Positions 1-64,000 of a stretch of 64,000 bases of DNA are shown piece by piece. The first letter of the stretch is position 1. Each line of letters begins with the position of its first letter. Position numbers and translations under genes: made by a program. Source of the DNA: Macrostomum lignano (Eukaryota); the NCBI GenBank assembly GCA_002269645.1, contig NIVC01000474.1, positions 33,006 to 97,005 on the forward strand, written 5' to 3'. A model generated the notes under the pieces. The model saw only the letters and a list, made by a program, of their open reading frames with translations, searched no databases and had not been told where the DNA came from.

Positions 1-65
1 GCCTTCACCTGCGACTTCTGCCTCAGCCGTGCTGTCTGCGACTGGACACCAATCAGCACTGCCCG

Positions 66-993
66 TGGGATTCTACACTGAGTGAGATCCCTTCCTGTGT
101 GTTTATGGGGATTCTGCACTGAGTGAGATCCCTTTCTGTGTGTTTATGGGGATTCTGCACTGAGTGAGATCCCTTCCTGTGTGTTTATGGGGATTCTAAA
201 CTGAGTGATATCCCTTCCTGTGTGTTTATGGGGATTCTGCACTGAGTGAGATCCCTACCTTTGTGTTTATGGGGATTCTGCACTGAGTGAGATCCCTTCC
301 TGTGTGTTTATGGGGATTCTGCACTGAGTGAGATCCCTTCCTGTGTTTGTGGAGATTCTGCACTGAGTGAGATCCCTTCCTGTGTTTATGGGGATTCTGC
401 ACTGAGTGAGATCCCTACCTTTGTGTTTATGGGGATTCTGCACTGAGTGAGATCCCTACCTTTGTGTTTATGGGGATATTGCACTGAGTGATATCCCTTC
501 CTGTGTGTTTATGGGGATTCTACACTGAGTGATATCCCTTCCTGTGTGTTTTTGGGGATTCTACACTGAGTGAGATCCCTTCCTGTGTGTTTATGGGGAT
601 TCTGCACTGAGTGAGATCCCTACCTGTGTGTTTATGGGGATTCTACACTGAGTGAGATCCCTTCCTCTGTGTTTATGGGGATTCTACACTGAGTGAGATC
701 CCTTCCTGTGTGTTTATGGGGATTCTGCACTGAGTGAGATCCCTTCCTGTGTTTATGGGGATTCTGCACTGAGTGAGATCCCTTCCTGTGTTTATGGGGA
801 TTCTGCACTGAGTGAGATCCCTTCCTGTGTGTTTATGGGGATTCTGCACTGAGTGATATCCCTTCCTGTGTTTGTGGGGATTTTGCACTGAGTGAGATCC
901 CTACCTTTGTGTTTATGGGGATATTGCACTGAGTGATATCCCTTCCTGTGTGTTTATGGGGATTCTGCACTGAGTGAGATCCCTTTCTGTGTA
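66..993. repeat. Minisatellite, 39-41 bp unit GAGTGAGATCCCTTCCTGTGTGTTTATGGGGATTCTGCACT, about 23 copies
   Basis: Unit recurs at 80, 121, 162 and onward; ORFs 673..888 and 833..1024 are translations of it. Confidence 0.97.
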
Positions 994-1006
994 TGAGGAT
1001 TCTGTT

Positions 1007-1577
1007 CATAGGGTGAGTGTCCATAGGGAGAGTGTCTATAGGGTGAGTGTCTATAATAAGGTGAGTGTCTATATGGTGAGTGTCTATAGGGTGAGTGTCT
1101 ATAGGATGTCTATAGGGTGAGTTTCCATAGGGAGGGTGTCTATAGGGAGACTGTCTAAAGGGAGAGTGTCTATAGGGTGAGTGTCTAAAGGGTGAGTATC
1201 TATAGGGAGAGTGTCTATAGGGTGAGTGTCTAAAGGGTGAGTGCCTATAGGGTGAGTGTCTATAGGGTGAGTGTCTATAGGGTGAGTGTCTAAAGGGTGA
1301 GTGTCTATAGGGTGAGTGTCTATAGGGTGAGTGTCTATAGGGTGAGTGTCTAAAGGGTGAGTGTCTAAAGGGTGAGTGTCTAAAGGGTGAGTGCCTATAG
1401 GGTGAGTGTCTATAGGGTGAGTGTCTAAAGGGTGAGTGTCTAAAGGGTGAGTGCCTATAGGGTGAGTGTCTAAAGGGTGAGTGTCTATAGGGAGAGTGTC
1501 TAAAGGGTGAGTGTCTATAGGGAGAGTGTCTATAGGGAGAGTGTCTATAGGGTGAGTGTCTAAAGGGTGAGTGCCCA
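1007..1577. repeat. Minisatellite, 15 bp unit CTATAGGGTGAGTGT, about 38 copies
   Basis: Directly visible; produces the (DTHPI)n ORF 1099..1578. Confidence 0.97.
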
Positions 1578-2052
1578 TTACTTCGGGTAAAAATTAGCTA
1601 TTTACTGTTGACATGAACTTCGACAAGCAATTTGCGTTCTCAATGCTGCTTTCCGTATTTCCTCTAAACAACAGCAAAAAGTGACTTTGCTTCAACAGCT
1701 CGGCCGTTTAAACAAAATATAATCACCGTCTTAAACGAACCACGTACTCCGAGGGAGAACTCAGCAAAGAAGTTTCAATAAGAGCAACCTTATCCCCTGA
1801 AACAGGCTCCCCCCACCCATCTGCTTGCCTTCGCTGGCCAGGCAACCAAAAACCACAGGCCGCACCCTTTTTGAAAGCACTCTGGGGCTCTGGAAAAGCA
1901 TGGAATCATAATTTTCGTCTAAAATATCAAAAATAAAATAGATGCAATCTTAAAAGTGTCAAATGCATTTCATTATGAAGCAAAATGGATGAAAGCTTTC
2001 TGACCGCCCTTTTGAGCCTTCCAATGCTAGCTATACCCCCCCCCCCACATCA

Positions 2053-2505
2053 TGCCCCTCACTCGCCTCACTCCCTGCCTCTCACCCACCTCACTCCCCT
2101 GCTCCTCACCCACCTCACTCCCCTGCTCCTCGCCCACCTCACTCCCCTGCCCTACATCTCACTCCCCTGCCCTACATCTCACTCCCCTGCCCTACATCTC
2201 ACTCCCCTGCCCTACATCTCACTCCCCTGCCCTACATCTCACTCCCCTGCCCTACATCTCACTCCCCTGCCCTACATCTCACTCCCCTGCCCTACATCTC
2301 ACTCCCCTGCCCCTCATCCACCTCACTCCCCTGCTCCTCGCCCACTTCACTCTCCTGCCCATCACCCACCTCACTCCCCTGCTCCTCACCCTCCTCATTC
2401 TCCTGCTCCTCATCCATCTCACTCCCCTGCCCTACATCTCATTCCCCTGCCCTACATCTCACTCCCCTGCCCCGCACCCACCTCACTCCCCAGCCCCACA
2501 CCTCA
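2053..2505. repeat. C-rich minisatellite, about 20 bp unit CTCACTCCCCTGCCCTACAT
   Basis: Directly visible; ends about 20 bp upstream of the acceptor of exon 2524-2925. Confidence 0.95.
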
Positions 2506-2523
2506 CTCCTTAAACATTCTAAG

Positions 2524-5500
2524 TGCCACCAGATCAAGCCGTCCAAAGCCGCTACACTGCATTTCAGCCGGGAGATTCGCGAAAAATGGGACGCGGAGTT
2601 TCTGCGCCAGCGTTGCCAGCTGATCGCTGCGCTCAGTCGCAGCCTCGAATACTTCACGGAGGGCATCATCTGGAGCGAGTCGACCGCCAGCTTGGGCCTC
2701 ATGGACGACGCTATGGAGGCAAAAATTCGTGCCCTGACGGACGGACTGCCGCCTCAAGGCAGCTACGGCAGCATGTGGCACACACCTGCGCCCCTGACGC
2801 AACAGGTGCTGGTGCCGCAGCTGCTGCCGCACGCCAACTTGGTGGTGCAGCAGTCGGTGTTAATCCAACTATCAATCATCGGATATTCTTTCTACGATGG
2901 TGCCAAAGTTCGGTTCAGGTGTTCGGTAAGGCTGTTTCTGATAGTAAAACTTTTGAAAGTGCTCTTGATAAGGTGCTGATAAAATATTGTTATCTTCAGT
3001 CATTCGCTCGTATCTACGAGTAAGCTCTTATTGGTTCATTCAGAAAAATTTCCGAAAATTGAACAATTTTCGCACAATTTTAGGCAGTTTTGACTCGCCT
3101 GATAACAAGGTAAACGGAGTAATTAACTTTGGTTTATAGTCCAGGAAGGAAAAGGACGTTTGTTGAAAATTCTTAGTCACCCTGTCACTAGATACCGAAC
3201 GCTTACTTCGCAATACTTGCGTAAAAGGGTGCATGAAAAAGTGCCACTAATTCTAATCTTTATTTTCTCATACGCAAACACAGACTTGTGACGTTGTTTT
3301 TAAATTCCAATAAAACTTCTGAGCCACTGTGGATCGGATGCGTCCATCTAGCCACATTTCAGTTGAATGAATTTTCTGTGGAACTGTTGAGAGGTGGCCC
3401 TTCATTATAAATCCAGTTAGCCTCGATGTGCATGAAGTGAGGTGGGTGCAGGGAGTGAGGTGGGTGCAGGGAGTGAGGTGGGTGCAGGGAGTGAGGTGGG
3501 TGCAGGGAGTGAGGTGGGTGCAGGGAGTGAGGTGGGTGCAGGGAGTGAGGTGGGTGCAGGGAGTGAGGTGGGTGCAGGGAGTGAGGTGGGTGCAGGGAGT
3601 GAGGTGGGTGCAGGGAGTGAGGTGGGTGCAGGGAGTGAGGTGGGTGCAGGGAGTGAGGTGGGTGCAGGGAGTGAGGTGGGTGCAGGGAGTGAGGTGGGTG
3701 CAGGGAGTGAGGTGGGTGCAGGGAGTGAGGTGGGTGCAGGGAGTGAGGTGGGTGCAGGGAGTGAGGTGGGTGCAGGGAGTGAGGTGGGTGCAGGGAGTGA
3801 GGTGGGTGCAAGGAGTGAGGTGGGTGCAAGGAGTGAGGTGGGTGTGCGGACTGAGGAAGATGTTAATAAGCAAACGATGGAATCGTTAGGCTTCAGATCT
3901 CAGAAACGAGTTGTCAGGAATGCCTCTCACGGACATGCGGCTGGATTGGCGATCTTCAGAGGGCTTCGTAACACAGACAGGATTCGTCATTTTAATTCCT
4001 TCTGTCCGGATAGTCAGATATTTAGCATTGTTTTGTATATCCTGTTTTTCGAAACTTTCTCTATCTTTATCGACTAGATAAATACGAAGTAAGTACGCAA
4101 AAATTAATCGGCATATCTTTGGTTGACCGATCCGTTCTAACCCGTTCATATGTTGTTCAAATGGTTGGAACTGCAGTTGTCGCTGTTAGTAGTATGTTTT
4201 CTTTGCTAATTTAGAATCAGCTTAGAGATGCTCTAAGCTCTAAACTATTTCTTGCACCAATAGTATAAACTTGGCCCTCAACCTAACGACCTGATCATCT
4301 CCGCCCCGACCACTGAGTTTTTTTACCCAGGCAGCATTGTTGAATTGCTGGGCAATGGACTTCCGGATGATCATTCCGCGGTCAACAGTTTTTTGCGACC
4401 ATATTAAAATAATTAGATGGAGGCAACATCAAAGTTTTTTTTTCTAGGATCATTCACGCGACTACGCTGGCGAGTCCCGTGACTCACGCAATTCCTAGCC
4501 CGTCCCGTGACTCATTCATTTCTTACCCAAGGACAACTGAAGTAGTAGGACGCAACACTCGCGTATCGTGTAATTTTTATTGGAGGCCTGGTCTTCACAT
4601 ATATGTAATTTTCGACTAGTTGCACGTAGAAAGCTAATTCTTTCGGTGTTAGGTCCAGAATTTTGTTTTTCGTTAAAATGTCAGTAATAAAATAGTAGAC
4701 TACATGTATAAGCAGCGTACAGTTAAGTAGAGTGAAAACAACGCAATTTCGTGCAATTTAAAATTTACAATTCCTGTCACAATTCCTGGTCAATTGCGAA
4801 AACGATTTTTTAGTTTGTAAACTAATAATCTCATTAAGCAAGTGTAAAATAAAACAGTTTATGTATTTTAGAAAATTTCACTGTCAAATGCCATTTGTTT
4901 ATTATTACGAGTATCAAAAAAGTGAATAAATTTTTGGCTTGCGTTAGAGTGAGACAAAACGGAAAACAAAAAAACTGATGAAAAACAATAGCAAACTCGA
5001 CAAAGCATCTGCGACGAAGCAGAAATTTACCTGAAGGACCTGGATCTGGATCTATAATAAGTATAAAAAATTTGCTTTGTAAACATGGTCTCTTGTTGAC
5101 ATTTGTGATATAAAGAAACATTGTTTGTCAGCAAAAAAGAAAACAAGAAAACCAGTATTTCACAAATCCAAATTAAAAAATGCATATTGTTATTGGCCAT
5201 TAAAGGAACGTGGTATAATTATTTTAATTAGTAGGTGAAGTCAGCTTATCAAGTTTAGTAAGAAATGAAAACCTGAATGATTTATTACAACACACACAGT
5301 CCTGTGCTCTATTTGTAGCGGTCGAATCCTAGGCTTATGTACGTAGAACTTTATACGGCTTACGGGCCTCCAAAAAAATTTCCACGAAAGCTGACTGTCG
5401 CGTCCTATATATAACGTAACTTCAGTTGTCCTTGTTCTTACCCCGTCCCGTGACTCACTCAATTCCTACCCCGTCCTGTGACTCACTCAATTCCTACCCC

Positions 5501-6980
5501 GTCCTGTGACTCACTCAATTCCTACCCGTCCCCTGACTCACTCAATTCCTAGCCCGTCCCGTGACTCACTCAATTCCTACCCCGTCCCGTGACTCACTCA
5601 ATTCCTACCCCGTCCCGCGACTCACTCAATTCCTACCCCGTCCTGTGACTCACTCAATTCCTACCCCGTCCCGCGACTCACTCAATTCCTAGCCCGTCCC
5701 GTGACTCACTCAATTCCTACCCGTCCCGTGACTCACTCAATTCCTAGCCCGTCCCGTGACTCACTCAATTCCTACCCCGTCCCGCGACTCACTCAATTCC
5801 TAGCCCGTCCCGTGACTCACTCAATTCCTACCCCGTCCCGCGACTCACTCAATTCCTAGCCCGTCCCGTGACTCACTCAATTCCTAGCCCGTCCCGTGAC
5901 TCACTTAATTCCTACCCGTCCCCCGACTCACTCAATTCCTACCCCGTCCCGTGACTCACTCAATTCCTACCCCGTCCCGCGACTCACTCAATTCCTAGCC
6001 CGTCCCGTGACTCACTCAATTCCTAGCCCGTCCCGTGACTCAATCATTTTCTACCCCGTCCCATGACTTCGGGGGGAGTGGCTGCCTCGACTGGATTATC
6101 TGGGCGCTGGAAATACTTAATCGAAAAGAAACTAAAATTTTCTAAATCTAAATTTCTCTTTTTTATAAATAATTAATGCAACAAACAATTCGCAGCAATG
6201 CCCTAAGGAGTGGACTTCGATGAAGGGCCGGATCGTGTTCCACCTGTTCAGGCTGGAGGGCGCCACGCCTCTGCTGGATCCGCAGACCAGCGAGGTGCTG
6301 CTGCCAAGAGGGTACAGCCTGTACTTTCGGCTATTCAAACAGCAGTGCCACGAGACCAAGGGCCACCGGCAGGGAGAGCACACTGTGTTTGAGGAGCCAC
6401 AGTGGTATCCTGAAGAAATTGAAAAGGTAAACTCTGGTTCTGAGGAGCCTGCGAACCTGGGAAGTGACTCTGCGAGTGACTCTGCGAGTGACTCTGCGAG
6501 TGACTCTGCGAGTGACTCTGCGAGTGACTCTGCGAGTGACTCTGCGAGTGACTCTGCGAGTGACTCTGCGAGTGACTCTGCGAGTGACTCTGCGAGTGAC
6601 TCTGCGAGTGACTCTGCGAGTGACTCTGCGAGTGACTCTGCGAGTGACTCTGCGAGTGACTCTGCGAGTGACTCTGCGAGTGACTCTGCGAGTGACTCTG
6701 CGAGTGACTCTGCGAGTGACTCTGCGAGTGACTCTGCGAGTGACTCTGCGAGTGACTCTGCGAGTGACTCTGCGAGTGACTCTATGCTTTTCGCTTCTAG
6801 GTGCTGTACAACGTGTTCTGGCGCATCGGCCAAACCCTGTACAAGGTGAGCATCGGGGACAAGACTGTGCAGATGTGGCGCCGAGCTGGCAATCCGAGCC
6901 AGAAGCACGACAAGAGCAGCTGCCAGGCCTGCCAGCAGGGCTTCTGCCAGGGCAAGGCAGCCCCGGCTCCCACTAACTAA
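2524..6980 (+). CDS. Receptor-transporting-protein-like zf-3CxxC domain protein (5' end not resolved); exons 2524-2925, 6196-6426, 6801-6980
   Basis: Phase-0 GT-AG joins give ...GYSFYDGAKVRFRCS|QCPKEWTSMKGRIVFHLF...LYFRLFKQQCHET...FEEPQWYPEEIEK|VLYNVFWRIGQTLY...HDKSSCQACQQGFC...stop at 6978-6980. This follows the RTP4 pattern recalled from memory (FRCSSC..W.S, VRMRLFGQRC, EMPEFS, HDTANCEACTLGIC). Bases 2-64 may be the end of an upstream exon (donor GT at 65). Confidence 0.78.
3436..3845. repeat. G-rich minisatellite, 18 bp unit GGGAGTGAGGTGGGTGCA, about 23 copies, in an intron of the RTP-like gene
   Basis: Directly visible; source of ORFs 3268..4077. Confidence 0.97.
5439..6068. repeat. Minisatellite, about 28 bp unit AATTCCTACCCCGTCCCGTGACTCACTC, about 22 copies; two related units also at about 4475-4530
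   Basis: Unit recurs at 5461, 5489 and onward. Confidence 0.95.
6463..6783. repeat. 12 bp tandem repeat AGTGACTCTGCG, about 27 copies, filling intron 6427-6800
   Basis: Lies between donor GTAA at 6427 and acceptor CTAG ending at 6800; source of the (SDSA)n and (LAES)n ORFs. Confidence 0.97.
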
Positions 6981-7133
6981 TTGAAAACTTTACGGCTTAG
7001 ACTTTGGTACTTTTGCAGTTTTTGATGCACGATATGCTGAAATAGAGAAGACAGCTGGAGAAGAGTCATTGGACTACAATACTCATAGAAATGGAGTAGA
7101 GACAGATGGCCCTTAATGAGGGGCGAATAGAAA

Positions 7134-7350
7134 TGAGGTGGGTGTCAGGCTAGAAATTTTACCAGCCAATCAGCGCGTGCCTACTTTGAGCGACGGGGTA
7201 TAGAGATAACAGTTGATAAAAGCGTTGAACAGGGTAGGGGGTGCTGGAATTGAGGTGGGTGTCAGGCCAGAGATTTCACCAGCCAATCAGCGCGTGCCTA
7301 CTTTGAGCGACGGGGTATAGAGATAACAGTTGATAAAAGCGTTAAACAGG
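7134..7350. repeat. Direct duplication of about 100 bp (7134-7233 and 7251-7350)
   Basis: Both copies read TGAGGTGGGTGTCAGGC...CCAGCCAATCAGCGCGTGCCTACTTTGAGCGACGGGGTATAGAGATAACAGTTGATAAAAGCGTT.AACAGG. Confidence 0.9.
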
Positions 7351-8250
7351 GGGCGCTGAGATTTCACTATCTTATCAGCGCGCGCCACATTAAAACGAGA
7401 TGGCTATCGACAAAAAGGCTGGATACGAGCTATAACATGCTGAGACTGTAAGGCGAACTAATATTAAACAAACACTCGTCTAAAACCTTCATGATGCGCC
7501 TTCGTGGCTCGAACACTCCAAATACTAAGCTCGCTTTTTTACAAAACCAAGGTAATCATTCAGATCCGGCTAGCTAGGACATTCGATATAACATATTATG
7601 ATATTATATTTACAGGTGGCTACAATTCTCTCTAAAAATACTACTCAACAAATTTCCGATTTAGTAGCGTAGCAAGAACATGCGTACGACATTCCCTTAA
7701 TTTAAATTTTCTTTCCAGTCAACAGTGAACTCGCTACTAAGAAGCTTCGTTATTCTATTGTTTTTACTTAAAAAAGCAGTGTGAATCTGACAATTTTTTT
7801 ACGCTTTTGTTGTCTATCTAACAAATTATAGTCTAGCTATCTTACACATTTATTTATATTTCTAATCATTTCTGAAAGCACTTTTCCTTAAGTTGGTGTC
7901 GGTCTGATCGATAATAAATATTTTAAGAATTAATTACCACCTCTATAATTTGCTTCCCTCGACTTCTTGCGTCGCTGCTCACATGAAACTTTATCGTTAT
8001 AAACCGTTATGCTACTATTAAATATATTAAATATACTTACAGGCTGTGAAGTCTATTAACTAGCGACAGAATCAACTGTGTGCAAACGAAAAAGTTTTAC
8101 ATTTTTTACCTCCTTTATCTGGGATTGATGGAGATTAATGGATAATTTCTCATCTCGAAGGTAAACGACTTTCCAAATCCGATCTCCTTAATGCATTTGT
8201 CTCGTCCCAAGGCTGTCTGCGGTAGAACATCATTATTTAATGAGGAGTGC

Positions 8251-8591
8251 ATTCTGCAACATATTCTGCAACATATTCTGCAACATATTCTGCAACATAT
8301 TCTGCAACATATTCTGCAACATATTCTGCAACATATTCTGCAACATATTCTGCAACATATTCTGCAACATATTCTGCAACATATTCTGCAACATATTCTG
8401 CAACATATTCTGCAACATATTCTGCAACATATTCTGCAACATATTCTGCAACATATTCTGCAACATATTCTGCAACATATTCTGCAACATATTCTGCAAC
8501 ATATTCTGCAACATATTCTGCAACATATTCTGCAACATATTCTGCAACATATTCTGCAACATATTCTGCAACATATTCTGCAACATATTCT
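8251..8591. repeat. 12 bp tandem repeat ATTCTGCAACAT, about 28 copies
   Basis: Directly visible; source of ORFs 8115..8662. Confidence 0.98.
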
Positions 8592-8750
8592 GTAACAAAA
8601 GTACACTAGGTACTTTTGCTTTTCCGCTTAAAACACGCAGATTGGAAACCTTTAAGGTGTGAATATTGATATGTTGCTAATTGTTAAAAAAATTCAACTA
8701 GAAATTTTTTATAGATATGTTGAAGTTTTCCTTCAAGTCGCGCATGCTCC

Positions 8751-8818
8751 AGCCAAGGACTACTTAACAACTCAGGACGTTACACGCTTACTGTTAAGCT
8801 GTTAAGTAGTCCTTGGCT
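8751..8818. repeat. Perfect 19 bp inverted repeat with 30 bp spacer
   Basis: AGCCAAGGACTACTTAACA (8751-8769) and TGTTAAGTAGTCCTTGGCT (8800-8818) are exact reverse complements. Confidence 0.85.
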
Positions 8819-9464
8819 CCAGCGCACTGATATTTTACTTAAACCAGTAAAAACGCAGCGATTTCAAAAACTGAAAAAAACTTACAATTAATTGGACGCA
8901 GTCTTCGAAAAATATGGAAAAAGACGCTCTCCGTCTGTCACGCTTTTTGCTCGATGTAAATTGTACACTCAATGTACACAAAACACTGCCTGTAATCTCC
9001 CAGCCTCGCCTTTTAAATAATTTTTTTCCAAAAGTTTTTTGTGTTACCATGGCGACAGAGTCAGTAAAGCTGAAACAAAAAAATGAATGATGAAGACAAA
9101 TTGGCGGCTGGTGATCGACCGAAGGGACCGGATTCGCAAGTTCTGTAAGAAATCAATAAGCCGAATAAACTTACAATAAAATGACAACACAGCGGGTATA
9201 TGAAACGCCAAGCTAAAAGTACAAATAATTTCAACTAAAGAAAGACAGATGCCGCGAGAAACAGAGGGTTGGGGAGGGGCAAGGAGCGGGGGAGCAGCGA
9301 ATACTTCAGGTGGACAGAGCGATTTACAACGGACGCATAAACAGCGCATGAATTGGTTTTAAGCAAAGCCCGACAAGCAAGAAGTGTAAATGGAAGTGAG
9401 AAAGAGACATGATTGAGGGACAGTTGAAGCCATCTAGTATGAAGAAAAGTGTCGGATGTCGGCT

Positions 9465-10199
9465 TTAGATCCGATTAGTCCAGGCGTCAACTACAGAATC
9501 GAACGCGTAATTCTCGCCAAAGTTGTTGTCCCAAAAGGTCTGGCCGCAGGTGCGGTAGGCCACGCAGAAGGCGACCCGGTAGCGGCCTGGCGGGGCCGAC
9601 GTGACAGCCGCCGGGCCGCCGGGCAGGGCCAGGCTGAAGCTGAACCGGTCGGTCATGCCGCTGCTAGAGTGCGGCACGTACTCTGCACCGACCTCCGAGC
9701 TGCTGCGCCACGAGTCGAAGCTGACCCGCACAGTTACCGACTTCTCGAAAGCGAGATTCGCCACGCAGATGTAGCCGCAAATTTCTCCAGTTAGGGGCGC
9801 GTATGCGGCGCTCTCCAGCACCACCTTCTGGGCCATGACGCGGGCGTTGAAACCCGCCGAGTGGCCCGGCTGTGAAAAAATCGGCCGGAGGGTTGTCTGC
9901 AGGCGCTGCTGCTGCTGCTGCGAGTCTCCGCCGATCGCGGCGGCGACGGCGGGGAGAAAATTCGAGTCCGTGTCCGCATCCTCGCTTCCGGTGCCGTCGC
10001 CCAGTTCCAAGTCGCTGATTGCTTCCGGCGGAATTTCCGGCGGATTGTCCGGGTCCAGCACGTGCTTGACGTTGATGAGCTCCAGGCCGAAAGCGTCGGC
10101 AAAGCGGACGGCTTTCTTCACCAGCGACGGCGTGCCGGGCGGCGTCTTTTTGGATTTCAACGACGACGAACGCTTTGCCAGCTGTCGGATGTTCAACAT
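9465..10199 (-). CDS. PPP1R3: Protein phosphatase 1 glycogen-targeting regulatory subunit (PPP1R3 family, CBM21 domain)
   Basis: RVxF-type motif KKAVRFAD; CBM21 motifs GYICVANLAFEKSVTVRVSFDSW and FCVAY...FWDNNFGENY. N-terminus may extend into ORF 10193..10630. Confidence 0.92.
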   Translation of the reverse strand: MLNIRQLAKRSSSLKSKKTPPGTPSLVKKAVRFADAFGLELINVKHVLDPDNPPEIPPEAISDLELGDGTGSEDADTDSNFLPAVAAAIGGDSQQQQQRLQTTLRPIFSQPGHSAGFNARVMAQKVVLESAAYAPLTGEICGYICVANLAFEKSVTVRVSFDSWRSSSEVGAEYVPHSSSGMTDRFSFSLALPGGPAAVTSAPPGRYRVAFCVAYRTCGQTFWDNNFGENYAFDSVVDAWTNRI

Positions 10200-10630
10200 G
10201 TCGTCGGGTTGATCACCCCGTTGCTGGATTCGCTATCCAAGGCGCTGCCTACGCCACCTGCTGCGCCACCGATGCCACCGTCAGCAGCTGCGGCTGCTGC
10301 TCCTCGTTCCACTCGTTCGTGAGCTTCAAAAAAGTTGGCCGGACCCGGCCGGCTGCCGCGCAGTTCCGCCAGAGCCAGCGACAGGCTGTCAACCACCGGC
10401 GCCGCTGACCCGTCTGGAGTGGTGGCTTCCAGCGAGGGCGGATCGACGAAAACCATCGTCAGTGGAGGCGGCGTACATCGACGCCTGCGGTCTCTGGGGC
10501 TGTGCGGCCGCGTTTGCTGCTGCTGCTGCTGCTGCTGTTGTTGTTGTTGCTGCTTCGGCAGCGTCGGTGGCGGCTGCTGCTTTTTCCTAGCAGGCCCGTT
10601 ATTGTTCCCACTTTCCAACGGGGCAGACAT
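10193..10630 (-). CDS. Upstream polyQ/low-complexity ORF (145 aa) overlapping the PPP1R3 start; probable N-terminal part of the same gene
   Basis: ATG at 10630, GC-rich coding-like composition; stop TGA overlaps the downstream ATG (ACATGTTGA) in a different frame. Confidence 0.5.
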   Translation of the reverse strand: MSAPLESGNNNGPARKKQQPPPTLPKQQQQQQQQQQQQQTRPHSPRDRRRRCTPPPLTMVFVDPPSLEATTPDGSAAPVVDSLSLALAELRGSRPGPANFFEAHERVERGAAAAAADGGIGGAAGGVGSALDSESSNGVINPTTC

Positions 10631-12093
10631 GATTGCTGCCTTAAGAGCTGCGGATTCTGCGCCTCTCTGGCCTCGGGCCGGGACGGCCCAACGGCCGCTG
10701 TGTTTAGCTCAGCTGGAAGACTTTTGCTGCTTCTTGCTGGCACTGCGCTGCGCTGCGGCCCTACAATCGGCGCCCAGTTTCCGGTGTCGATCGCTCGCCT
10801 ACAGTGTGATAAAAGTCGCATTTATACACTTTATGGATTTATGATTATGAATAATCTATTATTTGAAAAAAACACATTAGTGAGACGCCTAAGCTGCCAG
10901 CCATAGAGTTTGCGATTCCATAGGGATGCTCTCAGTTCAGCAGACTACTTACCTTAGAGAACGCCTCTGTTGTAAAAATCGAAGAGCCGATGCGCTTCTC
11001 CTGAGAGCTCAAGTAAAAAGTTTTCGAAGAAAAATGGAAACCGATGACGAGAATTTGTTGTTAGCGTTGAGCTGTACAAGCATATTAGTGGCAATCAGGG
11101 CTGTTTGTTGTGCCTTTCCGTTTCTGCCTGTCTGCCTGTCCGTCTATGCCTTTTCGTTCCTTCATTTCCATTCTTTTTCGAAGAATCGCCCAGCCACCCC
11201 CGGCTTTCGGCCAGATTTTAGCCGGGCCAACCCAAGCCAACCCCAGGTAAGAGAGTTTTCGACCGGAGCGTGAATGTACATTGCGCCGGACTGGTGTACA
11301 TGGCCACAACGAACTGGCAAATTGCGAGAAGAGTTTAATCTCTTTTCTCTGTCAATTTCGTCTCTGTTTAAATCGGCGTAGAAAATTTCATGAATCCACT
11401 TCCATTCAAGTTTGGCTTCTAAAAACCAGCTCAAGAGGTCGGTCTCTTCTCTCACCTGTCTTACTGTCTCTCTGTCTTATTGTTTATGAAACTTTTTACC
11501 TGCCGCAGCTTTGCATTTCTTTTCAGACTTTGGAATAAAAAGTCGAGTTGGGACTCGCAGCTACAGCTGGACACGACAACAAGTCGTGAAGCTGCCCCCC
11601 CCCCACCCATGTCCTCGACAGAACGGGTTTCGCTCTCCTATGTTATAAAAAAGACTATTTAACGAGTTGAGCTTGTGTGTCTATGATCGTAAGAGACAAA
11701 TGTCGGTGTGTGACGGTCACTATCTAATCAGCGATTTGTTTGACATTTATATACGAACTTAGCCAGTCTGTAAGCTGTTCAAAGTCTGGATCTCCTACGA
11801 TTGCTTTGTGCACGCAATCTGTGTCTTGCGAAGGTAGTATTAATAAATGCGTAATATATTTTCTGAGAAATCCTTTCGTTTCTTGGAAAATAGTTAAAGG
11901 CTGGCATTGCAGCTTAAAGGAAGTTCTCCGTTCTTTAGTATGAAAATATATAGCTCGCGGGAAGTCCTACGAAACAGTGCTATTCTCGTGGCTATATATG
12001 AGTAGATAGTGAGTTCAGGAAAGGAGAAAGGACTTCTCAGTTGACTGACGAGTTGTAAAATGACTACGACCCGGCTTCTTCAAACCGTTCTTT

Positions 12094-12095
<2 letters not shown>

Positions 12096-12176
<81 letters not shown>
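12096..12176. repeat. (TC)n microsatellite
   Basis: Directly visible. Confidence 0.99.
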
Positions 12177-12178
<2 letters not shown>

Positions 12179-12313
12179 AACTCTATGGGCTTAGATATTC
12201 GAAAACATATGCATGTACGTCAGTCCTTAACGAGGGATTTCCCAGTTAGGAGCTATTTTGCGTCCGAGAGTAACTGTTTTTTCAAAGTACTTTTTCTAAA
12301 ACATTATATATGT

Positions 12314-12395
12314 GGTTTACGCCCGATTCGCCGAATCCCGATTTGCCGATTCCCAGCTTGGTTCGGGATCGGGATTCGGCGAATCGGGGGTAAAC
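12314..12395. repeat. Palindromic MITE-like element with about 28 bp arms
   Basis: GGTTTACGCCCGATTCGCCGAATCCCGAT ... ATCGGGATTCGGCGAATCGGGGTAAACC, reverse complements apart from one indel. Confidence 0.75.
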
Positions 12396-12662
12396 CAAAT
12401 ATGTATACATTGGTTTTGATTTGTTTCACTCAAATAAAGTTGTCAATGTTAATTGGTTTTTTAGTATGCCATCTGTTTCCATATATGGGTCACCAAAATT
12501 CTTAAATCGGCTGCTCTGCAGACCCTATTTTGGGCCATAGACAATGAAAGGCAAGGTTTGGAAAAAGCTATATTTGGTTTTGTCAGCCTAACTGAGAATA
12601 AAGCCATCCAAAGTGAGAATCCTGCCTACGCTGACTGCGAAGAGCCTGGCTGCGTGCAGCCT

Positions 12663-13254
12663 TAGTCTATGGGCCATAGACAATAAAGGACAAGCAAAGT
12701 GATAAAAAGCCATCCAATGTGAGAATCCTGCCTACGCTGAATACGAAGGGTCTAGCTGCGTCCAGCCTAGTCTATGAGCCATAGACTATAAAGGACAAGC
12801 AAAGTTTTAAAAAGGCATCCAATGTGAGAATCCTGCCTACGCTGAATACGAAGGGTCTAGCTGCGTCCAGCCTAGTCTATGAGCCATAGACTATAAAGGA
12901 CAAGCAAAGTTTTAAAAAGGCATCCAATGTGAGAATCCTGCCTACGCTGAATACGAAGGGTCTAGCTGCGTCCAGCCTAGTCTATGGGCCATAGACTATA
13001 AAGGACAAGCAAAGTGATAAAAAGCCATCCAATGTGAGAATCCTGCCTACGCTGAATACGAAGGGTCTAGCTGCGTCCAGCCTAGTCTATGAGCCATAGA
13101 CTATAAAGGACAAGCAAAGTGATAAAAAGCCATCCAATGTGAGAATCCTGCCTACGCTGAATACGAAGGGTCTAGCTGCGTCCAGCCTAGTCTATGAGCC
13201 ATAGACTATAAAGGACAAGCAAAGTGATAAAAAGCCATCCAATGTGAGAATCGA
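12663..13254. repeat. 105 bp tandem repeat, about 5.6 copies, inside the left TIR
   Basis: TAGTCTAT recurs at 12663, 12768, 12873, 12978, 13083 and 13188. Confidence 0.95.
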
Positions 13255-13404
13255 TCGCTTTTTCTCTTTCCCCCAGCTCTCTCCACTCCTCCAAGCGCAA
13301 CTCCTCCATCACTGCTTCTCCATCACCCACAGTCTCGTTGCTTTCTTGCCTATTTATCCAACACTTAGAATTAACAGAGTTCAGTCTTCACCACTGCAAT
13401 AAAA

Positions 13405-14529
13405 ATGCCCGCCTCATCTGTGGACCGCCAGCGACTCATTGCGGCCATTGAAAATGGAAGCTCACTAAGGGAAGCAGCAGCTGTCCTGCAACTGCCTGTC
13501 TCAACTGCCTATAGAATTGCCCGTCAGCATCGCCTAGAAGGAAGAACTGAGGCGCTTCCTCGCGGTGGTCAACGACTTCTTAAAGTTGATGATGAAATGC
13601 GGCAATTTCTGAACCAGAAGCTGCAAGAGAACCCCTTCCTAACGTTAAAAGAGATGGCCAGCTGCATGGCTGCACAGTTTCCGGAGAAGCCTCAAGTAGG
13701 GTACAAGACGGTCGATCGGATGCTCCAAGGGATGCTATACACCCTGAAGCTCGGAACGAAGGGCAGTGACACCAGAGCGAGCTGCAATCTGCCTGAAAAC
13801 ATCGAGGCCCGGAGAGAACATGCCAACTTCATGCTGCACCTTGACGCCTCCGTACACATCGTCTATTTGGACGAAACTGGATTCAACTTGTGGCTACGGC
13901 GATCGCAAGGCCGTGCTATCAGGGGTCGCCCTGTTAAGCGGACTGTGACGACACAAAGAGGCCCAAACGTGACCGTCTGCATGGCTATCTGCGCAGAGTT
14001 TGGCCTGGTGCACTCGACCGTGCAGCGGGGTGGTCAGACGCTGGTTCGCTTCCAGGAGTTCATCAACTTCTTGGCAGAGCGATGCAATGAGCTCGATGCC
14101 GATGGAAGCTGGCTGGTTGTGATGGACGGCCCGCACTTCCACAGGGGAGCCAGGGTGCCGGAGCAACTACAAGAGAAGATCTCGATTCGCATCCTGCCGC
14201 GATACTCACCCTTCCTCAACCCATCGGAACTGGCCAACAGTGCGCTGAAGGCACAGATCAAAAGCTGCTTGGCAGACGCTGGACTAGTCAACGAGGAGGC
14301 CGTTGCTCCAGATGGCGTCAACCAAGAGGAGTGGCGATTCATGCTGTTAGAGAGGGAGGCGCGCGAAGCGATTGACGACACAGTCACTGCTGGGAAGGCT
14401 GCCGCGTGGGACCTGCATTGCAGACGACTCTTTGGGCAGTGCATTGAGGGACAGCTATTTAACTCTTTACTTCCTGTTTCCGTTATTCCGTTAAAGCTAT
14501 TGGCTAGTCATATGGCTCAGAAGGTATAA
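13405..14529 (+). CDS. IS630/Tc1-like DDE transposase, 374 aa, intact
   Basis: N-terminal HTH-like segment (SLREAAAVLQLPVSTAYRI); catalytic motifs VYLDETGF, VVMDGPHFH, YSPFLNPSE. Confidence 0.93.
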   Translation: MPASSVDRQRLIAAIENGSSLREAAAVLQLPVSTAYRIARQHRLEGRTEALPRGGQRLLKVDDEMRQFLNQKLQENPFLTLKEMASCMAAQFPEKPQVGYKTVDRMLQGMLYTLKLGTKGSDTRASCNLPENIEARREHANFMLHLDASVHIVYLDETGFNLWLRRSQGRAIRGRPVKRTVTTQRGPNVTVCMAICAEFGLVHSTVQRGGQTLVRFQEFINFLAERCNELDADGSWLVVMDGPHFHRGARVPEQLQEKISIRILPRYSPFLNPSELANSALKAQIKSCLADAGLVNEEAVAPDGVNQEEWRFMLLEREAREAIDDTVTAGKAAAWDLHCRRLFGQCIEGQLFNSLLPVSVIPLKLLASHMAQKV

Positions 14530-15891
14530 AAATAAAAGAATACGACGCATAGACCAATCGATTCTCACATTGGATGGCTTTTTATCACTTTGCTTGTCCT
14601 TTATTGTCTATGGCCCATAGACTAAGGCTGCACGCAGCCAGGCCCTTCGCAGTCAGCGTAGGCAGGATTCTCACTTTGGATGGCTTTATTCTCAGTTAGG
14701 CTGACAAAACCAATACTAAACTAGAGTCTGGTTTCAGGTACTTTGAATGTGTAATAAAATTAAATAATACTTTTTTGAAGCTCGTAAATTTTCCATTCAA
14801 GCTATGACTGCATTTCAATTGCTATTTCAGTGAGCTTGAAGCTAAACCCGCAGGCACCGGCGCTAGACAATAAAATAGAATATATAAAAGGCTGCTTCAG
14901 CTGGACCTCTCGCATAAAGCAACAGAATATACTGTGTTATTAAGGCAGTCTGGCTGAGGTGGTTGAGTCAGACCAGCAAGACTGCAGCACACGCACTGCA
15001 CAAACTGCTGTTGTAAGGTCAAAATGTACTTTCTTATCGAAGCCGAAAGCGGAGATTCCGGATAAACATCTAGTAGGGAAGCTGGCGATTCACCCGAAGG
15101 CATCCCTACGACTGGCCACTCTGCCTGCCGCGCATTTTGCACTTTTAGTTTCGGCGAAATACAGCTTGACCGCGTGGTTTCCTGATTTAAGGGGGGGGGG
15201 GCAAGGCGGCAGAATTCGGCAACGATTCGATTTTCGTTTTTCACAAGTTTCTTCCTTTCTAGCTTTTTCCCTGAACCCCCCCCCCCCCCGAGTATGCAGG
15301 CAGGCCAGCATAACTGGGGAAGGTCGCAATCTATAAACGGCAGTAAACGCACCGCATCATAAATTATATAAACCTTTATCAGTCTACTTAAAGTAGCGCA
15401 CAGAGCAGCTACTTTATCCTCTGAAACTTGATACTTTATTTTACTTGTCTTTGCTAAAGCTTTTTCCCGCATTTCTCTGCGTGTGGTCCTCTGGCTTATC
15501 GAAGCCGTCATCCCGGAATCCCCAGCAGTGCATGCGACTTTACCGCGCAGACAGCAGCCCGGATCTGCAGCCGGTCTTGTTTCCTCTCCCGCGGCTGTCG
15601 GCAGCGCCCCCCCCCCAATCCACCCCCGCTTCTTCCACCACCAACTTCATTCCCGCGCCTCCAACTCTTCAAAGCTCCGACTCAAATCCCGTGTGTGCCC
15701 AGTAACCCGAGAAGCTGAATTCTGCCTCATCTGAGCTGCTCTAGAGACTGAAGCTGCAGCAGCAGCAGCCATTGTGCGCTCCACTCAGGCCTCTCCACGC
15801 TTGCTGTTAAGCTCTCATTTCAATTCTGAGCTTTTTTAGCTAAACGCCAAATTCTGGCCAAGGTGGGTTGTTTACATTTCCCAGGCTGGGG

Positions 15892-16606
<715 letters not shown>

Positions 16607-16942
16607 GGCAGAGCACTATAAGTTCAACTGCACTAGCCTTGTCCAATACTTTCAAGGCTAGAAGGTGGCCGAGACCACTCTTGCTAATTCTACGTAAGAA
16701 AACTTGAAATAAGATCTGAAGTGCATCTTAATTAAACGCTCAATAATTGCATGGCATAACCAGTCAATATAGTTTATAAAAAATATAAAAAACGCTTGTA
16801 GACAGACAATTAATGGCAGATAGAAAATTAGTACAATGATAACAGAGAGAAGGAAAACAGGCAGACAGGCAGACAGAAAGTGAGGCCAAAGTGCTAGTCT
16901 GCTGCCTGCCCCCTGCATTGCAGGCATGGAGATGTGGGACCC

Positions 16943-17048
<106 letters not shown>

Positions 17049-17475
17049 GAGACGCAGCGCGGTAGAGCAGAAGGGGGAGCGGGGGTTCCATAGCGGAGAA
17101 GCCTGGAATTCTGAGCCGCTCCACCCAGTCCTAAAGCCAAGGCTGTCTGAACGGGCCACCCCTCTGTCCGCCCAGCCGCCAGTCCGCCCCAGCCTCCGCT
17201 CTCCATCGCCTATAGCAGGTTTTACTCGCTCCGGCAAGCCTTCGCAAACTGAACGCTGCTAAGTAAAAAAGTAAAAAAATAAAGCGGAGAAAAGGGACGG
17301 CGCTATAAACACAGCCTGAGAGAGCGAGTTAGCGAACATTAAGCGGCTGAGAAACACCCCCGAGGGAGCCTTCAATCGTCGCCCCTCACTCGCTTATGAA
17401 GCGGCAAGACGACTCATCAGAGAGCAATAAAATCAGCCAGCGTGCCCGGAGTCCAGCACTGCGTGCCCGAGCAGC

Positions 17476-20154
17476 ATGAGTAGCGGCCAGCGTCGGCGAC
17501 AGGCCTCCGACGGTGCCGAAGAGGCCGCCGTCAGCGCCCGGCTACCGCAGGTGTCGCCGCATCGCGGCCTGCTGACCGGCGCGTCGGTCGAGTCCGCCGG
17601 CGATGATCGTCGCCAGCATCGTCGGCACCGACGTCGCGGCGTCGGAGCGAATCTCAGCGCCACGAAGTTCGACATCATCTACTTGGCCGTTGAGCGCCTC
17701 GGCTTCAGCGTCTGTCCGGATGAGGACTTCGTCACGCCCTACCTGATTTGGAGCGACCTGGGCGTGCCGCCGGACCGAATCTCCGAGCTGCGGGCGCACC
17801 AGCGGATCAACCACTTCCCTGGCATGTCCGAGATCAGCCGCAAGGACCTGTTGAGCCGCAACATGGCCAAGCTGGCGCGGGTGCTGCCTAAAGAGTACAA
17901 ATTCACGCCGAGGACTTGGTGCCTGCCAGGGGAATACAGCAGCTTCCTGCAGCACTCCAGGGAGCTACGCAAGGTCGGGAAGCTGCGCTCCTTCATCTAC
18001 AAGCCGGCTAACGGGGCGATGGGCCACGGGATCAGGATTTATAAGAACGGCGAGCAGGTGCCCTGCAACGGGGTGAGTGGCGGCGGCAACGGCGGCTTCG
18101 ATACCACGGGGCCAGCCATTGTGCAGGAGTACATTGCCAAGCCGCTGCTGATCGACGGCTTCAAATGCGATCTGCGCATCTACGTCCTCGTGACCTCGTG
18201 TGACCCGTTGCGCGTGTACTTTTACAATGACGGTTTGCTTCGACTGAGCACGGAGAAGTATGCCGACCCGCAGAAGTGCGAATCGGACACGCTCTACATG
18301 CACCTGACCAACTACTCGGTTAACAAGCGCAGCGAGAACTACGCCAAGGGCGACGACGACAGCACGGGCAGCAAGCGCTCGATTCGATTCCTCAACGAGT
18401 ACCTGCAGAAGCGCGACTACGACGTGCCGCTGATGTGGCGGAACATCATCGACCTGCTCGTTAAAACGATAATAGCGGTCCAGCCTCACCTGCTGCAGCA
18501 TTACCGCATGTGTCGTCCGGCCTCCCCGCCCGGCTCCGACTCCGTCTGCTTCGAAATCCTCGGCTTCGACGTGCTACTCGACCACAAGCTGAAGCCCTGG
18601 CTGGTCGAGGTCAACCGGTCGCCAAGTTTCGGCGCTGAACAGCCAATCGATCGCCGAGTGAAGCTCGGCGTCCTCGACGAGGCGCTGCGCTTGCTGAACA
18701 TTCGCGCCTCGGATCGGGCGCGGCACGCCAACGCGCAGAAAGTTCAATCGCAGCGCCGGCTAATGCGCGGCCGAAGCAACGGCGCGGAGAACCAGCACCA
18801 GCACCAGCATCTGCAGCAGCTGCAGCGCGAACGCGAGCTCGTCAGGAGGCGCGAGGAGCTTCAGGCCCAGCTGGCCCGGCTCCGACGCGAGGCCGACCGA
18901 GACGAGCACGAGATTCGCACCTGTCGATTATTTCGCCGAATTTTCCCCGGCGACGATCGGGTGAGCCAGGAGCGCTACGTCAAACTGATGTTGGCCGTGT
19001 TCGGCGCGCTGACGCCGGGGCGAGGGGCCGGCAGCGGCGCCGGCACACTGAAGGAGCTCGAAGAGCAGTACAGCTGCGAGCGACCACGGCAGGAGGAGCT
19101 CATGGATCAGCTGGCCCGGTGCGAAGAGCAGCTGCAGCAGCACCAGCAGCCGCCATCGGCTGATGCATCGGGCAAGCTGCAAAACGGCAGGCAGCATCAG
19201 AATCATCGACGACCCTGGCAGAGGCACCACCCACCGCAGTCGGTGCAGCGTCGACAATCGTCGCTGACACTCTCCGCCGACGAAGTTGACGACTCCGCTG
19301 ACGACGACAGCTTCGACGACGACTACAACGACGCGGTCGAGAGCGGTGACCGCCAGACGGAAGCGAAGCTGGAAGCTGAGGGCGCTGATGATGCATCTGG
19401 ACGGTTGCCCAGCGTGTCCTCGACGCCCACGCTGACGACTTCGACGTCGACGACGACGCCCCGACGCCGGCACACGGTGGTGGCAGCTTCCGGTGCCGGC
19501 CGGAGTCGCGGCGTTCAGGCAGACCGCAGTGGCGGCATCGGCACTGGCGACCAGCAGGAAGCGGAGCAGCTCTGCCGGCGGATGCTCGACCAGCTGAACG
19601 AGCTGTGCATCCGGTTTCCCGGAAAGTCGGCGCAGCAAGCGGAGCAAGTTCTGGCCGGGCTGCACCAAAACTGGCGCCAAAACAAAGCTCTCGTGGCTGG
19701 CTACTGGTTGGCGAAGCTGGACGCCGACAAGAGGCGCAAAGTGATCGACATTGTGCGCCAGAATGTGCGCGCCACTCTGTCGCGCTGTTGGCGCAGCGGC
19801 GCCGACCTCGACGAGTCGCGAATTTGCCGATTATTTGACCGAGTGTTCGCCAGGCTGCTGTCCTCGAACGGCCAGGGACTCTGGGCGACGTTCGGCAATT
19901 CCGCCAGCTGGGAGTCGGCCCTGCTCAGAATGCGAGAGCCGCCGAGTCTGCCAGAGCTGGCCTGCTGCCGCCGGGTGGTGCAGCTGTGCCAGGACTGCCT
20001 GCTCACCGTGTTCCTGTTCTCCGGACAGTCAGCTGCTCCGTCGGCTGATGTCGGGGCATCTCCGTCGACACTGTCAAGAGATTCCGGCAGCCAGTTGAAA
20101 CGCGAAAGGCCGAGTCTGTCAGTTGGCTTTACATACAGGGCGTCGCTTGGGTAG
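17476..20154 (+). CDS. TTLL7: Tubulin polyglutamylase, TTLL7-like, single-exon, 892 aa
   Basis: TTL motifs QRINHFPGMSEISRKDLLSRNM, QEYIAKPLLIDGFKCDLRIYVLVTS, HLTNYSVNK, FEILGFDVLLDHKLKPWLVEVNRSPSF. ANLSATKFDII and the C-terminal region resemble TTLL7 as recalled. Confidence 0.9.
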   Translation: MSSGQRRRQASDGAEEAAVSARLPQVSPHRGLLTGASVESAGDDRRQHRRHRRRGVGANLSATKFDIIYLAVERLGFSVCPDEDFVTPYLIWSDLGVPPDRISELRAHQRINHFPGMSEISRKDLLSRNMAKLARVLPKEYKFTPRTWCLPGEYSSFLQHSRELRKVGKLRSFIYKPANGAMGHGIRIYKNGEQVPCNGVSGGGNGGFDTTGPAIVQEYIAKPLLIDGFKCDLRIYVLVTSCDPLRVYFYNDGLLRLSTEKYADPQKCESDTLYMHLTNYSVNKRSENYAKGDDDSTGSKRSIRFLNEYLQKRDYDVPLMWRNIIDLLVKTIIAVQPHLLQHYRMCRPASPPGSDSVCFEILGFDVLLDHKLKPWLVEVNRSPSFGAEQPIDRRVKLGVLDEALRLLNIRASDRARHANAQKVQSQRRLMRGRSNGAENQHQHQHLQQLQRERELVRRREELQAQLARLRREADRDEHEIRTCRLFRRIFPGDDRVSQERYVKLMLAVFGALTPGRGAGSGAGTLKELEEQYSCERPRQEELMDQLARCEEQLQQHQQPPSADASGKLQNGRQHQNHRRPWQRHHPPQSVQRRQSSLTLSADEVDDSADDDSFDDDYNDAVESGDRQTEAKLEAEGADDASGRLPSVSSTPTLTTSTSTTTPRRRHTVVAASGAGRSRGVQADRSGGIGTGDQQEAEQLCRRMLDQLNELCIRFPGKSAQQAEQVLAGLHQNWRQNKALVAGYWLAKLDADKRRKVIDIVRQNVRATLSRCWRSGADLDESRICRLFDRVFARLLSSNGQGLWATFGNSASWESALLRMREPPSLPELACCRRVVQLCQDCLLTVFLFSGQSAAPSADVGASPSTLSRDSGSQLKRERPSLSVGFTYRASLG

Positions 20155-20730
20155 ATGACATTACAGTGTCCCCCTGACATCCGGTTGTGTACCTGACTGC
20201 TTTCTCGACATCCCGATCCCCATTTGCTCCCCTCCCTGACACCCAATTTTTCAAATTCCTGTCTTATAAGATTTGCTATCTATAGATGGATACAGTAAAA
20301 CCGCTTTTGGAGAATCAATATCAGCTATTTTTGCTAACCGAGCGTTTAGATTGAGTCTCGATTATGCTTCACAAATTAACTGATATTGTTGCCATTCAAC
20401 TTTCAATGCTTTCACATTGAGATGTTTTGTGTCATTTTTCAGCAACTTTCTTTCACAAAAGCAAATACAGAGGTGTATACATATACGTTACTTGCTATTT
20501 TTTCACGTTGTTTTCTACAATCTGCTCTGCGGTCATTCATTATTTAGAACAAGTACATGTAGACTTTTAAATTTAAAACCACTAATTATTACTTAGATTT
20601 TGTGTACATGTAAATCTTAGATAAGTTTAAGAAGGTCCCTGGAGTGAAGACGTCAAATTACATGTCACAACAGGCCAAAGTTGTCCTGCTGCTGTTAATG
20701 AAGAACAAGAAAAAATCTTTACTTCCCGGT

Positions 20731-22702
20731 GATTGGACCGGATCAGCAGGCACTTCCGGTTGATAATTCCAGCTGATTGGACCAGATCAGCATGCACTTC
20801 CGGTTGAGAATTCCAGCTGATCGGACCGGATCAGCAGGCACTTCCGGTTGAGAATTCCAGCTGATCGGACCGGATCAGCAGGCACTTCTGGTTGAGAATT
20901 CCAGCTGATCGGACCGGATCAGCAGGCACTTCCGGTTGAGAATTCCAGCTGATTGGACCAGATCAGCAGGCACTTCCGGTTGAGAATTCCAGCTGATCGG
21001 ACCGGATCAGCAGGCACTTCCGGTTGAGAATTCCAGCTGATCGGACCGGATCAGCAGGCACTTCCGGTTGAGAATTCCTGCTGATCGGACCGGATCAGTA
21101 GGCACTTCCGGTTGAGAATTCCTGCTGATCGGACCGGATCAGTAGGCACTTCCGGTTGAGAATTCCTGCTGATCGGACCGGATCAGCAGGCACTTCCGGT
21201 TGAGAATTCCAGCTGATCGGACCGGATCAGCAGGCACTTCCGGTTGAGAATTCCAGTTGATTGGATCGGATTCAGTTGGCACTTCCGGTTGAGAATTCCT
21301 GCTGATCGGACCGGATCAGCAGGTACTTCCGGTTGAGAATTCCAGCTGATCGGACCGGATCAGCAGGCACTTCCGGTTGAGAATTCCAGTTGATTGGATC
21401 GGATTCAGTTGGCATTTCCGGTTGAGAATTCCAGTTGATTGGATCGGATTCAGTTGGCACTTCCGGTTGAGAATTCCAGCTGATTGGATAGGAACAGCTT
21501 GCACTTCCGGTTGAGAATTCCAGCTGATTGGACCAGATCAGCAGGCACTTCCGGTTGAGAATTCCAGCTGATCGGACCGGATCAGCAGGCACTTCCGGTT
21601 GAGAATTCCAGCTGATCGGACCGGATCAGCAGGCACTTCCGGTTGAGAATTCCTGCTGATCGGACCGGATCAGTAGGCACTTCCGGTTGAGAATTCCTGC
21701 TGATCGGACCGGATCAGTAGGCACTTCCGGTTGAGAATTCCTGCTGATCGGACCGGATCAGCAGGCACTTCCGGTTGAGAATTCCAGCTGATCGGACCGG
21801 ATCAGCAGGCACTTCCGGTTGAGAATTCCAGTTGATTGGATCGGATTCAGTTGGCACTTCCGGTTGAGAATTCCTGCTGATCGGACCGGATCAGCAGGCA
21901 CTTCCGGTTGAGAATTCCAGCTGATCGGACCGGATCAGCAGGCACTTCCGGTTGAGAATTCCAGTTGATTGGATCGGATTCAGTTGGCACTTCCGGTTGA
22001 GAATTCCAGTTGATTGGATCGGATTCAGTTGGCACTTCCGGTTGAGAATTCCAGCTGATTGGATAGGAACAGCTTGCACTTCCGGTTGAGAATTCCAGTT
22101 GATTGGATCGGATTCAGTTGGCACTTCCGGTTGAGAATTCCAGCTGATTGAACCGGAACAGCTTGCACTTCCGGTTGAGAATTCCAGCTGATTGGATCGG
22201 AACAGCTTGCACTTCCGGTTGAGAATTCCAGCTGATCGGACCGGATCAGCAGGCACTTCCAGTTGAGAATTCCAGCTGATTGGATAGGAACAGCTTGCAC
22301 TTCCGGTTGAGAATTCCAGTTGATTGGATCGGATTCAGTTGGCACTTCCGGTTGAGAATTCCAGCTGATTGAACCGGAACAGCTTGCACTTCCGGTTGAG
22401 AATTCCAGCTGATTGGATCGGAACAGCTTGCACTTCCGGTTGAGAATTCCAGCTGATTGGATCGGAACAGCTTGCACTTCCGGTTGAGAATTCCAGTTGA
22501 TTGGATCGGATTCAGTTGGCACTTCCGGTTGAGAATTCCAGCTGATTGGACCGGAACAGCTTACACTTCCGGTTGAGAATTCCAGCTGATTGGATCGGAA
22601 CAGCTTGCACTTCCGGTTGAGAATTCCAGCTGATCGGACCGGATCAGCAGGCACTTCCGGTTGGGAATTCCAGCTGATTGGACCGGAACAGCTGGCACTT
22701 CT
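20731..22702. repeat. 44 bp minisatellite, about 45 copies: constant CACTTCCGGTTGAGAATTCC plus a variable hairpin-like half
   Basis: Directly visible; a few variant halves recur (AGCTGATCGGACCGGATCAGCAGG, AGTTGATTGGATCGGATTCAGTTGG, AGCTGATTGGATCGGAACAGCTTG). Confidence 0.97.
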
Positions 22703-23782
22703 GGGTGGTCTAACTGACAAGTTTAAATCTGAACGACTCTGAACTTTATTCGAGTCAAAATTCAGCGGTCAGAGCAAGGATTTCAACTAAGAAAAACAAA
22801 TCATATAGGATATATAGGATATATAGGTTGCACTCACAGCGTAATTAGATTTCATATTAATTTATTATTCACAATAAAACATCGTTCTCGCCGTTTTAGA
22901 AGTAAAGGTTATAGCAATTAAGCAATTGCTCGTTAAAGCATTGGAGGAACTGTAACTAATGATCAGTGATTCAACAATGAGATTTATTAACAATAATAGT
23001 TATAATTAATTAATTTAATCATTTTAAAGCTACTAAAAATCGCAACAGCTTCAGAAAAAACACACAACGATTTCTAATAGATAAATAGAGATTTGTAAAA
23101 TAACTTTATATTAAAAACAGCGCACACTACTTGTAGTAGGCAGAACACGCGCATAAAAAAGAAAAATCATAAAATTTAATTTTTGCTGGTTTGGGAATTA
23201 AAAAAGCTGATTAAAAAAAACTGGATTAGCAGGTGCGAGCCTTTCAATCGAAGGAATTTTGCCAAGAAGTCGGGAGTTCTTGTTCAATAACAATTTAATT
23301 ATACACAGAAAAAACTGTTTGTATAAAATTTGATTTCAGAAGAGCATACAGCAAATTTGTTGTTGCTGCCAGCAATGTTCATAGTGCGGATTGAATATCA
23401 GAACTCTCTACAGCCAAAAATTAGAGCAAGCAGATGAAATAAACTGCCACCTTCACGCAGGTCTGGCTACGGTTGATCAACGTTCGACGATCAAAACTTG
23501 GCCATAGAGAAGCGAGATTCGAACCCGGGCCGGCCAAGGGTCCCGACCAGCAGCAGCCGCCCAAACCTCTTGTCAGAATTTCATCTCCGAGGCTCGGTGG
23601 CCAAAAGCCATGGCGCCACCGGCTGGGCGGCTTCAACGTCGGAGGAGACAAAAAACGAAAAAAAAACATTTTGACGCAAACCAACAGGGTTGCGGCCGCG
23701 GGTTCTCGTCGCATCTGGCCGAGATTCGAACTTCGAACTTCTTATTAATCTATTCTAAAATCTTGTAATGATCTATTTTAGT

Positions 23783-24220
23783 ACAACCCGTAACTAGAGT
23801 AATTATAGCCGTTGCTAAGGGAAGCTATCGCCTCGACGCATTCCGTAACTAAGGTAATTATATTGGTTGCTAAGGGAAGCTATCGCCTTGAGGCAACCCG
23901 TAACTAAGGTAATTATATTGGTTGCTAAGGGAAGCTGTCGCCTCGGGGCAACCCGTAACTAAGGTACCAGTAATTGTATTGGTTGCTAAGGGAAGCTATC
24001 GCCTCGGGGCAACCCGTAACTAAGGTAATTATATTGGTTGCTAAGGGAAGCTGTCGCCTCGGGGCAACCCGTAACTAAGGTAATTGTATTGGTTGCTAAG
24101 GGAAGCTATCGCCTCGGGGCAACCCGTAACTAAGGTAATTATATTGGTTGCTAAGGGAAGCTATCGCCTTGAGGCAACCCGTAACTAAGGTAATTATATT
24201 GGTTGCTAAGGGAAGCTATC
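23783..24220. repeat. 55 bp minisatellite, about 8 copies, downstream of the Argonaute stop codon
   Basis: Unit CCCGTAACTAAGGTAATTATATTGGTTGCTAAGGGAAGCTATCGCCTCGGGGCAA. Confidence 0.95.
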
Positions 24221-24571
24221 AACATAGACGGTTAAAAAAATCACACGCAACTAAGCTAAACAAACGCGGTTGCTAAGGAGAAAAGTACATAAAGAAGGGA
24301 TAAAAGACGCGCTGTCGCCATTGCAATAACAATAACACTACCACACACAACAGTTAAAAAAATTGACGCATTTTTATTGTAATCAAAAGTGATCAGAAAA
24401 AATGAATAGATACAAACAAATAAAAACAATGTGAATTTATACACTGACGCTGCCCAAAAGCTAAAATATGAAGACTGGGCTGGTTTAATTATTGTTGTTA
24501 ACAGTGGGCAAAAAAATCTTTAGTGAATAAATAGCAGTTGAGTTGATTTTTACAGAATCAAAAACCCTCCT

Positions 24572-27500
24572 TCAAGCGAAGTACATGACCCGCATGGTCT
24601 CGGGGTGCACGGTGACCGCACGCAGCATGGCGGTAGGGGTCCGCTCGTCCGAGTTGCCGCTCTTCTGCGAGCCTTCGCCCGAGTCGACCTCCTTCTCAAC
24701 CAGGTGGTAGCGAGCCCGGAAGGCCACCAGGTGAGCATAGTAGGCTGGAGCCGGGATGCTCACGGAGCGGGTGCAGCGGACATAGGTATGACACAGCTGG
24801 TAGGTCAGCACCTGCAGCTCATCGGCTGAGAACTTGTTGTCGTCCCACAATACGTGATAGTGCGATGGCCGGCTGGTGCCCTGCAGGTTCGGGTTGGGGA
24901 TTCGTTTTAGTAGTTACATCCGCTGTTAAGTGACGTAACTATGGTAATTAGACAATGCAGCTTGATACGTTGCCGACATAAAGATTAATAAATTGAGATG
25001 TAACTAAGATAAACAAAAGTCGTTTCTAAGATGGAAAACACAGATTTTAACAGTCGTAACTAAGGTAAACAAAATACTTTGGTAAGATAGAAAACACCAA
25101 CTAAGGTAAACAAAATTCGTTGCTGAGATAGAAGACAGATTTAAACAGTCGTAACTAAGGTAAACAAAGGCCGTTGCTAAGATGAGGAAGACACATTTAA
25201 ACAGCCGTAACTAAGGTAAACAAAATTCGTTGCTGAGATAGAAGACAGATTTAAACAGTCGTAACTAAGGTAAACAAAGGCCGTTGCTAAGATGAGGAAG
25301 ACACATTTAAACAGCCGTAACTAAGGTAAACAAAATTCGTTGCTGAGATAGAAGACAGATTTAAACAGTCGTAACTAAGGTAAACAAAGGCCGTTGCTAA
25401 GATGACGAAGACACATGTAAAAAACGCAACTAAGGTAAACAAAATTCATTGCTAAGATGAGGAAGACAGATTTAAGCAGCCGTAACTATGGTAAACAAAG
25501 TTCGTTGTTAAGATAGAAGACGATTTAAACAGTCGTAACTAAGGTAAACAAAAGCCGTTGCTAAGATGAGGAAGACACATTTTAAAAACGTAACTAAGGT
25601 AAACAAAATTCATTGCTAAGATGAGAAAGACAGGTTTTAACAGCCGTAACTAAGGCAAACAAAAGCCGTTGCTAAGCACAGCAACAGAAGACTTGCCTGA
25701 ATGCCAGCGTGGCTGCACAGATAGAAGTCGAACTCGGTGGGATGAGTAATCGTCTGATCAACGGTGGTGCCAGCCGGGATGTTGCCGCTGCGGCCAGTCT
25801 TGTCCTTGGCGTCGGCGCAGAACAGGCGAGTGTGATGGCGCTTCTGCACGGCGATGAAGGTTATGCCGGGCTGGTAGCCCAGCTCCAGCCTGGTGCAGGC
25901 CTCGCGCAGTGCCCGAAGCTCATGGGACTGAACAGCTTGGAACTGGCCTTCGCTAACGCCGTCTCGATAGTACACAATCCTAGTAGGCTTGAACCGGGTG
26001 CTGCGATAAAAGTGCAACAGCAATTCCCGGACCATGGTGCACAGTTCGGTGATCTTCTCTTCGCGATGGCCTTGAACTCGAACGCTGGCGGCATAACGGC
26101 TGGGATGGGCGTCCATGCTGGCAACCACGGCTGCGATGGAGGGCTTGGTTCGGTCTCCGGCTGGCGGATGCGTCACGTCGCCGCCAAGGAAGATGACCGG
26201 CTCACGAAACACTGGCGGACGAACGCCCGGCACCAGGATGGAGTTGATGCCGCCGAGCTTGACGTTGATCTTCAGGCAGAGGTTGCTCAGCGTCTGCGGC
26301 GATGTTTTATTAACGTTGCGAGCCTGCACGCACTGGGTGGCCAGGCCGAACATGATGTCCCCCACTCGCTTCACCTCGGCGTACACCTGCGAGGAGGGGC
26401 GAGGAGGGTGATAATGTTAATTGGGCAGACATTTAGGGAATAAATTCAGTCAGTCAGTCAGTCAGTCAGTCAGTCAGTCAGTCAGTCAGTCAGTCAGTCA
26501 GTCAGTCAGTCAGTCAATCAGTCAGCGGTCTCTGGAGCCGCAGCATTATGTAGCCATAGCTACTTTAATTTGGGACACGTGTACAAAAAGTGGCTTGAAG
26601 ATAAGAGTAAATAACACAAACAAAATAATTGCTTAATAAGCCACTAACCGGAGTCTTGCCGGGCAGCACCACCACAATGAGCTGCAGTCCGTGAAACATA
26701 TTCTTCAGATAGCGGAACATCGGCTCCACCTGGTCCTGGCCGTTGGCGTACTTGCAGAAGCAGGGCTGACCGGTGATGGCCATGCCGGCATCCTGGCTGA
26801 TCCGCTGCAGCTGCTGGGTGAACTGCCTCAGCGAGTCCTCGCGCACCGTGCGCTGGGCGGCGAAACAGGCGATGGCCCAGACTTTGATCTCGATGCCGGC
26901 AAAGAACTGCTTGCCGCGCATGTCCCAAACCCCCTGCTGGGGCAGCGCCTGGGCCCGGGTGCGGCCGCCGTATTGGATCTTTGGTGCCGGTAGGACCCGG
27001 CCACCGATGTCGGCCATGCGGGTCTGGACCTGGACAAATGTGCACAGATATTTTGTGAAACTATTTATACAATCATACTCACGCAATCCTCCCCTGATTT
27101 TCACCGGCCATGCGACTTACTTATGAAAGAAAACTAAGAAAAAATTAACGTATTTTTAAGTAAACGGCTGGAGTAACTATAGCACACAGCCCCCTGCCTC
27201 TATCTAAAAAAGGATCAGAGTGGAGTACATAGGGCCCAACAGCGGGCCCTCTTAAATCCCAAAGCAATGACCCTCCAAAGTAACTAAAATCTTAGCTCAT
27301 ATTCATGCAAATTTCTAGAAAAAGAAACTTACCTGTATGCCAAACGTTTGCAGATGATTATCGTGACTAAAGTTGGCCTTCCTAACCAAATTATTGATCT
27401 CGCGTTCTCGGTCCGGAGCCGACCTAGCCGTAGCTTTAATCATCGTTGAAGTCTGCGAATCCGTCAGCTTCTTGATGCAGCGCTGCCCGCTGACAATGTT

Positions 27501-29858
27501 GCACACCTCCAATGGCAGGTAGGTGTGCTTGTTCTCTTGGCCAACCTGTATGAGTGTAGTGCATGATGTTTTGAGCCAATTAATACCTTATAGACTTTGT
27601 AGATTTTAATTTATCCTTTCAATGGAACCCGAGCTACAAAAGAGTGCCAGCTACAAAGGGGAGCTAGCTGCAGAAGGGTAAGGCGCCAGCTGCAGAAGGG
27701 TAAGGCGCCAGCTGCAGAAGGGTAAGGCGCCAGCTGCAGAAGGGTAAGGCGCCAGCTGCAGAAGGGTAAGGCGCCAGCTGCAGAAGGGCAAGGCGTCAGC
27801 TACAGAAGGGCAAGGCGCCAGCTGCAGAAGGGCAAGGCGCCAGCTACAAAGGGGAGCTAGCTGCAGAAGGGCAAGGCGCCAGCTACAGAAGGGCAAGGCG
27901 CCAGCTGCAGAAGGGCAAGGCGCCAGCTACAAAGGGGAGCTAGCTGCAGAAGGGCAAGGCGCCAGCTGCGGAAGGGCAAGGCGCCAGCTGCGGAAGGGCA
28001 AGGCGCCAGCTGCAGAAGGGCAAGGCGCCAGCTGCGGAAGGGTAAGGCGCCAGCTGCAGAACGGCAAGGCGCCAGCTGCAGAAGGGCAAGGCGCCAGCTG
28101 CGGAAGGGTAAGGCGCCAGCTGCAGAAGGGCAAAGCGCCAGCTGCGGAAGGGTAAGGCGCCAGCTACAGAAGGGCAAGGCGCCAGCTGCAGAAGGGCAAG
28201 GCGCCAGCTGCGGAAGGGTAAGGCACCAGCTACAGAAGGGCAAGGCGCCAGCTACAGAAGGGTAAGGCGCCAGCTACAGAAGGCCAAGGCGCCAGCTGCA
28301 GAAGGCCAAGGCGCCACGCCAGCTACAGAAGGGCAAGGCGCCAGCTACAGAAGGGCAAGGCGCCAGCTACAGAAGGGCAAGGCGCCAGCTACAGAAGTGC
28401 AAGGGGCAATTCTCGTGCTCTATCTGCTCATATCAATCCAGTGAATTTCAGCTCACCTGCAGACAGGGCAGCATCGGATAGCGCAGTCGCATGCGGTACC
28501 TCTCGGCAAAGTACTTGGCAACAGTGCAATCAACAGTTTGGCCATTCTCCATCTGCAATGGAAAGCTCTGCGCGCTAGCCGACCTGCGCGTCACATTGCA
28601 GACCCGGTACTTGCGCCGCATCTGGCCGCAGTGAGTGATCTCCACCTTCAGACCTTTAATCTCTTTGGTGAACTTCACCCGATTGCAGTCGCTCAAAGGT
28701 CGCCTATCAAACTCTTCTAGATCTGGCAGTTCGAGCACGTCGCGCAGAAAATCGCAGACACTCTGCGCCTTGTAGAAGGCGGTGGCAGACACGTCGATGT
28801 TGAGCATCATCTTCCAGTGGCTGGGCCGCACGCTCTGGTGGAAGCCGAACCAAACTTCGCGACCGTTGCCCAGCGGGTGGTCGGTGGAGTCCTGGTCGGG
28901 CTGCTGGAAGAATGACCGGCCAACTGGGGTGTACTGCAGGCTGGGCAGGTGGCGCATGATCACGTCCAATGCGTTCACAGCATCCGCCGGGATGTTCCGG
29001 CGACGGCCTTCGAGAGCCTCTTCAAGGGCGAACAGCGAGACCTCGCCGAGATACTTCAGCGACACGCGGAACACCCGGTCCTTGCTGCTGCCCTCGCCCG
29101 GCAGGGTCACCTCCAGTTCCAGACGATCCGTGCCAAACGGCAGCGGGTCCCGGGTGTACAGATTCTTGCGACCGTCGAACACGGGGCGCTGGTTGAAGAA
29201 CACAGTCTGATGGTGCATGGAGTTCACCATTGTGTTGATGATCTCGCGGTTCACTCGTCGGGGGCATTTGTCCGGCGTAATGTTCACGTCGTAGTGATGC
29301 AGGAAGCCTTTCGGCAAGCGAATTTCGAAGTGGTTGGCCCGCAGGCTGATGTGCCGACCCTCCTGACCGCGGCCCGGACGCGCCGGCGGCTGGAAAATGA
29401 TCGACGGTGGGGACGGCTCGCCGGAGTCGCTGCCGCCGCCATAGCCGGAGCCGGCGCCCGAGGAGCCGGAGTTGCCCGCGCCAGGCGGCGTCGGAGGCGG
29501 CGCGTTGAAGTTTTGCAGTTGATTTGTTGATACTATGATAATGAGGGTTTTTTCACAGGTGATGAGTCAGAGCTCGTAAGTGAGACAAAGGCACACTTAC
29601 ATAGCAAGGACTACATATAAGGAAAGATCTACTTAAAATAATGGTCGTTTGCAGCCAATGTGAACCTATTTATTGTAAATTATTTGAAAAATCTCTAACT
29701 ATTAGTATTACACATATCCCTATCGGAAAAATTAGGCCTAACTATTGCATCGAAACAAAGAGAAGTAAGATTAAGAACAAGAAGTAACAGCCTAATTAGG
29801 TACAAAAGTTAGAGAAGTAGCAAGACGACTTACAAAATCCACTGCCTGTAAGCGACAT
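24572..29858 (-). CDS. AGO: Argonaute (AGO clade, AGO2-like), 897 aa; exons 29858-29834, 29532-28457, 27545-27333, 27029-26649, 26386-25697, 24880-24572
   Basis: Exons sum to 2694 nt (898 codons) with compatible phases. Joins PCLQ|VGQE, FGIQ|VQTR, GKTP|[10 protein letters not shown] and HAGIQ|GTSRP match AGO2 as recalled. N, PAZ, MID and PIWI regions present; tetrad D (GGDVTH), E (HREE), D (RDGVSEGQF), H (YYAHL). The first exon (MSLTGSGF) is inferred from ATG plus a GTAAGT donor in the right phase. Confidence 0.97.
25050..25680. repeat. 54/56 bp alternating minisatellite (110 bp dimer) in the last Argonaute intron
   Basis: GTAACTAAGG at 25151, 25207, 25261, 25317, 25371. Confidence 0.93.
26449..26524. 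repeat. (CAGT)n microsatellite in an Argonaute intron
   Basis: Directly visible. Confidence 0.97.
27640..28405. repeat. 22 bp minisatellite GCGCCAGCTGCAGAAGGG(C/T)AAG in Argonaute intron 28456-27546
   Basis: Directly visible; source of ORFs 27651..28243. Confidence 0.96.
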
Positions 29859-32800
29859 AGCAAAATCAGCTGCATTGTGGTACATAAAGTTTGGGCTTTG
29901 TGGCGGGAAATATTCATTAGTTCCGACTACAGCCATTGCTAACTAAATTCCGCTGCCGGAGTTTGATAAAAAGCTGAAAATTGAGAAATAAAAAAGCCAG
30001 GAAAAACAAAATTTAAAAGCAGCACAAAAAGCTTAAAATTAAAAAATTAACAATTATTGTGTTCGCCTCTTAAAAATACTACAAAAATCAAATACTTTAA
30101 CCTTTCAGGCAAGGAAGTTGACAATATACATAAAAAGTATAGTATACTTTGTTTAAACTATCACTTCTAAGAATATTGGCAAAATACAAACAAGATTAAG
30201 CGTGCGATTTATAATTTAAAATTTAGATCCGCTTTTACCTAGGCCTATTAAAATTTGGCCTTTTTATTTTTCTGACACCAAAACGGAACCATTTCACGAT
30301 GTTTAACTTTTTGTCTCCTAAATTTAAATGTTTTGACCTTAGTATTTTTACAGGATTTATTAAGTAGATGTCTATGTTTCGTGATTCTAAGATCCATGAT
30401 TCAAAACTTAATTTTTTGGTTTAGTGTTTCTGTGTGTGAGGCTATATATATATTGGCAGTGTTGGGCACCAGTTCGTTAATTAGCGTTAATCCGTTAATA
30501 AACGTTAAGATTTTCATTAACAACAATGGACTGCCATTATTCCATTAAGATTTTTTAAAATAACGGATTAACGAATTTGCATTCAAAATTTTGTGAGTTA
30601 ACAACAAATTCACTGTTAATGTTAATGGCAATGTCGATGACCAACGATGGCAAAGATGCAAATAAAGAACAAAATATAAGTCTGAAGAGAAGTTACAACA
30701 TTACACAAATGTATTTGAATTTACCTAAATGCCGAATTAATATTTTTGTTTATGATAATGATCATGCAAATGTAACTACTTCTTACTAGGCCTAATGAAC
30801 TTTAATAATGAATAAAAATGGTAAATTTTATTGCTTGTGCGTGAGCATCGATTGCTTTGATTAACTTCTTTGTTGCACCTGCTAATGCTACTGAAACAAC
30901 CTATTCATATTTTATTAATAAATAATTAGATTCCAAGTTTCAAATATATAAGTTAATTCTTGTACCTTATGCTTTTAGTAATAATTTACCTACATTTTTT
31001 TCAATTATTATTTATTGCTTTTTTAGCTTGTAAATTGCTTAGATGACCTTTGTGTTTCACTAAAAAGATGGAAAAGCAAAGACAATGCATTATAATTATA
31101 TAATCTGTTTTGAAAAAATGTAAGATTTCTATATTTTCTATGTTAACCTTAACAGATTAATGCTTATTAATGATTATCAGTTAACTTTCACCTAACTTAA
31201 CAAAATTAATAGGTAATAAGTTAAGATTTTTGTTTTAATGCTAACAATTTTGCCATTAATGGAAGTTAAGATTTTTAGGTTGTAAGTTATACAAGGCCAT
31301 GTTCTTTTCTATTTATTTTATTAGGCCTTAGTTGTTAAAATTGTTACTTGCAATAGTACAATCATTAATTTGTTAAGAAGGGGGGAGGGTAGATCTCAGA
31401 AGGTAAAAACCTAAGAAGAGGAAGGGGTTAAACAAGGTGGCTCTATATATTGGTGAATATTTGCTTGGTCTCTCTTTTGATTTTTTTCTAATCTCTGCCT
31501 AAGGGGCATAGCTGTCCCACCCCCTCCAGGTAACAGTTGACTTTGATAACAAAGTGGTATTTAAATTGTATATAGAATATTGGTATTTTAATCAATCTAT
31601 TTTTAATTAAAAATTTTATAGGTATTTTAAATTGAATCTATATTAATTTCTAGATAATGGCAATCTTTTACTTTTGTGCATTATCTTCTTTAAATTTGTT
31701 GTTTCTGTTTAGTTTAATGATAATATTATAATAGATTCAATAGAAAGATTGAGTTTCAACAGATCAATTGTCAATTGTCAATGAAAAAAAATAGATATAT
31801 GTAATTTTCTATATTAAATAATTATTTCTTACTTAAATTTGCACTTTTTTCAACCGCAATGCAATACAATTCAAAGACTAGATATCCACTTTGCACTGAC
31901 AACAATAATTATAATCAATGATCCTTAATAGGCAACTAATAGACATGTATAACCTTGGGAATCACTCAGCTGTTTCTTCTACATTAGAAATATACGCATG
32001 TAAGTTGCTAGTGGCTAAAAGCAGTCACATGACTATTATTTAATCCAATAGCAACTTTTATGTGTTGCCAATAAAAATGGTTAGGTGAATCCCTAGGTTG
32101 CACCCAAGCATGCCAACTAAACTGTGGGATCTAGAAATTGCATATCTAAAGCAAGTAATAATTTTTTGAGGCTCACCTTTGGCAAATTTATATGGCAAGG
32201 TGTTTTCTAAAGATCCAATTTGGAAACATCCTATATTGGATACAATGTTACTATCAATGCTAAAGACACTTTTTGAACTTTATAACATTTAATAATCCAC
32301 AATACTGCTCTACAATATATTAATATCACTATAATAATTTTACAAAAAATAATTTGATATAAGAAACTGCATTTATATCAACCTAGTCCTATAGTCAAGT
32401 TAAAAATTAATAATATACAATGGTTGTAGGTGCAAGTGGAGGCCAACCATGGTTTTGTTAGTACACTAAGATAATTAACTTGCATGATATTTTGAGTTAT
32501 AAGTCTACTGAATTTGCCTCACACTGATTAACAACTAAGTCTACCCACCCAACTGATAGACTTTTTGCCAGAAACAAATCTTTCAAGCTAAATCAAGCAT
32601 AAATCAAGCATAGGTAAAGGTCATTTTGGTAACAATTTGTTTCAGTGACAAATAGTTTTTTGGTGACATATGTTGCTTTTGTGACAAACACTTTGCCTTT
32701 GGTAAAAAAGGGTTAATGGTCATTTTATATTGAAGCCTATGTTGAATGAATAGTGGTATTCAGTTAATGTAGGAAGCAATATAATTAATTAAACAATAAA

Positions 32801-32904
32801 TAAATATTTCTTTTGGATATGCATATTAGCTATGTATAATGCTTTGATAGAATTTTATAATACCCAATTTGTCCCTGACTTTCATCAATGAAAATTGAGT
32901 TTTT

Positions 32905-34309
32905 ATGCCTTCACAAAAATTGCAAACACTCCAGGCTGCTCCAGCTACAGATTCCAATGCCACAGGCATTGAGGCCGAGTTCCAGCTGTACCTCAACCAA
33001 TTAGCTGCCGACTTGGCCACAGTAGAATCAGTAAAAGCTACAGCCGCTGAGCTGACCAAATTGGCTCAGTTGCCGCTTCAAGCTTTGCGCTGCATTCACC
33101 GCAGCTGCGATTCCAATTCGATTAGTAAGGCTATTGATGAAGCTCGAGCTGCTTTGCAGCCAAGCATTGATTTGTTAGCTAAACTGGGCCAGCAGATGCC
33201 AGCAGGAACCTATTACAAATATCACCAGCTGTGGAGGGAGCCGGTTCAGCAGCTCTGCATGGCTGTTACTTTTATTAGCTTCTTGGAATCCGATCGGCTG
33301 CTGAGTCTGGAGGATGCGGCGAGCCAGCTGGGCATGGCTGGAGATAGTGATGGTGGTAAGGAAGAAGCCAGCTATAATTGCGCATTTTTTGATTATTATA
33401 TATTCCTTTCTATTATAGCTTTTAAGTTTTTATATATCGATTTTGACGCAAGCTTTGCTGTTTAGCAACTTGTTTTAAGACCAGCTTAGTGGCTTTGCAG
33501 TTAGTTTAGACACAAGCTTAGTGGCTTAGCAGTTAGTTTAGACACAAGCTTAGTGGCTTAGCAGTTAGTTTAGACACAAGCTTAGTGGCTTAGCAGTTAG
33601 TTTAGACACAAGCTTAGTGGCTTAGCAGTTGTTTTATACACAAGCTTAGTGGCTTAGCAGTTAGTTTAGACACAAGCTTAGTGGCTTAGCAGTTAGTTTA
33701 GACACAAGCTTAGTGGCTTAGCAGTTAGTTTAGACACAAGCTTAGTGGCTTAGCAGTTAGTTTAGACACAAGCTTAGTGGCTTAGCAGTTGGGTTTACCA
33801 GCCTAGTAGCTTTACCATTCCCCTGACCCCTGAGCGCGAACATGGATGTACATAGATCGCAGGCACACGCTCACACAGGGTGTACAGCAGCCCCGACTTT
33901 CTAATCGTCAGACCTGTACACTCTGCGCATTGGGGGTTGACCCTCATGGGCCCAGTAGGCTACAGCTACAATAGTGAAACGCCATTCACATCCAACTGCT
34001 TAACCTGGTCTGGTCTCCCTTCACACGACCGCAGGCGGCGGGTCCACTCTCCACCTGGACCTGGAAGACTACCTGTTCGGCCTGCTGCTCCTCGCCAGCG
34101 AACTGGCCAGACTGAGCGTCAACGCTGTGACGGCTGGCAGGCCCGACCTGCCTCGTCGAGTTGCCGACTTCTCCCGCCATCTGGAGGCCGGCTTCCGGCT
34201 GCTCAACTTTAAGAATGACGCTTTACGCCGGCGCTACGACGGGCTCAAATACGATATGCGCAAGATTGAGGAGGTGCTGTACGATGTGACCGTTAGGAAG
34301 CTGGAGTAG
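32905..34309 (+). CDS. TSN: Translin (C3PO non-catalytic subunit), 241 aa; exons 32905-33355 and 34035-34309
   Basis: Phase-1 GT-AG join (726 nt). YYKYHQLWR, HLDLEDYLFGLLLLASELARLSVNAVTAG and GFRLLNFKNDALRRRYDGLKYDMRKIEEVLYD match translin rather than TRAX as recalled. Confidence 0.94.
33483..33792. repeat. 32 bp minisatellite AGCTTAGTGGCTTAGCAGTTAGTTTAGACACA in the translin intron
   Basis: Recurs at 33483, 33515, 33547 and onward. Confidence 0.95.
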
Positions 34310-34461
34310 CTTCTTTATGAGGAGGTCGACTTGTCCATTTATTTTGCTTTTCCAATTTTATCTTCGATGCAGCTATATAAAGTTAAAATATGCTCTTTTT
34401 TATTAACTAAACTGTAATTAAATAGTTACTTTTGTTAATCCTAGCGGTTGTATGCCGACTA

Positions 34462-35060
34462 GTTGAGTCCCGATTGGTCGAATCTCGGTCGAATCTCTAT
34501 TAGCCGAGTCCCGACTGGCCGAATCCCTATTAGCCGAGTCCCGACTGGCCGAATCCCGATTAGCCGAGTCCCGACTGGCCGAATCCCGATTAGCCGAGTC
34601 CCGACTGGCCGAATCCCGATTAGCCAAGTCCCGACTGGCCGAATCCCGATTAGCCAAGTCCCGACTGGCCGAATCCCGATTAGCCAAGTCCCGACTGGCC
34701 GAATCCCGATTAGCCAAGTCCCGACTGGCCGAATCCCGATTAGCCAAGTCCCGACTGGCCGAATCCCGATTAGCCGAGTCTCGACTGGCCGAATCCCGAT
34801 TAGCCAAGTCCCGACTGGCCGAATCCCGATTAGCCAAGTCCCGACTGGCCGAATCCCGATTAGCCAAGTCCCGACTGGCCGAATCCCGATTAGCCAAGTC
34901 CCGACTGGCCGAATCCCGATTAGCCAAGTCCCGACTGGCCGAATCCCGATTAGCCAAGTCCCGACTGGCCGAATCCCGATTAGCCAAGTCCCGACTGGCC
35001 GAATCCCGATTAGCCGAGTCCCGACTGGCCGAATCCCGATTGGCGGAATCCCTATTGGCC
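34462..35060. repeat. 30 bp minisatellite GAATCCCGATTAGCCAAGTCCCGACTGGCC (two related 15-mers), about 19 copies
   Basis: Directly visible between the translin stop and the Lon start. Confidence 0.97.
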
Positions 35061-35638
35061 CATTTCAAGAATAGGCCAATAGGCCAAAAATGCCGATTGG
35101 CCGAGTCGCCGATTCTTTACTTGTAGAATCCCCTGTTTGCCTATACCCGATACCTAGTTATTTCCATAGACATTTAAACAATAAAAACCGAATGTAGCTT
35201 TTTGCAGTCCGTTTTGGCAAACAAACTCATAGAATTCCTTTTTAACCTAAGTTATGTTTGTCAAAGTAATGGAGCTTTTGTCTATGGTAGCAAGGCTGTC
35301 ACAGCAGCACTTACTTTGGTCCATAGCAGCTCTATGAAGCCCAATCATGAGGATTTTAGCAAAATCCTTTTGGTTTGACATGGAAGGTACATTTGGGTTA
35401 ATCAGCTTGCAAAAATATTTTTATATTTCATCATGCCAGTTGCCAATACACATATAGGTGTATTAATTTTAGTTTTTTTAAATTAAATGCAAGAAACAAC
35501 AGTTTAATATCTTTTTTTGTCAAAAAAACAATGCATTTTACACTTTTCTCCATTTCATCTTTTAAGGCTGCAAAAGTGTCATCTTCAAATAATTCATAAA
35601 ACAATTGTATATTTTCTGTCATAGCTAAATCAATATTT

Positions 35639-36107
35639 ATGACTGCGCAGCCGAACAACAAGCCGGAAGAGGAAGCGGAATTGCCGGCGCTGATCATTGG
35701 CGGCGATGCCTGCATTTTGCCGTTTGAATTGGCGCGAATTCCCATTGGCAACAGCCAGGATTGGTGAGTGTGCGCAAGCATGCTGCTGTTAGTAGTATGT
35801 TAGTCAGCCAAGTGTTAAAACTTGCATGCGAGTCAACTTTGACAATTCATTTCAGCAAAGCTATTGCGGCTTCTTTGAAATTGGACGGGGCCAAACATCT
35901 TGTGGCTACTTTTACATCCCACGATGCTGATGACTCTGAGACTAAGGTTAGTATTCTTTGATTCAGGAAGGAAGGAAGTCAGCCAGTCAGTCAGTCAGAC
36001 AGTCAGCCAGTCAGTCAGTCAGTCAGTCAGTCAGTCAGTCATTCAGGCAGACAGTCAACCAGTCAGTCAGTCAGTCAGTCAGTCAGTCAGTCAGTCAGTC
36101 AGCCACC

Positions 36108-36146
<39 letters not shown>

Positions 36147-36620
36147 CCACTCAGTCAGCCACCCAGTCAGTCAGCCAGCCACTCAGTCAGTCAGCCACCC
36201 AGTCAGTCAGTCAGTCAGTCAGTCAGCCACCCAGTCAGTCAGTCAGTCAGTCAGTCAGCCACTCAGTCAGCCACCCAGTCAGTCAGCCAGCCACTCAGTC
36301 AGTCAGCCACCCAGTCAGTCAGTCAGTCAGTCAGTCAGTCAGTCAGTCAGTCAGTCAGTCAGTCAGTCAGTCAGCCACCCAGTCAGTCAGTCAGTCAGTC
36401 AGTCAGTCAGTCAGTCAGTCAGTCAGTCAGTCAGTCAGTCAGTCAGTCAGTCAGACAGTCAGAATGTCAGACAGTCGCCAGTCAGTCAGTCAGTCAGTCA
36501 GTCAGTCAGTCAGTCAGTCAGTCAGTCAGTCAGTCAGCCAGCCACTCAGTCAGTCAGCCACCCAGTCAGTCAGTCAGTCAGTCAGTCAGTCAGCCAGCCA
36601 CTCAGTCAGTCAGTCAGTCA

Positions 36621-36657
<37 letters not shown>

Positions 36658-39600
36658 CCAGTCAGTCAGTCAGTCAGCCACTCAGTCAGCCACCCAGTCA
36701 GTCAGTCAGTCAGTCAGTCAGTCAGTCAGTCAGTCAGCCACCCAGTCAGTCAGTCAGTCAGTCAGTCAGTCAGTCAGCCACCCAGTCAGTCAGTCAGTCA
36801 GTCAGCCACTCAGTCAGCCACCCAGTCAGTCAGTCAGTCAGCCACCCAGTCAGTCAGTCAGTCAGCCACCCAGTCAGTCAGTCAGTCAGTCAGTCAGTCA
36901 GTCAGTCATTCAGTCAGACAGTCAGTATGTCAGACAGTCGCCAGTCAGTCAGTCAGCCAGTCAGCCACTCAGTCAGCCACTCAGTCAGCCACTCAGTCAG
37001 CCACTCAGTCAGCCACTCAGTCAGTCAGCCAGCCAGCCACCTCCCGTTCCCGCAGCTGGCGGGCCGCATCGGCACGGTGTGCGCTGTGCAGCAGCTGCTC
37101 CTGCTGCCCAGCCCGTCGCTGGTGCTCCGCGGCCTCTCCCGGTGTCGTTTCCACGCCTGGGTCAGCGGCTCGAATTCGACGCAGGTCGGCCGCAGGTTTT
37201 TCTGGTCGCAACAGCCGCAGCAGCAGCAGTCGCCCCGGCGCGCCCGTGTCGCCATGCTGACTAGCGACGTCGAAGAAGTGGACGCGGAAGCCACTGCTGA
37301 AGAGCTTCGCCAGCTGATCAGCCTCTGTCAACGTCTTGGCGTCCTTCGAGCTTCGCCTACTTCCGCGGCCGCTTCGGAGGCTGCTGCTGCAGCCGAGGAC
37401 GCCAGTGATATCAAAGATGGCGAGAGAAAGCGACTGGCCAGTCAGCTGCCCGACCTTCTTGGCGGCCTGTTGTCGCTGAGCACCGAGCAGCGTTTGCGCC
37501 TTCTGGCGGCCACAACGCATCGAGAGAGGGCCGCAGTTCTGCTTCCAGTAAGCTGCGTTTTCGCGTTTTTTAAATCATGCTTTTAATCATAAAGGCACAA
37601 TCTCAGTGAAGACACAATCTCAGTACAAACACAATCTCAGTACAAACACAATCTCAGTACAAACACAATCTCAGTACAAACACAATCTCAGTACAGACAC
37701 AATCTCAGTGAGACACAATCTCAGTGAAGACACAATCTCAGTGAAGACACAATCTCAGTGAGACACAATCTCAGTGAGACACAATCTCAGTGAGACACAA
37801 TCTCAGTACAGACACAATCTCAGTGAGACACAATCTCAGTACAGACACAATCTCAGTGAGACAATCTCAGTGAGACACAATCTCAGTACAGACACAATCT
37901 CAGTGAGACAATCTCAGTGAGACACAATCTCAGTGAGACAATCTCAGTGAGACACAATCTCAGTGAGACACAATCTCAGTGAAAACACAATCTCAGTGAG
38001 ACACAATCTCAGTGAGACACAATCTCAGTACAGACACAATCTCAGTGAGACAATCTCAGTGAAGACACAATCTCAGTGAGACACAATCTCAGTGAAGACA
38101 CAATCTCAGTGAAAACACAATCTCAGTGAAGACACAATCTCAGTGAAGACACAATCTCAGTGAAGACACAATCTCAGTGAAGACACAATCTCAGTGAAGA
38201 CACAATCTCAGTGAAGACACAATCTCAGTGAAGACACAATCTCAGTGAAGACACAATCTCAGTACAGACACCAATCTCAGTGAAACACAATCTCAGTGAG
38301 ACACAATCTCAGTGAGACAATCTCAGTGAAACACAATCTCAGTGAGACACAATCTCAGTGAGACAATCTCAGTGAGACACAATCTCAGTACAGACACCAA
38401 TCTCAGTGAGACACAATCTCAGTGAGACAATCTCAGTGAGACACAATCTCAGTATGACAATCTCAGTGAGACACAATCTCAGTGAGACACAATCTCAGTG
38501 AAGACACAATCTCAGTAAGACAATCTCAGTGAAACACAATCTCAGTAAGACAATCTCAGTGAAACACAATCTCAGTGAGACACAATCTCAGTGAGACACA
38601 ATCTCAGAGAGACAATCTCAGTGAAGACACAATCTCAGTAAAGACCCAATCTCAGAGAGACAATCTCAGTACAGACACAATCTCAGTGAAGACACAGTTT
38701 CAGTACAGACCCAATCTCAGAGAGACAATCTCAGTACAGACACAATCTCAGTGAAGACACAATCTCAGTGAAGACACAATCTGTAATGGAAATTCTTCCA
38801 TTGCGCGCAGATTTTGCGCTCTCGACTTCGCGACAAGACGGGCGACGCAGCGGCCGCTAATTCGTCCTCGCCGACATCGTCACCCCGCGCCGGCGGCGGT
38901 CCGATCGGCGAGTTGGCGAGCCGCCTGGCCGCGGCCGACCTGCCAAAGGCGGCTTCTGAAGCCGCCAATCGAGAATTGGCCAGACTCCGCTCCATCACTA
39001 GCGGCGCTCAGCACCATCATCCGGAGGCCGGGGTCATTCAGGTGCATTCTGTTGTTAAGCAATATTGCATGCACTTACTTTCAGCTGTTGGGGAGGCAAC
39101 AAAGAAAGGAGTAAAAGTTTCTAAATAAACTGTATGTAGGTTTTGACCTTGCACAGTCACTATCGTTAATCTTTCAATGAAAACGATTCTTAAAGCTAAA
39201 AAGCATCCGCCATTTAGCCTGGGATATCAGCATACCCTATGAGCTTTGGCTCATAGCATCTGAGCAAACCTGCAGGAAAAGAATGTGAAGCGATATTTCT
39301 CTCGATAAGCTACACTATTCCGTAATATAAACCAAATAGCCTGAGTTTATAGCCTGAATTCAGCATTGGCAGAAGAATTTTAATTTTTTACTGTCTATCG
39401 TTGATTTTGCTATTGCCAACGCCAGACCTACTTGGAGACGCTGTTGGCACTGCCCTGGCGCCGACTCACTCCACCGGACGCCGGCCCGGCCACTATGGCC
39501 GACGCTCGACGCCTACTCGACGCCGAGCACCATGGCCTGGCTAGCGTGAAGGAGCGAGTCCTGCAGTTCCTGGCCGTCAGGCGTCTCCGGCCGAGCCTCC

Positions 39601-42600
39601 GTCCGCCGCTCCTGTGCCTGGTGGCCCCGCCCGGCTGCGGCAAGACCTCAGTGGCCGGCAGCCTCGCGCGCTGTCTTGGCCGGCCGCTGCAACGCATCGC
39701 CCTAGGCGGCGTGGCCGACGCGGCCGAACTGCGCGGCCATCGGCGGACCTACGTAGGCGCCATGCCCGGCCGCTTGTTGGCGGCTGTTCGAGCGGCCGGG
39801 GTCCGCGATCCGGTGCTGCTGCTGGACGAGCTGGACAAGCTGGGCAGGCGCGGCATGCACGGCGACCCGTCCGCTACGCTGCTGGAAGCGTTGGACGCTG
39901 AGCAAAACTCCGCATTTGTGGATCATTACCTAGGCGTACCGTTCGACCTGAGCCAGGTGCTGTTTGTTGCCACAGCCAACACTATCGACTCGATACCGCC
40001 TGCTTTACTAGATAGATTTGAATTGGTTCACTTTGACCCGCTCAGCCGCTCTGATAAGGTAAATAGAATACTTCATTTTGGACGATACTGATGTCGGATA
40101 GTTTTCCGAAAAATTATATTTAGTCACGCGATGATTCAGCTTGTTTCTGTCGAAAAAAAATAGAAGCTGGAGATTAGGGAATGAAGTCGCGTTGTGGGCT
40201 GGTTGGTTAATTAACTCTAATTAAATTAATAATATAATTTATGCCATGCTTTTGACCGTGACCATGTTAATAGCTCAATGAATATATGTAACGCGAAGTA
40301 TTTGGCTGTGGGAGCGAGATGTACACTCACATACTAAAACACTGAAAGCAACGCAATATTCACATTAACCAACAATGGCGCACTCGCAAAACAGTCAACG
40401 ACAAATTGAAGCCGGTTAATTTCCAAGCCGTCCGCTACCTTGGCTACACGGAGACGCTATCGTCGTGTACGAGGACTTCCGGTACCTCGGGTCGCTGGCA
40501 ACGAGCCCGGACTCCATCGTCTCTGACAGCCACGGCGCACCTTTTCAGAAACGTCTTTGACTCAGCTGCGAGGGATGGCCTGAAGGTGCGCCTCTTTCGC
40601 GCGGCCGTAGAGCTGATCCACCTGTACGGCATGGAAGCGGTGCCGATTACCGACTCACGAGAGCGAGCCCTGGACGCTCTCTACAGGTCCCTGCTTGCAA
40701 TACCCCGAGGCGTTGTCGTCCAGAGACCTGATGCCCCCGCGCCGGCGTTCCAGACCTGAGCGTCACCCTGCGCCGGCGCCGCCAGATGCTACTGGGTCAC
40801 TGACTCCGAAGTCATGGTCGCGGCAACCAAGTCCCATTGGCGCTGGATCTCCTGCACCAGGCAACGGAGCGAAAGCACCATGACCAATGGCTGTTTTGTG
40901 GCTGACTTGCAGGCTCTGGTTCTCAGCCCCCTGACCGCAGCCGTCTGCCTCTCCCGTCTGTGTTCGCGAGCGCGTGTGCGCTAGAGCCCAATCTATCTAT
41001 CTAGTGGAGAAGATAACTCCAGATTCGAAGTATAACCAGTCTCTTGTTGAAGTTGACGTTGACAATCAACATCAGTAGAACCAGCGGCAAGACTATCCGA
41101 CACGGGCTGCATCGTCAGAATTGAAACTCGTCTCTCGTTCGACTTTCATAATAATCTGAACTACTAGTTGTCAGAGGTTGCAGAGAAGAAACCGTCTGCT
41201 TAGCCTTGGTTACCTTGCGAGCCATCTTTCTATCGCTCGACGTCCATCTGCTCCTGGCCTGTAGCGCCTGAAAAATCGTCTGCCGTTTTAATGTTTCGCT
41301 GAGCATGGTTTTGCACTAGGCGCGTTATCTGTGCATATCTTCAGTGCAACCAGAGCATCAGACCTGCTTGTATACAGCCCATAGCCATACTCCTACAAGG
41401 GCCTATAGCTTCAGTATAACGGCCTTGTACCAATTGCTCTTCACGACTAAACCAACTGCCAGCTGAACTGATGAGGCAAGAAGCTCCGAAATATTTTCTA
41501 GCAATAGCCATCAATATCTGGCAGCTTTGACTTACTGCGGCTTCGCAAACGTGAGCCGGTCTATAAAATCGGTAGCTTCCCGTTGAAGACGATACCGTGA
41601 CAAGATTCGCTTAAAAGTTGCAGACAAATCTCTAGTGACTCTGGCGACTCTGGGACAGATTTTGTGACTTTTTAACGACCAAACGCGTCTAATGCGACGA
41701 AGAGACGACTTTTGCGTCACGAGCGCGTCACGTCAGTTGTAGAATCATAAAAGAGTCGTCCAAGAATCATTGTGCTGGCACTTTACTTTCGCTAGAGATG
41801 TGACTCTAATTCATCAAGAGACGCAAGTGACTCTAATTCATCAAGAGACGCAAGTGACTCTGGCACGATGGTATAACGACTCTGTGGCCGTAATGCGCTT
41901 CAAACACAACTCAGCGACTCTACAGCGACTCTAGCACGACTCAAGTAGGACTCGACGGCCCCAGAGTCACTTGCGTCGTTTCAGAGACGCATACAATAAA
42001 ACAGTTTAAAATGACTCTTGGGCGACTCTTTGACGACTTTTTGGCGACTTGCATCGCGACATCTCGTCGTTTTAGAGTCGTTTAAAGTCACTTCTTTCCT
42101 ATTTTAAAAAGACGCTTCTTGGCCTAAGCACCGCTTTCATCAAGATTCGTATATGCAGTGCAGTGACCGCAGCTCTCGTTCCTGTACACTATAAGTGTGC
42201 CGCTCCGCCGACAGAATCCGGGGCGCGGGCGTCCGTCAGCAGGCAGTCGACGAAACGCCGAGTGGCTGTACTCGCGGGTAGGGTGCCTTCAGCGTTCGTA
42301 GAGCTCGTAGCCCAGTGGTCTAGCGCGGCGGTATTATGTGTCGGCGGCCCAGGCTCGATTCCAAGTGCAGGTACAAGGCGTTTGGGTCTGCTCGTGCAAT
42401 CAACGCCATTGAAAGCCAACCGCCAAGACAGAGTGAAGTGTACATGCCTAACGTTAAATAAAGTTATGCCCGCTGTACACTCCTGTGTGAGTGGGCGCCT
42501 TCTCAGGGGAGTCGGTGAAATGGGCAGTAATGCCTCTCGCCGGTTGTGTGACAATGTCGCTTAAAGTGCACCAGGGTGCACACAGCCCCCCTGTATGTAC

Positions 42601-44323
42601 TGCCTGTAATGTTCCCTCTTTTGCCAGAGGCTGTCTTCATGTACACTTCGAAGCGGGTCTATGTAAATCCTTTTGCGCTTAGATTGCTCACTTTTCCTGT
42701 CTCTCTCTCCCTGTCTTCCAGGTCCGCATCGCCACGGATCACCTGTTGCCAAAGCAGCTGAGCCAGCACGGTCTCGAGCCCGGCTCCGTGTTGCTAAGAG
42801 AAGCCGAACTGTTGCGCGTCATCGACGCCTACACTCGGGAGGCCGGGGTGCGCCAGCTGGAGCGTCGGCTGGCCCGCCTGTGCCGCCACGCCGCCCTGCT
42901 GGCAGCGGAGGCCCCGCCTAGCGAGCCGCTACGCGTCGATGCCGACGTGCTGCGCCAAATATTCGAAGAGGCCGACGGCGCCGATTGCCGGCCGACGCCG
43001 AGTCCGTACGAGCAGATGACGATGTCGGCGGCGAATTCCGGCGCGCCGTTGGAGCCCGGCGTCTGCCCGGTGCTGGCCGTGACACCTCACGGCGGCGAAG
43101 TCCTGCTGTTAGAGTGCGGCTGGACACTGGAGCCGGCTGTCGATGGCGGCGGGCAGACGACGGACTTGGCGCCAGTCTGCACCGGACAGGTGAGTGACAG
43201 CTCTGCTGGATGTGGAGAACTTTTTTTACTCCATAAATTAAATTTATTACATTACACAATCCCAGTTGCTCATTACAGAATCCTACTTGCTCATTGTACA
43301 ATCAAACGTGCTTATTACAAATCCTAATCACTAATTACACAATCTCATATGCTCATTACACCATATCCCCAATTGCTCATTACACAATCCCAATTGCTTA
43401 TTACACAATCCCAGTTGCTCATTACACAATTCTAATTGCTCATTACACAATCCTAATTGCTCATTATACAATCCCAATTGCTCATTACACAATCCCAGCT
43501 GCTCATTACACAATCACAATTGCTCATTACACAATCCCAATCGCTCATTACACAAGCCCAATCGCTCATTACACAATCCCAATCGGTCATTACACAATCC
43601 CAATCGGTCATTACACAATCCCAATCGCTCATTACACAATCCCAATCGCTCATTACACAATCCCAATCGGTCATTACACAATCCCAATCGCTCATTACAC
43701 AATTCCCAATTGTTCATTACACAATCCCAATCGCTCATTACACAATCCCAATCGCTCATTACACAATCCCAATCGCTCATTACACAATACCGCAGGTAGG
43801 CGAGGTCATGCGCGAGTCGGTAACTCTGTGCATCAGCTGGCTCAGCTCCAGGCTCAACTCCCAGCTCCGTCGCAATCGCTGCCGTCTGCACGTACACTTC
43901 CCGTCTGGCGCTGTGCCAAAAGACGGCACCTCGGCCGGTTTGCCGTTGGCCGCGGCGCTGACCTCCCTGGCCAGCGGCACCCCAGTCCGGGCCGGGGTCG
44001 CCCTGACTGGCGAGGTGACTCTCCGCGGCCGGGTGCTGGCGATCGGCGGCGTGCCGGCCAAGCTGGAGGCGGCCGCCCGGGCCGGCCTGCACTCGGTGGT
44101 GCTGCCGATGGCCAATCGGATTGAAGCAACTCGGACGGCTGGGCGGCTCGGCCTGGCTGGCCGCCTGCGGCTGCACTGCGTGGAAACTGTGGACCAGGCT
44201 CTGCGCTTTGCCCTGGAACCCGCCGCCGGGCATCGGGGCTTGGGCGACTGGCCAGCTTTGCCCATCAAAGATGAGGATTCCACAGAGGATAGGGAAGCCT
44301 TGAGTGCTCGGCCGAAGCTTTGA
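35639..44323 (+). CDS. LONP2: Peroxisomal Lon protease (LONP2-like), 855 aa; exons 35639-35763, 35856-35946, 37056-37547, 38811-39041, 39426-40058, 42722-43189, 43796-44323
   Basis: Exons sum to 2568 nt with compatible phases. Lon N-domain; Walker A APPGCGKTS; HRRTYVGAMPG; Walker B LLLDELDK; protease PKDGTSAG with Lys 43 residues after Ser; C-terminal PKL. Confidence 0.93.
35977..37040. repeat. Degenerate (CAGT)n/(CAGC)n tract in Lon intron 2
   Basis: Directly visible; source of the QSVS-rich ORFs 35900..37586. Confidence 0.97.
37602..38781. repeat. 14-17 bp minisatellite ACACAATCTCAGTG(A)AG in Lon intron 3, about 70 copies
   Basis: Directly visible. Confidence 0.97.
40410..40760 (+). mobile_element. 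Degenerate non-LTR retrotransposon fragment (RT C-terminal region) in Lon intron 5
   Basis: VRYLG...LKVRLFRAAVELIHLYGMEAVPIT...ERALDALYRSLL resembles the YLG and K.RLFRA.V...LLYG.E.W stretch typical of LINE ORF2 ends. Confidence 0.65.
41400..42120 (-). mobile_element. Possible decayed DNA-transposon remnant (hAT-dimerisation-like peptide plus GCGACTCT/GAGTCGC subterminal-type motifs)
   Basis: Minus strand 41520-41440 reads QILMAIARKYFGAS...SWFS, loosely like the hAT L.ARKYL..PASS..SER.FS motif; many short GACTC/GAGTC motifs at 41630-42120. Confidence 0.3.
42301..42595 (+). mobile_element. tRNA-derived SINE-like element, copy 1 (Lon intron 5)
   Basis: A-box-like TAGCCCAGTGG and B-box-like GGCTCGATTCC, followed by a body homologous to the copy at 44405-44778. 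Confidence 0.7.
43240..43790. repeat. 21 bp minisatellite CATTACACAATCCCAATTGCT in Lon intron 6
   Basis: Directly visible; source of the (IAHYTIP)n ORFs. Confidence 0.96.
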
Positions 44324-44404
44324 ATGTGCTGGCCACAGATACAATATGACTCGTGCAACTATACTCAACAGCAATAAAAAGTCGCCACCTCTGAGAGTTT
44401 ATGT

Positions 44405-44778
44405 ATTAGAGGCAGGGGGTTGTGCAGCACCCTGGCGCACTTTAAGCGACATAGGCACACAACCGGCGAGAGGCATTACTGCCCATTCCGCCGACTCCCC
44501 TGAGCAGGCACACAAGCGCACGGATACGTACGCAGTCATACGCACAGGCACACACTCACACAGGAGTGTACAGCGGCCCTAATAACTTTATATTATCGTT
44601 AGGCATGTACACTTCACTGCGCCTTGGGGGGGGGGGGGGGTTGGCTCTCAAGGCCGTTAATTGCACGAGCAGATCCAAGCCGAGATTCCAATTCAGCCCC
44701 ACATTAATGTGACTGCACTTGGAATCGAGCCTGGGCCGCTGGCACCAGAGCCTGCGCTACCGCTGGGCTACGGCCCCC
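44405..44778 (-). mobile_element. tRNA-derived SINE-like element, copy 2 (inverted relative to copy 1)
   Basis: Reverse complement shares GCGGCCCAGGCTCGATTCCAAGTGCAG, GTGAAGTGTACATGCCTAACG, CCGCTGTACACTCCTGTGTGAGTG and AATGGGCAGTAATGCCTCTCGCCGGTTGTGTG with copy 1. Confidence 0.72.
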
Positions 44779-45699
44779 CCTTCACCTCCGAGAGTCCGCA
44801 GAGTTGGGCTGGGTGAGGAGGGATTGAGAAGAGCGGAGGGCGAAGATTGGATGGGTTGAAGCTTCCGCCCGGTTTCATTGTTGTTTCAAGCGTTTTTTAA
44901 AGAGGAAGGAGGGCCAGCCCCCCACCCCCCAAGGCACAGAGTGTTCATGCCTGGCGTTTAAAAAGTACGTACTCATGTCAGTGCGTGTTCCAGGCTGATG
45001 TACATTACGAATGCACTAATAGTGAATAACTAGCTAATTAGAGCTGGCTGCCAGCATCCAGAATAATTTTATTGCTCCCCCCTTTAAGTGGGGCCCAGTG
45101 AGTTTTCTTATCAGTTGGCTCTGGCGCAATCATTAAATCTATGATAGTTATCATTGTATCTGCGGTGGCGGCTTGATTGGAAAACCACTTTAATCATTGG
45201 ATATAATGAAATTCCATTAATATTTCGGCACTAATTGTTTTGGATCCTAATTTCTTTTCGTAATTAAAAAATTATTATAAAATCTAAGTTTTCAAAGATT
45301 TTTTGTTGGCGTTTCTTGTCAAGTCGGAAGTCGGGCGCCTTTTGTAATTTAAATTCAATTTGTAATTAAAGCTTTGAAACGATTTCATTTTCATTGCAAC
45401 TGTAATTAATGATTATCTGCGTTTTGAGAGATTTCTATTTTTAATTCTCGCGCATTGTGTGGCTTTTACACAACACGATTGTGTGTTGTGCAGACTTGAT
45501 GCCAACTAATAGAAATCGTGTGCGACTTCCTAGATAAACACGCTGATTCTCCGTATTTTAGATGCGATTTTTATATCGATTGTAAGACTTCAATGCTTTC
45601 AAGTTCAATTAAATTGCTTCTTAACGAGCTTTCGCTCTTTGTCATTTAGACTCTGATTCTGAATTTCTGAAGGCTCCCACTCACACAGATTCTGAATTT

Positions 45700-46640
45700 C
45701 AAAGCGTGACTGCAGACACTGAGATTCTGAGAGTGACTGCAGAGAGTGACATTCTAAGAGTGACTGCAGAGAGTAAGATCCTGAGAGTGGCTGCAGAGAG
45801 TGAAATTATTCTTGGAGTGACTGCAGAGTGAGATTCTGAGAGTGACTGCAGAGAGTAAGATTCTGAGAGTGACTGCAGAGAGTGAGATTCTTGGAGTGAC
45901 TGCAGAGTGAGTTTTTGAGAGTGACTGCAGAGTGAGATTCTGAGAGTGACTGCAGAGAGTGAGATTCTGAGTGACTGCAGAGAGTGAGATTCTAAGAGTG
46001 ACTGCAGAGATTAAGATTCTGAGAGTGACTGCAGAGAGTGAGATTCTGGGAGAGACTGCAGAGAGTGAGATTCTGAGAGAGACTGCAGAGATTAAGATTC
46101 TGAGAGTGACTGCAGGGAGTGAGATTCTTGGAGTGACTGCAGAGAGTGAGATTCTGAGAGAGACTGCAGAGATTAAGATTCTGAGAGTGACTGCAGAGAG
46201 TAAGATTCTGAGAGTGACTGCAGAGAGTGAGATTCTTGGAGTGACTGCAGAGTGAGTTTTTGAGAGTGACTGCAGAGTGAGATTCTGAGAGTGACTGCAG
46301 AGAGTGAGATTCTGAGTGACTGCAGGGAGTGAGATTCTGAGAGAGACTGCAGAGATTAAGATTCTGAGAGTGACTGCAGGGAGTGAGATTCTGAGAGAGA
46401 CTGCAGAGATTAAGATTCTGAGAGTGACTGCAGGGAGTGAGATTCTGAGAGTGACTGCAGAGAGTGATATTCTGAGAGTAACTGCAGAGAGTGATATTCT
46501 GAGAGTGACTGCAGAGAGTGATATTCTGGGAGTAACTGCAGAGAGTGATATTCTTGGAGTAACTGCAGAGAGTGATATTCTGAGAGTGACTGCAGAGAGT
46601 GATATTCTAAGAGTGCCTGCAGAGAGTGAGATTCTGAGAG
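45700..46640. repeat. About 27 bp minisatellite GAGAGTGAGATTCTGAGAGTGACTGCA
   Basis: Directly visible; source of the (TAESEILRV)n ORFs. Confidence 0.96.
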
Positions 46641-48559
46641 TCGCTTCTACTTCTGAGAGCTACGCTCGTACTTCTTGGCCAATGGATCGAATGGGACTGG
46701 CCATAGACAGGAGTGTGCACTCGTCATTTCCTTTCCTGCTATTTCGGCCATAGACAATTTCAGTTATCAATACGGTTACGCGAACTCGTGACCTTGGCCA
46801 GTAACTTGAATTCTCGCTTCATATAACCTGCACTGGCAATGGGTCATGCACTCGCGATACGATAAATATGCGTTCCTCCGCCTCATTTCTAAGAAAACCG
46901 AGTGAGCGTCATTCTACTTCAGCTGTATGACCCATGCCTCTCCAGACGCTTCAGCTGATGGTGGGCCATGCGTGCTGAAAAAAATCCCCATGCCAATCAT
47001 CGAAAATTTTACGATCTCTTCCTTCCTTTTCTTCATCACTGCTGCTACCTTTTCTATTTTTAAAGTCTAATGCCTCAGCTCCGTTTCCATTGTAGCTGGA
47101 CCTAAGAAGAGCCATGGTGACTTACAGTTACACCTGAGTTAACTCTGCTTAATCACGAATAGGAGACAGAAAGCGGGGGGCCCATTCAGGGTACCTGGTA
47201 AAAGTGCATGGATTCAAGCAGATTCAGACTATAGGGGTGGCAGATCTGCAGGTTCACTTTAGCTAATTGAATCTGTCTGCTGTTCTGTCTGCCTGTCCGT
47301 CAGATAATTTTTGAAATATGAGCAGGTTTGGCCCATCAAGTCGACTACGTTCAAACTGCACAGAGAAACGCTCGGCGACTGCATATGCATTCACCTTCAC
47401 TGGTACGATTTCTGAAAATTGCTTTTTTTGATGTATATTTTTCTCTCTTGAATTTGAAATGTGTATCGCGTCAGAAAATCTGTTCAAATTTAGTTTACAT
47501 AGTGTTATTATACTCTGGGCTGGTTTACAGGGTTGGTATGCGAGTGTTGTGTGTGTTTAATGGGAGTAGCGAATTAGGTGAATCTGGTAAACCAGCAGCC
47601 CACTTAAACGCTTTACCCTTGCACTGTCACACAGTGTATCTAAAAATAGAGTTCTAACTTGAAGATTAAGCCAGACGAGATTTTGGCTTACACTAGACAA
47701 AAAAATTAACACATCGGAACTAGAAGCTCTCAAAGGTAGGCATGAACTCACGACAACCGGCCTTCTAAACCCTTTTTTAAGGTTATACACTCAGCCTTCT
47801 GTGAAATAAGCTCTTGATTAGACAGATCTGTGAAGACACGTTGAAGAAAGCTTGCCTTTTGATCCAACTTTCCTGGCAGTATTTCATCTCGCTAACAGGA
47901 TTAGCCAGACCATATATCAGGTTAAGCAGAGTCAACCGTTGCACACTAAGGCTATAGCATGTCCTGTTCTTTCATCAAATTTTCCCATAGCCTGATCAAG
48001 ACATTCGGCGCGGAAAATCACTCCACATTTGAACTAGAGAAATTCACGCCTGGATCAGTGAAAAAAATCTTTAGCAAGCTTATATAAGACTCCGCAACCT
48101 AGTAATTAGAGACGCGTCTAAAAAGAACCCCAATAGTTGTTACTTCTGCTCGAAATCAGCTCAACACTCCTCTGCCGCCCACTGTCTCTCTGTCTCTCCG
48201 TAATTTGGTTTTCTTCGACAAAAATAGACACAGCCAGGCCCAGGTTGCCATGCAGTGATTTATGAGGCTGGCCCGCCAGCTTTCCGCGTCGCTAGCGATT
48301 TTTCTTTCGACCTAAATGATACAATACCATCAGGCCGAGGACAAGGGTGTATTAGAAAGATCGGGAACTTCAACACGATTAACCTTGTTTAGATTTGAGT
48401 GGAAGTTCGTTTCTTGTATTGTATATAGTGAAACACGAATTTTTTTACTTTCCAGCAGAAGTTCCAAATTGTCAAAGTTTGGTTCATGGACAACTGAGTT
48501 GGAATGATGCTACAGTCGGTTTTCTTAGAAATTGAGCTGGAGGCTGGTAAGGAGAGCGC

Positions 48560-48930
48560 GTATTTGTCGCATCGCTACAGAATGTGCGTACGCTGCTCCA
48601 GCGCCTGGCCGCGATGTTCGACGCCATCGCTCTGGTTCCACCGCCAGCCACCATCAAGGGCCACCATCTACCACCGTTTCGTGCCCCACATCGCCCGAGC
48701 CGACCGGTCAAAGCGGCTGGGTAGACGCCTCGGAGGCTTCAGACATCGTGGTCGGCGCGGCACTCGAGCAGCGAATTGTTGGCGATGCCTGAAAGTTGCT
48801 CGACTTCTTCTGCCCGCAACTCCCACTCGTTCGAGCAGAAGTACAGCGCCTTAGACCGCGAGCTGCTCGCGTTGTACCTGGCAGTCAGGCATTTACGGAC
48901 CACAAGCCGCTGGTCCACCCAACTTCCGTC
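48560..48930 (+). mobile_element. Degenerate Ty3/Gypsy pol fragment (RNase H region)
   Basis: Motifs split across frames and interrupted by a stop: DASDIVVGAALEQ, EQKYSALDRELLALYLAVRH, FTDHKPL. Confidence 0.85.
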
Positions 48931-49768
48931 TCGTGGCCTCGGGTCCTGCGTCGCCTTACAGACGCCCCCGCGCGTACTATCCCAATTAATGGTAGGTAAA
49001 TATGAAGCAAGACTGCACCTGAGCTGATCACTAAAGCCGGTTCGGCACGCGCCCGTGAAAACCAAGTCAATGCTGTTAAAAATAATCTTTCAAATACAAC
49101 AAGAGAACTGATAAATGTGTAATTAAAATGGGTTAACATAAGACGCCTTAGCGTGTGCAAGCGAGCATGGGTTGTGAGCTATCACCGGAATAAGCATGCC
49201 GATCGTTGAAGACCCGCAATGGCTCGCTAATTTCGGTTCAGTTGCTTTGCGTCTCGCTAAACGACGAAATTGCCTTTCTTTTGGTATCCGATTGCTCGTG
49301 GGACTTTCTCGAAAATGTTATGAGGTTTAAGTAATGAGGCCTCCGTAATGTAGATGGTGTAAAGAATTCATTGTTGTACCTCTAATTCGTTTCTGTTCCG
49401 GATCATTGGGTTCTTCATCTTCAATGCCTCATAGTCGTAGCTGTGAGAGCATCAGAACATTCAACAAAAAATACAAAAGCGAAATATCTCAAAAGAAAAT
49501 TAACCCATTTTAAAGATGCTTGCTGCTTGCTGCAGGTTAAAAAGCCTGTTGTTTTATTTTGTCATCAAAGCGTTTTCCTACTGACTGAAAGAAATAAACA
49601 CAGAAACGTATATATTTTTTCCGCCAAGTTGGGGTTCGGGGAAGTTGACAATAAAACCGCGGTAACAATTTCAATAGTTGGAATTAGGAGTGTTTTACTC
49701 GGTAAATCAAGATTCAAAGGATTTGCTTAGCAGACAGAGCAAGTTAAACAGTTAGTCCGGTGCTAAGT

Positions 49769-50047
49769 TCATGGCTGCACGTAACCCCCGTGCATCTCGC
49801 TCTCCGGGACGAGCGGCTGGCAGCCGGGCCTCAGCTGGATGCAGTGCTCATTGTTCATCAGCCAGATAAGCTTCTGGTACATTAGCGCGGCCGAGGGTCG
49901 CTCGGGCGCTCCCCCGACAGACCTGGGATGCGGTGGCGAGTCCATCCCGAACGGGTCGGCGCCGAAGGCGCTCCGTTTGGTCGAAGCGGCGGCGGCGCCG
50001 AGAGCGCACAGAGCGGCAAGGATGATCAGACAGTTGCGAGCCTGCAT
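49769..50047 (-). CDS. Small secreted peptide or neuropeptide-like precursor, 92 aa
   Basis: ATG start; hydrophobic signal peptide MQARNCLIILAALCALGAAAA; KR site; C-x6-C pair (CIQLRPGC); GC-rich coding composition; CATAAATA about 110 bp upstream. Confidence 0.7.
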   Translation of the reverse strand: MQARNCLIILAALCALGAAAASTKRSAFGADPFGMDSPPHPRSVGGAPERPSAALMYQKLIWLMNNEHCIQLRPGCQPLVPESEMHGGYVQP

Positions 50048-53000
50048 CTTCTATTGACAAGATTGTCTGGTTTTATTGCGTTGCGATTGAGCTTCCGTTT
50101 CGATTAGCAATGATCGGCGACTTTGGACTGTAGCGACTGGGGCCTACGTGGCTCTATTTATGCTGGGAGAGGCTTGGCGAGTTTCCACCTCAGGACCAAT
50201 GGCGGAGGCTTGAACTATGGACAGATCGAGTAGTATAGGACGCGATACACTGGCAGAGCGGCTTTGACTAGAGACCAGTCGAGCTGATAGGGGAATCTAC
50301 CCATTTTAGCATTCAACTGGCAATGGAAGCGTATCCCTCTCAACTTCCGAATTTAAAATTTAGCTGGAAGATTGATCCAGCCTGCGGCGCCAAAATGAGT
50401 GCCTGTGGCGCTAAATTGAATGCCTGCGGCGCAAAAATGAGTGCCTGTGGCTCTAAAATGAGTGCTAACAACTACGATTCTCAAAATATTGTAGGAATAT
50501 AGTCATGCAGAATTCTTGGCCTTGTCCCCCCACCACATAATCCATGGCGACCCTCCTGGTTTGTAGAGTTTCGATTTCTCTTTAATGGAAATGCACACTT
50601 TCGGAAAAAGTTTCCGAAATAGGTTTTTTTGAGTTTTTTTTCCCGCAACTCATTTTAAAATTCCGTAATTGTATCCAGCAAGCCAGACTCCAAACGCAGA
50701 AAAATGATGACGTCTTCATTCCTCTCAATCACTTTCATTCCTGCCTGCTAATTCATACATGTATTTCTTTTCTAATAAAAGTCACCAGCAATATCCGGAA
50801 GATTTCCTGATTTCCTGCAAATTTCCTGTCAACTTTGTCCGAACCAAGCCTGACTTTCTCTATTGTTCCATTGTCAGGCTTAGATCAGAGACCGACACGA
50901 TCTGGTGAGATGAGTCTTTGACTTCCTCACTGTCCATTGTGTTTCAGCAGAATTGGCAGAAAATAAGTACAAGAGATGAACTAAAAGTTCTTGGAATTCT
51001 ATTTAAAGCAAGATAGAGAGACAGAGTATTGGGAATTTATTCATGATTTTTTACCCAATCTTTTGAGCCGTGCAGATTGATGCAATCAAGGTGAACTCCC
51101 CCTCAGCGGAAAACTTGAGTTGATAAAAGCGCATGGAACAGATAAGTTGGATGGGCTTAAAACTTCCTGTCACCGAATCAAGTATCTTGGAGAGTCTAAT
51201 TTTAGTTGAGAGTGCTTCAGTCAACGCTAGGCTTCCTTTGTCTCAGCCAGTTAATCATTGCAACCAGAGCAAGGCCTGTGTTTTAAACAAACCAGAGTTT
51301 AAAATTAATTAGTTCCCGCGGGCTAAATTTATATTCCTTGCCGTTATATTTGAGTCTTTGATCGCACCAGCTCGCATTGTGGCAAGGAAGTCCACAGAAT
51401 CATTAATGCATTTTGAATTAACTAGAAATGATTTATCAAAAGACAGTTTTTTCGCTACTCAAATGGACTAAGCAAGTTCAGTAGAGATGCGGGTAATTTT
51501 CGAAGCTATTCTTGTCTTATGAAAAGAGCTCTGTGATAAAAAAGTAGCAAAATTCCAGACTGTTCCGTACATATAAAACGCATATAGTTCTTTTTTTCTC
51601 ATTGATTCAGTACGAGGTATATACTGTATGCCAAATTCCAGATCTTTGTCAGGGATCAGGACGAGAGTCCGTTTCTAAGCAGTTGCGTCGCGGAAAACTG
51701 CTAGGATTATCTCAATCCGGCCCAGCGCAGACCAGGTGCTGCCTTAATCCGTTAGTCAATAAAATGATTGCAGAATTGACTGTGCTGACAGAAACTTCTC
51801 TCAAAACAGAGAGCGCAAAATGCATATTTGATAAACATTTTTTCAGCTAAATAAAGACGATCTTTCGAGTAAATTCGATTGAATTTATCCAGCAGAAAGG
51901 TGGAATTGATAGTTTATTCTTTAGTTTCTGAATAACATTCGGAGATCCGGTAAGCCATTACATACGCTCGTATACTTGTTTGCTATGCTTTAACTGGGTA
52001 GTTGATAGTGGGTGCGCGAGTCAACGGACAACTGAAATTAAAAGACGCTTACACTCGGTTTTCTTAGAAATGAGCCAGAGTAAACGTACATTTATCGTAT
52101 CGCTATACTATTTTAGCGCTGAATGGGGTTTTGCCATAGACAAATTCGGTTTCTCGTGAGAAAAACTGTGCAAATACTGTGCAAAACTGACTGCTCCTGT
52201 TTCCTAGAAACTGCACGTGCTGATAGTCAACATTCATAAGTTTTGTTTCCTGCAGTTCTTATTTCAATTCGTGCGTCCGTTCATGAGCAACAGCAGTCAA
52301 AACTGGCTGAAATCGCCACTGTAAGACTGGGTGAATGCCACAGACAAGAGGATGCAACAAGCAGTGAAAGAGCGAGAGAGCAGTAGCAGCATCAGCAGCA
52401 GTTGCCTGAAACATGGCGTGCAAATTTAACGAAGAGTGCCAATGATGGTCACCAACTGCGTCATCGTTAATTGTTTGAAATGTTGCACTGACTGCTGCAG
52501 ATGCAGTCCATAGCTTGTTAAATTTTTAGTATATGGATTTTAACGTGTTAACTTGTTGGGCACTAGTGCAGTTTTGGGCCATAGATAACTCAAAAGGTAG
52601 ACTTCTTTGCCACGTCTTTATCACACAAATCATCAATTCAAATCCTCGGCACTGGCGCGAATTCAAATGAAAAATAATTTCGCGAACGAAACTGCACTAG
52701 TGCCACTTGTTGCAGAAGTGCAGCTTGTTAAATCAATCGAATAAGAAATAAGCCTCTTGTCTGTGGCATTCACCCATTCTGAGAGGCTGCTGCTGGCATC
52801 CTTTTTTGTGCTGATGTCTATGGCCGAATTCTGAACTTGCTTGCCTTTTCCGTCTATGTTTATGGGCAAGACCAAATCTACTACGCTCGTACTGCCGAAT
52901 GGGAATTCTCTATAAACTTGTCTGACTGACAACAGCAATACTAAATGCACATAGCAATGCGAAAAATATAGATTCCTTGCCGACTCTGAGCTGATTTCTA

Positions 53001-53367
53001 AGAAAATCAAGTTTTGCGTCCTCCTAATTCAGCCGTCCATGCCGCGCAAAATGGAGACAGTTGTTACTTGGCTCCTCGCTGGTAGCGGGGGTCGAAATTC
53101 GCTTCGATCAGTGGGCCCAAAATGACCCAATATCCTTCTGAGTATTTCTTTAACTTACTTAACTCAGCTTCAGGGGCTCTGGGCATCTTGATGCAACTCT
53201 TTCTCTCACTCCTGACGGTAAATTACTCAAAAATTCTGTAATTTAAAAAAGACTGACAGCAATAGCTTCACGATCCCAGTTGAAGCGCTCGACGATGTTT
53301 AACTTTGACATCAAAATTAAAAAAAATCGAACCGATCAACAGAGCTCTCAGCAAGTTCAAGCCCCGA

Positions 53368-56300
53368 ATGGCGTTAGCTGCGGCGGTCAGCTTCTGTATT
53401 GGCCTGATCTGCCTAACGGCTGGTTCATCTTACGGCGCATCGATTCGTTGCACATTCGACGGGGTGCAGATTCCTGTTAATGACACGTACACGTATCTTC
53501 AAGGCTGCCACGAGATTACCTGCGTCTGCGATCCCAACCTGCAGCAGATGTGCAAGAGTGTGCCGAGTGAGTATCTACGAGTTATCTTCATGTATCTACC
53601 TATGAACTGCTCTAATTCTATTCACTAAACCTCATCCATAGAGGGCTGTCTGCATCCGCTGGGCACATGCGTGGACGAGAATGCGCGCTACGAAATGAAC
53701 ACAACGCGAGGAGTTCACGAGTGCATCTGTCGGCGAGAGATAGACGGCAAGAGTCTTGTCGGAACTGAGTGCACTATCAGTGAGTAGCACTCTTTTAAGC
53801 TGTACCGTATCTTCTAAGCTCTTATGGGTTATCATAAAAGCTCGTTGCAGCTTCCACTCTGTCTGCTTCAACAATTAGCCTCTAGACTATCATCTGACAT
53901 CAAAGTCGAAGTCGAACAAGCTTTGCAAGAAGAATTCGGATTTCAAACTCTGGAATCATTCTTCTCATCGCTTTATTGCATCTTTGCCGTGATCAAGTAG
54001 AACCACAATTAGAATTCAATGGCTGTATTCCTTGCCTAGTTGTCTCGCTCACTGCAGCGGAAGTATTCTGCTTGACTTCTTCCCAGGGTATTTTCAAACT
54101 ATGACTTGCTTTTTAGTCTTTACAAACATCAGTAAGAATTTTTTGGGGAAGGGGGGCATCACAAACCCGAAAAATCACAACTCCGAAATATCATAACTTT
54201 AAAATTGCTAGCAATGTCCTTTTCGCTTTCGGAGTTATGGAGTCCGTTAATGATCACTTCTGTCCTGTACCCACTAGAGCGATGTCTGGACGTTGACGGC
54301 ACGTACAAAAGCGTCGGCGAGCGAGTCACCGTGTCGCTTAGCGGCACATTGTTTGAGTGCACCTGCGGCGGCCGCATGGATTATTGCAACTGTTCGACTT
54401 TGGAGTCGATTCGTAACGCTGACAAATGCCTGGACGTCAATGGGCATTACATCCAGTCTGGTCACCGGGTTGTTACGCAAAGTGAAAATGGTGAATTTCT
54501 AATTTGCACTTGTCGCGGCAGTTCCGGTTACTCTGACTGCATGACCCAGGCCGAGTACGACCATCAGGATATGTGCCAGGGCAAGGACCACCAGTGGGTT
54601 ACCAAGGGCAGCGAATTACGGATCGAATTTCAAGGCGATGATTACATCTGTCGGTGCAACGGTACCAACAAGCACGCCGGATGTCGCCTAGCAGACGAGG
54701 ACGCGAACAAGTACCGGGGCCGCTGCCAAGACTACCATGGCCGGTTGGTTAAGGCTGGCGGCTACGTTCGGATTCTTCGCGGCGGTGCTGTGTTCGTCTG
54801 CCACTGCACTGGTACGAACACACACGAGGGCTGCCTAACGGAGCAGGCTTTTTCGCACAGAGATGACTGCATCGATCTTAGCGGTGGCTATGTTAAGCGC
54901 GGCCGACTGGTGCGTATTCTCAACAACGAGAACGTGATTGTTTGCACCTGTAAAGGCTCGTCAGGTTATTCGGACTGCCAGTCAGAGCAGGATTATAGCA
55001 CGCGAAATCAATGCAAAGGTGCCGATGGAAAATTTGTATCCAAGGGCCGCAAAGTACGAATAGTCAGCGAGGGTATAAGCTACGTTTGCCACTGCGCTGG
55101 AGCGGCAGGCTACAAGAACTGCTTGACAGAGGAGGCTTACATGAACAAGGGCAAGTGCAAGGACGTAAACGGGCAGTATGTTGACAGAGGCAAAGAAGTC
55201 GTGGTGTTTCACCACAGCATCCTGTATCAGTGTAAATGCATTGGAACCAACAGGTACCAGCAATGCAAGGACTACAACGCGATCGTCAACGCTGATAAAT
55301 GCAAGAACTACAACGATACTTACGTAGAGGCGGGACAGATTGTGGTAATTAAAAGCTCCACAAATACAACTTTTTACTGTGAGTGCATGGGCAGCCAAGG
55401 ATATAAAAACTGCTTGACTAAAGAAATATTCGACAATATCAACAGATGTCAGAGTGCTAACGGTTCCTACGTTGAAATAGGCGAGGTTGTAGAATACAAG
55501 GTGTCAGGAACCATCTACGTTTGCGAGTGCAACGGGACAAACAAGTACAAAGATTGTCTATCAAAAGATGCATATTTGAATCGCGACCGATGTCGAGATG
55601 TCGACGGCAAGTATGTCGGCCGAGGTGAAGCAGTCCGAGTGTTGTCAGGTACCGAAGTCTACATTTGCCAGTGCCACGGTAGTAAAGGCATCGCCGAGTG
55701 CATGAGCAACGAAACTTACTACCATCGAGGCATGTGCAAGGACCTGGAGGGAAACTTCCTTCCAAAAGGCGAGAAGATCTCTATTGAGCAGAATGAAATC
55801 ATCTATGTCTGCGATTGCATCGGCAATAACACTTACAAAAACTGTAAGACAATAGAGGCATTTCAAAACGCTGGCCGTTGCAAAGGACACAACGGATCTT
55901 ACACAGATATTGGCGAGCCTGTAGCTGTAAAACATGATAATTATATCTTTGTGTGTATCTGCAATGGCACGAATAATTACATTCAATGTATGCTCGAGGA
56001 GACATGGAACAACCAAAATAAGTGCAAAGACATAGATGGAATTTATGTTAGCGAAGATGAACTCGTCAAGCATCAAGTAGGGGCCAAAATTTATGTTTGC
56101 CACTGCAAAGGAACAAATAAGTATGCTAACTGCGTTCCACAGGACGTCTTCAATAATCGCGGAAAGTGCCGCGATCGTGATGGAGATTACGTAGAACCTG
56201 GAAAGAAGGTCCGAATACGTCACGGAAAAAGGCGCTACGTTTGCGATTGCGAAGGTGAGAATCTCTACAAACAATGCGTCACTGAAGATCAATTTGAGAA

Positions 56301-58201
56301 CAGAGAAAATTGCATTGGTAGCGATGGTGAATATGTACTTCGGATGAGAAGGTAAAGGTTGAAGTAGAGCAGGAATCATACGTGTGCACCTGCAAGGGAG
56401 CAATGGGTTATAGCGACTGTGTGAGTGAAGAATCGCTGCTACATAAGGACCAGTGCAAGGATGCTGTTAGTAAGAACTATTCAAAACGAGGTGAGAAAGT
56501 GCGGGTCCGGTGCGAGAAACAAAGTATTATCTTCATATGCGAATGCGCCGGCTCTAATCAGTACCGAAACTGCGTGACGGAGTTGAGCGTTAAAAACCAA
56601 GGCAAATGCAAAGATAAAAACGGCACGTTTGTTCCGCAGGGCCAGCTTGTTCGGCACATCGTCTCTGAGACTTTGTATGTATGCAACTGCGGCGGCACAA
56701 ATAGGTACCTGGACTGCATGACCGAGACGCAGTACAACAACAGACACAAGTGCCGTGGCATGGATGAAAACTACGTCGAGGAAGGTCAAATGGTAGTTGT
56801 TAAGTCCGGAGCAGACGTATTTGTTTGCATTTGCAACGGTAGCGACGGATTCAGGAACTGTGTGACAAACGAGACTTATCACAATAGGGACAAGTGCCGT
56901 GACCTTCATGGTAACTACGTTGGAAAAGGTGAAAAAGTTTCAATTGAGCGCGAAAATCAAATTTACGTTTGCAATTGCGGAGGCAATAATGCTTATAAGA
57001 ACTGCCAAACATTAGAGGCATTTGAAAACAATGGCCGTTGTAAAGGTTACAATGAGTCGTACGTGGACGCGGGAGAGCCTGTTGTCGTGAAGCAAGACCA
57101 GTACACCTATGTATGCATTTGCAACGGTACAAACAAATTTGTTCAGTGCATGCAAGAGGAGGTCTGGAGAAATAAGAACAAATGCAGAGATATCGATGGT
57201 AGCTACGTTGAAGAGGATGATCGAGTAAATTACCGGTACAATAACAAATCTACGTTTGTCGTTGCAAAGGAACAAACAGGTACGCCGACTGTGTCACCAA
57301 AGAGGCTTTTGAAAACCAAGGCAAATGCCGAGCAAGTGACGGCAGCTATGCTGCACCGGGACAAACCGTCCGTGTTGAGCATGGAGGCAAGGCGTACATC
57401 TGCTTATGCGAAGGTCACAATCAGTACGGCAAGTGCATGACTGAAGAGACTTACGCTAATCGTGAGAGGTGCAAGGGCAGCGATGGTATCTATGTCGACA
57501 AGGGACAGAAAGTAAAGGTCAATGTTGAGCACTTGGTATACGTGTGCGTCTGCAAAGGCCAAATGGGCTACAGTGATTGTGTAACAGAGGAGTCCCTACT
57601 GCATCAGGACCAGTGCAAGGACGTGGTTAGCGGGGAATTCATTAGTAAAGGGGACAACGTACGAATACGGTGCGATCAGAAAAGTGCTGTATTTGTCTGC
57701 GAATGTATTGGCACCGATCAGTATAGAGGATGCGTGACGGAGGAGAGCATAAAGAACAGAGGCAAGTGTAAGGACGACAATGGCACATACGTATCTCAAG
57801 GACAAAATGTGGCGAGAACAGCCGATGGGAAAACCTTCATTTGCGTGTGCCAGGGCACAAACAACTATGGCAACTGCATGACGGAGGAGGACTACGTGAA
57901 TCGGGATAAGTGCAAGGATCATCGTAGTGGGAGGTACATTGACTACGGGGACACCGTGACAGTGCTATACGCCGGCAAAGTTTGGATCTGTGTATGCGCT
58001 AAAGGTCCGCAGTACACCCAGTGCCAACCGGAAGCGACGGAGGAAGACTCGAATACGTCTGGCTGTAAGGACAAGCACGGCAATTGGATAAAGGCTGGGG
58101 ATTACTACCAGATCATGTCGAGAGGCGTCGCCTACAGCTGCCGATGCAAAGGCAACAATGTTGCTGTTGACTGCGAATGTAAGCTGGGCGGTTGCGTCTG
58201 A
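53368..58201 (+). CDS. Secreted cysteine-rich protein with 27 tandem ~48-aa FN1-like modules, about 1374 aa if two 1-nt deletions are corrected; exons 53368-53566 and 54278-58201
   Basis: Signal-like MALAAAVSFCIGLICLTAGSSYG; phase-1 intron GTGAGT...CTAG; module pattern C-x24-C-x-C-x8-C continues through ORFs 54205..56355, 56382..57440 and 57437..58201, with frame breaks near 56340 and 57247. Confidence 0.87.
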
Positions 58202-58784
58202 AATTATTTTTGTTAATTTTTCTTAAATTTAATGAAATTCATATTATACTTACAAACACCTAAATGTATTGTCTTTCAGTTGCCCAAAGCAATGAAGACA
58301 GTAACTCTCAGTGGAAAGGAGGCCGGTGAACTATTTTTTAATGCATCAATATGCCTAAATTACTCCCATTGGTGGAAGACTTTACTCCTATTGTCAATGC
58401 TGACAGTCTAAATTTGTGTTGGTGACTGGTTCCTTGTTTTTATTTTGAATCTAATACTACGGACGTACACTATTATTATAGACAATTTTATTCAACGTAT
58501 CCTTACTAAATACTACTTTTCAGTAATAGAATTCAAATATTCCAATGTTTAAATAACTGAATTCTGAGCAAACAATTTAATTCGGTTAGAGAATTTAAAA
58601 AATCAAGAATGATTTGAAAGAAAAAATATATTGAGTGGTTGATAGTCGTGAAAATAACAAACGAAACCTAACGAATTTTTTTTCAATTTCAAACAAATAA
58701 ATAGTTAAACAGATTGATAAGCGCTATTTTCAACGCTGATAGGAATAGCAAACAAAATATCAAAAACCCAGTTTAGCAAGTACG

Positions 58785-61554
58785 TTATTTCTCCCTGCCT
58801 GCCCGAGCCGCGGCGGCAACAGCCCTGCCAGCCAGATATTGGCCCCAGTGGCAGGCCAGATCATGCGGCGTCCATTGTTCCAAGCTGTCAATAGCGTTGA
58901 GCGCGGCAAACACCTTGGCGTTGGCTTCATCACCCGGCGCAAAAACAGGCCCGGCAGCAGCGGGCCCGTCGTCTACCGAGGAGCCGGTATCCGGTGCGGT
59001 ATTGTCGCCTGACTCAGCAGCAGCCGTTACGTTCACTGGCAACAGAAGGTCGTCGCAGGCGTAGCCCCTGGCAACCAACGCATCAGCGAGGTGCTCCGTC
59101 GGACCCAGGGCAAAGTAGGCAGCCGGGCCGGTTGGAGTGGAAGCGGATGGAGTCGCGTCGTCGCCTTGTATGTTTGTTGCACCAGTTGATGTACCCACAT
59201 TCGCTGCCAGTTGCTGATGCTTACCAGGGCGACGACGTTGGCGTCTGAAAATCGCGATGTGCCAGCATGAAGCATGAAACAAACGCATTTTGGCTCAACT
59301 GATATGTACAGAAAGGTTCTACAATGGTGTACTTTCTGCTAGACTCTATCGGTGCGGATCGATTAAAGTATCTAACAAGCAGTATCTAACATTTACCTAA
59401 CAAGAAGAACGAGACCTCGCTGACGCAGCAGCTTTACGAGACTGCAAAATTTGGCAACGGATTCATTCTCGGCAGCAACTGGCCGAAGCAGTACCGGCCA
59501 GCCAAATAAATGAGCTGGCGATAGACGTGTAAGGCTGGCCAAGCCGCAGGCTTCCAGGTGAACTTCATTGCTAGCGTCTAGCTCAGTGGTGCTGGATACC
59601 AGTCGGCTAAGCCTGGTGGGCGGACCGAACAGGGGCTGGAACGCGTCCAGCACAGCTGGTTCGGAGAGCAGGCCGGGGTTTAGCACCACTTCTGATAGGC
59701 GGAAATTTAGAAAGCGTTCTTTTTCAAAGCCGTTACTAGGGAATATTAGACGGTTGCTAGGCCGCTCCTGTTAATTTTGATTAACAAATGAATAGCATCA
59801 ATGTGTAGTAGGGCAGATATGCTTTTACGCTACTATCAGTAGTTCTAGCCAGGGAAAATAATTATGGTGGGGTTAGATCGTGAATTCGGGACTGTCTTGG
59901 CAAGAGTACCCGGGGTCTGGTAGGTGGGGAGGCTCCTCCGGGTGGCCACGGCCGTGGGGAGGTCTTCGGACCACTTTTTGGCATTTTCTAACCCAGGAGA
60001 AGGCACGGGCTGCCCCCGAGGTTCACTTAACCTCTGCCAGCCCCGGGGAGGTTTAGATAAGCCTATTGGGTTTGGGGTAGGCGTACGCTCGGAGGGTCGG
60101 GGGTAGGGCCCGCTCTCGGCCTGACTGGCGCCGCTTGCCCGGCTCGATGTACAGTCCTCTTAGTTCTAATTAGGATTTAAGTGTACATTAGTACACTCCC
60201 AACCTGGAACCTATATCTCTCTAGTGGCGTAAGAGCCTGTTCAATGACTGAGGCGCCGGATTTACTTATTTAGTTAGTTAGTTGAGCTCCTGGGTAACCA
60301 ACATCGAACAACAAATATAAATATTAGCGTAATAGCCCTGGCTTAGGGGCTGAAGCGCTCATACATATAAAACAAAAAACAAATTGAGCTCCGGGAAAAA
60401 ACCCGTTGTTGGTTTCCAAGTTGGTTTTAGTCTTGAAGCCAAATTCTAACTTGGGAATAATAGGTAGAGTTGGGGAATACGTAAAACTGCTACAGGTAGT
60501 CGATGCCGATGCCCATAACACTGTACAAAAGCAGTCGACGCCTAACTAAATCTGCACCAATTTAAGGAAAGTAATTGTAATAACTATTGCATGCTCATTT
60601 CTACGTTTATTCAGTTTTTTACCACAAGTTTCCTGCCTTTATTCCTTGATCCCTAAATACTAGGATTAGAGAAAATCAGGTACCTGGTGGCAGCACTCTA
60701 CCCAAATCAAACCAGTTACTGTTAAATCCACTAAGAATAATTATAATAAACCAGTAGCTTAGACCGCAAGGACCACGGCTGCAAACGCATAGTCTGACTT
60801 TTAATTAAGAAATAATGCAGGAACAGCCTCATCTGCATTTAATTTTGACTCAATGAAGTGTGCATAAACTTCGAGATCGCACCGAACTCGTGGCTGACGG
60901 CGGTAATAGCCAAGCTCGCAGCGCCAGGAACAGCTCCGGATCGGCTCGACGCACCGTTGCCACTTCGACAAGCTGGTCAAACTTTTGCTCCGCTGCCTCA
61001 TTTTCACTGGACTCGGCCGTGGTTGATGGCACTCTCTTCGGCGCCGCATAGCCTGGCAAGTGTAGCAGTCGAATTTTGCGACAGTGCCGCAGCAGACTAG
61101 GAAACTGTGGACAGTTGGAGCTGAAACTGCGGCGCAGCCTCAGAATGGTGGCGCTTCGACGCGTCAATAGGCACAGCTCTGCGGAGTCTGACGGAGGTAA
61201 CAACGCTAACTTGACCTGCTGTTCGGCTATCGCCAAAGCCACGTCAATCTCAGAGGCTTCCCCAGCGCCAGCAGCGGTGATTTGGCCATTTTCGAACTGA
61301 AAAAGTTGATGGCCTTCAGCAAGGAGGCGCTCAACAGCTCGACTAGTTGGCTGCAGCTCGAGGACAGCGAGAGCAGCGCTGGGATTGCCGCGCAGGCAGA
61401 TCAGGCAGATGGCGGCTGGCGAGTCGCCGCTGCAGTTGGCGCTCAGACAGAGAAATTCTGTAAAGCCGCTGGCCAGGACTTGCAGATCGGCGTCCGGAAT
61501 GTCCTGTGTGTCCAGCAAGACTATGATGACTCTGCTGGGACTGCTTTGGTGGGC
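58785..61554 (-). CDS. M1AP: Meiosis 1 associated protein (M1AP)-like; exons about 61554-60870, 59691-59397, 59244-58785; first exon not located; frame problem near 60870-60900
   Basis: Colinear matches to human M1AP as recalled: FLALRAWL/FFKAWL, VRCDLE/LKCDLQ, HLFGWPVLLRP/LTYGLPFILRP, FCSLVKLLRQRGLVLLVR/FHALCHSLLKREWLLLAK, YFALGP/FYVIMP, DDLLLP/RELMLP. Phase-2 join at 59397/59244. Confidence 0.72.
59870..60290 (+). mobile_element. GC-rich insertion with a (TTAG)n-like 3' tail in the M1AP intron; probable retroposon
   Basis: Abrupt GC-rich block in an AT-rich intron ending in ...TTACTTATTTAGTTAGTTAGTT. Confidence 0.4.
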
Positions 61555-64000
61555 CTTAAATGTGTGAGCAAACGAGTAAAATATTACACAGAGTTAAATA
61601 ATTTGTATTACTTTTAGGCTAAATAATATTATGTTATCAGATGCAGTAAGCTTAAGTAAATATTCAATGAAAAAAGATTAAAAAAACGAGTATTTCCATT
61701 GTTATAGAGGGAAATTAATAATAGTGAATATTGCAAAACTGTATTAATTGTCATTTAGGTCATGCGAAAACAATCTGTCTTAGTTAGGGAGCCTGTGCAT
61801 TTTTATTTAGTAAGAAAAGATTGAACATTTAACTATCAGTAGTTATTAAAATATTCGAAAATTTAAAATTTATAAAATCAAATAAGTTTATATGGTGTCT
61901 AAGAAGCATTTTTATTAGAAAAGCATGGTAAGCAATAACCAAATTAATGTTATGATACAGTATTATAGCTTTTAAGTATCAAAACATGAAAATTTCAGTT
62001 TAAAATAATTTATCAAAATTAAATTGCTTTCGAATATATGCTCTATTGAAAAATTATAGTTTTAAAGCATACAAAAATTGAAAAAACTAAATACTCAATG
62101 CTCAACTCATTAATTAATTTTAAAATTGTTAATTAATTTAAGGAAGTGTGGCACTCTCTTCAGCGCCACATAGCCTGGCAAGTGTAGCAGTCGAATTTTG
62201 CAATTTTGTGCAATTTGCAATTTTATGAAAATTGCAAAATCGAAAATTGCAATAATTGCAATAATATTAATAGTTTTAAAATTGCCAAACCATGCCAAAG
62301 CATATAAATTATGCAATATGCTCATATGTTTCAATATATACCATTAAGGGTATAAACTATGTAAAACTAAATATTCTGAAGTACTATGAAAATTAATTTT
62401 GAAATAAAAATCTTAAAATAGCACACTTGTTTTTAAAACTGTGGCAAGTGTAGCCAGTGGACAATACTTCAAGCTTCACAACTGAGAAAATAAATGAAAG
62501 AGGATGTAAAATTTGAATACAGAACTGCACACTTTTATAAGAATAAAAATGGTAATCATGCAGGTATAGTAAAACTAACTGTTAAACTTTTAAAATGTAG
62601 CCAGCCATACTACAACATTTAACATATCAGTTTATGGTCTCATAAAAGTTTCAGCCATTTCATATCAGCAGTAGCTTCAGAAACAAGTACTGGTGAGCCA
62701 GCACGGCTAAAGCAAGAGTCAAAAACAACCAGCAAATTTACATGGCATAAAGTAAATATACATAACAGTACAATTAAAAATCCAAATTTGCATAACTGGT
62801 ATGACTGCCCATACAAAAAGTGCATTCTATGGTCCTGCAGAGTATCAAAACATTTTAACTCTTTAATAGTAAATAGATATAGATTTTAGTATATTGGATT
62901 ATCATGATTAATAAGTTGCGCGTGTGTGAAATTTGCAGATCGCCAGTGTCGTCTTTTTTCTTTTCGTTTCTAATTACAAGCATTTTTTTAATTTTTAAGT
63001 TTTTTTTGTAAAAAGTATGTCCTACGTTTAAATTTCTGGTTAATCTTTTTAGCAAAAGAGTTGGCTTTGTTTAATGATGCGGATTCCGGGCTTTTTAAAG
63101 AATCGAACTCTGAGAAAGTGATTTGTTCCATTTGTTACAAGTTTCTAATGTGGACTCTACGAGGTTGCTGTTTAGATAAAATTGTACTAGCGCTTACAAT
63201 TTTATTTAAGCGACATTAAAATATAACTCAAACAGTAATACAGCGATATTGAGAAAAATGACCAAGAAGTAAAAGTTGTACCAAGTCTTTTAACGTCGTC
63301 GCTGTATTTGTGCAAATTTGGTCGTAAAGCGAGCAATATATCATTGGTTTTCCTCCTTATGGGATTTAAATAAGATGCATAAGAGCTAGGGACTAAAACT
63401 GTTGCGTTTTTTATTTTATGCAGCTTTAAAGCTTTTAAAACTGAGATCAAGCACGGAATTTACATGTAAATATAGTTGGCCATGACTAATGGCGCAAGAA
63501 ATAATAAAATATTTAGTCCTTTACAAGAAAATATTGATATACAGACAATACTAAGCTGCTAGAGTGAAAGCCACTCCTTTAAAAATTAATCCTGTATTGG
63601 CGTGGCAATGCATATTTCTAAGCACTTAGCCCAAATATTTGTTTTTACCTAACTATTTATCTCAATATGGGCCACGTAACATACGAAATCGTCGGCGTGG
63701 AAATTTTGAAGAGAAAATTTAAATCCACAGATTTTATTTTTAATTTTTTCTATTAGTTAAACATACTGAGTAATGGCAGTGGGCCACCATGGCAGTGCAG
63801 TCCTATCGATAGACTAGGCATATTGAACAGTATTATCTGAGTTTAAACGTATAAACTATGCATTTTGTTTGATATTTATTTAATTAAATTAACTGGTATA
63901 AAAGTTAGGCTAAGGCAATGTCTTTAGACTTTAGTGTTTGTTGTAGTTATATAGATATAGAAACTCAGAGCATACAAAATTATTACCACTCAGCCTTAGA

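What the first reader, a model, noticed from the sequence alone, without database searches (positions are those of the whole stretch)
53368..58201. Secreted protein built from 27 tandem fibronectin-type-I-like modules in a probable non-chordate
Seen: after a signal peptide and a 5-Cys cap, 27 modules follow C-x-D-x-x-G-x-Y-x-x-x-G-...-C-x-C-x-G-x5/6-C (spacing about C-x24-CxC-x8-C) with ~11-aa linkers, many N-glycosylation sequons and no transmembrane segment. Known: FN1 modules (e.g. [36 protein letters not shown], C-x23-CxC-x8-C) are described from chordate proteins (fibronectin, tPA, factor XII, HGFA), and the N-terminal subdomain of VWC is structurally FN1-like. The conserved FN1 Trp is mostly Val here. 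Inference: a poly-FN1 or half-VWC extracellular scaffold (mucus, adhesive, egg-shell or matrix protein) that could bear on the origin of the FN1 fold. I do not recognise it as a described family.
Basis: partly seen in the sequence, partly recalled or inferred. Interest (0 to 1): 0.82.

Follow-up and report, generated by a model that had tools for sequence, protein, structure and literature searches.

The report
Flatworm secreted protein of fibronectin-I-like modules
An unannotated gene of the flatworm Macrostomum lignano encodes a large secreted protein of 27 small four-cysteine modules in a row, whose predicted shape matches the fibronectin type I "finger", a fold so far treated as a chordate invention; its function and the evolutionary link remain untested.

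Summary
Window 53368-58201 (+) is a three-exon gene of Macrostomum lignano (contig NIVC01000474.1). It encodes a signal peptide, two atypical 5-Cys modules and 27 regular modules with a 48-residue period (C-x24-CxC-x8-C plus an 11-residue linker). There is no membrane segment.

- two phase-1 introns
- two 1-base frameshifts in short homopolymers, either PacBio assembly errors or very recent decay
- a possible small fourth exon

The modules average only about 35% identity to each other. An old seven-module block duplication has saturated synonymous sites but pN of 0.26, so the sequence evolved under selection as coding sequence.

No Pfam family matches (fn1 is insignificant; VWC and SVWC are absent). 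An exhaustive profile search of 1.84 billion proteins finds only one short M. lignano paralogue family, Mlig026500, with four modules and labelled "hypothetical".

AlphaFold2 models are confident (pLDDT 92 and 89). In Foldseek against the PDB, the top 16 to 17 hits are all fibronectin or factor XII FnI modules, and no VWC appears in the top 50.

So this is a new, lineage-restricted sequence family with a predicted FnI-like fold. Homology to chordate FN1 is not shown. Its role as an extracellular scaffold is inferred, not tested.

The parts
53368..53566 (+). Exon 1: start codon, signal peptide (aa 1-23, nt 53368-53436) and atypical 5-Cys 'cap' module (C28, C47, C52, C54, C62). Ends in phase 1 before a GTGAGT donor.
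   Evidence: All five Cys are conserved in the paralogue P0001. Its exon 1, read from the L002 sequence, ends in the same way.
53567..53641 (+). Intron 1 (75 nt, GTGAGT...ATAG, phase 1).
53642..53779 (+). Exon 2 (138 nt, symmetric phase 1-1): a second atypical 5-Cys module (C68, C75, C93-x-C95, C110).
   Evidence: Its Cys are conserved in P0001, which has a matching separate exon in L002.
53780..54277 (+). Intron 2 (498 nt, GTGAGT...CTAG, phase 1).
54278..58201 (+). Exon 3: all 27 regular FnI-like modules (nt 54283-58177) in one exon, with stop TGA at 58199-58201 if read through.
56336..56345 (+). Frameshift 1 (one base missing near gtactt^cgg) inside module 15. The reading frame moves from window frame 0 to frame 2.
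   Evidence: With one base added, module 15 has the standard 37 aa and aligns with its duplicate, module 23 (70% identity).
57246..57248 (+). Frameshift 2 (A-run AAA, probably AAAA) inside module 21. The reading frame moves from frame 2 to frame 1.
   Evidence: An added A gives ...NNKIYVCRC, matching 'KIYVC' of the duplicate module 13.
55735..56750 (+). Modules 11-17: first copy of an old seven-module block duplication.
   Evidence: 50-70% aa identity to modules 19-25, against about 35% background. pS is 0.83 (saturated) and pN is 0.26.
56895..57910 (+). Modules 19-25: second copy of the block duplication.
58179..58329 (+). Possible intron 3 (58179-58279, T|GTAAGC...TTTCAG, phase 1) and a small terminal exon (58280-58329, stop TGA 58327-58329). 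Splicing would replace the C-terminus ...VDCECKLGGCV with ...VDCE-FAQSNEDSNSQWKGGR. Unverified.
   Evidence: The donor sits at the same place and phase (C4 + 1 codon + 1 nt) as the last intron of the paralogue, as read from the L002 sequence.

Best explanation
Window 53368-58201 (+) holds a real but unannotated protein-coding gene of the flatworm Macrostomum lignano. Its product is a secreted glycoprotein of about 157 kDa with no membrane anchor.

Architecture: a signal peptide, then two atypical 5-Cys modules, then 27 tandem 37-aa modules. Each regular module is predicted to adopt the fibronectin-type-I-like (FnI-like) mini-fold: an N-terminal two-strand element packed on a three-stranded antiparallel sheet, pinned by two disulfides (C1-C3 and C2-C4). 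Modules are joined by conserved 11-residue linkers that form a short helix (consensus x-T-E-E-x-Y/F-x-N-x-x-K).

By sequence it is an orphan, lineage-restricted family. Its only detectable relatives are four copies of a 290-aa M. lignano paralogue (Mlig026500) with the same N-terminal modules and exon layout but only four regular modules.

Shown here: the gene structure, the repeat architecture, purifying selection, the lack of relatives by sequence, and the FnI-like predicted fold.

Inferred, not shown: the protein works outside the cell as a long, multivalent, disulfide-stabilised beads-on-a-string scaffold, such as a gland secretion, matrix, mucus, adhesive or egg-shell component. It may cross-link through its odd cysteines (modules 1, 16 and 24; 123 Cys in total). 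By analogy with fibronectin FnI arrays, it may bind extended partner chains by beta-strand addition along the conserved E strand (G-T/S-N-x-Y-x-x-C).
For: Gene and organism:
- An exact match of the neighbouring TTLL ORF places the window on GCA_002269645.1 contig NIVC01000474.1. That assembly is M. lignano Mlig_3_7.
- Phase-1 GTGAGT introns lie at module boundaries, and the paralogue locus L002 has the same layout.

Repeat:
- There are 27 modules, each with E 1e-12 to 1e-21 against the profile.

Selection:
- Modules share about 35% identity, yet the 4 Cys, G13, G33 (alignment columns), V16 and Y/F at columns 9, 27 and 37 are kept.
- The duplicated seven-module blocks have pS 0.83 and pN 0.26, and there is no stop codon in 4.2 kb.

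Secretion:
- The only hydrophobic segment is N-terminal, and there are 20 sequons.

Fold:
- AF2 gives pLDDT 91.9 for three modules and 88.8 for one.
- The Foldseek PDB top 16 and top 17 hits are all fibronectin or factor XII FnI modules. E reaches 6.5e-6 with probability 1.00. Single-module TMq is about 0.5 with rmsd 2.1-4 A.
- hhalign against nine human FN1 modules aligns in register, with G, Y, G, CxC, G and C4 matched (P=0.0012).
- A PDB sequence search ranks the fibronectin F1 pair third (E=0.7).
- In the predicted D-E hairpin, C26 and C37 are cross-strand partners (30/33 ... 26/37). This fits C2-C4 and leaves C1-C3.

Orphan status:
-.

Ligand-binding analogy:
- The best structural hits are FnI pairs solved with peptides bound to them (3cal, 2rkz, 2rl0, 3ejh).
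Against: - No transcript, protein or expression evidence for this gene was found in any collection searched.
- The genomic sequence carries two frameshifts, so as assembled it cannot make the full protein.
- The fold is a prediction. No coordinates were available, so the disulfide pairing was not read directly.
- Sequence similarity to FN1 beyond the Cys frame is marginal. Pfam fn1 scores 7.6 bits against a cut-off of 27, and only 1 of 25 modules matches, at E=0.037. In the shuffle test, 14 of 200 Cys-fixed shuffles reach the hhalign score.
- The FN1 core Trp is replaced by Val.
- Function rests on analogy only.
Confidence: 0.7

Rival explanations
1. Convergence or a different ancestry. The modules only resemble FN1 because a 37-aa, two-disulfide beta mini-fold is easy to reach. 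They arose within flatworms, or from the pan-metazoan VWC subdomain 1, independently of the chordate FN1 module. This rivals the evolutionary reading, not the structural one.
For: - There is no significant sequence match to PF00039.
- The hhalign score is reached by 7% of Cys-fixed shuffles.
- The family is seen only in M. lignano among 1.84 billion representatives.
- It differs from FN1 in having Val for the core Trp, a helical 11-aa linker, and 27 modules in one exon.
- The cap module has an extra Cys just before CxC (C47-x4-C52-x-C54), reminiscent of VWC C2-x2-C3-x-C4 (sequence).
Against: - The top 16-17 structural neighbours are FnI modules only, and no VWC appears in the top 50.
- The hhalign alignment is in register over 38 columns, with G, aromatic and G positions shared.
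- Phase-1 introns lie at module borders, as for mobile metazoan modules (the link to module shuffling is general knowledge).
Confidence: 0.55
2. Recently inactivated pseudogene. The two frameshifts are real and this copy no longer makes the protein. An intact homeologue may exist elsewhere in the neopolyploid genome.
For: - There are two -1 frameshifts in exon 3.
- The gene is absent from the deposited annotation and from all protein sets searched.
- The assembly was Pilon-polished with Illumina and RNA-seq reads, which should have removed many indels.
- M. lignano is a neopolyploid with redundant copies (abstracts).
Against: - Both lesions are single missing bases in short homopolymers (TT, AAA), the typical PacBio error. 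The assembly is Canu-on-PacBio.
- Polishing is weakest in internally repetitive, multi-copy sequence.
- There is no stop codon or other lesion in about 1400 codons, and there is a strong past constraint.
- Restoring one base recreates conserved residues.
Confidence: 0.3
3. A multi-headed inhibitor or toxin-like array: tandem small disulfide-rich domains that act as protease inhibitors or defence peptides after processing, like multi-Kazal, antistasin or TIL arrays of invertebrates.
For: Tandem Cys-rich secreted modules are a common inhibitor architecture (general knowledge). One module gives a weak TILa hit at E=0.0031.
Against: - There is no significant match to any inhibitor family.
- No dibasic processing sites recur in the linkers (consensus).
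- The fold neighbours are FnI, not inhibitor folds.
- The linkers are conserved and helical, which suggests a rigid array rather than cleavable spacers.
Confidence: 0.07
4. The AlphaFold model is misleading: it was pattern-matched to FN1 from the Cys spacing, and the real fold differs.
For: The alignments used were shallow (19 and 25 rows) and made only of internal repeats. Small disulfide-rich domains are hard cases.
Against: - All five models have pLDDT of 84 or more, in two independent runs with the same strand layout.
- No templates were used.
- The conserved residues (G, aromatics, V) fall on strands and turns, as expected for that fold.
Confidence: 0.1

Closest known systems
Fibronectin type I (FnI / 'finger') module, Pfam PF00039. 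Found in fibronectin (12 per chain), tPA, factor XII and HGFA.
   Same: - About 40 aa with four Cys and a central CxC, spacing C-x23-25-CxC-x8-10-C.
- Predicted 2+3-strand beta fold.
- Gly and aromatic residues at matching positions.
- Used in tandem arrays in secreted proteins.
- Best and exclusive structural neighbours.
   Different: - No significant sequence match.
- The core Trp of strand C is Val.
- The linker is a conserved 11-aa helix.
- There are 27 (+2) consecutive copies, with no FnII, FnIII, kringle, EGF or protease partners.
- All regular modules lie in one exon.
- The host is a flatworm, whereas FN1 is described as chordate-specific (Hynes 2012, PMC3308698).
VWC / chordin-like cysteine-rich domain (PF00093), subdomain 1
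   Same: Subdomain 1 is classed with FnI in the same fold (recalled knowledge, not tested here) and is pan-metazoan. The cap module has an extra Cys shortly before CxC.
   Different: - The regular modules have 4 Cys, not 10.
- There is no C2xxC3xC4 motif, no C8C9xxC10 motif and no subdomain 2.
- There is no Pfam VWC hit.
- No VWC structure appears in the Foldseek top 50.
M. lignano Mlig026500 g1-g4 (PAA82805.1 and others, 290 aa, 'hypothetical protein'; UniRef name 'EGF-like domain-containing protein')
   Same: - Same family: profile E=1.9e-36.
- Same signal peptide, 5-Cys cap and 5-Cys second module, with all 10 Cys conserved.
- Same phase-1 exon layout.
   Different: It has only 4 regular modules instead of 27. 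Identity in the N-terminal part is about 30%. It is annotated and intact, whereas the window gene is unannotated and frameshifted in the assembly.
EGF-like domain (the automatic label of the paralogue)
   Same: A small disulfide-rich extracellular module with a CxC-containing hairpin.
   Different: EGF has six Cys (1-3, 2-4, 5-6). These modules have four. There is no significant Pfam EGF hit (best is EGF_C8A_B_C6, E=0.034, in 1 of 25 modules), and no EGF-only structure ranks among the fold hits.

Membership tests
Fibronectin type I module (PF00039) | Four conserved Cys with spacing about C-x23-25-C-x-C-x8-10-C | tested here: met
   All 27 modules have C-x24-27-CxC-x8-C.
Fibronectin type I module (PF00039) | Two-sheet beta fold (A-B hairpin plus C-D-E sheet) | tested here: met
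   On predicted models only. DSSP shows bridges at residues 2 and 8 and strands 14-19, 22-28/30 and 33/34-39. The Foldseek top 16-17 hits are all FnI modules.
Fibronectin type I module (PF00039) | Disulfides C1-C3 and C2-C4 | tested here: inconclusive
C26 and C37 are cross-strand partners in the predicted D-E hairpin, which fits C2-C4. Disulfide mapping is needed.
Fibronectin type I module (PF00039) | Significant match to the family profile (gathering score 27 bits) | tested here: not met
   7.6 bits, E=5.9, on a 195-aa piece. Only 1 of 25 single modules matches, at E=0.037. hhalign against 9 human FN1 modules gives probability 18.8% and P=0.0012, but 14 of 200 Cys-fixed shuffles do as well.
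Fibronectin type I module (PF00039) | Conserved core aromatics (Tyr in strand B, Trp in strand C) | tested here: not met
   Tyr/Phe/Trp is kept at the first position in 24 of 25 modules. The Trp position is Val in 22 of 25.
VWC / chordin-like CR domain (PF00093) | Ten Cys with C2xxC3xC4 and C8C9xxC10 motifs, in two subdomains | tested here: not met
   The modules have 4 Cys, no CC pair and no second subdomain. There is no Pfam hit and no VWC in the Foldseek top 50.
SVWC (single VWC, PF15430) | Eight-Cys single domain and a match to the profile | tested here: not met
   The modules have 4 Cys, and there is no Pfam hit at E<=10.
EGF-like domain | Six Cys (1-3, 2-4, 5-6) and a match to EGF profiles | tested here: not met
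   The modules have 4 Cys. The only hit is EGF_C8A_B_C6 at E=0.034 in 1 of 25 modules.
M. lignano Mlig026500 family (unnamed) | Signal peptide + 5-Cys cap + 5-Cys second module + regular modules, with phase-1 introns between them | tested here: met
   Profile hit E=1.9e-36. All 10 N-terminal Cys are aligned. The exon layout in L002 is the same.

The most novel reading that the evidence does not exclude
The flatworm modules are true homologues of the chordate FN1 module. If so, the FnI 'finger' would not be a chordate innovation: it existed in the bilaterian ancestor, perhaps as a free-standing derivative of VWC subdomain 1. It would then have been lost, or diverged beyond recognition, in most lineages. 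Macrostomum would keep a poly-FnI protein that shows what such arrays did before fibronectin existed.
Probability: 0.15. Interest if true: 0.8.

Novelty: new variant of a known kind. Interest (0 to 1): 0.55.

Why it matters
Reviews of matrix evolution list FN1 as a chordate-specific domain (Hynes 2012, PMC3308698). A confidently predicted FnI-like fold, repeated 27 to 29 times in a flatworm secreted protein with no detectable sequence relatives outside the species, has two possible meanings. Either it is a clean case of convergence on a disulfide mini-fold, or it is a hint that the fold is older than thought.

It also adds a large, unannotated secreted protein to a model flatworm that is used for work on bioadhesion, reproduction and regeneration. 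The protein is a natural test bed for asking whether beta-strand-addition binding by FnI arrays is a general property of the fold.

The practical value is limited until expression and function are known.

Tried and rejected
- **Pfam, whole protein and single modules:** nothing significant. The weak hits (fn1, TILa, EGF_C8A_B_C6) are each in 1 of 25 modules.
- **Word-indexed homologue search with the first 799 aa:** no hits.
- **Exact look-up of the 254-aa C-terminal ORF:** not on record.
- **Rfam on the window:** nothing.
- **Exhaustive profile search:** the hits P0004-P0006 (a CDGSH-like repeat and low-complexity repeats) were rejected as false positives on inspection. P0010 (1703 aa) is a junk read-through translation that contains the short paralogue.
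- **PDB sequence search with the module profile:** no significant hit. The fibronectin F1 pair is only third, at E=0.7.
- **Expression or annotation of Mlig026500:** searched in the full text and in the supplements of four M. lignano papers, and nothing was found. A literature search for 'fibronectin type I' plus 'flatworm' gave no papers.
- **Structure job on the spliced N-terminal region (cap + second module + module 1):** An exon-wise alignment was mis-aligned by MAFFT and abandoned, so the fold of the two atypical modules is untested.
- **Bacterial promoter/terminator scan:** irrelevant for a metazoan gene.
- **Full-column-shuffle control for hhalign:** gave an erratic outlier (maximum score 132), so only the Cys-fixed control is used.
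Full report
**1. What is in the sequence**

The interval 53368-58201 (+) begins at the first ATG after an in-frame stop and ends at a TGA. It is not one open frame. The gene has three exons:
- Exon 1 (53368-53566) ends in phase 1 at a GTGAGT donor.
- Exon 2 (53642-53779) is a symmetric phase 1-1 exon.
- Exon 3 starts at 54278.

Inside exon 3 the frame shifts twice by -1. The first shift is after about 56340 (gtactt^cgg). The second is in the A-run 57246-57248. The module register continues straight across both sites. Adding one base at each site restores 37-aa modules, and at the second site it restores 'KIYVC', as in the duplicate module 13.

The conceptual protein is 1420 aa, made of:
- a signal peptide, which is the only hydrophobic stretch
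- a 5-Cys cap (C28-C62)
- a second atypical 5-Cys module, encoded by exon 2
- 27 regular modules (aa 115-1412; nt 54283-58177)

The regular modules have spacing C-x24-27-CxC-x8-C with 11-13-aa linkers, giving a period of 48 aa. Each module scores 34-64 bits against the module profile, and nothing else in the window does.

The mature protein is about 157 kDa with pI 6.6. It has 123 Cys, an odd number, with extra Cys in modules 1, 16 and 24. It carries 20 sequons, concentrated at module positions 5 and 29.

A donor-like T|GTAAGC at 58178/58179 lies at exactly the place and phase of the last intron of the paralogue. A good acceptor follows at 58279. The true C-terminus may therefore come from a small exon at 58280-58329. 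This is unverified.

**2. Organism and context**

The neighbouring single-exon TTLL ORF (17476-20154) is found exactly on NIVC01000474.1 of GCA_002269645.1. This is the Macrostomum lignano Mlig_3_7 assembly. That assembly was built with Canu on PacBio reads and Pilon-polished.

The neighbours are ordinary genes: an Argonaute, a Lon protease, a CBM21 protein, a translin and a DDE_3 transposase. There is no cluster of related genes.

**3. Is it a real gene?**

The modules are old and diverged, with a mean pairwise identity of about 35%. Even so, they keep the four Cys, two Gly, one Val and three aromatic positions.

Modules 11-17 and 19-25 are an ancient block duplication with 50-70% aa identity. 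Between the copies, synonymous sites are saturated (pS 0.83) while pN is 0.26. There is no stop codon in about 1400 codons. The sequence therefore evolved under purifying selection as coding sequence.

The two frameshifts are single missing bases in short homopolymers, in a PacBio-derived and internally repetitive region. I rate assembly error as more likely than recent pseudogenisation, at about 0.65 against 0.3, but this cannot be settled here.

No transcript-derived or annotated protein of this gene exists in the collections searched.

**4. Relatives by sequence**

Pfam gives nothing:
- fn1 scores 7.6 bits against a 27-bit cut-off.
- Scanned singly, 1 of 25 modules touches fn1, at E=0.037.
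- No VWC or SVWC hit appears at all.

An exhaustive hmmsearch of 1.84 billion representatives with the module profile finds three true clusters, all from M. lignano. The best is PAA82805.1 (BOX15_Mlig026500g2), 290 aa, in four gene copies. It is named only 'hypothetical' or, automatically, 'EGF-like'.

This paralogue has the same signal peptide, the same cap and second module with all ten Cys conserved, and, from the L002 locus sequence, the same three-exon phase-1 layout. It has only four regular modules. The family is therefore lineage-restricted as far as current databases show.

**5. Fold**

AlphaFold2 on modules 9-11, with the other module triplets as the alignment, gives a mean pLDDT of 91.9. 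On a single module with 24 other modules as the alignment, it gives 88.8. Both runs predict the same layout:
- a short paired element (residues 2 and 8)
- three antiparallel strands (14-19, 22-28/30, 33/34-39)
- a short helix in the linker (40-44/46)

Foldseek against 350,542 PDB chains gave these results:
- For the three-module model, places 1-16 are all fibronectin FnI arrays (FnI 7-9, 2-3, 4-5, 8-9, 1-2). E runs from 6.5e-6 to 1.8e-2 and probability from 0.82 to 1.00. After that, hits fall to noise.
- For the single module, places 1-17 are all FnI modules of fibronectin or factor XII. TMq is about 0.5 and rmsd 2.1-4 A over 34-45 columns. Each individual E-value is insignificant, as expected for 48 residues.
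- No VWC structure appears in either top 50.

In the predicted D-E hairpin, C26 and C37 face each other. This fits a C2-C4 bond and leaves C1-C3, the FN1 pattern. I could not read this from coordinates.

**6. Sequence comparison with FN1**

A PDB search showed 100% identity over residues 266-573 and gave full-length matches to the chains covering modules 1-5. I then aligned its nine FnI modules.

hhalign of the flatworm profile against them aligns in register over 38 columns, with probability 18.8% and P=0.0012. However, 14 of 200 shuffles that keep the Cys columns fixed score as well.

Beyond the cysteine frame, then, sequence evidence for homology is marginal. The resemblance is established at the level of predicted fold, not of descent.

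**7. How it probably works (inference)**

The known features are a signal peptide, no anchor, many sequons, 29 disulfide-locked modules, rigid-looking conserved linkers and odd cysteines. Together these point to a long extracellular beads-on-a-string protein that can multimerise by disulfide exchange.

The most conserved non-Cys stretch is the E strand and its turn (G-T/S-N-x-Y-x-x-C). In fibronectin this is the edge that binds extended peptides by strand addition; the top hits 3cal, 2rkz, 2rl0 and 3ejh are such complexes.

I therefore propose a multivalent scaffold or binder in a secretion or matrix. I give the structural description a confidence of about 0.7 and this functional reading about 0.3. 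Which tissue makes it is unknown, and look-ups for the paralogue in M. lignano papers found nothing.

**8. Comparison and novelty**

FN1 is described as chordate-specific, or 'largely confined to chordates' (Hynes 2012, PMC3308698). No paper in the library pairs 'fibronectin type I' with flatworms.

The family fails the sequence tests for PF00039, VWC, SVWC and EGF. It passes only the Cys-spacing and predicted-fold tests for FnI. I file it as a new sequence family with an FnI-like fold, that is, a new variant of a known kind, and not as a member of PF00039.

Whether it is convergent (my estimate about 0.55), derived from a VWC-like ancestor, or a true FN1 homologue (about 0.15) is open.

**9. 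Verdict**

The evolutionary and functional claims remain untested.

Interest is moderate (0.55). This is a neat and unexpected fold occurrence in an unannotated giant secreted protein. But it involves a tiny fold that may be easy to reinvent, in a single species, with no expression data and with frameshifts in the only available sequence.

Noticed in passing
window 25637-29530 (- strand): Exons of an Argonaute gene (ArgoN, ArgoL1, PAZ and Piwi domains, Pfam E down to 4e-78).
   Followed up: partly
window 17476-20154 (+): An 892-aa single-exon tubulin-tyrosine-ligase-like (TTL) ORF in a GC-rich (0.64) stretch. It matches exactly a gene annotated on NIVC01000474.1, which identified the organism.
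   Followed up: yes
window 13405-14529 (+): An intact 374-aa transposase ORF with HTH and DDE_3 domains (Pfam E 4.6e-19), consistent with a Tc1/mariner-type DNA transposon. Terminal repeats were not looked for.
   Followed up: partly
window 39432-44323 (+): Lon protease exons (AAA, Lon_lid, Lon_C). The stretch between the lid and protease exons (about 43300-43800) is filled with a minisatellite that reads as open frame on both strands.
   Followed up: partly
window 1099-1578, 1985-2623, 3268-4077, 6132-6976, 8115-8606, 15863-17237, 22025-22720, 34418-35074, 35900-37100: Very dense micro- and minisatellite arrays that generate long spurious ORFs in several frames. This is consistent with the repeat-rich, hard-to-assemble genome described for M. 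lignano.
   Followed up: no
window 9465-10199 (-) and 32905-33465 (+): A CBM21 carbohydrate-binding ORF, the domain typical of glycogen-targeting subunits of protein phosphatase 1, and a translin-family exon.
   Followed up: partly
window 30001-32000 and 62001-64000: Sharp drops in G+C (0.275 and 0.305, against about 0.47 elsewhere). Not examined.
   Followed up: no
window 58785-59288 (-) and 60850-61518 (-): Two Ala/Gly-rich ORFs (167 and 222 aa) just downstream of the gene on the opposite strand, with no Pfam match. They may be exons of an unrelated gene.
   Followed up: partly
L002 6270-7400: The introns of the short paralogue (Mlig026500g2) are filled with minisatellites that read as long ORFs on both strands. 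P0002, P0003 and P0010 in UniRef/MetaClust are frameshifted or read-through mis-predictions of the same paralogue from the older assembly.
   Followed up: partly
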